Assembly: GCF_009914755.1 (NCBI RefSeq) | Contig: NC_060943.1 | Origin: the human T2T-CHM13v2.0 reference genome, Homo sapiens | Length of the DNA: 64,000 nucleotides | Reading direction: 5' to 3' (one strand) | Shown here: one piece after another, positions 1 through 64,000 of the stretch | Layout: each line of letters starts with the position of its first letter | Position numbering within the stretch: position 1 is the first letter of the stretch | Program-made: the position numbers and the translations under genes | Notes under the pieces: model-generated | What the model was told of the DNA's origin: nothing | Seen by the model: the letters and a program-made list of their open reading frames with translations, nothing else | Databases searched by the model: none

Positions 1-527
<527 letters not shown>

Positions 528-3500
528 TCACCCTCTCTTCTATTACAAACAATATTACAGGGGTATGTACACTTCCCGCGATATGGGGAGTAATATTACC
601 CTCACCCACCCTGGATATTATGAACCATATCACAGGAGAGTGTACATCCCCCAAGATGTGGAGAGTGATAGCAGCCTCCTTCCCCAGGATATTATGAACC
701 ATAACACACCCCCGGCAATATGAGGAGTAATATCACCCTCTCCCGACCTGGATATTACGAACCATGTCACAGGAGGGTGTACATGCCCCGAGATATGGGG
801 AGTAACATTACCCTCTCCTCCCCTGGATATTACAAACCATGTTACAACCCCCGTGATATGGTGAGTAATATCACCCACTATATCCCCTAGATATTACAAA
901 CCATATCACAGGAAGGTGTACGCCCCCCACAATATGGGGAGTAATATCAATCTCTCCCCTTCTGGATATTACGAACCATATCACAGGGAAGGGTATACCT
1001 CCCATGATATGGGAAGTAATATCACCCTCTCCAACTTGGATATTATGAACCATATCATAAAGGGGTGTCTGCACCCAGCAATATGGAAAGTAATATCACC
1101 TTTTCCTCCCCTAGATATTACAAACCATATCACAGGGGGGGTGTATGCCCTCTGCAATACGGGGATTAATATCACCCTCTTCTTTTCTGGTTATTATGAA
1201 CCATATCACAGGGGTTGTATGTCCCCCCGCAATATGGGGAATAATATCACCCTCTCCCCCCTGGATATTAGGAACCATATCACAGGGAAGTGTACTCCCT
1301 TCATGATATGGAAACGAATATCGACCTCTGCCCCCTGGATATTACTAATTATACCACAGAAGAGTGCACGCCCCCTGATATGGGGAGTAATATCACCATC
1401 TCCCCCTAGGGATATTATGAACCACACCACAGGGGGTGTACGATCCCCTCGATATGGGGAATAATGTCACCCTGTCTCCCCCGGGATATTACGAACCATA
1501 TCACAGGGGGTGTACACACCCCCCAAAAAGGGGGTAATATCAACCTCTAACCCCTGGGATATTAAGAACCATATCACACACCCCGTGATATGGAGAGTAG
1601 TGTCACCCTCTCCCCCTTCGAATATTACGAATCATATCACACCCCCTGTGATATGGAAAGTAATATCACACTCTACCCCCTGGGATATTACAAACCATGT
1701 CATGGGAGGGTGTAGTCCTTCTGCAATATAGGGATTAATATCACCCTCTCCCCCTCAGGATATTACAAACCCTATCACACCTTTTGCGATATGGGGAGTA
1801 ATATCATTCTCTCATCGCTGGATATTACGAACCATATCACACCTCCCAAGATATGTGGAGTAATATCATCGTCCTCTACCCTTCTGGATATTATGAACCA
1901 TATCACAGGGGGTTGTACACCCTTCGCGATATGAGGAGCAATATCACCCTCCTCTCTCCCCTGGATATTATGAACTATATCACAGGGGAGTTTACAACAC
2001 CCGCGATATGGGGAGTAAATATCACTCTCCTCTCCCCCGCCTGGATATTATGAACCACGTCACAGGGCGTGTGTACACTTCACTTCAACTTTTTCCCTTA
2101 AGTTGTACACATCAACTTCTTCCTTTGAGATACTATGAACCAGATCACGGGGGTGTATGCTCCCCGCGATATGGGGAGTAATATCACCCTCGCCCCCCAA
2201 AGATATTACAAACCATATCACAGGGGGCTGTACGTCTCCACAATATGGGGAGTAATATTACCCTCTCCCCCCTGGATATTATAAGCCAAACCATAGGGGG
2301 TTGTAGGCCACCCGCGATATAGGGCATAGTATCTTCCTCCACTCTCCGGAATATTATGAGCTATATCACAGGGGGGTGTATGCCCTTCGCGATATGGGGA
2401 GTAATATCACCTTCTCCCCTCGGGATATAAAGAACCACATCACAAAAAAGTGGACGCCTTCCACGATATGGGGAGTGATATCACCCTCATCTGCCCCCCT
2501 GGATATTACCAACCACATCACAAAGGGGTGTACACCCCCCCGATATTGGGAGTAATGTCACCCTCCTTTTTCACTCTGGATATTCTGAACCATATCACAG
2601 GGAGTTGTACACCGCCTGCGATATGAGGAGTAATATAGTAATAGCATCTTCTCCACCCCTGGATATTAGGAACAAAATCACAAGGAAAGTGTACATTCCC
2701 TGCGATATTGAAAGTAAAATCATCCTTCCCCCATATTGCATATTAGAAACAATATCACAGCTCGGGTGTATACCCCCTGCGATATTGGGAGCAATATCAT
2801 CCTCTGCCTCCTGGATATTAGAAAAAATATCACAAGGGGGTGTATACGACTCCTGAGATATTGGGAGTAACATCATTCTCTCCCACCCTGAATATTAGGA
2901 ACAATATCACAGGGGGGTGTACACCCTCTCCAATATTGAGAGTAATATTATCCTGCCACCCCACCCCCCAGATATTAGGAACAAAATTACAGGGAAAATG
3001 TACGCCCTGTGATATTGGAAATAATACTATTTTTTATTTCTCTGGATATTAGGAACAATATCACGGGGGGTGTACACCCTCTGCGATATTGGGAATAATA
3101 TTATCCTCTGCCCCCCTGGATATTGGAACAATATCAAAGGGGGGTGTACACCCCTGTCAATATTAAGGGTAATATCATACTCTCCCTTTCCTGATATTAG
3201 GAAAAATATCACAAAGGAGGTGTTCACCCCTGCAATATTGGGAGTAACATGATTTTCTCCTCTACTGGATATGAGAAACAATATCACAGGGGTAGTGTAC
3301 ACGCTCAGTATTGAAAGTAATATCATCTTCTCACTCCCTGGATATTAGCAACAATATAACAGGGAAGGTGAACACTTCTTGCGATATTGTGAGTAATATT
3401 ATCTTCTACTCCGCCGGATGTAGGTGTACATCCCCTGCGATATTGGGAGTAATATGATTCTCTCCCCCTCTGGGTATTAGGAACAATATCACGGAGTGGG

Positions 3501-6500
3501 GGGAGACACCACCCGCGATATTGGGAGTAATATTATCCTGTCATTCTCCTGGATATTAGGAACAATATCATAAGGGAGTGTACACCTCCTGTGATATTGA
3601 TAGTAATATCACCCTCATTTTCCCTAGATATTAGAAACAATATCACAGGTTGGGGTGTACACCCCCTGTGATCCTGAGTGTAATATCCTCTCCCTCCCTG
3701 GATATTGGAAGCAATATCACAGAAAGGGTGTACAGTCTTTGCGATATTGGGAGTAATATCATCCTCTCCCTCATGGATATTAAGAACAATATCAAAGAAG
3801 GCCTGTACACACCCTGTGACATTGGGAGTAATATCATCTTCTCTTCCTCTGGATATTAGAAACAATATCACACGGAGGGTGTATAGCCCTGGGATATTTG
3901 GAGTAATATTATCCTCTCCCACCCTGGATATTAAAAACAATATCACAGTGGGGGTGTAATCCCCCTGCGATATTGGGAGTAATATCATCCTCTCCCCCCA
4001 GATATTAGAAACTATATAAAAAGAAGGGTGTACACCCCATGCGATATTGGAAGGAATATTATTTTCTCCAACCTTGAATATTAAAAACAATATCACAGGG
4101 GGCTCTACACCCCCTGCTGCAATACAGTGAGTAATATTACCCTCCTTCGTCCTGAACATTAGGAAGAATATCACAAGGGGAGTTTACATCTCCTGTGATG
4201 TTGGGAGTAATACCATCCTCTCCTCCACTGCATATTAGAAACAATATCTCAGGGAAGGTGTACACCCCTGCGATATTGGGAGTAATATAATCATTTACCC
4301 CTCTGGATATTAGGAACAATATCACAGGACAGGTATACATTTCTTGTAATATTAGGAGTAATATCATCCTCTTTCCTTCTGGATATTAGGAAAAATATCA
4401 CAGGGGGAGTGTATGTCCCCTTCGATTTTAGGAGTAATATTATCTTCTCCACCCCTGGATATTAGAAGAAACAATATCACATAGGGTTGTACAGCCCCTG
4501 CGATATTAGGAGTAATATCATCTCCTTTCCCCCTGGATATTAGGAACAATATCAAAGGGAGGTTGTACACCTTCTACAATATTTAAAGTAATATCATCTC
4601 CTCCGCTGGATACTAGGAACAATATCACAGGAGGTGTGCACACCCCCTGCGATATTGAGAGTAATATAATTTTCTCCCATCCTTGATATTAGAAACAATA
4701 TCACGGGGAGATGTACACCCATTGTGATATGTGATATTAGGAGTAATATCATTTTCTCCCTTCCTGGATATTAGGAAAAATATCATAGTGGGAGTGTAAG
4801 TTCCCTGCGATTTTAAGAGTAATAGCATCCCCTCCCCCCCTGGATATTAGGAAGAATATCACAGAAGCGATGTACACCCCCTGTGATATTGGGATTAATA
4901 TCATCCTCTCTCTTCCTGGATATTAGGATCAATATCACAGGGAAGTGTACACACCCTGCGATATTTGGAGTTATATTATTCTTTTCCTTTTTGAATATGA
5001 GAAACAATATCACAGGGCCGTTGGACACCCCCTACAATATTGCGAGTAATACCATCCTCTCACCGCTGGATATTAGAAACAACATCACAAGGGGCTGTAC
5101 ACCTTCTGTGATATTGACAGTAATATCATCCTCTTCTTTCTTAGATATAACAAACAATATCACAGGAGGAGTGTACACCCACTGTTGATATTGGGAGTAA
5201 TATTATCACAGGGCGTGCGTGCAACCCCTGCAATATTGGGAGCAATGTCATCCTCTCTTACTCTGGATATTAGGAACAATATCACGGGGGGTGTATACAG
5301 CCTGCAATATTGGGAGTAACATCATTCTTTGCCTCCCTGGATATTAAGAATGATATCATGGGGGGCCTGTACACCCCCTGCGATATTGGGAGTAATATCA
5401 GCCTTTCACCCTTTGGATATAAAAAACAATATCACGGGGATGGTGTACACCCTCTGCTGTATTTGGAGTAGTAGCATTCTTTTCTCCATGAATATTAGGA
5501 ACAATATCTCAGGAGGAGTGTACGTCCCCTGTGATTTTGGGAGTAATATTATCCTCTCCCCCTGGATATTAGCAACAATATCACAGGGGTGGTGTACACC
5601 CCCTGCGATACTGGGAGTAATATCATTCTCTCCTTTCCTGGATGTTAGGAATAATATCACAAAGAGGATGTACACCTTCTGTGATATTGGGGGTAATATC
5701 CTTACCCACATAAATATTAGGAAATATATCACAGGGGGGTGTACATATCCTGCGATATTGGAAGTAGTTCATTCTTTCCCGCCTGGATATTATGAACAGT
5801 ATCCCAGGGGTGTGTACACTCTGTGATATTGGGGGTAATGTCATCTTCTACCCCCCTGGATATTATAAACAATATCACAGGGGATGTACACACAGGATGT
5901 TTACGTTATTTTGAGTAATATCATCCTCTCCACCCCTGGATATTACAAACAATATCACAGGGAGGTGCACATCCCCTGAAATATTGGCAATTATATCATC
6001 CTTTTCTCCCCTGGATATTACGAACAATATCACAGTGGGGTGTACACCCCCTGTGATACTCGGAGTGATATCATCCTCTCCTTTTCTAGATATTTCAAAG
6101 AATATCACAGGGACCGTACACCACCTGCAATATTGGGAGTAATATCATCCTCTCCTTTTCTGGATATGATGAACAATAAATATCACTAGTGGGTGGACAC
6201 CCCCGGTGATATTGGGAGTAATGTTATCCTGTCTTCCCCTGGATATTATGAACAATATGGCAAAGGGGTGTACACTCCCTGGGATATTGGGAGTAATAGC
6301 ATCCTCTTTCATTCCGGATATTGGGAACAATATCACAGGAGAGTGTACACCCCCTTCGATATTGGAAGTAATATTATCATATTTTTTTCCTGTATTTTAA
6401 GAACAATATCATCTTCTCCATTCTGAATATTACCAACAATATTACAGGGGGATGAACGTCCCCTGAGATATTAAGACTAATATAATTTTCTCTCCCCCTA

Positions 6501-6719
6501 GATATTACGAACAATATCACAGGGGGTTGTACTCCCCCTGCTATATTGGAAATAATAGCATTCTCTTTTCTTCTTGGTATTACAAACAAGATCACAGGGG
6601 GGTGTACACTCCCCACGATTTTGGGAGCTATATCATCCTTTCCCCCTCTGGATATTCGGAACAATATCACAGGGAGTGTGCACCCCCTGCGATATTGGGA
6701 GTAACATTATCCTCTCCCC

Positions 6720-7400
6720 AGAGCGCCTCTGCCCGGCCTCTGAACCGTCTGGGAAGTGAGGAGCGCCTCTGCCCGGCAGCCCCACCATCTGGGAAATGAG
6801 GAGAGTCTCTGCCCGGAGTCCAAGTGTCTGGGAAGTGAGGAGCGCCTCTGCCCAGCCGCCCCACTGTCAGGGAAGTGAGGAGTGCCTCAGCTCGGCGGCC
6901 ACACCATCTGGGAAGTGAGGAGCACCTCTGCATGGCCACACCACCGTCTGGGAAGTGAGGATCGCCTCTAGCCTGCCGCCCCACCATGTGGGAAGTGAGG
7001 AGCGCCTCTGCTGGGCCGCCCTACCCTCTGAGAAGTGAGGATCGCCTCTGCCCGGCTGCCCCACCATCTGGGAAGTGTGGAGCGCCTCTGGCTTGCCGCT
7101 GCTCCGTTTGGGAAGTGAGGAGTGCCTCTGCCAGGCCTGCAAACCGTCTGGGCAGTGAGGAGCACCTCTGCCCGGCAGCCCCCTGTTCTGGGAAGTGAGG
7201 AGCACCTCTGCCCGGCTCCTGCAACATCTCGGAAGTGAGGAGCACCTCTGCCCGGCTGCCTCACCGTCTGGGGAGTGAGGAGCGCCTCTGCCCGGCCACT
7301 GTGCAACCCTCCAATTGTGAAGTGGCAGCCTTCTGTTTGATCTTTCTGCCCTTCTCAAGTTTGCATTTTTGACATTAAAGTTTACTTTTAAAATAAAAAA
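6720..7400 (+). mobile_element. SVA2 (SVA-type VNTR plus unique 3' end), 5'-truncated
   Basis: ~40-bp VNTR gggaagtgaggagcgcctctgcccggc, then tgtgcaaccctccaattgtgaagtg...attaaagtttactttt and an A-tail; no SINE-R; TSD attatc(c/t)tctcccc at 6706-6719 and 7401-7414. Confidence 0.85.
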
Positions 7401-7996
7401 ATTATCTTCTCCCCTTCTGGATATTACAAACAATATCACAAGAAGGTTACACCCCTTGAGCTATTGTAAGGAATAGCATCCTCTCCCTACCTTGATATTA
7501 CAAACAATATCATATGGGGCTACACACCCCCTGTGATATTGGAAGTAATATCATCCTCTCCCCTTCTGGATTTTATGGACAATATCACAAAAGGGTGTGC
7601 ACCTTCTATGATATTGTGAGTAATATCATCCTCTACCCCCCTGGATATTATGAACCATATCATATGGGGGTGTACACTTCCCACCATATGGGGAGTAATA
7701 GCAACCTCTCCCCTTCCGGATATTACGAACCATACTACAGGGCGGTGTACACCCTCCACGATATGGGGAGTAATAGCATTCTCTCCCGTCGTGGATATTA
7801 CAAACTATACCACAAAGAGGTGTACACTCCCTGTGATATGGGGATAATTACACCTTCTCTCCCTCCTTGATTTTACGATCCGTACTACAAGGGGGTGTAC
7901 ACTCCCCGCAATATGGGGAGTAATAGCACCTACTCCCCCGCTGGATATTAGGAACCAAAGGGGGGTGTACACCCCTCTCTATAAGGGGAGTCACAG

Positions 7997-8501
7997 TGTA
8001 GCAGGAGGAGCCGCGGACAAAATCCCACAGACACCGAGGTAGTGAAGGAAGTGGCTTTTAATCAGCTGGAAGCATCAGCAGACTAGAGTATCAAAATCCA
8101 AGCTTGTTGAGTGCACAATTTCTGTCCTTTTTAAGGGCTCACAACACTAAGGTTTTTACATGAAAGGGCCATGATTGATTGAGCAATCTAGTGGGTATGT
8201 GACAAGGGCTGCATGCACCAGTACTCAGAGTGAAACAGAACAGAACAAGAAATTTCACAATGTCCTTCCATACAATGTCTGGAATCTATGGATAACATCA
8301 GTTGCTAGGTCATGGGTTGAATTTTAACTTTCAGGCTAAGGTCAGGAAGGCCCAGGCCTGGTTTCGGGTCTGGTTTTGGATCTGGTGCCTGGCGCCGGGC
8401 TGCCTGCCTTTGGTTTCGCTTCCTTGTTTCTTCTTAAAACAGGTACTGAGTATAAAATAATACAGAACAATATGGGGGGGGTCTTTTGCTCTCTTCTCTC
8501 A
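7997..8501 (-). mobile_element. Solo LTR, LTR2 family (HERV-E/Harlequin, LTR2B/C-like)
   Basis: Minus strand runs tgagagaag...tcctgctaca with TG/CA termini; ~4-bp TSD acag/atag inside a satellite monomer. Confidence 0.75.
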
Positions 8502-11500
8502 ATAGCACCCCTTACCTGGGATATTACAAAACATACCATAGAGGGGTGTACGCCTCCTGCAAAATGGGGAATAATAGCACCCTCTCTTACCCTGGATATT
8601 TCGAACCATACCACAGGGAGGTGCACTCCCCCCGCGATATGGGGAGTAATAGCACCCTCAATCCCCTGGATATTGTGAACCGTACCACAGGGGAGTGTAC
8701 ATTTCCAGCGATATGAGGGGTAATAACACCCTCTTCGTTCCCGGAGATTACAAAACATACCACACGGGGGTGTACACACCCCGCGATATGGGAAGTAATA
8801 GCATCCTCTTTCCCCCTGGATATTAGGAACCGTACCGCAGCAGGGTGTACATGCCTCGCGATATGGGGAATAATAGCACCCTTTCCCTCCCTGGATATTA
8901 TGAACCATACCACAGGGGGGTGTACACCCCTTGCAATATGGAAAGTAATAGCACCCTCTTTCCTTCTGGATATTAGGAAACATACCAAAGAGGGGTGTAC
9001 ACCCCCTGCGATATTGAAAGTAATATTATCTTGCTCCCTTCTGGATACTAGGAACAATATCACAGGGGAGTGTACATGCCCTGTGATGTTTTGAGTAATA
9101 TCATCCTCTCCCCTTTGAATGTTAGGATCAATATCACAGGGAGGTGTACACGTTCTGCGATATTGGGAGTAATATCATCCTCTACTTTTCTGGATATTAG
9201 GAACAGTATCACAGAAGATGTGAACACTCCCTGCTATATATCCAGTAATATCAACCTCTCCCCTCCTGGATATCAAGAATAATATAACCGGGGGGTGTAC
9301 CCCACCTCTGATATTGGAAGTAATATCATCCTCTCTCCCTCTATATATTATGAACAATATCTCAGAGAGGGTGTATGCCCCCTGCGATATTGGGCGTAAT
9401 ATCATACTCTCTTCCCCTGGATATTAAAAACAATATCACAGGGGGAATAGGCACCACCTGAGATATTGGGAGTAATATCATCCTCTCCCTTAAAGGATAT
9501 TAGGAACAATACATAGGGGTGGTGTACACCTCCTGTGATATTATAAGTTATATCATCCTCTCTTCCCCCAAAATATTAGGAACAATATTACAGGGGCGTT
9601 GTACACCTTCTGGGATATGGAGAGCAATGTCATCCTCTTTTCCATTGGATATTAGGAACAATATAAAAGGGGGGTGGACACACCCTGCGATATTGGCAGT
9701 AATATCATCTTTTCCCTCCTGGATATTAAGAAAAATATAACAAGAGAGGTGTACACTTCCTGCGACATTGAGAGTGATATCGTCCTCCCCCGCATGGATA
9801 TTAGGAACAATATCACAGGTTGGTGCACACCCCCTGCGATATTGGGACTAATATCATCCTCTCCCCGCCCGAATATTTGGAACAATATCACAGGGGGGTG
9901 TACACCCCCCTGCAATATTGAGAGTAATATTCTCTCTTCCTGTGGATATTAGGAACGATATCACAGGAGAGGTGTACACACCCTGAGATATTGGGAGTAA
10001 TATTTTCATCTTTCCTTTTGAATATTAGGAACAATAGCAGGGTGGGGTACACACCCTGTGATATTGGCAGTAATGTCATCCTTCTTCCCCCTGGGTATTA
10101 GAAACAATATAACAGGGGAAGTGTACACCCTCTCCGATATTGGGAGTAATATCATCCTCTTCCCTGCTGGATATTAGGAACAACATGACACGGTGGGTGT
10201 ACACTTCCTGGAAAATGGGATTAATATCATCCTCTTTCTTCCTGGATATTAGGAACACTACCAAAGGGGAAGTGTAACCCCCTGCAATATTGGTAGTAAT
10301 ATCATCCTCTTTTTCCCTGATTATTATGAAGAATATCACAGCGGGGGTGTACAATTTCTGCGATATTGAGAATAATAGCATCCTCTCCTCCCTCCCCAAA
10401 TACTAGAAACAATATCCCAGGATAAGTGTACACCCTCTGCGATATTGGGCATAATATCACACTCTTTTCCCCTGGATATTAGAAACAATATCATAGGTGG
10501 GGTGTACACCCCCTGGGAGTAATATCATCCTCACCACTTCTGGATATTAGGAACAATATCACAGGAGGTGTGTACACCCCTTGCTGCAATGGGAGTAATA
10601 TCATGTACCTTCCCCCTGGATATTGAAAACTATACCACAGGAAAGGTGTACAAACCCTGTGATATTGAAAGTAATATTATCTTCTTTCCCCCTGAGTATT
10701 AGGAACAATACCACATGGGGTGTGTACACCCCCTGCCATATTGGGAGTAATATTATTTTCCCCTCGCCTGGATATAAGGAACAATATCACAGGAGGGGTG
10801 TACACCCCCAGCGATATTGAAAGCAATATCATCTCCTCCCCTCTTGATATTAAAAACAATATCACCGGAGGAGTTCACACCCCTGTGATATGGAGACTAA
10901 TATCATTTTCTCCCCACCGAAGTATTAAGAACAATATCATGGGGGGGTGTGTACACCTTTTGTGATATTGGGAGTAATATCATCCTTTTCCAACCTGTAT
11001 ATTAAAAACCATATCACAGGGGGTGTGTACACCCCCTGTAATATTCACAATAATATCATCGTTTTCTTCCCTGGCTATTAGGAACAATATCACAATGGTG
11101 GTGTACACCCCCTGTGATATTGGGAGTAACATCATCCTCTTCCCTTTTGGATACTGTGAACAATCCCACAGGGGAGAGGTACACCCCCTGCGATATTGGG
11201 AGTAATATCCTCTCCCGTCATGGATATTAGGAACAATATCACAGGAGCGGTGTACACCCCCTGCGATATTGGGAGTAATATCATTTTCTCCCAACCTAAC
11301 TAGCACAATATCACAGGGGGTGTTCGCCCCCTGCCATATTGAGAGTAATGTCATCCTCTCCCCTCCTGGATATGAAAAACAATATCACAGTGGGGCCGTG
11401 CACCCCCTGCGATATTGGGAGTAATATCATCCTCTCTACCCCCTGGATATGAGGAACAATATTACAAAGGGGTGTACACCCCCTGGAATATTCACAGCAA

Positions 11501-11974
11501 TATCATTGTTTCCCTTCCTGGATATTAGGAACAGTATCACAAGGGGGGTGTAGACCTCCAGCGATATTGGGAGTAATATCATGCTCTCTCCTTCTTTATA
11601 TTAGAAACAATATCACGGGGAGGGGTGTACACCACCTGCGATATCATCCTCTTTACCCCTGGATATTAGGAACAATATCACTTGTGGGGTGTACTTCTCC
11701 TGTGATATCGGGCATAATAATATCCTCTCCCCCCTGAATATTAAGAACAATATAACAGGGGGACAGCACAACCCCTGTGATATTGAAAGTAATATCATCC
11801 TCTGCTTCCCTGAATATTAGGAACATTATCACGGGGGGGGGGGGGTGTACACTCCCTGCTATATTGGGAGTAATATAATCCTCTCCCTCCCTGAATATTA
11901 GGAACAATATCACAAGGGGGGTGTACAACCCCTTCTATATGAGAAGTAATATCATCCTCTTCCTTCCTTTATAT

Positions 11975-14128
11975 ATATTTTTTTCCATTGAAAGTTGTTT
12001 ATTTCTCTGATGTAAGTGAGCTAAGTCACTACAGCATTAAAATCTCTTTTCTAGAACAACGTAAAGAACAATGTATACACATCTTAAATTTGGTAGGTCA
12101 CAAAAGTTAGAATGCAATCATCTTTTGAGGCAACAAGAAAATAAATAAATAAAAATTAAACACTTTAACCCAAAATTTGGTATTGACAAATCAGTAGTGT
12201 CAACTTCACATATGAAGGACAATACAGTCTGGTTATTTAAAGATGCTCAATATGTCATGGTATTTGGGCTAAAGATACTTAGAATATTGCGTTTCCTTTT
12301 TGATTAAAGGAATACAATGCAATCACCATCAAGCTGCTATCATAACTCATTTTTAGCTGTGGTAAAGTGACCATTTGGTCCATGGCACAAGTTACATATA
12401 TCACACTTCTGTCAAACTGAAACCTTGTAAGATTTCATGTTTATAAGCTACAATACACCCTGACCAAGCTGTCAGTCCCCTCACGGTTTTTTAGAAAAAT
12501 ATCTACATTTGTCCTTATGGATGTCAAAATGTTACACCATCATTTGTTAAAAAAAAAAAAAAAAGATGCACATTCATACTGTGAAGTTATTAGGAAAATA
12601 CTCTTGCAAACAAACTATATAAAGATAAAACACGCTTCAAAAGTATGTGGTTTGTTTTCTTGTTTGTCTGTTTTACAATATTCTATAAAGTGCAGAGTCC
12701 TAAGGGAAAAAACTACTCCCTATAACAATAGTTCAATTACAGCAGCTTTTGCATAGCAATACTTAGAGAAAGTTGGACACTACAGTTTCTTCAGGAAGAG
12801 AAGGATGGAAGAGTATCTTCTGATTCAGATTGTTTTTTGGCCATAAGTCTGCTTTCTTCAGGAATGGTTGCTGATGCCAAATCTCCGTTAAGTGTATTTT
12901 ATGAACAGTGAACAGGTCTATCTGGGTCTTCAAGAGGAATATCACTACAAGAATCTGTATCTGAGTAGGTTCTTCGGCGTCGCTGGGAGAGTCGGTGAAG
13001 TGCAGATACTGGTTCTTTTATACAGTGGCTACTCCTCCCTGGTGCAAGAACCAGGGTGGCTGACAGAACGCTTCCTCATTTGAACAGGAGAAGGTGACAC
13101 AGGAGAAACTAAGGGATCCGGATGGTGCCGTTGAAACATCTCAGGTTTAAACCTGGCATTGGCTATCTTCACACATTCCTCAAGCGTTGTGATGAACGTG
13201 TTACACGTGGCACTAAGCAGAGAAGAGGCTTCATTGATGTTCTCTGCACTAGGAGATGAATGATTCTCATCGTGGTGAACAAATTCCTGTATCGTATGAA
13301 CTTGCTGCATTAAGAGGTCACAGTAGAGGCGAAGTTCAGACATTTTGGTTTTCAGCGATTCACTGGTTTCACTTCTTTCTTTTTCGTTTTTAGTCCTTGT
13401 ATCAGTCAAACATGCTTTGGAGCTCCCCAGAGCGACCAGCCACCTCTGTCTTTCAGCTGCGTTCACTGCCTTCATGTAGAAATGCTGCTCTCCAGGAATG
13501 ATTAATTCCATTCTTGTGTTGTCTGCTGAATGAACAGAATTTATGTATCCAATCAAGGGTGGTCCCCTCCAAAGCTGTCACCTTTAATTTCACAAACTGC
13601 CATCTTTATGCTTCCTTTGCTCCCTTTGCAAACATCATCTTGTGAATCATAATAGGATAAGATTCCATTATCTAAAACAAACCAACGAGGCTGCCAACCT
13701 GTGAGATAGTTGGTCCACTTGTACAAAACCCCCTCCATGCTTCAGAGCCCCACACCGCTCATCCTCCCGGCCCGGCGCCGGCCGCGGTGATGGGGTAGGC
13801 GCGGGGCCTGGGGCAGCCTTTCCCGGCCCGCCCGGGCCCCCTCCGCCGGCACGAAGCCGCTTTCTGCCTGCGCGCGCCGCAGGGACGTGGCGGCCCTTAG
13901 AGGCCGGGACAGCGGGCGCAGCGTGGAGCTTGGGGGCCGCGAGGCGCGGGCTCAGACATCCCCGGGTAAGCCTCGGCGGCGGCGGCCGCGACAACGGCAA
14001 AAATGCGACTGCGACCGCGACCGGTCTCGTGCTCGCGCTTCCGCGGCCCGGCTGCTCCCTCCGGCGCCCCGGCGCTGCCTCTTCCTCGCCTGCCTTCCTT
14101 CCCCCTGGGCTCCCCGTTTGTTTTTCGA
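11975..14128 (-). pseudogene. PLEKHA3P1: Processed pseudogene of PLEKHA3 (FAPP1); CDS remnant 13738-12791
   Basis: [32 protein letters not shown] domain through ...EDTLPSFSS*; intronless; GC-rich 5'UTR, AATAAA (11998-12003), degraded A-tail; 13-bp TSD ccttcctttatat at 11962-11974 and 14129-14141; frameshifts and a nonsense codon. Confidence 0.93.
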
Positions 14129-17100
14129 CCTTCCTTTATATTAGGAACAATATCACAAGTGGGGGTGTACACCCCCTGCAATATTAGGAGTAATATTATC
14201 CTCTCTTTTTCTAGATATTAGAACAATATCACAGGGGAAGTATACATTCCCTGTGATATTGCGAGTAATATTCTCTCTCTCTTCTAAATATTTGCAACAA
14301 TATCACAGAAAAGGTGTACAACCCCTACGATATTGGGAGTATTACTATTCTCTTCCCCCTGGATATTAGAAACAATATTACAGGTTAAATGTACACTTCC
14401 TGCGATACTGGGAGGAATATCATTCTCTTTTGCTCTGGATATTAGGAACAATGTCACAAGGGGGATGTACACTCTCTGAGATATTGAAAGTAATTTAATT
14501 ATCTCCCCCCGCCCCCGGCTATTAGGAACAATATCACAGGGGGCGGTGTACACCCTCTGCAATATTTAGAGAAATATAATTCTCTTTCCCCTCGATTTCA
14601 AGAACAATATCACAGGGGATGCGTGTACACCCCCTGCGATATTGGGAGTAATATCATCCTCTGTCCCTCTAAATATTAGGAACAATATCATGGGTGGTGT
14701 ACACACCCTGCGATATTGGCAATAATGTCATCCTCTCCTTTTCTGCATACTAGGAACAACATAATGGGGGAGTGTACACCTCCTGCAATATTAGGAGTAA
14801 TATCATCTTCTTCCGCCATGGTTATTAGGAGCAATATCACAGAAGGTTTTATAACCCCTGTGATATTGGGAGTAATATCATCCTTCCCCCCACGTATATC
14901 CCAGCCTTGATATTAGGAACAATATTACAGGGGAGGTGTATACCCCCTGCTATAAGGGGAGTAACATAATCCCCTTTCTTCCTGGATATTAGGAGTAATA
15001 TCACCCGTTTTCCACCTGAATATTAGAAACAATATCATAGGGAAGGTGTATATCCCCTGAGACATTGGGAGTAATATTATTTTCTCCTCGCTTGGATATT
15101 AGAAACAATATCACAGGGGGTGTGTTCACCCCCTGCGATATTGGGAGTAATATTATCTTCTCTCCTGCGGATATTAGGACAATATCACAAAGGGGGTGTA
15201 CACTCCCTGGAATATTCACACTAACATCATCGTTTACTTCCCTGAATATTAGGGACAATATCACAAGGGGAGACTACACCCCCTGCGATATTGGGTGTAA
15301 TATCATCGTCTCCCCCATGGATATTAAGAACAATATTATCGGAAGTGTGTACACTCTCTGCGATATTTGGACTAATATCATTTTCTCCCAACCTAAATAT
15401 TAACAACAATATCACGGGGGTGTACAGCCCCTGCAATATTGAAAGTAATATTATCCTCTTCCCCCTGGATATTAGTAACAATATCACGGGGGAGGTGTAC
15501 ACCCCTTGCGATACTGGAAGTGATATCATCCTCTCCCAGTCTTGATATTAGAAACAATGTTACAGGGAGGCGTATACCGTCTGCTATAATGGGAGCAATA
15601 TCATCCTCTTTCTTCCTGGATATTAGGAGAAATATCACAGGGGTTGTGTACAACCCCTGCGATATTGAAAGTAACATCATCTTCTTTCCCTCTGAATATT
15701 AGGAACGATATGATGGGGAAGGTGTACACCCCCTGCGGTATTGAGAGTGATATCATTTTCTCCTCGCTTGGATATTAGAAACAACATCACAGGAGGGGTG
15801 TACACCCACTGCGATATTGGGAGTAATATAATCCTCTCCCACCCCTGGATATTAGGAACAATATTAGAATATTAGGAAGGTGTACACTCCCTGGAATATT
15901 TACAGTAATATCATCCTTTCCTTCCCAGGATATTAGGAAAAATATCATTTTCTCCCAACCTAAATATTAATAACAACATCATAGAGGGTGTACAGCCCCT
16001 GCAATATTGAAAGTAATATCATCCTCTACCTCCCTGGATATTAGGAACAATATCACAGGGCATGTACACCTCCTGCGATATTGGGAGTAATGGCATCCTT
16101 TCCCATCCTTGATATTAGAAAAATATCAGAGAGGGGGTACACACTCCCTGCAAAAATTGAAAGTAATATCCTCTCCACCGCTGGATATTAGGAGCAATAT
16201 AACGGGGGAGGGCCTGTATACACCCTGCAATATTGGGAGCAATATTATTTTCTCCTTCACTGGATTTTAGGAACAATATCACAGTGTGGGTGTAAACCCC
16301 CTGCGATATTGGGAGTAACAACATCCTCTTTCCCCATGGATATTAAATACAATATCACAGGAGGGGTGTACACTCTCTTCGATATTGGGAGTAATATTCT
16401 TCTTTCTTTTCCTTGATGTAAGGAACAATATCAGAGGGGGGTGTACACCACCTGCAATATTGGGAGTAATATCATCCTTTCCCTTTCTGGATATTAGGAA
16501 CAATATCACAAGAAATGTGTACACTGGCTGCAATACTGGAAGTAATATAATCCTCTCCCTTCCTGGATATTAGAAACAATATCCCAAAAGGGATGTACAC
16601 TCCCAGCGATATTGAAAGTCATATAATCGTCTGCTTCCCTGGATATTATGAAGAACATCACAGGGTGGGTGTCCACTTTCTGCGATATTGAGAGTAATAT
16701 CTTCCTCTCTCCTCCTGAATATTACGAACAATATTGCATGGAGGATGTACCTCCCTTGCGATATTGGGAGTAATATCCTCCTCTCTCCCCCTTGATATTA
16801 GGAACAATATCATGGGGGAGTAGTGTACACATCCTGCGATATTGGGACTAATGTCATTTCCCCCCACTCGGATCATAGGAACAATGTAACAGGGAAAGTG
16901 CACACCCCCTGTGATATTGGGGGTAATATCATCCTCTCCCGCCCTGGATATTAGGAACAATATCACAGGGCGTTGTACTCCTTCTGCGATTTTAGGAACA
17001 ATATCATACTGTCCCCTTTTGTATATTAGGAACAAATCACAGGGTTGTACGCCCCCTGCGATATTGAGAGTAATATTGTCCCATTCTCCCCTGTATATTA

Positions 17101-17412
17101 AGAACCATGTCACAGAGTGTGTGTACACCCCCTGCCATATTCTGAGTAATATCATCCTCTCCCCCTCCTGATATTAGGAACAATATCATAGGCATGGGTA
17201 CACACCCTGCAATATTAAGAGTAATATCATCCTCTCCCTCCCTGGGTGTTATATCATCCTCTCTTCCACTGGATATTAGGAACAATGTCACAGAGAGTGT
17301 GTACACCCGTGTGATATTGAAAGTAATATCATCGTCTCCCTCCCTGGATATTAGGAATCCAAAGTCTTTTCCACAGCATTCTAATCCACATGGATCATTC
17401 TCAAAAATAGAT

Positions 17413-17616
17413 CACATGGACACAGGGAGGGGAACATCACACACCAGGTCCTGTCAGAGGGTGGAGGTTAGGGGAGGGATAGCATTATGAGAAGTACCTA
17501 ATGTAGATGACAGGTTAATGGGAGCAGCAAACCACCATGGCACGTGTATACCTATGTAACAAAACTGCACGGTCTACACATGTACCCCACAACTTAAAGT
17601 TTAATAAAAAAAAAAA
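17413..17616 (+). mobile_element. Nested L1PA 3' end
   Basis: ggacacagggaggggaacatcacac...ggagggatagcatt...aacttaaagt and poly(A). Confidence 0.9.
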
Positions 17617-18151
17617 GTAGACCATATGTTAGGTCACAAAACACATCTTAAAATGTGAAAAAAAATTGAAATAATATCAAGCATCTTCTTGAACCATAGT
17701 GGAATAAAACTAGAAATTGATCACAAGAGGTATTTTGGAAACTATGTAAGTACATGGAAGTTTAAAAATATGCTCCCAAATGATCAGTTGCTCAATGAAG
17801 AAATTAAGAAAAATATTGAAAAATTTCTGACACAATTGATAATGGAAACACAACATAACAAAGCCTATGAGATACAGCAAAAGCAGAACTAAGAAGGAAG
17901 TTTATAGCTGTAAGTGGTTACATCTTATGACATAATGAGGACATGCTTACGTCTTATGGTGTAGAGAGGAAGAACTTCAAATAAACAATCTAACAATGCA
18001 CATTAAAGAGCTAGAGAGGCAATAAGCATACCAAAGCTAAAATGAGAAGAAGATAGAATAAAGCTTAGAGTTTAAATAAATAAAATGGAAATAAAAAATA
18101 CAGAAATCAATGAAAGAAGAAGTTGATTTCTTGAAAATTTAAACAAAATTA

Positions 18152-18550
<399 letters not shown>

Positions 18551-19722
18551 TCAAATGACGATTAGAGGCTACAATGGGCAATTATGTGCCAATAAATTTG
18601 AAAATCTAAAAGAAATGGACAAATTCCTAGATACACACAGCCTACCAAGATTAAATAAGGAACAAATTCAAAACATGAATAGACCAATAACAAGTAACGA
18701 GATTGAAGCCATAATAAACAGCCTTCCACTAAAGAAAAGCCCGGGGCCCAATGACTTCACTTCGGAATTCTACCAAATATTTAAAGAACCAACACCAGTC
18801 TTATTCAAATTATTCTAAAAAATAAAAGGGGATGGAACACTACTACCCAGATACCAAAACCAGACATAGACACATCAAAACAAACAAACAAACAAACAAC
18901 AAAACAAAGAAAAAAGAAAAAAAAAGAAACTGCAGGCCAATATCTCTGATGAATATTGATGCAAAAATCCTCAACAAAATACCAGCAAACGGAATTCAAG
19001 AATGCATTAAAAATTCATTTGTCATGATCAAGTGGAATTCATGCCCAGGATGCAAGGACAGTGCACCATATGGAAATCATCAACATGATACATCATATCA
19101 AGAGAATGAAGGACAAAAAGCATATGATCGTTTCAACTGAAACTGAAAAACGTTTGATAAAGTTCAACATCACTTCATAACAAAAACCCTGAAAAAACTA
19201 CATACACAGGGAACATACCCCAACATAATAAAAGCCATAAATGACAGATGCACAGCTAATATCATACTGAATGAGGAAAAATGAAAGCCTTTCCTCTAAG
19301 ATCTGGACGATAACAAGAAATAATGCAGCGCTTGAGGACATTTTTTATTCTTCTCTGTTTCTCTCGCTAAAGCATTTCCTACACAATATTTGGTCTCTGA
19401 ACCATGGGGCAGAATGGTTATTTTGCTTTGTTAATTTTATAGACACTTAAACTTAACAGGGTTCACCACTCCATACCAAAATTTGGTGAACCCCAAGGAC
19501 CAAATCACATTATTGGAAGTAACAGTGAAACCCAAGCACACTTCCCACACACTGAAAATGCTGAGTTTGACCTGAGTCCTAGTATCCCAGCCAAGAGGGT
19601 TCCCAAAAGAAATGAATCCTCTAGGGCTTGCCACTAGGAGCCTTCTGTTGTCTTTCTGAGTGAGGGATAGGGTGCACAAGAAAGTTTTCTTCCACCTTCT
19701 TCTTTTTTTGTGTATGAGAAAG

Positions 19723-20320
19723 TGTTGGAAATAATTGCTTCTTCTTCAGTGCTGCAAGGAAGAATCAGCATTTAGACCAAAAGTTTTCTCAGCAAGACAA
19801 CTTTAATTTCTTTAGAAAGGGTGTTGCTCATCAGCTGAGAGCACCCCAAACAAAGGGAGACAGGAATATTTATCTGTTAAGCATGAGGTCGCTACTGCTG
19901 TGTGCTATCTCCATTGGCTGGGGTTGGACCTCACAGTCTATGCTACATCCAACTGGCTAAGAACCTAAAACTGTCCTCAATAGGTAAAGATAGTGGAGAC
20001 AAAGAAAAAGAGGAAGTTGCTTACAAGAATGCTTATAGGAGTAACAGCATTTCCCAATAAGGAAAGGATATAAGGTATGGGCTGGAACATGCCTGGGCAC
20101 ATTCACGCATGCCTGAGCTTGCTAGAACAAGCACTGAGGTTAGAGTATAAATATATATAATATGCTTCTTCCATTACTCTTGCCTCATAAAGCTTAACAA
20201 AGATTTACTACCATCAAATAAAGAAGCTTGAAGAAAGTGAGTTTCAAAGAGGATATATTAATTCCAACATTTATGATTTAAAGAAGAAAACTTTGAAGAG
20301 GAATGTTTTTATTTTCCACA
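19723..20320 (-). mobile_element. Probable ERV1-class solo LTR
   Basis: tgttggaaataa...tttctcagcaag...agaaagggtg resembles the reversed U5 of MER4-group LTRs; subfamily uncertain. Confidence 0.5.
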
Positions 20321-20598
20321 GACAGATTATCACTCTAATGCCTAGGCTAGAGTGCAGTGGCATGATCTTCGCTCATTACAAACTCTGGCTCCCAGATTCA
20401 AGTGATTCTTGTGCCTCAGCCTCCCAAGGAGTTGGGATTACAGGCATGTGCCACAATAACTGGCTATTTTTGTATTTTTAGTAGAGTTGGGGTTTCTGCA
20501 CATTGCCCAGGGTGGTCTCAAGCTGCTGGCCTCAAGTGATCCACCCAACTGGGGCTCTCAAAGTGCTGGGATTACAGGCTGAGCAACTGTGCCTGGCT
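20321..20598 (-). mobile_element. Alu (AluJ-like)
   Basis: Diverged antisense Alu ending aaagtgctgggattacagg...cctggc. Confidence 0.9.
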
Positions 20599-22474
20599 GA
20601 AAGTGTCCATTCTAAAGATAGCAAAGGCAATGATTTTGTATCACTTCAGAATCCTTCCTTGAATGTTAGGCAGACTTCCTCACCCACTATCCCTGATTTG
20701 ATTTGTGTATCCTTGCTAATGGGGGTTACAGCTATTAATTTTATTTTTGTAATTGCCATTGTTTGGCTATTTGGTGACACATAGTTCTTGTTAACTGGTG
20801 GTTGTCAATTTGAAGAATCCAAGAGCAGGTGGAGATGCCTCAGGATGAAAATAGAAAGCCTCCAGACCTGGGAGAAAGAAGGGTGTATACACCTCCCGAA
20901 AGGTAGATGGGGGGCAGTGTACTTGCACAACTCACTCTCCAGAATGGGCTTGGCAGTGTCCCAGTGGAAGACTATGGTAGATGATCAAGAAAACAAAAAG
21001 TCTGCGGAAGGAGTTGAGGGTCGCAGAGGGAGGAGAATCTATTGCAGAATACACAGTGCAGACAGAATACTCAAGGGCATGGATGAAGTGTCCTTACAAT
21101 GAGGGCTGAGGGTCTGAGAATTGGATATGAGGCCATTCAGGAGAGGATGGGAGTCTGAATCTGTTTTCTGCTTAGAAGTCCCTCCAGGACACCAGCTTGA
21201 GACAAAGGTTGGAGGTATAGGCATTGCAGGATGAGGGTCAGCCTTTTCCAGTGGCCAGGTCTGGCAAAGGTAAGATGAGAGCAGCTTGCTGTCAATGTGG
21301 CTCTGGCTTGGGTATTGTGAGCATTGTCAGGGAAGGCTACAGAGAGTCAGATGAGACCTGCAGGAGCCCATGGCCTCCTAGAGACAAGGCATCAATTTAG
21401 CTAGGTGTTATAGTGTCACCACTATGACCTGGGAGTTACAGTGTCACCACTAGAGACCCAACAGCAGGATGTGGAACTGAGAAGTGGTTGATTGGTTGTT
21501 CATGGGCAGGAATATGTGGGTGTTTTGGTTTGAGTAAAGAGTGGGCACACCTTAGAGAATGAAGCCCCCAAAACACCAGAAAATTGGACAGGGTAGGGAG
21601 CCTAGGTCCTGGATGGCTGGGGGCAAGCTCCAGGTGGAGTGTAACTCTGAGGGCATCAGATATTTTCTGACTCAGTTGTCATATGGGCCATATGGCACAT
21701 ATATGGCACATAGGGAACATATTGCACACTTCTCTTGCAGTAGCCTGCTAGTGGGTGGACAATATCCTGTGCACTGAACAGAGGCAGCAAGTGAGCAGAA
21801 CAACTCATCATGACGGCTTTTTGTCCTTGTCTCCATGCAAGCCAGGTGTTATTTCTGTGGTTTCGGACGTTGGTATTGATGCACGGTTTTTTAAAAGGGG
21901 AGGCTAAAGTCCCAGAGTTTGGTAGACTGCACCTCTCCAGATGAGATTTTAAGAGCCCCCGATTTTCACACATGGGGAGAGTGATTGCCCTCACAAACTC
22001 TTCCTCCTCATTGTGGTTTCTAGGTTTTCACTTTGTCAGACATTTTGAGTTTCGATCACAAACACTCCACGTTCACATCACCCATGCATGCTGCCCACCC
22101 GTATCCACAAGGCTGCTGTGTCTACTCTGCTCCTGTTTTCCAAAGCACCCCTTCCATCAGGAAATGTGCCTTCCATTCCTAGGGATGTCATGATTCCCAG
22201 CTTTCATATCTCCTCACAGAGGAGGTTCCCAAATTACTCTGGGTTCTCAGTCCAGAAGTTGAGCCTTTAAAACCCTTTTCTGTCATATGGTCAGTCCGTT
22301 GCAGGGTGCAGCCCCTCAGCAGCCAAGATTCCCTGTGGATAGCTCTTCAATCTGATTGCCTGGGCTTTCTCCATCATGAAACCTTTCATCTCCTTGGTCC
22401 TTGTCACACACCCTGAACCCCAAAATAGAAAAGCCACAACAGAATGAAGTAGATGAGAAACAATCTCCTTGTTT

Positions 22475-23119
22475 ATAATTCCGTTTATTTCCTCACATAC
22501 CAGCCAAGCTTCTCAGTCAGGCAGACACAATAGATGGAATGGCAAGGGAAGTGAAGAGTGGAGGCTGCATCCCTTCAGCCGCCAGCTGATGTTCTGCTTA
22601 TTTCGCATACCGGAACTCCCAGGCGTCCTCAAACCACAATCACAGTTGTTGGTTCCAGAAACATCTTCTTTGGAAAAACATGTGACATCAGTTTCCTCAG
22701 AGTCTTCCGGACAATCCAGTCACACAGAACTGACAAAACCTTGTCAGGTGAGAAGATAAGGATCTTCTTCAATACAGAATATGTCAACATCTCCTTCTGA
22801 ATAGTTCCGTTTATTTGCTCACATACCAGCCAAGCTTCTCAGTCAGCAGGCACAATAGACTGAATAGGAAGGGAAGTGAAGAGTGAAGTCTGGATCCGTT
22901 TAGCCTCCAGCTGATGTTCTGCTTATTTCCTGTACTGGAACTCTCAGAAGTCCTCAAACCACAATCACAGTTGTTGGTTCCAGAAACATCTTCTTTGGAA
23001 AAACATGTGACATCAGTTTCCTCAGAGTCTCCCGGACAATCCAGTCACGCAGAACTGACAAAACCTTGTCCAGTAAGAAGGTAAGAATCTTCTTCAATAG
23101 AGAATACGTCAACGTCTCC
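22475..23119. repeat. Tandem duplication, 2 x ~320 bp
   Basis: 22475-22794 and 22801-23119 are near-identical, e.g. aaaccacaatcacagttgttggttccagaaacatc. Confidence 0.95.
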
Positions 23120-23274
23120 GTGAACGAAGAGATCTGCTGGTTCCAAGGACTTGTCGTGGATTTCTGTCCTAGATACTTTCTTCCGTAATTCAAGATAAAG
23201 AAAATTACAATCTCTGCTGTCCATTCCATCGCTTTTCCCTTCAGAATCATAATCAGAGAATCCTTGCAGAACGT
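22954..23274 (-). CDS. Candidate 106-aa small helical protein, family copy A (ACG start; first ATG at 23250)
   Basis: Open frame TFCKDSLIMILK...LLKKILTFLLDKVLSVLRD...EPTTVIVV*; collinear with three paralogs; promoter upstream and AATAAA at 22810-22815 downstream. Confidence 0.5.
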   Translation of the reverse strand, partial: TFCKDSLIMILKGKAMEWTAEIVIFFILNYGRKYLGQKSTTSPWNQQISSFTETLTYSLLKKILTFLLDKVLSVLRDWIVRETLRKLMSHVFPKKMFLEPTTVIVV

Positions 23275-23309
23275 CGTGAGTGTGCTCTCAGCTGCAATCA
23301 CCAGAAGGA

Positions 23310-23410
23310 CTCTTCACACTCGGTGAGTCCTCCTCATTTTATAGAAGCCAAAGCAGTGACGTATGCTCACCCCTCCCGCCCCCAGGAGAGAGGTTGCTGG
23401 CCAATGAGCT
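23310..23410 (-). promoter_or_regulatory. Pol II promoter: NF-Y CCAAT, GC box, CRE-like site, TATA
   Basis: ggccaatgag 23399-23408, cccgcccc 23375-23382, tgacgta 23357-23363, TATAAAA on - strand 23343-23337, in canonical order and spacing. Confidence 0.7.
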
Positions 23411-24074
23411 TGAGCTTCGTCATCCTTCCAAGCCCCACCCAGTTCCTTTGCTTCCCTTTCACCAACTTTGACTGAAATGAATAGGTTACAACCTTTAGCT
23501 TTCTGCCCCTTGGAAAACGGAAGCATTTAGACATCCGTATTAATATTTGGATCTAGAGTGTTCGTGTTTTAGCACTTCCTTTTTTGAAAGGAGAAGCAGA
23601 CGTGTTGTGTTTTTAGGAACACTTCCAAGAAGTTTCTCCTCCTCTATGATGAAACCAACACAAGAAAGCCAAAAGGGCGTTTAACCCCTTGAAGCACTGA
23701 GAGTTTCCCTGCTGATATTCTTAGACTGTTCTTTTTCTAAAACGAGAAAGAGGTAAGTTCTCTTTTTTTTTTTACACTGCCCAAAACTCTCTCTGCTCAG
23801 TGCTGGGCACTGGAAAACAATGGCCCTCTCTCTGGAAACCACTATCTGCCATCTCAAGGGCCCACTACAGGTCTGCCCAGCATTTTCATCCCTTCCTCAA
23901 GTCTGGTGCCCAGGACCCTCCTCTGCTCTGACAGCCAGGCAGCAGCACTCAAACTCCCCTCCCCTCTTAGCCTTCATACCTTCAGCTGCACTTCTGCCTC
24001 TGCAGTGTCAGGATGACCTCCCCTTCCTCCTGTCCTTCCTCATTCTTAAGACTTCCTACCCCTTCTGGATTAAT

Positions 24075-24735
24075 TTATGGAAAACCTAAATAATCTCTTT
24101 CAAATTTTAGCCCACTTTTTACATGTAGATTGTTTTATAAGATGAATTTTAACAAACCTTTTCTAAGTTGTTCAACCATTTTCTTTTGTCTTTTTGTTAT
24201 TTTATTTCCTGAATTTAAAATATTTGAAAACCTCTAAACTTGACAAAACTAATTTTTTCATAAAAGCTATGTTCTCATGTCCTTTTATAAACTTTGACTT
24301 AAAATATATTTTACTTGTTCAGTCAGATTTGTGTGTGAAAATTTTTAAGTAGCTTTAGATACAAATATTAATTATAATGGTAACTCTTAAGTATGCATTT
24401 TTAGTAAACCACTTAGGAGACAACCAATTTTAATTATGTCCTTGATGTAGAGCTTAAAGAAAAAGATGGAGCTGTAGAAAACATCTTAGTCTTGAAATAT
24501 CTTACTCTTCCCAGTATAAGGGGGGGCATGGCCCTATTTCACAGGTGCCCAGGCCTTAGCTAGAAATGGATGGTTCCAAGACATGTCAAAAAACTGTTTG
24601 AAAGGTTTTAGAAGTTGTTAATGACATGAAAATATTTAGTAAAGGCAGTATTTGATCTGTCTAATTTGGATCCAATATCTAAACTCTGAAGACATATTTA
24701 TTTTATTTTGCTAATTTTAAAAGTGGCTTTATTTT
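24075..24735. mobile_element. MER4-group ERV internal fragment, part of duplication unit B
   Basis: AT-rich; paralogous to ~33000-33610 and ~39810-40270. Confidence 0.55.
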
Positions 24736-24739
24736 TTAA

Positions 24740-27203
24740 AATAATGTTTATGTTTCTTTCAATAGTGTGTGGAATATATGTGGTTTTTGGTTATGTGGAT
24801 AAAAGTTCCTTAGTGGTAATTTCTGAGATTTTGAGGCATCTGTCTCCTGAGCAGTGTATAATATACCCAATATGTCATCATTTATTCCTCATCCCCCTCC
24901 CAACCTTTCCCCGAGTCCCCAAGTCCATTATATCATTCTTATGCCTTTGCATTCTCATAGCTTAACTCTCATTTAAAAGTGAAAACATTCAATATTTGAT
25001 TTGCCATTCCTCAGTTACTTCACTTAGAATAATGGCTTCCAGTTCCATCCAACTTGTTGCAAAGGACATTATTTTGTTCCTTTTTATTATCAAGTATTAT
25101 TCCATGGTGTACCACATTTGCTTTATCCACTCGTTCGTTGATGGGCACTTAAGTTGGTCCCATATCACTGCAATTGCGAATCGGCTGCTATAAACATCCA
25201 TATTCTTGTGTCTTTTTTATGGAATAACTTCTTTTCCTTTGGGTAGATAGCCAGTAATGGGATTGCTGGAATGAATGGTCTACTTTTAGTTCTTTAAGGA
25301 ATCCCCATACTGTTTACCATAGTGGTCGGACTAGTTTAAATTCCCACTAGCAGTGTCAAAGTGCTCCCTTTTGACCACATCTATGCCAACATCTATTGTT
25401 TTCTGACTTTTAAATTATGGGCTTCTAGCAAGATTAAGATAGCATCTCATTGTGGTTTTGTTGTGGGATTTAGGAGGATGAGAGAGAGGCTTTGGGTTAA
25501 AACAGGAGAATCTTTTATTGAGTGCTCTCAGGCCCAGCAGACTCACGTCCAAAGACAGGGCCTGGAACAAAGACAGCACTTGACTTTTATACACACTTCA
25601 CAAAAGGGGGTGGGCCAGCTTGAAGCAAGCTTACAGTGGTGTGAAAGCAGGGATACAGAGGCAGGAAAAAGACAGTTAATCAAATTGTAACAGGTTCATA
25701 ACTCAGGATTGCACATAACTGTTGCTATGCAACCCAGATGTCTATTATCTAGGTTTTGCTCTAAAGAGGCTTGCATTGGTTTATCTTCACTATGGTGCCT
25801 AGAGAGCTGTAGTTCAGGCCTGCTCAGGCTTCTCATGACCTTTGCCATACTTCTTAGATAAAACAGAATACTTGAAGTTACTAGTTAAAGAGAACAAGAA
25901 TCTATAAACTCATACCATAAAACAAAGGAAAATTTGTTTTTCTTCTCCCTACATTGAAGGAGTGCTGGAAGAGTCTCCAGAATACAATAAATAATATTAT
26001 CAAGACTTTTCCTGGGTCTGGGCTGTGCCTGTTGCTGCCTCTGGGACAAGTTAGCTTAATACAAGAAAGCTTATTTCCCTTTCTTTTTAATTTTATTTTT
26101 CTTTAATTTCCCACCTCAGTTTTACTTTGCATTTCCCTGAGAATTTTTAATAAGTAAAATACTTAGAAATATACTTAACCAAGTAGGTTAATGTAAGTTT
26201 CCTACAAGGAAAACTACAAAATAGTGCTGAAAGAAATCACAGTTGACACAAACAAATGGGAACACATTATAAGCTTATGAATAGGTAGAATCAATATTGT
26301 GAAAGTGACCATACTCTCCAAAGCCATCTACAGAGCAGTAGAATTCTCATCAAAATATCATCATTCTCCTTCCCAGAACTAGAAAAAAGAATCCTAAAAT
26401 TTATACAAAACCAAAAACGTGACCGCATATCCAAAGCAATACTTTGCAAAAAGAACAAATCTGAAGGCAGGCTTTAAATTATACTACAAGGCTACAATCA
26501 CCAAAATAGCATGATACTGGTATAAAATATGCACATAGAGCAATAGAACAGAATAGAGAACCCAGAAATAAAGCCAAATGCTTACAGACAACTAATCTTC
26601 AACAAAGTACACAAAAACATTAATTGGGGAAAGGATACTTTATTCAATAAATGGTGCAGGAAGTATAAAAATAGGCACATAGAGCAATGGAACAGAATAG
26701 AGAACCCAGAAATAAAGCCAAATGCTTACAGACAACTAATCTTCAACAAAGTATGCAAAAACACTAATTGGGGAAAGGACACTTTATTCAATAAATGGTG
26801 CAGGAAGTATAAAAATAGGCACATAGAGCAATGGAACAGAATAGAGAACCGAGAAACAAAGCCCGGTACTTTCAGTCACCTGATCTTTAACAAAGCATAT
26901 AAAAACTTCCATCTAAGACCTGAAAGTCTAAAAATGCTACAAGATAGCATCCAAAAAGCTTTTCTAGACATTGGCTTAGGCCAAGTAGTCATGACTAATG
27001 CCCCAAAAGCAAACGCAAAAATATAAAAATAGAATAAGATCAATAGGACCTAATGAAACCGAAAATCTTCTGCAAGGCAGAAGAAATATCAGCAGGGTAA
27101 ACACACAACCCACAGTATAGGAAACAGTAGTCACAAACTAGGCATCTGACAAAGGACTAATGTCCAGACTCCAAAGGAACTGAAAGAAATCAGCAAGAAG
27201 AAA
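24740..27203. mobile_element. L1 (old L1PA/L1PB) with 5' inversion
   Basis: 3' end antisense at 24740-26140; ORF2 segment sense at ~26150-27203; internal ~143-bp triplication. Confidence 0.8.
25459..26118 (-). mobile_element. ERV1 solo LTR nested in L1
   Basis: Minus strand tgaggtgggaaa...cccacaaca; 4-bp TSD gttt splits L1 ctcattgtggtttt|..tttgcatttccctga. Confidence 0.8.
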
Positions 27204-27227
27204 AGGTGCCATTTACCACCTTCCTGA

Positions 27228-27536
27228 CTCATTGGCCAGAACCAATGTTAGTGGAATTAACATATGCCCCACCCCAAGTGACTTCTAAAGGGCTAACTCA
27301 CCACAAGGGAGTCAGAGCAGATCTTGGACTGAGACCTACAGGACACAGGTACTGCTTTTTCTCTTTTATTTGTTTTAAATTTTATTTATGTTTTTAGATC
27401 AAATAGTTCAGATTGCATTGGTTTTTAATCTGCTGTTGTTGGATTAACATATGCTTTAAGCGACTCTTAAATAGGTGGCTCACCAGGAGAAAGGCATAGC
27501 AGAACCTGGACTGAGACCTACGGGAGACAGGTATTG
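27228..27536 (+). promoter_or_regulatory. Promoter and non-coding exon 1 of copy B, tandemly duplicated
   Basis: ctcattggccag at 27228; two ctcacc...ggactgagacctac blocks ending in CAG|GTAYTG donors at 27349 and 27531. Confidence 0.55.
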
Positions 27537-27725
27537 CTTTTTCTCTTCTAATCATTTTAAATTTAATTTACCATCTTTCATCAAATAGCTCCGATCATAT
27601 CATTATTTTTTCTTTTCTGTTTTGTTGGTGGTTTTATTGGTGGAGTTTTATTTTACTATTTTAGAAAAGCAGTCTTTTAAAAAAGACTTTTAAAAAGTTT
27701 TATTACTCTTTTTTTTAAAAAAATT

Positions 27726-28102
27726 ATGTTTTCCCTTGATGTGCTTATTTCCTTTATAAAGATCATCACCATTAAATTACTAGGAGATACTGCGGCTGAT
27801 TTTGTCATGCGTGAGATAAGAAATTTTTTGCCAAAGCAATTAGTGATGAGTGCAATGGAAAAATCCGTGATGATCTTTTAAGATGATTAACTTTCTAATC
27901 CAGAAAATGCTGCTGTTTGTACTGAACAAAATAGCTTTATTTTTATATGACCAGGGGTACATAAAATGCTTCAAAACAACACATAATTTGGCAAAAATAC
28001 TATGTCTTGCCAGCCAGAAGAATAAGTGTGGTTTTATTTCTATGTATATGTCTAGTACCATGCCTGCACTAGAGTTGGGAAATTTTAAAAACATCACCTA
28101 TT
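27726..28102 (+). pseudogene. Family copy B, frameshifted and interrupted by an ERV
   Basis: MFSLDVLISFIK...RNFLPKQLVMSAMEKSVMIF, frameshift near 27880, then MINFLIQKMLLFVLNKIALFLYD; 3' remnant with AATAAA resumes at ~32275-32440. Confidence 0.65.
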
Positions 28103-31100
28103 GATACAGAAGAGAAGTGCTGGGAAGGGAAGGGCATGGTCCCTTTGAATGATACAGAAAAGGTGAAGGAAAGTGATGGGTAGAGGAGGCCGGGGTCCCT
28201 GGCTAGGGCTCCAAACCTGGGCTTGTGCCCCTGGACCTAGATGAGGACAGGCATTTTTGTTTTCCTGACCAAATGATGCATTTCCCAAGATCACCCTGGC
28301 CCACCATGCCCTATCCTGTGCCTAAAAAAACCCTGGGACCCTAGCAGGCAGACACACAGGAGGTTGGACGTCGAGAGGAGCACATCAGTGCAAGAACACA
28401 TGGGTGGCTGCCACTTCTCTCCCTTTCCTGAGAGGGAAAAACTCTCGACGCTGAGAGGAATCCACCAACAGGCACCAGCACTCTGGCAGGCCACCGACCA
28501 ATGGATTGACATAGAGTTTGGCTGGGGCAGCCAGAGGAGAGCCTGGGCCGCTGAATAACCCGACTTCAGGGGAAAACTATTCTCCCTTTTGGCTCCCCCA
28601 TCTGCTGAGAGCTACTTCCACTCAATAAAACCTTGCACTCATTCTCCAAGACCACGTGTGATTTGATTTTTCTGGTACACCTAGGTAACAACCGCGGGAT
28701 ACAGAAAGCCCTCTGTCTTTGGGTTAAGGAATGGGTCTAATTGAGCTGGTTACCACAAAGCCACCTATAGATGGCAAAACTAAAAGAGCACATGGTACCA
28801 CATGTCCACTGGGGCTTCAGCAGCTGTAAACATCTACCCCTAGATGCTGCCATGGGGTTGTAGCCCCACAACTTGCCAGTCTGTATGCTTCCCTAGAGGT
28901 TTGAGCAGCGGAGTACTAAAGAAGCAAGCCACACCCCCACTCCACCTCCTGTGAGGGGGACAAGGAAACTTTTCCCATTTCAACTGGTGGCTCGTCTGGG
29001 ATCTCGGAAGGTGAGTGTGAGTGAATGGGAAACTGTTGGGCCTGCCTTTCTTCCAAAACTCTGCCACTTCTCTCCCTTTCCTGCAGGTAAAAGACTCTGT
29101 TTTCCTTTCATCTCTTTTCTCTCTCACACATTATTTGAAATGGATCTTATCTCTTCCTTTATAATGTTAAGAGTTTTGCTACAGGCTGAGGCAATGTTAC
29201 TAAGTAAAATGAGCATTTGGCTCAGCCGCCAAAGGTGCAAATCAGACCAATTTTTCCTAGAGGTGCCATGTATGCCTCCACCTTGACAGCCCCAGGCATG
29301 AGCGGCTTCCAGGGCACCTCTCCTTACCCTTTTCCCTCCCAGCTCCAGCACCTAGGCATGCCTGCAGCAGGCAAAGGCCACACCCAATAGCCATGAAGGG
29401 GCAGGGGGAGCAATGTCGCAGAAGTGTCTCCCTCCACTGCCTGGGATGAGGGGGGTGTGAGAAAACCGATGGTAGCCAGGACCCTACAGAGTGCTTCTCA
29501 CCCACTGCATCAATGGAACCTTTCCTTCCATGGCCAAGGAATTCAACCTGGTCTGAACTGGGGGAAGGATGGGAAAGTTATAAGGATTAGAGGGGCCCAC
29601 TTGCACTAAGCAAGGGGTTCTTCCCCCAGCATTCCCCACTTTTTGCCTCTTTAACTGTTTTTCTCTTTTTTTCTTTTCTAAGTGAGAATCCCCACCGCTC
29701 TGTTTCTAATAGGGAAGTTAACAGAGGAGTGACCCCTGCTGGCTGATAATTGCAAATTCAGCAGGGCTTATTTGAGGCACTAAATGGATATAAACAGCCT
29801 CTGAAATGCTTTTTCAGTCCCAAACTCAATTCCAAGCTTCAGGCTGAGGCCCTAGAAAGAGAAAGCAGGTCTGAGGAATTCAAAGCCAGGCAACAGGCAC
29901 AATGTAAATGGACAGGACCAATTCCTGCTGACTGAACCCCATCCCACAGAAGGAGGCCATGCCTCATGGGATAAAAAGGCCCAGGGAACTCAAAGTTTTT
30001 CAACAGCAGGGAGAAAAGGAAACATAGGTGAGGGCAGTTAATTCCTAATCTCCAGGTTCTCCCTGCTTCATGGGTACATACCGCATTTGTACCTGTGGCC
30101 GGCACCTGCCAAGGTTGCCAGGGCGCAGGGGTAAGAGGTGGAAAGTGAAGTGAAGATGCTTGCTTTCCCTCCCCATCACACCCTGAGCTTTTTGCCAAAA
30201 GAAGGAAGGGAAATGAGGAACACCTCTATTCCCTGTCTTTCAGAATGGGCAGCCAGTTCTCCTCACCACCCCCAGCTTGTACTCCCCTTGAGTGTATCCT
30301 GAACCATTGGGACTGTTTTGACCCTCAGAATCCAGAGGAAAAGCATCTCATAGCCCTCCGCACATAGGTTTGGCCAAATTATGGTTTACAGGAAGGACTG
30401 GCTTGGCTTCAGGAAGGGACCATTCATTTCAATACCATCCTGCAATTAGAACTTTTCTCTGGATGTGAGGACACATGGTCTGAGGCCCCAAATGTGCAGG
30501 CTTTCTATACCTTGCAAAGCAATCCAGACCTTTGCTGACATGTAGGATTGTTCCAGCCCTCCTGTTTGCTGTCTCGGGGAAGGCTGCCAGGGTCAAGCCC
30601 AGGGAATTAAAGACACGAGTCCCAGACGCACCCCCAGCTGACGTGCCAGCTCCCTCAAGCCCTGCTCCTCTGGGTCCACCCCAACCTCCGTATCCAGCTT
30701 CAGCCTCTCACCTGGCCCCTCCTAGAAATCTTCATCCCAAACAAGCCCAGTCTCACTCTTGCCCCTCCTACAGATGCCCAGTGAATTTGGGCCCAGTAAG
30801 GTCCAAGTCCTCTTTTCCCTACAAGACTTAAAGCAAATTAAGGGAGATCTGGGCAAGTGTTCAGATGACCCTGATAGATATATAGAAGCTTTCCAGAATT
30901 TCACCCTAACATTTGAACTCTCCTGGAGAGACGTTATGTTACTTTTGAGTCAGAACCTGATAGACACTGAGAAGCAGGCTGCTCTGCCAGCAGCAGAGAG
31001 ATTTGGGGATGAGCTTTGCATCACCTATAGCATCAGGGAAGGGAGCGAATATTATCCAACTGGAAGAGAAGTAGCACCAGTGAAGGACCCTAAATGGGAT

Positions 31101-32273
31101 CCCAATAATGAGATGGAAGACTGGAAGAGGAGACACTTTCAGGTGTGCATAATAGAGGGCTTACGTAGGTCTAAGACCAAGCCTCTCAATTATACTAAGT
31201 TGTCCATAATTAACCAGGGATTTGATGAAAATCCCACTGCCTTCCTGGAGAGGCTAAGAGAGGCCTTGGTAAATCACACCTCTCTATCTCCTAATTCAAT
31301 CGAGGGACAGATAATCCTAAAGGATAAAATTATTACTCAGGCAGCTCCTGACATCAGGAGGAGGTTGCAGAAATGGGACTTGGGACCAGATAGTACATTA
31401 GAGGACCTCCTGAAAGTAGCCACCTCGATCTTTTATTATAGAGACCCCTGGGAGGAATCTGACTGCCGTTTTCCCCCAAAACAATGCCCCCTTTCAGCAG
31501 GAAGCAGCTAAGACTGGTCATCATCCATATTCTAATGGCAGTTAGATGTACCTCTTCAGAGGGGGCAAATGACATGAAAGTGAAGTGCTGGGATGGGAAG
31601 GGCATGATCCCTTTGAATGATATAGAAAAGGTGAAGGGAAGTGTTGGATACAGGAGGCTGTGGTCCCTGGCTAAAAGCTCCACACCTGGGCTTGTCCCCA
31701 CGGACCTAGATGACAACAGGCATTTTTGTTTTCCTGACCGAATGTTGTCTTTCCCAAGATCATCCTGGCCTGCTAAGACCCATCCTGTGCTTATAAAAAC
31801 CCCAAGACCCTAGCAGTCAGACACACAGGAGGCTTGACGTCGAGAGGAGCACATCAGCGGAGGAACACACAGGCGGCTGGACATGAAGAGGAACATGACA
31901 ACAGGCACCAGCACACCAGCAGGGCACCGACTTATAGAACGATGTGGATTTTGCCTGGGGCAGTCAGAGGAGAGCCAGGGCTGCTGAACGGCCCCAATCC
32001 AGGGAGAAACCAATCTCCTTTCTGGCTCCCCCATCTGCTGAGAGCTACTTCCACTCAATAAAACCTTGCACTCATTCTCCACGTCCACGTGTGACCTGAT
32101 TCTTCTGGAATGCCAAGGCAAGAACCCTAGGATACAGAAAGCCCTCTGTCCTTGTGATAAGGAATGTGTCTAATTGAGCTAGTTACCACAAGTTGCCTAT
32201 AAATGGCAAAACTAAAAGACCACACGACCACTGGGGCTTCAGGAACTGTAAACATCCACCCCTACACACTGCC
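28103..32273 (+). mobile_element. Deleted ERV1 provirus with LTR1-family LTRs (HUERS-P2-like)
   Basis: 5' LTR 28103-28982; tRNA-Pro-like PBS tggtggctcgtctgggat; gag remnant; no pol/env; PPT agagggggcaaa; 3' LTR 31570-32273, truncated. Confidence 0.8.
30245..31511 (+). pseudogene. Gamma-like gag remnant: matrix broken, capsid frame open 30774-31511
   Basis: MGSQ...TPLECILNHW (MA, with stops); FSLQDLKQIKGDLG, DDPDRYIEAFQ, MHR QGFDENPTAFLERLREAL. Confidence 0.85.
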
Positions 32274-32499
32274 AGTATGAGAAAAATTTGCTGATATGTT
32301 TTCTGCTGACCTGATGACAATGTTCCTATGGTCACACTAACCACTGCTGGGTAATTTTCATCATGACTCTCGTTTTCATCTGCTGAAACCAGCCTCCCCA
32401 AGAAAGACAACTATTTTCAAACTGAGGAAATAAAGTGTTACTAAACCACAGTGTTCTCTCATGGCTGTTCCTGGAGTTCTTCAAAACACTTGATATTAT

Positions 32500-33830
32500 A
32501 AAATAGAATTATTACAGATCACTGTATGTTATGGATTTAGTCAAAATGATAATTTAAAATATGGTTTAAAATAAAAAACTTTATTTTCCAAAGAAGATAG
32601 TTTTTTAAACAAGAATATCCAATAAAGACAGTATGAGGTCAGCTGACTTTAGTGTTGGTGTATGTGTATGTGTGTGTGTGTTTATAGTTTAAAAGGTAAA
32701 CAAAAATGCTTTATTATTTAATATTACGCAAAACTTTTGTTTAAAGGAGAAAATCAAATTTTATTTTTGTTGAAGTTAATTTTTAATAAAATTTTACGTA
32801 AAATCTATGGAATTTTAATCAGTTTGACTCTAAGGTAAGATTTTTATAAAGTTTGCATAACATTTATAGTTCTTTTAAAGAATAGATTAATATTCTAAGA
32901 AAACCCTGCTATTCTGATACATGAACCCAAATTAAGGCCTTGTATCAGAGTGTTTTTAATGAATGTTTAATTTCTTTAAAAACAAAATAATTCCTTAAAT
33001 TTTAACCAATGCTTTTTTTTGTAAAATTTTTATAGAACTAATTTTTACAAATCTTTTACAACTTATTTAAACCTTGAGTCTTGTCTTGTTATTTTTTATT
33101 TTTGAATTTAACATAACTTTTTAGAACTGCAAAACTAGACAAAATTACTGTTTTTTATAAAAACTATATGTTCATGTCTTTTTATAACTTTTTATTAAAA
33201 ATACATTCTACTTTTTCATATACTTTGTATGAGAAATAGTTTTAGTTACATATATTCATTATAATGTTAACTCCAAGCAACTCCTTTTAATAATAAACTT
33301 AGGATGTATGCAATTTTGATAGGTAGCAGTTGCAAAGCCTACTGCAAGGGTCAGAGCTGTAGAAAATGTCTCTTTCCAGCACAGAGAGGGGGCATGGTGC
33401 CCTTCATTTGTCCCCAGGCTTTAGCTAGAACTTAAAGCTCTAAAACAGACATGTAATTCAATTATTTAAAAGATTACAGGAGTTGTTTATGACCTGAAAA
33501 TATTTACTAAGGGCAGTATTTGACCTGTATAATTTAAACCAAATGTCTAAATTCTGAAGATGTTCTAATTTTACTTTACTAATAATTTTAAAGCATGCTT
33601 TATTTTTTAAAGATTTTTAAAGTCAGGTGAATTAAAAGGGATTTGAGTTAAAGTTTTTGTATTTTCTGAGAAAATATTTAGGTGTTTAGTTTTCTAAGCC
33701 GATTAATGAGGGTTTCATCATATATTTTGGTAGTGAAACATTATGTACACATGAGACATCTAAATATACAGACACACAGACAGAAGCAGATTTTATAGAT
33801 TTATAACTTTTTAATTGTTTTTTAAAATAT
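32500..33830. mobile_element. MER4-group ERV internal fragment (unit C)
   Basis: AT-rich; paralogous to 24075-24735 and 39810-40500. Confidence 0.55.
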
Positions 33831-34129
33831 TTTCCATGATTTAAAAAAAAATTATTATTATTTGTTATTTGCCTAGTCAGGCTATTTGAGGGCCGAAAGT
33901 AGTCAAGATCTATTTGTCCAATAGAGGGCGCCCCTCCACGCCGCTGGCTTTTTAGGGAGTCCGTCGATGGAAGACCTGTAATAAAAATAAGGTTGATGGT
34001 TAGGGCTGCTGAGGTGATGAGCCCTAGATTTCTTCTAGTTCAGGAGTCTAAGTCACTCCGCTCATGCAGCTAAGTCATTCCCCAGCCCAGATCCCCACAT
34101 AGCATCATTCTCCCCCTGTCCCGCACCCA

Positions 34130-34320
34130 GACTCACATCACCTTCTTCCTCGTCTGGACTCAAATCTCTCTCTCTGCTCCCCGCTCCATAAGGACACTTG
34201 GGATTCCATTAGGGTCTAGCCAGATAAACCAGAAGAACCTCCCAACATTAAGATATTTAACTTCCTCACCTTTTCAAAAACGCTTTTGCCATAGAAAGTC
34301 ACTTTCACCGGTTACAGGCG
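34130..34320 (-). mobile_element. MLT1 (MaLR) LTR fragment; paralog at ~40750-40935
   Basis: ctcaaatctctctc...taaggacacttgggatt...ttttgccata. Confidence 0.6.
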
Positions 34321-34584
34321 GTAGTTCTTGGTTACAGGAACTTGAAAATGTTCCCTCTTCATATTTACCAGCTTTTGTAAAAAGCATGTTTTCTGTCCTG
34401 TGTACTTGAGCATGCTAAAGTCTTGTCCCCTTAGTGATTCCACCTTCTGTTGCCCAAGCACTAGGGGAGGGTCCTGCTGCCTCTTTTCACCTCTGACATT
34501 TGCACTCTTACCCAACATGGCTACTGATCCGTTGAAAAGGCCGTGAATTTAAATTTAAAATGGTGCCATTTACCACCTCCCTAG

Positions 34585-34705
34585 TTCATTGGCCAGGACA
34601 CTTCCTATCGGGTTAACTTATGACCCAAGTGACTTCTAAAGGGGTGGCTCACCGTGAGGGAGGCACAGCAGAACTTGGACTGAGTCCTGCAGGACTCAAG
34701 TATTA
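34585..34705 (+). promoter_or_regulatory. Promoter and exon 1 of copy C
   Basis: ttcattggccag, gacttctaaagggg, ggctcacc, donor-like AA|GTATTA at 34700. Confidence 0.5.
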
Positions 34706-34849
34706 CTTTTTCCCTTTCATTTGTTTTAAATTTCATTGACTTCTTTGGATCAAATAGCTTACATTGTATTGCTGTTTTTTTTTTTCTTTACCATTTTGTT
34801 GGTGAGGTTTTGGTGTTGTTGCTTTTTTTCTTTCTTTCTTTCTTTTTTT

Positions 34850-35005
34850 TTTTTTTTTAGAAAAAGGGTTAACTTCTATTGCCCTGGCTGGAATGTAGTG
34901 GTGCAATCACAGTTCACTGCAGCCCCCAACTCGTAGGCTTAAGCAATCCTCCTGTCTCAGCCTCCTGAGTAGCTGGGACTCTAGACGTTTGCTACCGTGC
35001 CTAAC
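34850..35005 (-). mobile_element. Alu monomer in the putative intron; paralog at ~41460-41610
   Basis: gccctggctggaatgtagtggtgcaatc...gtagctgggact. Confidence 0.8.
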
Positions 35006-35054
35006 TTTTTAGAAAATTATTTTAAAAAAATATTTTAATCCTTTAGAAAAAAAT

Positions 35055-35360
35055 GTGTTTTCCATAGATTCCCTGTTTTTAAATATAAAGTTTATTGCCA
35101 TTGAAATTTTAAGAGATATTGTGGCACACTGTCTTATGTATGAGATAACAAAATTCCCACCAGAGCAATTAATAACAACGGAAAAGGCAATGACGATGTT
35201 TAACTCGACAATTAAATTCCGAATTAAGCACATGCTGATGTCTATACTAAAAGAAAATTCATTTTTATGCAATTAGTTGTACGTGAAATGTGTCAAAGAA
35301 ATACATAATCTATGAAATAAATGATGCATTATCAGCCAGAACAAGTAAATTTGGTTTGAT
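35055..35360 (+). pseudogene. Family copy C (GTG start, nonsense codons)
   Basis: VFSIDSLFLNIK...KFPPEQLITT...SFLCN*LYVKCV...; out-of-frame tail QPEQVNLV*; acceptor tttag at 35042-35046; AATAAA near 35940. Confidence 0.65.
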
Positions 35361-36325
35361 ATCTATGTATACACCCAGTACAATTTCTGCACTACAGTTA
35401 GAAAAACTTAAAATACAATATAACCTATTTATTGTAAAAGGATGATGAAACATGAAATATGAACAGCACAAATATGTACAAGTATCACTTCTCAATGGAA
35501 AAAATTACGTATAAAAAAACCAGCAGAGTTTGTGGTTGAAATATGAACAGCATGAATATGTACAACTATCACTTCTCGATGGAAAAAATTATGTATAAAA
35601 AACAACAGCAGAGTTTGTGGATGCATTGATAATGGTAAATCCTGTATGTTATGGTAAACATCTTCATGAAAACACATTTACAAACATTTTCTCTGCTGAA
35701 TGGATGATCATGAAAAGGAATTTGTTATCATCACATTTGCTGGACTGAGCATAATGAAAAGGAATATACTACGATCTGGATTGTTGAACTTCCATCCAGA
35801 GAAGAAATTTACTATTGTGCTACAAGCTGCAGTAACAATCTCCTTGTGATCTCAGCAAGGCCTGCAGGGCAATTTACATCAGGACTCCTCTTTTCCTCTC
35901 CAGAACTTCACTTACCTGAGAAAGAGTGTCTTTTGATAAATAAAATATTATTAAATGAGTGTGGTCTTATGACTGTTTCCAGGGTGATTTGCAATGCATG
36001 TTGGGGTGAGTCTCTGGGGTGTGTGCTGAGGAGGGGTGGCTTTTAATCTTGAGAGAATGTATGAAAGGGAAAGAAGGTCTCCACAGCATCTGAGGGGCTA
36101 AGGACCATGACCCTGCCTGGATTTAAGAAATGGGAAGGTTTCAGAGGGTGAAATTAGGTGTTGAGTCTTGGGGGGTGTTTGAGAAGCTCCTGCCTCAGGA
36201 GTGGAAGCTCTGGGGGAAGTAAAGACAATCCTGGGTGCCTCAATGGGGCATTTCCTAATTTCAGAGAAATCAAACCAAAAACAGTGAGGAAATGGACTCC
36301 TTGAAGACTGTGGTCCATGAATATA

Positions 36326-37355
36326 TGTAGGGAAAGGAAAGAGAGATCAGACTGTCACTGTGTCCATGTAGAAAGGAAAGACATAAGAGACTCCATTTTG
36401 AAAAAGACCTGTACTTTGAACAATGGCTTTGCTGAGATGTTGTTAATTTGTAGCTTTGCCCCAGCCACTTTGACCCAGCCACTTTGACCCAACTTGGAGC
36501 TCACAAAAACATGTGTTGTATGAAATCAAGGTTTAAGGGACCTAGGGCTGTGCAGGATGTGCCTTGTTAACAAAATATTTACAAGCAGTATACTTGGTAA
36601 AGGTCATTGCCATTCTCTAGTCTCAATAAACCAGGGGCACAATACACTGTGGAAAGCCGCAGGGACCTCTGCCCTTGAAAGCGGGGTATTGTCCAAGGTT
36701 TCTCCCCATGTGATAGTCTGAAATATGGCCTCATGGGATGAGAAGGACCTGACTGTCCCCCAGCCCAACACCCATAAAGGGTCTGTGCTGAGGTGGATTA
36801 GTAAAAGAGGAAAGCCTCTTGCAGTCGAGATGGAGGAAGGCCACTGTCTCCTGCTTGCCCCTCAGAACTGAATGTCTCGGTGTAAAACCCAATTGTACAT
36901 TTGTTCAACTCTGAGATAGGAGAAAAGCTGCCCTGTGGCGGGAGGTGAGACATGTTTGCAGTAATACTGCCTTGTTATTCTTTACTCCACTGAGATGTTT
37001 GGGTGGAGAGAAACATAAATCTGGCCTGAGTGCACGTCCAGGCATAGTACTTTCCCTTGAACTTAATTATGATATAGATTCTTTTGCTCACATGTTTTTC
37101 ATTGACCTTCTCCTTATTATCACCCTGCTCTCCTACTACATTCCTTTTTGCTGAAATAATGAAAATAATAATCAATAAAAACTGAGGAAACTCAGAGGCC
37201 GGTGCCGGTGCAGGCCCTTGGTGTGCTGAGTGCTGGTCCCCTGGACCCACTGTTGTTTCTTTATACTTTGTCTCTGTGTCTTATTTCTTTTCTCTGTCTC
37301 TCCTCCCACCCAACTAGAAATACCCACAGGTGTGGAGAGGCAGGCCACCCCTTCA
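36326..37355 (+). mobile_element. HERV-K(HML-2) solo LTR, LTR5A-like
   Basis: tgtagggaaaggaaagagagatcagactg...caccccttca; 6-bp TSD aatata; empty paralogous site near 43560. Confidence 0.9.
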
Positions 37356-38507
37356 AATATATAGGACCCAGAACCAGTCCATTGGGGAGGAAGCTTTCAA
37401 GGGACACATTTTGGCTGGGAAGGAGGACAGTGAAGCTCTCCAGCCAGGGAGGACGCCTGGCAGTCACAGTGATCTCGGAGGGGCCCTGCACACTTCCACC
37501 ACTTCCGGTTCCTCGATTCCTCTCCACCACACCCATTTTCTGAGTTCTCCTGGGCACCAGGCACTGGAAGCCGTTCCTGCTCTCATTCCTCACCCCCCTT
37601 TTCTTCATTCTTCAGGGCACGACATTCTCCAACATGTTCACATCCCTCAATTTTCCTTCCCCACCTGTCTGGAGTCTGAAGCTCCAGGCACTGCAAGGAT
37701 GTGAGTTGGGGACCTGTTTGTTCTCCCCGTTTTACTGGATCTTTCAGGGTCTCCATTGTCCAACTTACTAGGAGCCCTGAATGCTTGCCGACTCTACCCC
37801 ATCTGCTCCATTCTGTGGGCTGTGTCCTCTCTCAAACCTCCCAGGTCTTTCAGGCCCAGGCCCCCTCCTCCACTTGCTTGTGCCCAGGCTCCTACCCAGC
37901 CTCTGCTAGGATCCAGTATTGTCAACAATAAATAGATCTCCTTGGAATCAGGGTAACTGGCAAGCTCGGTTGAAGGACGTATGAGAGGATGGAGGTGGAG
38001 AGTTCACTCTCCCAAAGTGCCCCTCACACACACACGCAATGGGGACAATGCCAGAGCCTGACCTTATTTCACAGCAAGCTGCCCAAATCTCACCTTGCTC
38101 AGTGCTGGACACTGAAAACACTGACCCTCCCAGTGAAAGCTGCTCTCCTCTGTTCTTAGTCCCCACGCCAGGCCACTCTGCATTCTGTACCCTTCCCCCA
38201 GGCTGGTGTCCCAGACCGTACTTTACCCAGAGAGCCCTGCCCTCAAACTCACTTCCTCTCCGGACAGGCTTTCTGCCTTAAGCTGCGCTTCTTCCTCGGT
38301 GGTAGCAGGAGGGCTTCCTCTCCCTCCTCCCTCTATGATTTCTTGCACCTAAATGAATCTAACCTTGCTCTCACCTTTGTCCCTTGTGCCCTAACTTCTG
38401 TTGACACCTTCATCTGGTGCCCCTGACATAACCCTGGGGCTCCTGAGCCCTGGGACATTTGTATCTAGACAACCACGAGCCTAACACCCTAAACAGACAC
38501 AGGCATA

Positions 38508-38508
<1 letters not shown>

Positions 38509-38544
<36 letters not shown>
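38509..38544. repeat. (CA)n microsatellite
   Basis: Direct read. Confidence 0.95.
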
Positions 38545-38546
<2 letters not shown>

Positions 38547-38739
38547 AGCACCAAAGCTGCTCCTACCCCAGTCACACTGGAATTAGATGAAAACCCCAGG
38601 CTTTGGACTCCTTGGCTGTGAGGGTCTTCCTGGAAAGAGCCAGGTCCAGCTGCATTTTCTCATACCCTGAAATCGCACCACTACACCCCAGCCTGAGCAA
38701 CAGAGCCAGACTCCATCATTTAAAAAAAAAAAAAAAAAA

Positions 38740-39365
38740 GTACCCAAAAGAGTTCCAGAATAAGATAAAAATGGTTTACATACAATCTCGCTATCTGGGA
38801 ATATAAAGTGCAGTTACTAAAAGCAGGGAATCTCTTTCCTGAAACTATTTCTAACTCTGTGAGGAGCTGCTAGATTCTACAGTGCCTGACAGACAGCTCT
38901 CAAGGGCCGTTTGGCTTGTGAATGGCATTTCCAAGGCAAACACCTTGTTTGAAAGCTGCTGCTCTGGTTAAAGAAGGGTCATGAAAGTCTTTTTTTTTTC
39001 CAGTTATTTGGGTGAAGTATGTTTTTGCGAGCAAATTTACCTTTCCCTCTGCGTTCTCCACATTTTGGGTTGTGATTTTATGACAATATAGTTTGTATAT
39101 TCAACTTATACATATTTATAGTGTTCAGTAAGAGCCTTTTAAAATAAAACAATTGAACACATTGGTTATTTTCACAAGACTCTAACCAAAATAGTATATT
39201 TTTAGGTAAAAACCCAGGAAAATTAACTCAAAAGTAGCCTATATGGCCGATGAATTCTTGCTGCATTTTATGCAAATTATCAGGCCAAGTGTAATAAGCC
39301 TAAAATTGATTTTGCACACAAATGGGTCTTACTGTAATTTCTCTTTAATAGGAAAAATAGGGGGC
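38740..39365 (+). mobile_element. ERV1 internal fragment, preceded by an Alu 3' fragment at ~38668-38739
   Basis: Resembles the reverse complement of ERV internal sequence at ~45180-45700. Confidence 0.55.
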
Positions 39366-41174
39366 TACAGACCAACCAGGATCTTCATGAGGACCAGTGA
39401 GCACAGGAGTAGGAAAGGGGTCACTAGCATCACTGAGATGCAGGTGGTGGCCATTCCTCATAGAAAACGAGATTTTTGGGGAACCTCCCATAGTGCTGAG
39501 CTCCATAGTGCCCACGGGGATGACAGAATCTGAGAATGGCTGGGACCAGGACTTTTGTCATCAAAAGCCAGCTGGAGGGTATAGGCAGTAAAATTGGAAT
39601 GCAGCAAAGGGAGGCTGACCTGCAAAGCACTAGGAGGGATCTCATAAAACCTGTTACCCTTAGAGGCAAGACAGGTGGAAAAAGAGTAAGTATGTCACTT
39701 AGTAGACATAATCAAGAGGAGCAGAAAGCCAAGGTCAGCTGTCCGCCATAGAATGTCATGATCCCTTGCTCAGTGAAGACCTGAGACAGTCCTCACACCA
39801 CTATATGTTTTTCTTTTTATAACCTTTATTAAAATACAGTTTATTTTTTCATTTACTTGGCACATTTGTATAATTGTGAAATTGTTTTCTTAGTAGTTTT
39901 AGTTACATATACTCAGTATAATGTTAGCTTTTAGGAACCCCTCTTTAGTAAAAATAAAACAAAAACGTAAGCAATTTTAATTGGTAGGAGTTGCAGAGCC
40001 CACAGCAAAGGACAGAGCTGTGGAAAATGTCTGACTCTTCCCAGCACGGAGTCGGGCCGTGGCTCCTTTCACATGTCCCCAGACCTCAGCTAGAATTGAA
40101 TGCTCTAAAACAGACAGGCCAGATGATTATTTAAAATGTTTTGGAAACAGTTTTTGACCTGCAAATATTTAGTAATGGCAATATTTCACATGTCTCATGT
40201 GGACAAAATGTCTACATTGTGAAGATATTTTTCTTTTACTTTACTAATAATTTTTAAAACTGACTTTATTGTTTTAAGTTTTGTAAAGTCACATGAACTA
40301 AAAGGCAATTGAGTTAACGTTTCAATTTTTCTGATAAAGACTTGATTGAAGTGTTTATTTTTAAGCCAATGAATGAGAGATTTATCATATATTTTGAAGT
40401 GAAACGCTATATACACATGACTCATCTAAATATACAGACTGAGGTCAATTTTATAGATTTAGAACTTTTTTTATTTGTTGGGCTTTTAATATTTTTTAAA
40501 AGCTTTACATCCTTTATTTTTGATAATTTGTGATTTCCCTGGTGCAATTATTTGGAGCCCACAGCAGTTGGGATCTGTGTATGCAGCAGAGGGTGCCCCT
40601 CCAAGCCTCTGGCTCTCTAAGGCCTCCTTCCATTTCAAGGGTAATTAAAATAAGGCTGATTGTTAGGGATTCTGGTGTGATGAACCCCAGCCCTCTCCCA
40701 CTTCTGGGGGCTAAGTGTTTACATGCCATCGCCCTTTGTTCCCCTACTGGGCCTCACATCACCTTCTTCCTCTTCTGGACTCAAATCTCTCTCTGCTTCC
40801 CCTTCCTAAGGACACTTGGGATTTCACGAGGGTCTAGCTAGATAAGCCGGGAGAACCTCCCACTGTTAAGATAATTAACTTCCTCACATTCACAAAAGCT
40901 CCTTTGCCACAGAAAGTCACTCTCACAGGCTACAGGTCATAGTTCGCAGTTACAGGAACTTGAAAATATTCTGCCTTCAAGTCCACCAGCTTTTGTAAAA
41001 AGCATCTGTTTCCTGTCCTGTGTAGTTGAGCACACTAAAGTCTTGTTCCCTTAGTCATTCCTCCTTCTGCTGCCCCTGTGGGGAGGGTCTTGCTGCCTGT
41101 ACCCACCTCTGACATTTGCACTCTTAGACAACATAGCCGCTAATTTGTTGGAAAGGCGTTAAATTAAAAAAAAA

Positions 41175-41315
41175 AAAGTGCTATTTACCGCCTCCCTCTT
41201 TGACAGAAGACTGTCTGTCAAAGTAACCCCGCCCCAAGTGACTTTTTAAGGGGTGGCTCACCAGGAGGGAGTCAGAGCAGAACTTGGACTGAGTCCTGCA
41301 GGACACAGGTATTAG
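41175..41315 (+). promoter_or_regulatory. Promoter and exon 1 of copy D
   Basis: ccccgcccc GC box, gactttttaagggg, ggctcacc, donor CAG|GTATTA at 41309. Confidence 0.55.
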
Positions 41316-41662
41316 CTTTTCTCTTTTATTTGCTTTATGTTTCATTTACTTCTTTGGATCGAATAGCTCCAATTGTATTGCTGTTATTTGGTTTTTCATT
41401 TTGTTGTTGGGTTTTTTGATGTGGTGTTTTTTTGTTTTGTTTTGTTTCTTTTTGTCTTTTTAGAAAGAGGGTTTCCCTCTATTGCCCTGGCTGGAGTACA
41501 GTGGTGGAATCACTGTTCACTACAGCCTCCAACTTATTCCTGGGCTCAAGCAATCCTTCTGTCTCCATCTCCTGAGCAGCTGGGACTCTAGGCATTTGCC
41601 ACCGTGCCCAATTTTTTTTTAATTCCTTTTTAAAAATATTTTAATCCTTTCCGGAAAAAAAT

Positions 41663-41959
41663 ATGTTTTCCATGGACTTGCTTATTTCCTTTATACAGTC
41701 CATTGTCGTTGAATTCTTATTTGAATTTGTGATACACCCTCTCATAGGGAACATAACAAATTTCCTCCCACAGCAATTAATGACGAGTGCGATGAGAAGC
41801 ATAATGACAATGATTAACTTGATAATTAAAAATCTAATCAACCAACTGTTGATGATTGTACTAAACAAAATAATTTCATTTTTACACAACCAGTTGTATG
41901 TGAACTATGTTGAAAACAGGATGCATGACTGGCGGCCAGAACAAAGAAGTTTGGTTTAA
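41663..41959 (+). CDS. Candidate intact 98-aa small helical protein, family copy D
   Basis: ATG-to-stop ORF MFSMDLLISFIQ...NFLPQQLMTS...LINQLLMIVLNKIISFLHN...RPEQRSLV*; start and stop fall at positions homologous to copy A. Confidence 0.5.
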   Translation: MFSMDLLISFIQSIVVEFLFEFVIHPLIGNITNFLPQQLMTSAMRSIMTMINLIIKNLINQLLMIVLNKIISFLHNQLYVNYVENRMHDWRPEQRSLV

Positions 41960-42244
41960 TTTCTATCTATACACCCAGTAAAATATCTGTAATACCACTG
42001 GAAAACCTTAAAATACATTATCTATTTCTTGTAAAAGAATGATGAAATGTGAATTTGAACAGCATAAATATGTACAAGTATCTCTTCTCAACGGAAAAAA
42101 TTATGTTTGTGGATGAAATATGAACCGAGTTTGTGGATGAAATATGAGCAGCATGAATATGCACAGATATCTCTCCTCAATGGAAAAAATCACGTACAAA
42201 ATATAAGAACCCAGTTTGTGGATGCGTGAATAATGATAAATTGA

Positions 42245-42545
42245 GGCCGGGCGCGGTGGCTCACGCCTGTAATCCCAGCACTTTGGGAGGCTGAGATGGG
42301 CGGATGACCCGAGGTCCGGAGCTCAAATCCAGCTCGACCAATGCGGTGAAACCCCATCTCTAGTAAAAATACGAAAATTAGCCGGGTGTGGTGGCGCATG
42401 CCTGTAATCCCAGCTACTCGGGAAGCTGAGGCAGGAGAAATGCTTGAACCCTGGAGGTGGAGGTTAATAGTGTGCCCAGATCGCACGACTGCACTCCAGA
42501 CTGGGTAACAGAGTGAGACTCCGCTTCAAAAAAACAAAAAACAAA
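42245..42545 (+). mobile_element. Alu (AluS-like) in the 3' part of copy D
   Basis: Full dimer; TSD ataa(t/c)gataaat. Confidence 0.95.
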
Positions 42546-42874
42546 GAATAATAATAATAACGATAAATCCTATATGTTACGGTAAAAATCTTCATGAGAA
42601 CAAATTTACTATCATTTTTTCTACTGAATGGATGATCATGAAAAGGAATTTATTTTTATTTCGTATGATGGACTGAGCATCATGAAAAAAAATACTACCT
42701 TTTGGATTGTTGAACTTCCATCCTGAGAAATTTACTATTGTGCTGCATGCTGCAGTGATGATCTTGTGATCTCAGCAATGCCCATGGGGCAATTTACATC
42801 GGGACTCGTTTCATCTCTAGACCTTCACTTACCTGAGAAAGACAAGTGTCTTTTGATAAATAAAATATTGTTAA

Positions 42875-43212
<338 letters not shown>

Positions 43213-43674
43213 CATGATTGTTTCCAGGGTGATTTGCTACACATGTTGGGGTGAGTCTCTGGGTTGTGTGCCGAGGAGGGGAGGCTCTCAACATGGAGAG
43301 AACCCGTGAAGTGGGGGAGGAGGTTTCCATGGGGTCTGAGAGGCTGAGGGCCATGAGCCTGCCTGGGTTTAGGAAATGGGAATGTTTCACAGGGTGAACT
43401 TGGGGTTTGAGTCCTGAGGGTGTTTGAGAACTTTTTTCTTCAGGAGGGGAAGCTTCAGGGGAAATAAAGACAATCCTGGATGCCTCAAGGGGCATTTCCT
43501 AATTTCAGAAAAATCAAACCAGGAACAGTATGAAAATGGCCTCCTTGAAGACGGTGTTCCCTGAGTACCTAGAACCCAAAACCGGTCAGTTGGGGAGGAA
43601 GCCTTCAAGGGCCACATTTTGGCTGGGAAGGAGGACAGTGAAGCTCTACCGCCAGGCAGGAAGCCCAGCCAGTG

Positions 43675-46600
43675 TGTTCCCAGACCAAACTCAGGGTCTG
43701 GCTGCTATTTCTCACGGCCCAATAACGAGATGCAGATAAACTGGGGAGGAAGAGAGTTTTTTATTTCTGGAACCGGTTACAGAGAGAAGGCCCAGAAAAT
43801 ATCTCCAGACCAACTGTAAATTACAAGGTTTTCCAGAGCTTATATATTTTCTAAGATGTATGTCTACGTGTCAGTGTGCATTTATCTAAAGATATAAGTG
43901 ATTAACTTCTTTTAATCTGTAACTCTAGTCTAAGTCTTGGAGACCTTTCTCTGGAGCCTCAGTACATTTACTTAAATCTAAATGAGTCCAGGTGCTGGGG
44001 CAATTACCCTGACCTTGTCTCCTGCTCAATCACAGAGGTTTGGGGGGGGTTCCTTTAGACCCCCAATGAACTTGTTTGTGGAGGCCTGGCGAGTTTCTTC
44101 AGACCCCCAATTAAATTTGTTTAATCCTAAACAGGTCTGGTTAAGAATTCCTTCTTTGTTTTGTCATGCTGTAAGGCCCAGGAAAGGCCTAGGTAAAACC
44201 CTTGGTGGGCTTTTGTTACATTCTAGCCTTTGTAGAAAGGCGCTGGCACTTTCAGCTTTTGATACTGAACTTAACCACTCAGTCAGTACTGAAGTAGTTG
44301 TGATGGGGACCTCCATTAGTGAAATCTGGCCTGCCACAATCCCCACTGTCAATTTGCGCATGATTTCTATCATGCTTGTATATTTATTTATCACAAGAAT
44401 CATAGGGAGATGGAGCATTGTAATCTTTCTGGCTACTTCCTGCTGAGAGGGGGTCATCGTTATGGGGCACCGAATGCAGCACTGGAGTGGAAAAAGTCGA
44501 TTTGTTCCCAGTAGCACTCTCTGTTTCGGGGGTGTAGAGGCAGCACCTGCTAAAACATAATAGTAGGCAACAGCAACACATATAAATAGGTTGCTGCTAC
44601 TTCCTTCAGAAGTTTCGGTTGTCTAGTCTTCAGTTCACAGGGCTTTAAGAAAGCACAGCTTAGGTTTCAGTGATTTCCAATTAAGAAAAATGGGGAAAAA
44701 GGGAAAGAAAAAGGAAACAAATGAAAAGATTATTTAGGAGACTTGTAGCCAGAGAAATACGAATTTAACCCAAATTGTAGAAAATAATAAAAACTGAATG
44801 CCAGACTAGAATTTAAAAACAGGTGTACTATAGTTTCCAAAAGTTTTTGAAACATAACTTCCCTCTCTCCAGTTACCCTTTTTTGTTGTTGTTGTTGAGA
44901 TGGAGTCTTGCTCTGTCACCCAGGCTGTCGTGAAGTGGCACGATCTTGACTCACTGTAACCTCCGCTTCCCTGCCTCAGCCCCTTGAGTAGCTGGGATTA
45001 CAGGCACCCGCCATCATGCCCGGCTCATTTTTGTATTTTTGTAGAGATGGGGTTTCACCGTGTTGGCCAGGCTGGTCTTGAACTCCTGACCTCAGATGAT
45101 CTGCCCCCTCAGCCTCCCAAAGTGCTGGGATTACAGGAGTGAGCCACTGCACCCGACCCCAGTTTCCCGTTTTTACTAAAGACAAATTACGACAGGACCA
45201 ATTTGCTTTATTATGCTTTGCCACTTTATTTGTACGAGGTGCAGCAAGAATAATTATTTTTCACATAGGCTTTTAAAATTGGTTTTAATGGGACTTTGTT
45301 TTATAGAAGGAATCTGAGATAAGACTTTTTAAAGCTGAGCCCCTGCCATGGATTTCTACCATCAAATACATATGGTTGGGTGAATTCCTGTCCTCTTGAA
45401 GTTTCAAGATAACTTGGGATTCCTGACCTGTCAGAATGTGACATTCTTTTCTTCCCACAGATCAGTAACCCTGTACAGGGACTGTGTTCACAGGATATAA
45501 GGTCAGTTTTCCAAAGGCTTTATTAGCTCCACAAGTCAAGTTTGATTCCTTAAAGGAAAGCACAGCATTCTGGTCAAAACCTTGGTAAAATAACCAGTTT
45601 TTCAAATTGTGTCCTGTTACCAAAGAAAACACATTCTTATTGCACTTATGCAAATAACTATATTGCCATAAATTAAGAATACCCACAAATAGTTTCCAAA
45701 TGGGGAAATCGGGTAGAGAGAAACAAATAATGCTCCAAATGGTGTTCATAGGAGTATATTTTGATTAATCGTTAAAAGCTGTCAATAGCTCAAAAGAAAA
45801 TTTGCCTTGACTCTGAAAAGCAAAACAAAGGATCAGCAACGTTTTAAGCAAAAAGTCAAAAAGATCACTTCAGCCTCCTATTAGTTCACTTCATGCAGTT
45901 AATTCCTGTCCTGCTTGATATCAATGAACATTTTAGCTCTCCAAGTGTCCCGAACATTTTTCCTCTCTTCTGATGTCACAATCTCCAAAGTTATCAAAAT
46001 TTGCATTTAAGAGCACCTGTTAGGGCTTTATAGCTGATTATAAAATTACCTTCTAAAGAGGGCCAAAACAAGGTAACATGTGTATATGGGTGACTGAACG
46101 TTTTAGGGTAGTCATAGTCAAAGACACAATTGACAAGGAAATCTGTTACCTCTGTGGCCCACAATAATTTAACATGACAATTATAATTATGACTGATAAT
46201 GTACACTGAGATATAGCAGAATTATAGGAGTCTCCCATAACTTTGGAACCCTCATCAATAACATATTTATAGAAATATAGCCCAAAGAAAGCTAAAAATC
46301 ATTTTATATTTCACAATGCTTCCTGTATGATTTTTGTACCAAATAAGCCAAATTTCACCTTTACATTAGTGTACTATTAATGTTAAACCTAATTCTTAAT
46401 AAAACCTGATAGACATATTTACCCAATTTTAATGTTTGACCATAAGGTAACATTTTTATAGACTTTCTATAACCCTTTACAATTTTTGTTAAAGAGCAGG
46501 TTAGTGCTCTAAGAGAAACCCATTGTGTTTTTATTTCAATGCTCAATTTACAGAAATGCTGAATTATACCCCTTCAACTTTAGTCAATATGTTTACACAC

Positions 46601-49050
46601 AAAAATATTTTAATTAATTTTTTCATAAACCTTTCACAACTTGCTTAAACATTTAGCTTTATTTTATCCAACTTAAAGCAATTCTTTAACCTTTTAATCT
46701 AGGCAAAAAAAATCCATCTTCTCATAAGAGCTTTAGAGACTCTTAGGCTTCTTTACTAGGACAGCTGAGCTCTAAAGCATGTGAACTTCACCCACCACAA
46801 CTGTTTGCTCCATCTCAAGCTCAGAACCCTGCCCTGTCTGCCTAACCACAAGTGAGTATTTCCTGCCTTGATTTCCTGACATTTCTATATTTAATTCAGC
46901 TTGTTAAGTTCCAAGAAATCCCCTGGCAATTTTTATTATTGACCTCTTCTTCTTTGCACAGGTATCCAACCCAGTATCTACAAATAAATGCTTCACTCAT
47001 CTACTCCTTTCATGAAACATTGCAAATCTTTTTCTTACTAGTGCTTGGGCTTGCTTTTTTTTTTTTTTTTTTTTCTTTGCAAGGAAACATATAGATGAGC
47101 CTCAAGAGATTTAGAAATCTTTTCAGAGTAACCAGCTGAATGTCAGAAAGTCATATTTGGAGGCCAATCTAGTTAGATTAGATAAATAGTTTTTAATTTT
47201 AACAAACTGTCTTCCTTTTCTAACTGGACCTCTGATCTCACAGAAGCCAACAAAGTATTTGCAGTTTATAGGATCTAATTTTAAAATATGTGAAGAGTAG
47301 GCACATCTGGAAGGCAGGGCATCTAGATCTTTGAAAATCAAAAATCCCGAATTTCACATTGAATCTGAGGTCTCTAAAAGAAGGGACATGCCACAAGACC
47401 AAGCCACACAATTTTTCCACACTGCACAATGCTGTAGAAACATGTCTTCAAGGCTAGTAGCACAGCAACAATCAGCCCACTTTTAATCAGACCATCCCCA
47501 AAGGAAATCATATTCATTGGTGGTGTTTTCACAGCCTTTAAACTGTGTCCAAACTGCACCTTTCTCATCTAAACTTGCAAAGAAACAAGGAGCCCCCTGC
47601 AATCACAACCATTTATTGCAACGGCTCTCAGCCATCTCCAAACTGCAGCCCTCACCAGTGACCCAGCAGCCGTTGCACTCACAAAGGATGTGTCTCTCAC
47701 AGTACAAAGTAATGCCTGGTACTCACAAAACCAAAGCAATCAGCCAAGATGAAATAAAAGAGAGCAGAGCTGCAGACCTGGAGGAGCCTGTCCCTGACTC
47801 TGGACTCCACAAGGAGAACAGGAGACCCCCAAAAGGGGTGAGTGGGATCTTTTTGTGTATTTCTCAAGGAATTTCAGAGTCACTTAAAATTCCCTCTAGA
47901 TCCCTTCATGTGATACCAAAGATGCCAAAAGGAAGGTAAAGAAGGGAAAAGAAGAAGTACATGGGAGAGGAATTCCTTTTAAAAAGAAGTGAGCAGAGGA
48001 ACCAAGCACCTATTTGTTTTAATTCAAAATCTAATTTTATTTTGTCAAAATTTCAACTCTTATTATAGATTCAGGGGGTACATGTGCAGGGTAGTTACAT
48101 GGGTATATTGTACCAAGCAATTAATTTCTAAAACGGAGTTTCACTCAAATCCAAATATTTTTCAAAACAGGAGGCAAAAGAGAAAATCCAGAAAGACTGT
48201 ATGTACATATAATTAAATATTAGCTTTTCATGAAGCCGACTTCTGACCATAGAGCTCTTTGAAAAAGAAAAATAAAACCTTCCAGATCTCTTATAATCAG
48301 ATTTTAGCCAACACAAAGAATTGCGATTTCCACTCTTTAAACTTTTTTTTACCAAAGGTAATCTCACCAATACTAAATAGGTAAAAAAGTCAAATGCCAC
48401 GCAAACATTAAACCAAAGGCGCTGGGGCCCTGACTGGGAATTGAACCCAGGCCATGGTGGCGAAGGCATAAACTTGAAGCTAGGCCACAATATAAGGCAC
48501 CTTTCATTGTGAATCCCACAGAATATTGAAAGCAGGCAGTATGAACTTCAAAAGATTTTTTTGGCAGGGGGTCAGATTTTTTATCTTTAATTTTATCAGA
48601 AGGATTTTTAATGCAAGCCATGAAATCGTTACATATCTCCTTTGAAATTTGATTGTCCCATGAGTACAAATAGGTCAATTGTTTAGAATAAAGGAATCTA
48701 AAATCTTTTTATAAATTTAGAGATTTTTCTAATTTAACAGATCCATCCTTTGACCACTGCTTAGAATTTGCGATGCCATACTTCTTCCAGTAGTGATTCA
48801 ATCCAACACCTACTTCATAAAAAGCCAAGGATGTAATTTTTTCAGTTTAGTGTAAGCTTTACCATTTAAGAAGTAGGTATTTTTGTAAAGGGCCTGAAAG
48901 AGGCAATCCCAAAGATCTCCTCCCCTCCAAAAATTACTCCCAGAATTCGGCTAAGATAGCAAAAGACCCTTGTTTCCACAGCTAAGGATGGAGTTTGTGT
49001 GCATGTGGTGTCTCCAGTAAGACAAATCTGTGGGTCCTCCAGTCACAGAC
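43675..49050 (-). mobile_element. PABL_A-like ERV: 3' LTR 43675-44338 plus internal region; 5' LTR not found
   Basis: Minus-strand LTR tgtggcaggccag...gggaaca preceded by a purine-rich tract; non-coding MER4-group internal sequence; right boundary approximate. Confidence 0.75.
44878..45158 (-). mobile_element. Alu inside PABL internal region
   Basis: Antisense Alu flanked by ccagtt(a/t)ccc. Confidence 0.9.
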
Positions 49051-49599
49051 CCGTTACTCTGTGGCGTGTCACTTAGAATCCTTGTGTGTCTCACCCTCAG
49101 AAAATTCAGAGCTTATATCTCCTAATCCAGTTTTACCCCAAGCCTTTGTTCCTGGGTGAGCCAATTTGGAGATTCAGGAGGTATTATATTGTAGTTGGTA
49201 AATCAATTGTGATGTGGGGTCCTGTCGGGTTCGATATCACAAGCAGTATCAGCATGTGAGGACCAGAGCTGTGAACTCAACGCTGTCAATCGACAGCTTT
49301 TAGGAGTTTCTGTGAGGACTGGGTGGATTCAGGGACCCTGAAAACCATACTTGTCACCCTTCTAGTCCTGTGTGTCTGGAACTAGAAACTCTTTGGTAAG
49401 CATGGGTTCTCTCTCAGGTCCCTGGACATCCCTAAAAAGAGAGAGCATGTTTACATTGCAAGTGAACTGGCATTTCCTTTCTCTCCTGCAAAATGGTCTC
49501 GTTTGTCAACAGGGGATACATCTCTCTTCCTTTTGGGAAGTGGGAGGATGTAGGTTATTCAGTGCTGGTACTTTGATTTAGTTCCTACATTTGATCCCT

Positions 49600-49735
49600 C
49601 TACTTGGTGTGTAAGGTAGATGCTATTATCCTCATGTTAGAGATATGGAAATGGGCTCAGGGTGGATGAGATATTGGTTACTTTGGGAGAAGTAGCAAAT
49701 GATAGAGCCAGTACTGAGCCCTGGACTATCTCCAA
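49600..49735 (+). mobile_element. MIR fragment
   Basis: ggtagatgctattatcctcatgttagagatatggaaatgggctcag core. Confidence 0.65.
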
Positions 49736-50117
49736 AAACCATGCCAAGAGTTTCGTCTGGGGACCTGAGCCTGATCATCTTACTTCCATGAAATGGGGCC
49801 TATTTTCAGGCGATAAACAACTCTACAGAAAATGTGCCATTTTAATGCAATTCCTTTTTTCAGTGTTACTCTCCTACCTTTACAACTATTATATGCTCAA
49901 AGTTAAGCTAAGTTTCGTGGAAAACAGAAAACAAAATGCTTCATAATTATAAGTCATGAGATCTACATAGCATTTAAAATTTCTCTAAGGCAAAACACAT
50001 AGATGAAATTAAATGGTGAAAGTCAACCTGTAAAAAAGTGTTTTAAATTTTAAAAACATTTGACTATCTTTGAAACATCTATCTATCTATTACATCTCCT
50101 TATAATATAAAAAACCC

Positions 50118-50421
50118 AGCTGGGCACGGTGGCTCACACCTGTAATCCTAGCACTTTGGGAGGCCGAGGCAGGTAGATCATGAGGTCAGGAGATCGAGAC
50201 CACCCTGGCTAACAGGACGAAACCCCATCTCTACTAAAAATACAAAATATTAGCCTTGCTTGGTGGCACATGCCTGTAGTCCCAGCTACTCTGGAGGCTG
50301 AGGCAGGAGAATCACTTTAACCCAGGAGATGGAGGCTGCAGTGAGCCGAGATCATGCCACTGCACTCCAGCCTGGGTGACAGAGCGAGGCTCTGACTCAA
50401 AAACAACAACAACAAAAAAAA
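50118..50421 (+). mobile_element. Alu (AluSc/Y-like)
   Basis: Full dimer with A-rich tail. Confidence 0.95.
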
Positions 50422-50749
50422 ACCTTCAACATTTATACAAACAAATAAATGTCTCTAGTATAAAAATTAACAGAAGCTATGAGAAGGCAGATCATAAATG
50501 AAGTGCAAATGCTGAATGAGCACAGGCAAAGATTCTTATCCTCAGTAATAGATAATTAATCATAAACTTAAACGATGTATTAAAATATATATTCTCTGTT
50601 TAAAAAGTAAAAGACAACATACTGCTTTAGTAAGCCTTAATTAAACAAACTTTCATGGTAAAATTTCATTAGAGAATTTGTGCAGGCTTTGGGGAAAATC
50701 ATGTATTCATTGGTTTGGCATCTCTGTCTTTAAAAAGCCACTTGAGTGT

Positions 50750-54779
<4,030 letters not shown>

Positions 54780-55361
54780 TCAGTATTTCATTTTCAAGAA
54801 GTTTAAAAGCACATAACGAAATATATGGTTTTTCAGGATGCAGAGTGTGGTTGAAAATAATAACAGTAAGAGTATTCTAATATTTTGCATATTGGCTACT
54901 GAGAGTGGGGTGGGGAATGGAATTGGGTTGGGATACACAGCAGAGTTGGGGATACTGGTTCTGTTCTTTCTTAAGGTGGGTGAAGATAGTCTTGTTGTTT
55001 TCACTGTTGCTCTCCAAGGGGCAGGACACTGATTGCAGCAGCCCAGCCAGGTCCTATGCGAGGCCACCGCTGTCCTGGCCACCCCGGGACAGGGGCCTTG
55101 GCTACTCTCCCACACCTGTCTGGGCTGTTCCTCGGCGCTTCTGAAATCCCATCCCAGCCAGGGAAGGAACCCTGGTGGGGTGGAGTGGAGGCGAGGCACT
55201 CTGTAACCCCATCGGGGTGTGGAGCAGCTCTAGGTCCCAAAAGGCCACTAGGCATGCGCAAGGTCGCACATGCAGAAGAGAGACCCCTGCTCAGAGGCCA
55301 GAGCCGGCATGAGGCGGTCAGAGAGGATCCCCTAGTGGTGGAGGTGGAAAATTGCAAGGAC

Positions 55362-56082
55362 GGAAAATTCCGCGTGAAAGGCGGACTTTGAACAGATCCC
55401 ATCCAGGGAGCTGCTCTGCTGCAGAGAAAACTCGGACCCAGAAGCAGCTCCTCTAGGAACGGATTAGCTTCAGGGTTGTCACCAACCTGCCTTGAGTGAA
55501 GGGCAAGGGGGTGGTCCCTTTTCCACTGGACGCCATTTCCCTGGACAAGGGGCTCTCAGCACAGGACCTAGGCAGTGGCTGGGGGCTGGCACAGTGGTGG
55601 ACTCTCTATCCCAGGCCAGCCGAGGCTCCATGGAGCTGCCCTAAGGCTCAGCCTGGGCGGATTCTGACTTAGAGGCTTCAGTCATCATCCCGCAGATGGC
55701 AGCTTCACCCATTGGCCCCTCAGCCAAGCACAGGCACCAAGTATCTGAATCTGCAGGGCCTCTGGTACTGGGCAGGATCGCCATGGCAACAACACATCAT
55801 CACCAGGGTAAACCTAGCCTGTCTCACCTGGTCTAAACCAGCTCAGGTTCTCTGAGTGGGTGAGCAATCGTAGAAATTCTGCCTTACAATGAAAAAAAGA
55901 ACCCACAGACAGGGATGAAAAATCGAGGGCATTGTGAACGCTTGCTGGCCACAAGCCAGCTAGCCCTGTGGTAACATTTCTGACACCTCCTGCTTAAAAC
56001 CCAAAAGGTCAGAAAGATCCTAAGGCCCCGCTTTCACCTTCTGAATTCCTGCCGCAAATAAAGACCAAGGAGTGAGTTATTT

Positions 56083-56118
<36 letters not shown>

Positions 56119-57285
56119 TTATTTTGCCCTCCTGCTCCTCGGGAGGCTTCTGTCCTGAGCTCGCCTTAGCTAATCCTGCGTTACCGTTCGGCAGGTGTGC
56201 GCCTCAATCTCCCCACCTTACCGCCAGGGAACTTAGCCTGACGACACTCCGCCCCATCGGGTCAGGGAAAAACGGTAGGAGTAGTGGAATTTCACATTTC
56301 GCCCTCTGCCTGCATGGCCAGTCAACTCCGCCCCTCGCGGAAACAGGGGGTGGGCGCGGGACCAACTACTGATCCCCTCCCCTGTCTCTTCACAGCGCTG
56401 CAGTCAGGCTCAGCCGATGCTTCTTTCCTGCAGGTTCCGCCGAGCCCGTCCCTTGGCGGTGGTGTCACTGGATGCTGGGAAGAGATGGTGGGAAGAGCCT
56501 CCATCCATTGGCGCGTCACTAATTAGACAAGGAGGCCTTGGGCTCCCTTGAGAGAGTCACGGTTTCTCCTCCGTTGACCCGCCCTTCATTGAACTCCTTT
56601 ACTTGGATATTCAGAGCGCTGGACAGAGATCACTTGGCGCTAACACCCTCGGAGGTCCTCACGGCGCTCCGTCGGAATGACACAGTCGGATTCCCAAGCT
56701 GCGAAGGGTGAGGGAGGGACTGCAGCGCAGGAACTGAGGAGGAGAGGCCCGCGCGCCCACTGGAGCCGAGCGGTGAGGAATAACCGGACCGACCCCCGAC
56801 GGTGCGTGGTGAGTCTCCCCAACCTGCACCATTCGCGCCCCGAGGCGCCCCAAGCGCGGCTGGGAGGCCAGCTGTGGCTGGGACGATTCACTAGAAGGGC
56901 CGGCCTGCGTCGAGTTTCCAGGGTGGCCGCCAGTGACCCCGGCGGGGCCCATCCCCCTTGCCCTCAGAGCCCGCCCCGCCCCGCTCCCCTGTGGCACCGC
57001 CACCGCTACTCCAGGAGGCACAGTGGGGAGGAGAAGGGGGTGGGGAGCCTAAGGAGAGGAGTGAAGGTGTCCTGGCCTGCCTTGGGGAAGGGGCGGGGGC
57101 GGGTGCCTCTGGGACACCCAGCCCGGGGGATCAGCCCTGAGAGCCAGTCCTTACCCTGAAGTTACAGATCTGGCTTCCAGATTTCTGTAACCTACCTTGT
57201 TCCAACACAGGCCTGAGGCTGTTCCTGTTAGAGACCTGTTGCGGATACGGGTAGGGCCCTGCGGGAGATTTACATCTCCAGTCTT
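55362..57285 (-). pseudogene. Diverged 28S rRNA fragment (3' half)
   Basis: Reverse-complement 28S landmarks: gggagctgctctgct, gggcggattctgacttagagg, ccatggcaacaacacatcatca, tgacacctcctgcttaaaacccaaaaggtcaga, gcgcgtcactaattaga, gaagttacagatc. Confidence 0.92.
56077..56125. repeat. (TTTA)n microsatellite inside the 28S fragment
   Basis: Direct read. Confidence 0.95.
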
Positions 57286-58189
57286 CCCCCCCGCCCCCCG
57301 CCCCCCTTGTTTTTCACAGACAGGCTAGAGCAGCGGCGCTATCATAGCTCACTGCAGCCTCGAACTGGTGAACTGGAGGGATCTTCCCAACCATCTTTTG
57401 TCTTTTTTAAGAAGAAAAATACAAAAGCTTTTATATAGGCTTACACACAGCTACAGAGCAAATCTTTATCGTATATCCAAGATTATCAACCACTTGACTG
57501 TACAACCAGGAATCATAACACATTTGAGAACAACCAGTGGCAAAATAGGAAAATGGGCCAATGAAGAAGATAGGTGACTAATAAATAAAAATCTGATATC
57601 AAGTGTAGGCAAGTTGTAGGGAAAATGGGTGATGAACGAATAGAACAAATGCCTGGGGTAAACATCATTCGAAAGCCCAGAAAGAAGCTTTTAGACATCT
57701 TTATTGCTTTTTGGGGGGGCGGGGGGGGTGGGGTTCTGGAGGATTGATGGCTGAACTCTCATGAAAAGGGTGCAGTCAGAGAACAAGAAAGAGTTCCCAG
57801 GAATTAAAATTGTAAACAGAAAAGCAAATTCAGGGTAATTGCTGAAAGACCCACCAAAGGATCTCCAAGATACAATTGAGAAAATCAACCCTAACATAAA
57901 GGCAAAAGACAAAGGTGGGTTATTTGAGCGAGAAGTGGTTTGAGGATTTGCAAATATTTGTTTAGTATTGAATATGTGCCAAGCACACATTACAGAATAC
58001 GTTACTTATGGGAAGTAACTTAGCCTTGAAGTAGCTCTGTGAGGATGCATGTGTTTCCTTTACCTATAATTCTATAGGAAAGGCAATTTTTAAAAATAAA
58101 TCAAGGTTGGATTTCATCAATTTTACAGAATACGCATAACTTTATAAAATTTTCAAAATTCTCTAAAAACCTATTGAGATAATTAAACA

Positions 58190-58800
58190 AGCGTTTTTCT
58201 CCTTTAGTCTGTTAATGTGGAGAAGTATTTTCTGATGTTGAAACATACTTGCATTCCTGATATAAGCCATACGTATGATAACATATTTTGCTTGTTTGCT
58301 ATTATTAATTCTGAATTTGGTTCACTAAGATTTTGTTTGATTTTGCATGTATATTTGTAAGTGAGATTGGTCTATAATTTTCTTGTGTGGTTTTGGTATC
58401 ATGCTATAACAGCTTCTGAAAATGTGTTAGAAAGTGTTTTCTTGTTAAAGTTTTAAACCTTCTGAGAATTGGTTGAGGAGGAGCTTGAAAATTTGTTAAA
58501 ATTCACCATAAAAATATCAGGACCTGAAATTTTGTTATTGTTGTCAGTAAATAAAAATTATCAACTGTCTTTTTAATTGCTTTACTGATTATTGCTCTAT
58601 TCATAATATCCATTTTTTCATGAGTCAGTTTTGGTAATTTACATTTATCGAGATAGTTGTCCGTTTCATCTAAGTTTTAAAATATATTGGTACAGCTATT
58701 GTGGTATTCTCTGAATAATTTTAAAATCTCTCTTGTGTCTTCCTGATTTGTCCTATTTAAATTTTTTTGATTAATCAATTTATATTTTCATATTGTTTTC
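58190..58800 (-). mobile_element. Old L1M fragment
   Basis: tttctgatgttgaaacatacttgcattcctg, gtgagattggtctataattttctt. Confidence 0.7.
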
Positions 58801-59899
58801 TCTCTCTCTCTCTCTCATAATGTTATGGTTTAGATAGGAATGGTCCAGGGTGGAATGACACAAGTAAAGAAACAATAATGTGGTTTTGTGTACTATAAGG
58901 AAACATATAAAAGAAGGCATGGGAATACAAAGGAATCAATTAATTGCACATTAAGTATTTGTTAAGGTCCAATAATTTGAAAAATATTAAGAAAAGTGAT
59001 ACTGTCCTTGCTGGACATAGGACATTAAACAGACCCTGTTAAACAATGTTGAGAACAAATTAAGGCTATTTAAGGTAGTTCGATAGCAGTCAATTATAAA
59101 ATGTGCATATCTTGTGATTGAGCAAATGCACTTCTAGATATTACTATATAGAAATGTAGAAGTGTGCCAAGCTAAACAACCATAGATGTTCATTGCAGCC
59201 CTGTTTGAATGGTCATAGAAAATCCGGGATGAGAGTCCAAAGACTCAGCAAACAACAATTTAGCAATTTTGCTACTGCATAAAAGGGTGCCCCCTTTTCA
59301 AGCCCACAACAGAGATGTTGCTACTAATCCTGAATTCAACCCAGTTTGTTGCACATTTTAGGATTTCATCCTGATGACTAATTTTAGGGTCACCTATATT
59401 TGGTTACCACCTCTATTTGGTTGCAAATAAAACCGAGCACAAGTTGACTGGCAGAAAAAGAGACTGTGCTAGCTCATATCATTGTAAAGTCAGCCAGAAA
59501 TTTGGCTTATGGCAAAGTTTGGTCTAAGACTCAAACAATCTCGCTAGATCTCCTGACAGTAGGGAAGATGGTGGGTCCCAGTTTTTTTTGTTTTGTTAAT
59601 CAATAGTGAGGATTGGGAATGTGGAGAAGAAAGGAGGAAGATGCAGTAAAAAAAAAAAAAAAAATGCTTTGGACTTTCCAGACCCTGCATCATTTTGTTT
59701 TGGGATTGGCTTCCTTCTTCCTTTTTAGTGCTTCATGATTCACCCTTCATCCTACAGACATAGGTGTTGATGATGGATCATTGAGGGATGTGCTTGACAT
59801 TTTGGGAACAAGTGGCCTTTGAGGATGGGACTGTGGATGTGGCCTCTGTATCCCAGTCAGATAAAACTATACAGAAACATAATTTTCTTATATATTTTG

Positions 59900-60790
59900 G
59901 ATATTATCTTCTTATCAGATGTATATATTTACAAATATATATGTATATATTTACAAATATATTCTCCTCCCATTTGTAGGTTGTCTCTTTGCTCTGCTGG
60001 CCTTTTTTTTCTTTGCTGTATAAAAGCTTTTTAGTTTGATGAAATCCCGTTTGTTTATATTTGGTTTTGTTGCTTATGCTGTTGAGATTTTATCCAAAAA
60101 CTCTTTGCCTAGACCAATGTCATGGATTTTCCCCCTATATTTTCTTCTAGTAGTTTCATAGTTTCAGTTCTTACATTTAAGTCTTTATTTAATACATTTT
60201 GAGTTAATTTTTTGTGCATGGTGAGGGATAGGGTCTAGGTTCATTCTTCTGCATATGAATATCCAATTCCCCAGCACCACTTATTGAAGAGGCTGTCCTT
60301 TCCCCATTGTGTGCATGTGGCTCCTTGGCTGAAAATCAGTTAGCTAGAGATGCATGGGTTTATTTCTGGGATTTTTATTCTGTTTCATTGATCTATGTGC
60401 TTGTTTTTATGCCAGGACCATGCTGATTTGGTTACTATAGCTTTGCAGTATGCTTTGATTGTCAGGAAGTGTAATGCCACTAGCTTTGTTCTATTTGTTT
60501 AAGATTGCTTTGGCAACTCAGGGTGTTTTGTGCAGGTTTTAGGAATTTTTGTGGTTTCTAATTTTAGGATCTTCTACTTCTTCGAAGAATATCATTGGTG
60601 TTTTGACAGAAATTGCATTGAATCTGTAGACCACTTTGGGTGGTAAGGACATTTTAGCAATATCAGTTCTTCCAATTCATGAACATGGAATATCTTCTAT
60701 TTGTGCGTGTGTCTTTTTCAATTTATTTCATCAATGTTTTACAGTTTTCATTATAAAGGTCTTTTACTTCCTTGGTTAAATTTACTTCTT
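59900..60790 (-). mobile_element. L1M ORF2 fragment
   Basis: ttcattcttctgcatatgaatatccaattccccagcaccacttattgaagag. Confidence 0.85.
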
Positions 60791-60950
60791 TTGTTTCAGC
60801 TATCATAAAAGATAGCTTAAAAATTTTAGCAGTAGATAGCTAAGAATAAATTGTATTCTTTTTCAGATAATTCATTATTGGCTATTACTGGTATTACTGG
60901 TGGACTATTGCATAGCATGGTTGATTAGAGTTAACAATAATGTATTCCAT

Positions 60951-61245
60951 ATTTCTTTTTTTTTTTTTACTTTTATTTTTTGAGACAGGGTCTCGCTCTG
61001 TTACCTACACTGAAGTATACAGTGGCACAATCTCAACTCACTGCCAACTCAGCCTCCCCAGCTCAAGCAATCCTCCCACCTCAGCCTCCTGAGTGACTGG
61101 GACTACAGGTGTATGCCACCATGCACAGCTAATTTTTGTCTTTTTGTAGAGACAACAACTCGCTATATTGTCCAGCCAGCATAGTCTTGAACCCCTGGGC
61201 TCAAGCAGTCCACCCATAATGGATGAGAAAGTGTTGGGATTACAG
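60951..61245 (-). mobile_element. AluJ
   Basis: gagacagggtctcgctctg...ctcaagcaatcctcccacctcagcc. Confidence 0.9.
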
Positions 61246-62548
61246 CTGAGATGGGATTGCGGGGGGCGGGTTGGGGAAGGTGAGGTTCAGAGAGGGCAGG
61301 GCCTGCAGGGAGAGGGGCTGCAGGGAGCTAGATACTGCCCCCCAAGGAGGAGGGAGCACTGTTCCCATCAGAGTGCACATCTCCTTGCAGCAGCTGCACA
61401 AATAGAGAGCCCTGGCCAGGCTGATGGAGCCTCCCATGCCTGCTTTGCCCCAGGGTGTGGATTCTGAAATCTGTGCCCCTAACGGGTGGGACTGAGGTCC
61501 ACAGTGACATCCCAGGGGAATCTATGATTCCAAACTCCAGCCACCCTGCCTACAAAATAGGAAAACGCTATGCTTTTCCTATTAAATCCCAAATTCCATC
61601 AGTGCAAGCTCTCACCCTCTAAATCAGAAAGTTCAGTCATTCCTGGCGTCCTCCCACACCCCCAGCCTGACTTGCAGACACACAGGGTGGCTGACACCTG
61701 TCCCTGCTCCTCCCCCTGGCCCAGCTGCTGTGCATCCTGGAGGTGATGAATGATCAGGACAAGGGAGCCTAGAGCGGGCCCCACAGCTGTCAGGAAGCCA
61801 GGACTCAGCCTCCAGGCGGCAGTCACCCTGGTGCCACAGCGACAGCGCTGATGGCCATTCTGAAGACTGGGGGTGTCAGGAGAGCTGGGCGTCCCACAGA
61901 ACTGCACAGAATAATGGGGAACGAGGGTGACACAGGACTCAGGATTTCAGATGGGTAGGTAGGCTCAGCTGGGAGCTCAGGGACAGACCTGAGGAGCCTC
62001 AGTGGGAAGTGCTGAAGTGGAAAGTTCTGGAATGTTTCAGGAAAAAGGCTGGAGGCTTAGAGGAAAGGCTGTCGCTCCTAATATGGCTGGCAACCCTGGA
62101 TGGGCTGTGTTCCTCCCACCTGCCCATCCTCTCACTGCTGCCACCTCTAGGGACACAACCTCTCTTCATGTCCACCTTCCCAAACTCACCTGCACTCCTC
62201 CATTATCTGACTTTATGTGAAAGCAGTGCTAAGATCCCTCTCCTGCAATGCAAGAAGGAGATGAGAGGCCCGGGTCCCCACAGACAACTCAGCAGTGGGG
62301 TCCTGCTGAAGTGGGACCGGGCAGAATCATGCACTCCCAACATCCTGGATCCTGACTGGGGGTAACAGTGAAGTTCAAAGACCATGCCATCAAAATCTCC
62401 AGAGTGAGGCTCCTCCCTGGGGTCCCTGAGGTCTGTCCAGGAGCTGCTCCCTGAGCAAATCTAGAGCGTGGAGGGCTGGGGTTGTGGCAGTAAAAGCAGC
62501 CACATTTGTCTCAGGGTGGAAAGGGAGACGGTGAGCTCCAGTAAGGGC

Positions 62549-62578
62549 AAGGGCGCCATCTAGTGGGCGCCTCCTGCT
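62549..62578 (-). promoter_or_regulatory. CTCF consensus motif
   Basis: Minus strand CCACTAGATGGCGC at 62566-62553, next to a second weaker TAGCAGGAGGCGC. Confidence 0.65.
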
Positions 62579-62747
62579 AAGGAGCAAGGAGACCAGGAGA
62601 GCGGAGATCAGGGCTGGCCTTGGACTAAGGGGTGAGTTCAGGTGGAGGGGACTGAGGTGTAAGGAGGCGGGTGAAGTGGGGAAGTGGTGGGGAGACATGG
62701 GAGGAGCAGGTGAGGGGAAGCTTCAGGGAAGCTGCGGGAGGGCACAG

Positions 62748-62940
62748 CAGGGCTCTCCACTCCTCAGCATTGACATTTGGGTGGTCAAACTGGTGGGGCT
62801 CTGTGAACTGCAGGGTGTTCAGCACCATCCACCCACTCAATGCCAGCAGGACTCCCTCCCCCAGCTCTGACAACCAACAATGTTTCCAGACTTTGCCAAA
62901 TGTCCCCTAGAGGGCAAAATTTCCCCTGGCAGAGTCACTG
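62748..62940 (+). mobile_element. MER20 DNA transposon
   Basis: ttgacatttgg...gacaaccaacaatgtttccagactttgccaaatgtcccc...cactg. Confidence 0.85.
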
Positions 62941-64000
62941 ATCCACACTAATCTCTAATAACAATTCACCAGTAAAATCCTTCACTTGGGAGAAGAATCG
63001 CATGTGTGGGAAGAGTAGAAACTTATATCTTCAATATCTGTCAAAATGGCTTTCATTTATTCCATAATTTGATGTACCAGGAGAAGGCATGTTTAGAGAT
63101 GATGCCATTTGGCTGCCTGTACCTCACAGCAGGAATGACATGGGCTTTCCAAGGATCTATACAACAAAAACCAGAATGACACACACTGAGTTACACTACA
63201 AAGTGGGACATGGGGGATCCTGTAGACATTGAAAGAAGAAAATGCATGACCCCAAGGCACCAGATAGTCCACTCTGATGCTCTCACCATCCTAGAAAACA
63301 TCTCAGCCATGAATGCAGTCACATATGTCATTAGGAAGGAATGTCTTATTAAGGGGAAAATTGTAGCAAAGGAATTTCTGTTTATGTTCAAATTTGTAGA
63401 CTTTTGTATTATTCTTTAAATAAGAATCTACTCTCCCCCAAAATGAATGCAATCAGTGTCTGGACAGTGTTGGGGTCTTACTCCTGGCCCCTGGGAGCTG
63501 GGAGCTGACAGTGCCCTGCTGCCCCAGCCCTGGGCCTTCTCTGAACCTCAAGAACACTGGATGGCCCCCATTTAGGGAGTAGAGAGGAGAGGTCTTTTAA
63601 ACATCCTCACCAGTCACCTCTCCACCTTTCAGACCCTGGGCAGAATCTGTTGCCCACTCTTGGATTTGATCTTTAAGTTACTGACTTTAAAGCATTTTGA
63701 CACTTTTTTTTTTTTTTGGTAGTCAGAAGCTTTCCACCTCCTTGGGAAAAGTGATTCTCTACTCTATGTACAGGAATAACCAGTAGAAATAGAGAAAAAA
63801 TGCATTAATATTCAGAAAGAAGATGATCTCTATGTGAACAAATGAAAGCTTAAAATCATCAGAGTCAACATAAAATCAACATTGCCAGTGCTAAAACTAC
63901 AAAAGTGACATTAACGGTGAACTAGAAGAATAAAACAAGCATTACAGTTGCTGGTAAACCTAAATCACTTATTTTTTTAAAAGACCATTCTGGTATATTG

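What the first reader, a model, noticed from the sequence alone, without database searches (positions are those of the whole stretch)
22954..41959. Hidden four-member family of ~100-aa amphipathic-helical ORFs
Seen: four ORFs align collinearly from start to stop. N-termini: A TFCKDSL, B MFSLDVL, C VFSIDSL, D MFSMDLL. Middle: RKYLGQKSTTS, RNFLPKQLVMS, TKFPPEQLITT, TNFLPQQLMTS. Core: LLKKILTFLLDKVLSVLRD, LIQKMLLFVLNKIALFLYD, RIKHMLMSILKENSFLCN, LINQLLMIVLNKIISFLHN. C-termini: EPTTVIVV* (A), RPEQRSLV* (D), QPEQVNLV* (C, out of frame). Copy A is far more diverged in DNA than B-D, yet keeps the hydrophobic periodicity, the near-gapless length and the stop position. Promoter blocks are homologous (ctcattggccag in A-C; TATA-like plus ctcacc in all) and each copy has a downstream AATAAA. 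Inference: a real, fast-evolving small-protein gene family undergoing birth and death, probably annotated only as lncRNA or not at all. I do not recognise the protein.
Basis: partly seen in the sequence, partly recalled or inferred. Interest (0 to 1): 0.9.

Follow-up and report, generated by a model that had tools for sequence, protein, structure and literature searches.

The report
Hidden fast-evolving human microprotein gene cluster
Seven related gene copies on human chromosome 19, filed as non-coding RNA or not annotated, match 25 unnamed non-human proteins of about 100 amino acids, so they are likely a fast-evolving protein family, predicted to coat cell membranes and possibly serve immune defence; translation in humans is untested.

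Summary
The family is real and larger than reported. In the window, D (41663-41959) is an intact 98-codon gene, A is open, and B and C are broken. Three more copies lie upstream in the PCAT19 locus: E (intact, 99 aa), F (open, 123 aa) and G (truncated). A profile search returned 25 non-human-like proteins at about 26% median identity that keep the start, the amphipathic helical pattern and, in 16 of 25, a hydrophobic C-terminal tetrapeptide at the same stop. No Pfam, PDB, fold or literature match was found. The E/F coding region diverged twice as fast as its flanks (0-fold sites 45 of 190, 4-fold sites 2 of 32), the mark of positive selection. The PBMC transcript lncCEACAM21 likely covers D; LINC01480 starts at B's promoter; prostate-cancer SNPs rs11672691 and rs887391 map between F's TATA-like box and its ATG. 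Against present-day human function: no family ORF appears in one Ribo-seq catalogue, three copies lack the ancestral ATG, and lncCEACAM21 is mostly nuclear. Best reading: an unannotated, probably mammalian, birth-and-death family of membrane-surface helical microproteins, likely in host defence. Family about 0.9; mechanism about 0.45.

The parts
41663..41959 (+). Copy D: intact 98-aa ORF, ATG with A at -3; lacks about 8 codons (the aromatic-basic patch) in frame; ends RSLV
41228..41308 (+). D promoter (GC box, AAGTGAC, TATA-like) and non-coding exon 1, ending at the donor used by the RefSeq CEACAM21 upstream exon 41274-41308
   Evidence: hub annotation
41309..41662 (+). D 5'-UTR intron with a strong acceptor at 41463 (first ATG after it is 41663) and an Alu-like fragment shared with C; splicing inferred
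41960..42864 (+). D 3' region: lncCEACAM21 qPCR primer at 42075-42097, D-specific Alu-like insert about 42238-42556, AATAAA 42859
22954..23274 (-). Copy A: frame open for 106 codons from ACG at the homologous start; ATG at 23250 gives 98 aa; ends VIVV; no intron-sized gap between promoter and ORF
23337..23408 (-). A promoter: ATTGG, GC box, ACGTCAC, TATAAAA
22463..22794 (-). A': 325-nt tandem duplicate (90%) of A's 3' half, 53-codon remnant, beyond A's first AATAAA (22815)
27228..27665 (+). B promoter, exon 1 and its tandem duplicate (LINC01480 exons 1 and 2), intron and acceptor
   Evidence: hub annotation
27726..28036 (+). Copy B: broken ORF (stop after 51 codons, frameshift, homologous stop lost); skipped by the RefSeq LINC01480 model
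28110..32274 (+). Retroviral remnant (two LTR-like repeats, 79% alike; gag p30 match) inserted just 3' of B; supplies LINC01480's last exon
34586..35054 (+). C promoter, exon 1, intron and Alu-like fragment
35055..35359 (+). Copy C: broken ORF (GTG start, TAG after 73 codons, tail out of frame); AATAAA at 35939. Copies E, F and G lie upstream of the window and are listed under Noticed in passing

Best explanation
The locus holds seven related gene copies, of which D, E, A and F have open frames, and they likely belong to an unannotated mammalian family of ~100-aa proteins, predicted to fold as two long amphipathic helices that would lie on the cytosolic face of a membrane and likely act in host defence. 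Shown: paralogy, shared promoter, open homologues from non-human sources, helical periodicity, conserved hydrophobic C-terminus, accelerated amino-acid change. Inferred: (1) sources are mammals; (2) D, E or A is still translated in human blood, plasma or endothelial cells (about 0.55); (3) the apolar stripe inserts into one leaflet, the basic C-terminal half binds acidic lipid, and the free V-I-V-V-type tail docks into a partner groove such as a PDZ domain or export coat; (4) the variable polar face is the surface chased by pathogens, which drives duplication, divergence and loss.
For: Family: 24 hits in 1.84 billion proteins and 12 in the word search give 25 proteins with no match above about 55% in the 264-kb region; 5 of the 25 searched genome-wide have no near-identical human match and 4 of 5 hit this locus best. 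Median pairwise identity 26%, yet 17 of 25 stop at the homologous column and 16 of those 17 end V-x-x-[VILA]. All 9 with a listed contig sit on 697-2,445-nt contigs, transcript-sized. P0011 is 45% identical to A over 80 residues and has Met at A's ACG. Human monophyly is rejected (p 0.003). Neutral survival of such an ORF is 0.001-0.004 at 0.3 substitutions per site and 0 of 4000 at 0.5 (my assumed indel rate), while A, D and E lie 0.4-0.5 from the root. Selection: E/F ORF 69 of 305 vs flanks 394 of 3513, p 7e-8; C/D 69 of 219 vs 453 of 2084, p 0.002; E/F 0-fold 45 of 190 vs 4-fold 2 of 32, p 0.03; amino-acid identity 0.53 vs 0.78 neutral, 0 of 5000 simulations. Shape: AlphaFold helices 4-37 and 43-89, pLDDT 79; family hydrophobic period 90-92 degrees, 1 and 0 of 2000 shuffles; C-terminal half net basic in 29 of 30. 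Expression: lncCEACAM21 spans 1,186 nt, its primer maps to D's 3' UTR, and it is expressed in all sorted PBMC types (PMC10605335); LINC01480 is high in myeloma (PMC11058662); the SNP sites in F's leader carry H3K4me3/H3K27ac (PMC8395720).
Against: No family ORF or peptide word is in the Ribo-seq ORF tables of PMC10032668, which list 4 other PCAT19 ORFs, nor in PMC11536906's supplements. lncCEACAM21 is mostly nuclear in Jurkat cells, and its exon structure was not seen. A, C and F lack the ancestral ATG; B, C and G are broken; D has lost the basic patch; F has lost its tail motif. Catalogued PCAT19 ORFs begin or splice 3' of the E and F ORFs. dN/dS by codon counts is not significantly above 1 (E/F 1.62, CI 0.86-3.43; D/C 0.97), and the E/F 5' leader is also raised (23 of 134), so gene conversion of flanks may contribute. 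pTM is only 0.46, so helix packing is unresolved; per-sequence amphipathicity z exceeds 2 in only 14 of 30, and 10 of 30 have a 19-residue window above KD 1.6, so a transmembrane helix is not excluded. No conserved ISRE, GAS or NF-kB site across promoters. The immune link rests on expression and fast evolution only. Homologue sources are unnamed.
Confidence: 0.45

Rival explanations
1. The family is real in other mammals, but all human copies are now relics: their promoters and 3' ends survive as the lncRNAs and enhancers PCAT19, LINC01480 and lncCEACAM21, and the open frames of D, E, A and F have not yet decayed.
For: No Ribo-seq entry; 3 of 7 copies broken and 3 of 7 without the ancestral ATG; nuclear lncCEACAM21; an ORF survives 0.07 substitutions per site neutrally 16-22% of the time; RefSeq PCAT19 starts after E's stop.
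Against: Four frames are still open; E/F amino-acid divergence far above neutral shows selection on protein after a duplication whose flanks differ by only 11%; D would survive its split from C neutrally only about 3-20% of the time; Ribo-seq catalogues depend on annotated transcripts (my knowledge), which may skip these ORFs.
Confidence: 0.25
2. The proteins are made but work differently: as soluble helical adaptors or inhibitors that wrap a protein partner, or as reproductive (placental or testis) proteins whose fast evolution reflects sexual or maternal-fetal conflict.
For: Long helices with a 4-residue apolar repeat also fit helix-bundle binding; the cluster abuts the CEACAM genes (hub annotation), whose PSG relatives are placental (recalled); no shared interferon motif.
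Against: Reported expression of the overlapping transcripts is in blood cells, myeloma and endothelium; high overall hydrophobicity (GRAVY up to 0.83) with a basic C-half suits a lipid surface.
Confidence: 0.27
3. Neutral segmental duplicates or a transposon fragment with chance open frames.
For: D/C dN/dS 0.97; AT-rich DNA yields hydrophobic translations (my knowledge).
Against: 25 non-human-like open homologues with shared ends; DNA and protein searches gave credible hits only at this locus; survival simulations; deep-pair dN/dS 0.42-0.82.
Confidence: 0.03

Closest known systems
lncRNA annotations of the locus: PCAT19, LINC01480, lncCEACAM21 (ENST00000601116.5)
   Same: Same DNA: LINC01480 uses B's promoter and exon 1; lncCEACAM21's primer lies in D's 3' UTR; PCAT19 exons and published oligos lie in the 3' flanks of E and F.
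   Different: Papers seen treat them as unrelated non-coding RNAs; PMC9681662 states PCAT19 lacks conservation between species. None of the passages seen mentions these ORFs or their paralogy.
Exchangeable apolipoproteins, perilipin 11-mer repeats, G0S2/HILPDA (recalled: amphipathic lipid-surface proteins)
   Same: Size, long amphipathic helices and basic residues beside an apolar stripe: a model for how it may work.
   Different: No Pfam or PDB sequence match; period 90-92 degrees rather than about 98 (recalled); no evident signal peptide by eye; conserved hydrophobic C-terminal tetrapeptide.
IFITM, ISG12/IFI27 and APOL small membrane-active immune proteins (recalled)
   Same: Small, clustered, duplicated and lost per lineage, fast-evolving, membrane-directed.
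   Different: No Pfam match to these families; no conserved cysteine; no shared ISRE; not Gly/Ala-rich.
Mouse Aw112010-type immune microproteins hidden in lncRNAs (recalled; search gave nothing usable)
   Same: Short ORF in a transcript filed as non-coding, immune-cell expression.
   Different: This is a multi-copy family with homologues in many sources; sequence relation to Aw112010 was not tested.

Membership tests
Birth-and-death protein-coding multigene family | Tandem paralogues of different ages with intact and broken copies | tested here: met
   7 loci plus A'; 4 open, 3 broken; DNA identity 46-79%
Birth-and-death protein-coding multigene family | Open homologues outside the species, with lineages older than the species split | tested here: met
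   25 proteins; AU p 0.003 against human monophyly; sources unnamed
Birth-and-death protein-coding multigene family | Syntenic orthologues in named mammalian genomes | not testable with these tools
Birth-and-death protein-coding multigene family | Selection on the protein sequence | tested here: met
   E/F 0-fold 45 of 190 vs 4-fold 2 of 32 and flanks 11%; open frames beyond neutral survival
Human protein-coding gene | Transcript covering an ATG-initiated ORF | tested here: inconclusive
   lncCEACAM21 span and primer bracket D, but the exon structure was not seen and the start was anchored on a RefSeq exon
Human protein-coding gene | Ribosome or peptide evidence | tested here: inconclusive
   absent from the supplements of 2 papers searched; a third was unreadable; raw data not available
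Transposable-element-derived repeat | Dispersed copies across the genome | tested here: not met
   3 DNA and 8 protein searches gave no credible hit off this locus; best off-locus E 0.04; no repeat library was available
IFITM / ISG12 / APOL / apolipoprotein / perilipin / G0S2 | Match to the family's Pfam model | tested here: not met
   0 of 28 family proteins reach a gathering score; best E 0.005 to unrelated models
IFITM / ISG12 / APOL / apolipoprotein / perilipin / G0S2 | Shared fold | tested here: inconclusive
   best Z 7.2 (rmsd 2.9-8.4, 87-90 aligned), none at 8 or more among 48,161 chains; model pTM 0.46
Amphipathic membrane-surface protein (works like) | Long helices with one conserved apolar face | tested here: met
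Amphipathic membrane-surface protein (works like) | Binds membranes without spanning them | not testable with these tools
   longest uncharged run 8-27 residues in 10 proteins; 10 of 30 exceed KD 1.6
PDZ-ligand tail (class definitions recalled) | Free C-terminal hydrophobic-x-[VIL] or S/T-x-[VIL] | tested here: inconclusive
   13 of 20 proteins ending at the family stop fit (12 class II, D class I); 6 end in Ala, 1 does not fit; binding untested
Interferon-stimulated gene | Conserved ISRE or GAS near the promoter | tested here: not met
   ISRE-like in 2 of 7 and GAS in 1 of 7 promoters at unrelated places; induction untested

The most novel reading that the evidence does not exclude
PCAT19, LINC01480 and lncCEACAM21 are the visible remains of an undescribed innate-immune family of membrane-coating microproteins still active in humans, and the aggressive-prostate-cancer haplotype rs11672691/rs887391, which sits in copy F's promoter-leader, acts partly by shifting output between the F and E proteins.
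Probability: 0.2. Interest if true: 0.97.

Novelty: categorically new. Interest (0 to 1): 0.87.

Why it matters
If even one copy is translated, the human reference lacks a whole protein family, with no Pfam or structural relative found and signs of an evolutionary arms race. It would reinterpret three studied lncRNAs as members or remnants of one gene family, give PCAT19 homologues in other species where it was thought to have none, and place a well-known aggressive-prostate-cancer SNP 37 nt upstream of a protein start codon. Every step is directly testable with public Ribo-seq, CAGE and mammalian genomes. 'Categorically new' refers to the protein family; tandem birth-and-death clusters and lncRNA-hidden microproteins are known patterns, and uncharacterised gene predictions may exist in databases I could not query (the ESM Atlas holds D letter for letter).

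Tried and rejected
Single-sequence search with D found only one human-derived 59-aa record. ESM Atlas: one feature hit at 0.75 for D, none for A; structure rows generic. PDB sequence search best E 0.51; Foldseek PDB 0 matches; viral structures none at E 0.001; VIA-align best Z 7.2, generic coiled coils and bundles: absence shows no new fold. Viral origin: 0 confirmed loci for 3 queries in IMG/VR, which is weak for animal viruses. Rfam 20000-45000: 0 matches. Homodimer prediction for D gave no verdict and is not used either way. My idea that the two cancer SNPs hit F's start codons was rejected: they map to -29034 and -28997, in the leader. The C-terminal end of P0001 could not be traced in the 264 kb. 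Rows dropped before counting homologues: P0001-P0005, P0022 and P0026, which are human copies (98-100% identical). The profile is partly circular for A-D, so independence rests. The profile scan covers only 100 kb on each side; further copies elsewhere were sought only with single sequences. Literature: 10 searches showed no listing that describes this family; I saw listings only, most subscription journals are not held, and bioRxiv and unreadable supplements (PMC13223753) may list these ORFs.
Full report
OBSERVATION. B, C and D share 64-72% DNA identity, A 46-49%. A's membership holds up: z 6.8-7.8 against D with 0 of 2000 shuffles; a B/C/D-only protein profile finds A at E 2.6e-5 among 8,776 segments (next unrelated E 1.9), and a DNA profile without A finds it at E 1.4e-9. 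Only D is ATG-to-stop. A is open from an ACG with an ATG 8 codons later. C starts with GTG and stops at codon 74. B stops at codon 52 and is frameshifted, with a retroviral remnant inserted just behind it.

MORE COPIES. A profile scan of the window plus 100 kb on each side found three more minus-strand copies in the PCAT19 locus (places under 1 lie upstream of the window): E (-7536 to -7835), intact, 99 aa, ending 228 nt before the RefSeq PCAT19 start; F (-29071 to -29442), open, 123 aa, with GTG at the ancestral start and a 1-nt deletion that removed the family stop; G (about -26826 to -26932), truncated. The B/C/D-only profile finds F and E at E 1.2e-9 and 1.2e-5. All 7 promoters carry an ACGT[CG]AC or AAGTGAC word shortly before a TATA-like box, 6 of 7 an ATTGG and 6 of 7 a GC-box-like word in the 400 nt scanned. 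In A, E, F and G the ORF follows the promoter directly; B, C and D have a 5'-UTR intron. The DNA tree, rooted at the midpoint, is (A,((E,F),(B,(C,D)))) with all 3 inner branches starred. Genome-wide single-sequence searches found no credible copy elsewhere.

HOMOLOGUES. A profile of the human pieces hit 24 of 1.84 billion proteins; a second search with 19 sequences hit 12. After dropping 7 human-derived records (P0001-5, P0022, P0026), 25 remain, none above about 55% to the region. Five were searched against the whole human genome: none has a near-identical match, and four hit this locus best. Median pairwise identity is 26%, yet the core alignment has few gaps, L63 of D is almost invariant, and 17 of 25 stop at the same column, 16 of them with V-x-x-[VILA]. 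The 9 with a listed contig lie on 697-2,445-nt contigs, which suggests transcripts (inference). P0011 is an A-type protein with Met at A's ACG (45% over 80 aa); A groups with five non-human rows at 97/87 support, and human monophyly is rejected (p 0.003).

EVOLUTION. In my simulation an ORF of this size stays open neutrally 0.1-0.4% of the time at 0.3 substitutions per site; A, D and E lie 0.4-0.5 from the root, so the frames were kept by selection over most of that time. E and F differ at 69 of 305 ORF sites against 394 of 3513 flank sites (p 7e-8); C and D at 69 of 219 against 453 of 2084 (p 0.002). In E/F the excess is at 0-fold sites (45 of 190) and not at 4-fold sites (2 of 32; p 0.03), holds without the worst-aligned 14 codons, and gives 53% amino-acid identity where neutrality predicts 78% (0 of 5000); in D/C the 0-fold and 4-fold sites do not differ (41 of 136, 5 of 13). 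Codon-count dN/dS is 1.62 (CI 0.86-3.43) for E/F, 0.97 for D/C and 0.42-0.82 for deep pairs. Gene conversion in the flanks is a partial alternative.

PROTEIN. AlphaFold gives helices 4-37 and 43-89 (pLDDT 79, pTM 0.46); their packing is not resolved. Column hydrophobicity is periodic at 90-92 degrees in both helices (1 and 0 of 2000 shuffles). The C-terminal half is basic in 29 of 30, and 10 of 30 have a window hydrophobic enough for a transmembrane helix, D the most. No Pfam family or PDB sequence matches; fold searches were uninformative.

EXPRESSION AND LITERATURE. PMC10605335 (passages, one section, supplement rows): lncCEACAM21 is a 1,186-nt-span plus-strand transcript, expressed in all sorted PBMC types, lower in fatal COVID-19 and mostly nuclear in Jurkat cells; its primer maps to 42075-42097 in D's 3' UTR. 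If it starts at the RefSeq exon at 41274 it ends near 42459 and brackets D (assumed anchor). PMC11058662 and PMC5886078 (passages): LINC01480 is raised in myeloma and has a validated p53 site. PMC9086407 (passages) added nothing on coding. PMC9681662 (passages): PCAT19 is endothelial-enriched and called non-conserved; its guides and probe map to the 3' flanks of E and F. PMC11688190 (passages, Introduction) treats PCAT19 as non-coding. PMC8395720 (passages, supplement rows) gives positions for rs11672691 and rs887391 and active histone marks; PMC7261909 (passages) places them in the PCAT19-short promoter with NKX3.1 and YY1 effects; the primary papers were not read. Anchoring on an exon in PMC10032668's table, the SNPs fall at -29034 (G) and -28997 (T), matching the listed risk alleles; the other alleles (A, recalled, and C) would create TAAGTG and GCCAT, the recalled NKX3.1 and YY1 cores. 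Both lie between F's TATA-like box and its ATG. Against translation: PMC10032668's tables (supplement rows only) list 4 PCAT19 ORFs, none from the family, and none of the family peptide words searched; PMC11536906's supplements have no hit. Ten searches showed no listing describing the family; supplements I could not see may do so.

MECHANISM. Shown: a seven-copy cluster, a family beyond humans, amphipathic helices, a conserved hydrophobic tail, diversifying change. Inferred: the protein is made on free ribosomes, lays its apolar stripe into the cytosolic leaflet of an internal membrane or lipid droplet, is held by its basic half, and uses the free tail to engage a trafficking or scaffold partner, while the polar face meets pathogen factors and is driven to change. 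I put the family at about 0.9, a translated human copy at about 0.55, and the membrane-and-defence reading at 0.45. Rivals: human relics only (0.25), soluble adaptor or reproductive role (0.27), neutral DNA (0.03).

VERDICT. It is not a member of any family I could test; it may work like amphipathic membrane-surface immune proteins. Interest 0.87.

Noticed in passing
L025:2165-2464 minus strand (window places -7835 to -7536): Copy E, part of the finding but outside the window: intact 99-aa ORF, first ATG after the family promoter, ends VVQI; AATAAA at -8060, where RefSeq PCAT19 begins.
   Followed up: yes
L023:558-929 minus strand (window places -29442 to -29071): Copy F inside PCAT19: open 123-aa ORF identical to P0022; GTG at the ancestral start (-29047); family stop lost, 34-aa tail; promoter ATTGG -28930, TATA-like -28967.
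   Followed up: yes
L023:3068-3288 minus strand (window places -26932 to -26712): Copy G: family promoter and frameshifted 5' third of the ORF, then unrelated sequence.
   Followed up: yes
window places -29034 and -28997 (L023:966 and 1003, F leader): Prostate-cancer SNPs rs11672691 and rs887391 lie 37 and 74 nt upstream of F's ATG; the rs887391 C allele would also create an out-of-frame ATG near the presumed start site.
   Followed up: partly
window places -8060 to -8134 and -29564 to -29638: RefSeq PCAT19 begins at E's AATAAA and a donor follows about 70 nt later; the same block follows F. PCAT19 exons may be built from the 3' ends of E and F, by a second promoter or by recapped cleavage products.
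   Followed up: partly
window 28110-32274: Retroviral remnant with two LTR-like repeats (79%) and a 245-codon gag p30 frame (30774-31511); donates LINC01480's last exon and poly(A) signal.
   Followed up: partly
window 200-17357 and places about -2600 to -6600, -32400 to -49600: Long arrays of a 74-76-nt repeat (about 70% alike) interleaved with the cluster; may promote duplication. A 40-nt GC-rich array at 6721-7297 interrupts one.
   Followed up: no
window 41274-41308: The upstream CEACAM21 exon is D's non-coding exon 1, so some CEACAM21 isoforms are likely driven by the family promoter.
   Followed up: partly
P0018: A 197-aa non-human homologue holds two family units in tandem.
   Followed up: partly
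F and G promoters (window places -28956, -26738): The conserved word reads TGACGTGG or TGACGTGA on the other strand, the recalled XBP1/ATF6 UPRE; could fit plasma-cell expression.
   Followed up: no
P0001: A 703-nt ENA record encodes D's first 54-55 residues and then an untraced tail.
   Followed up: partly
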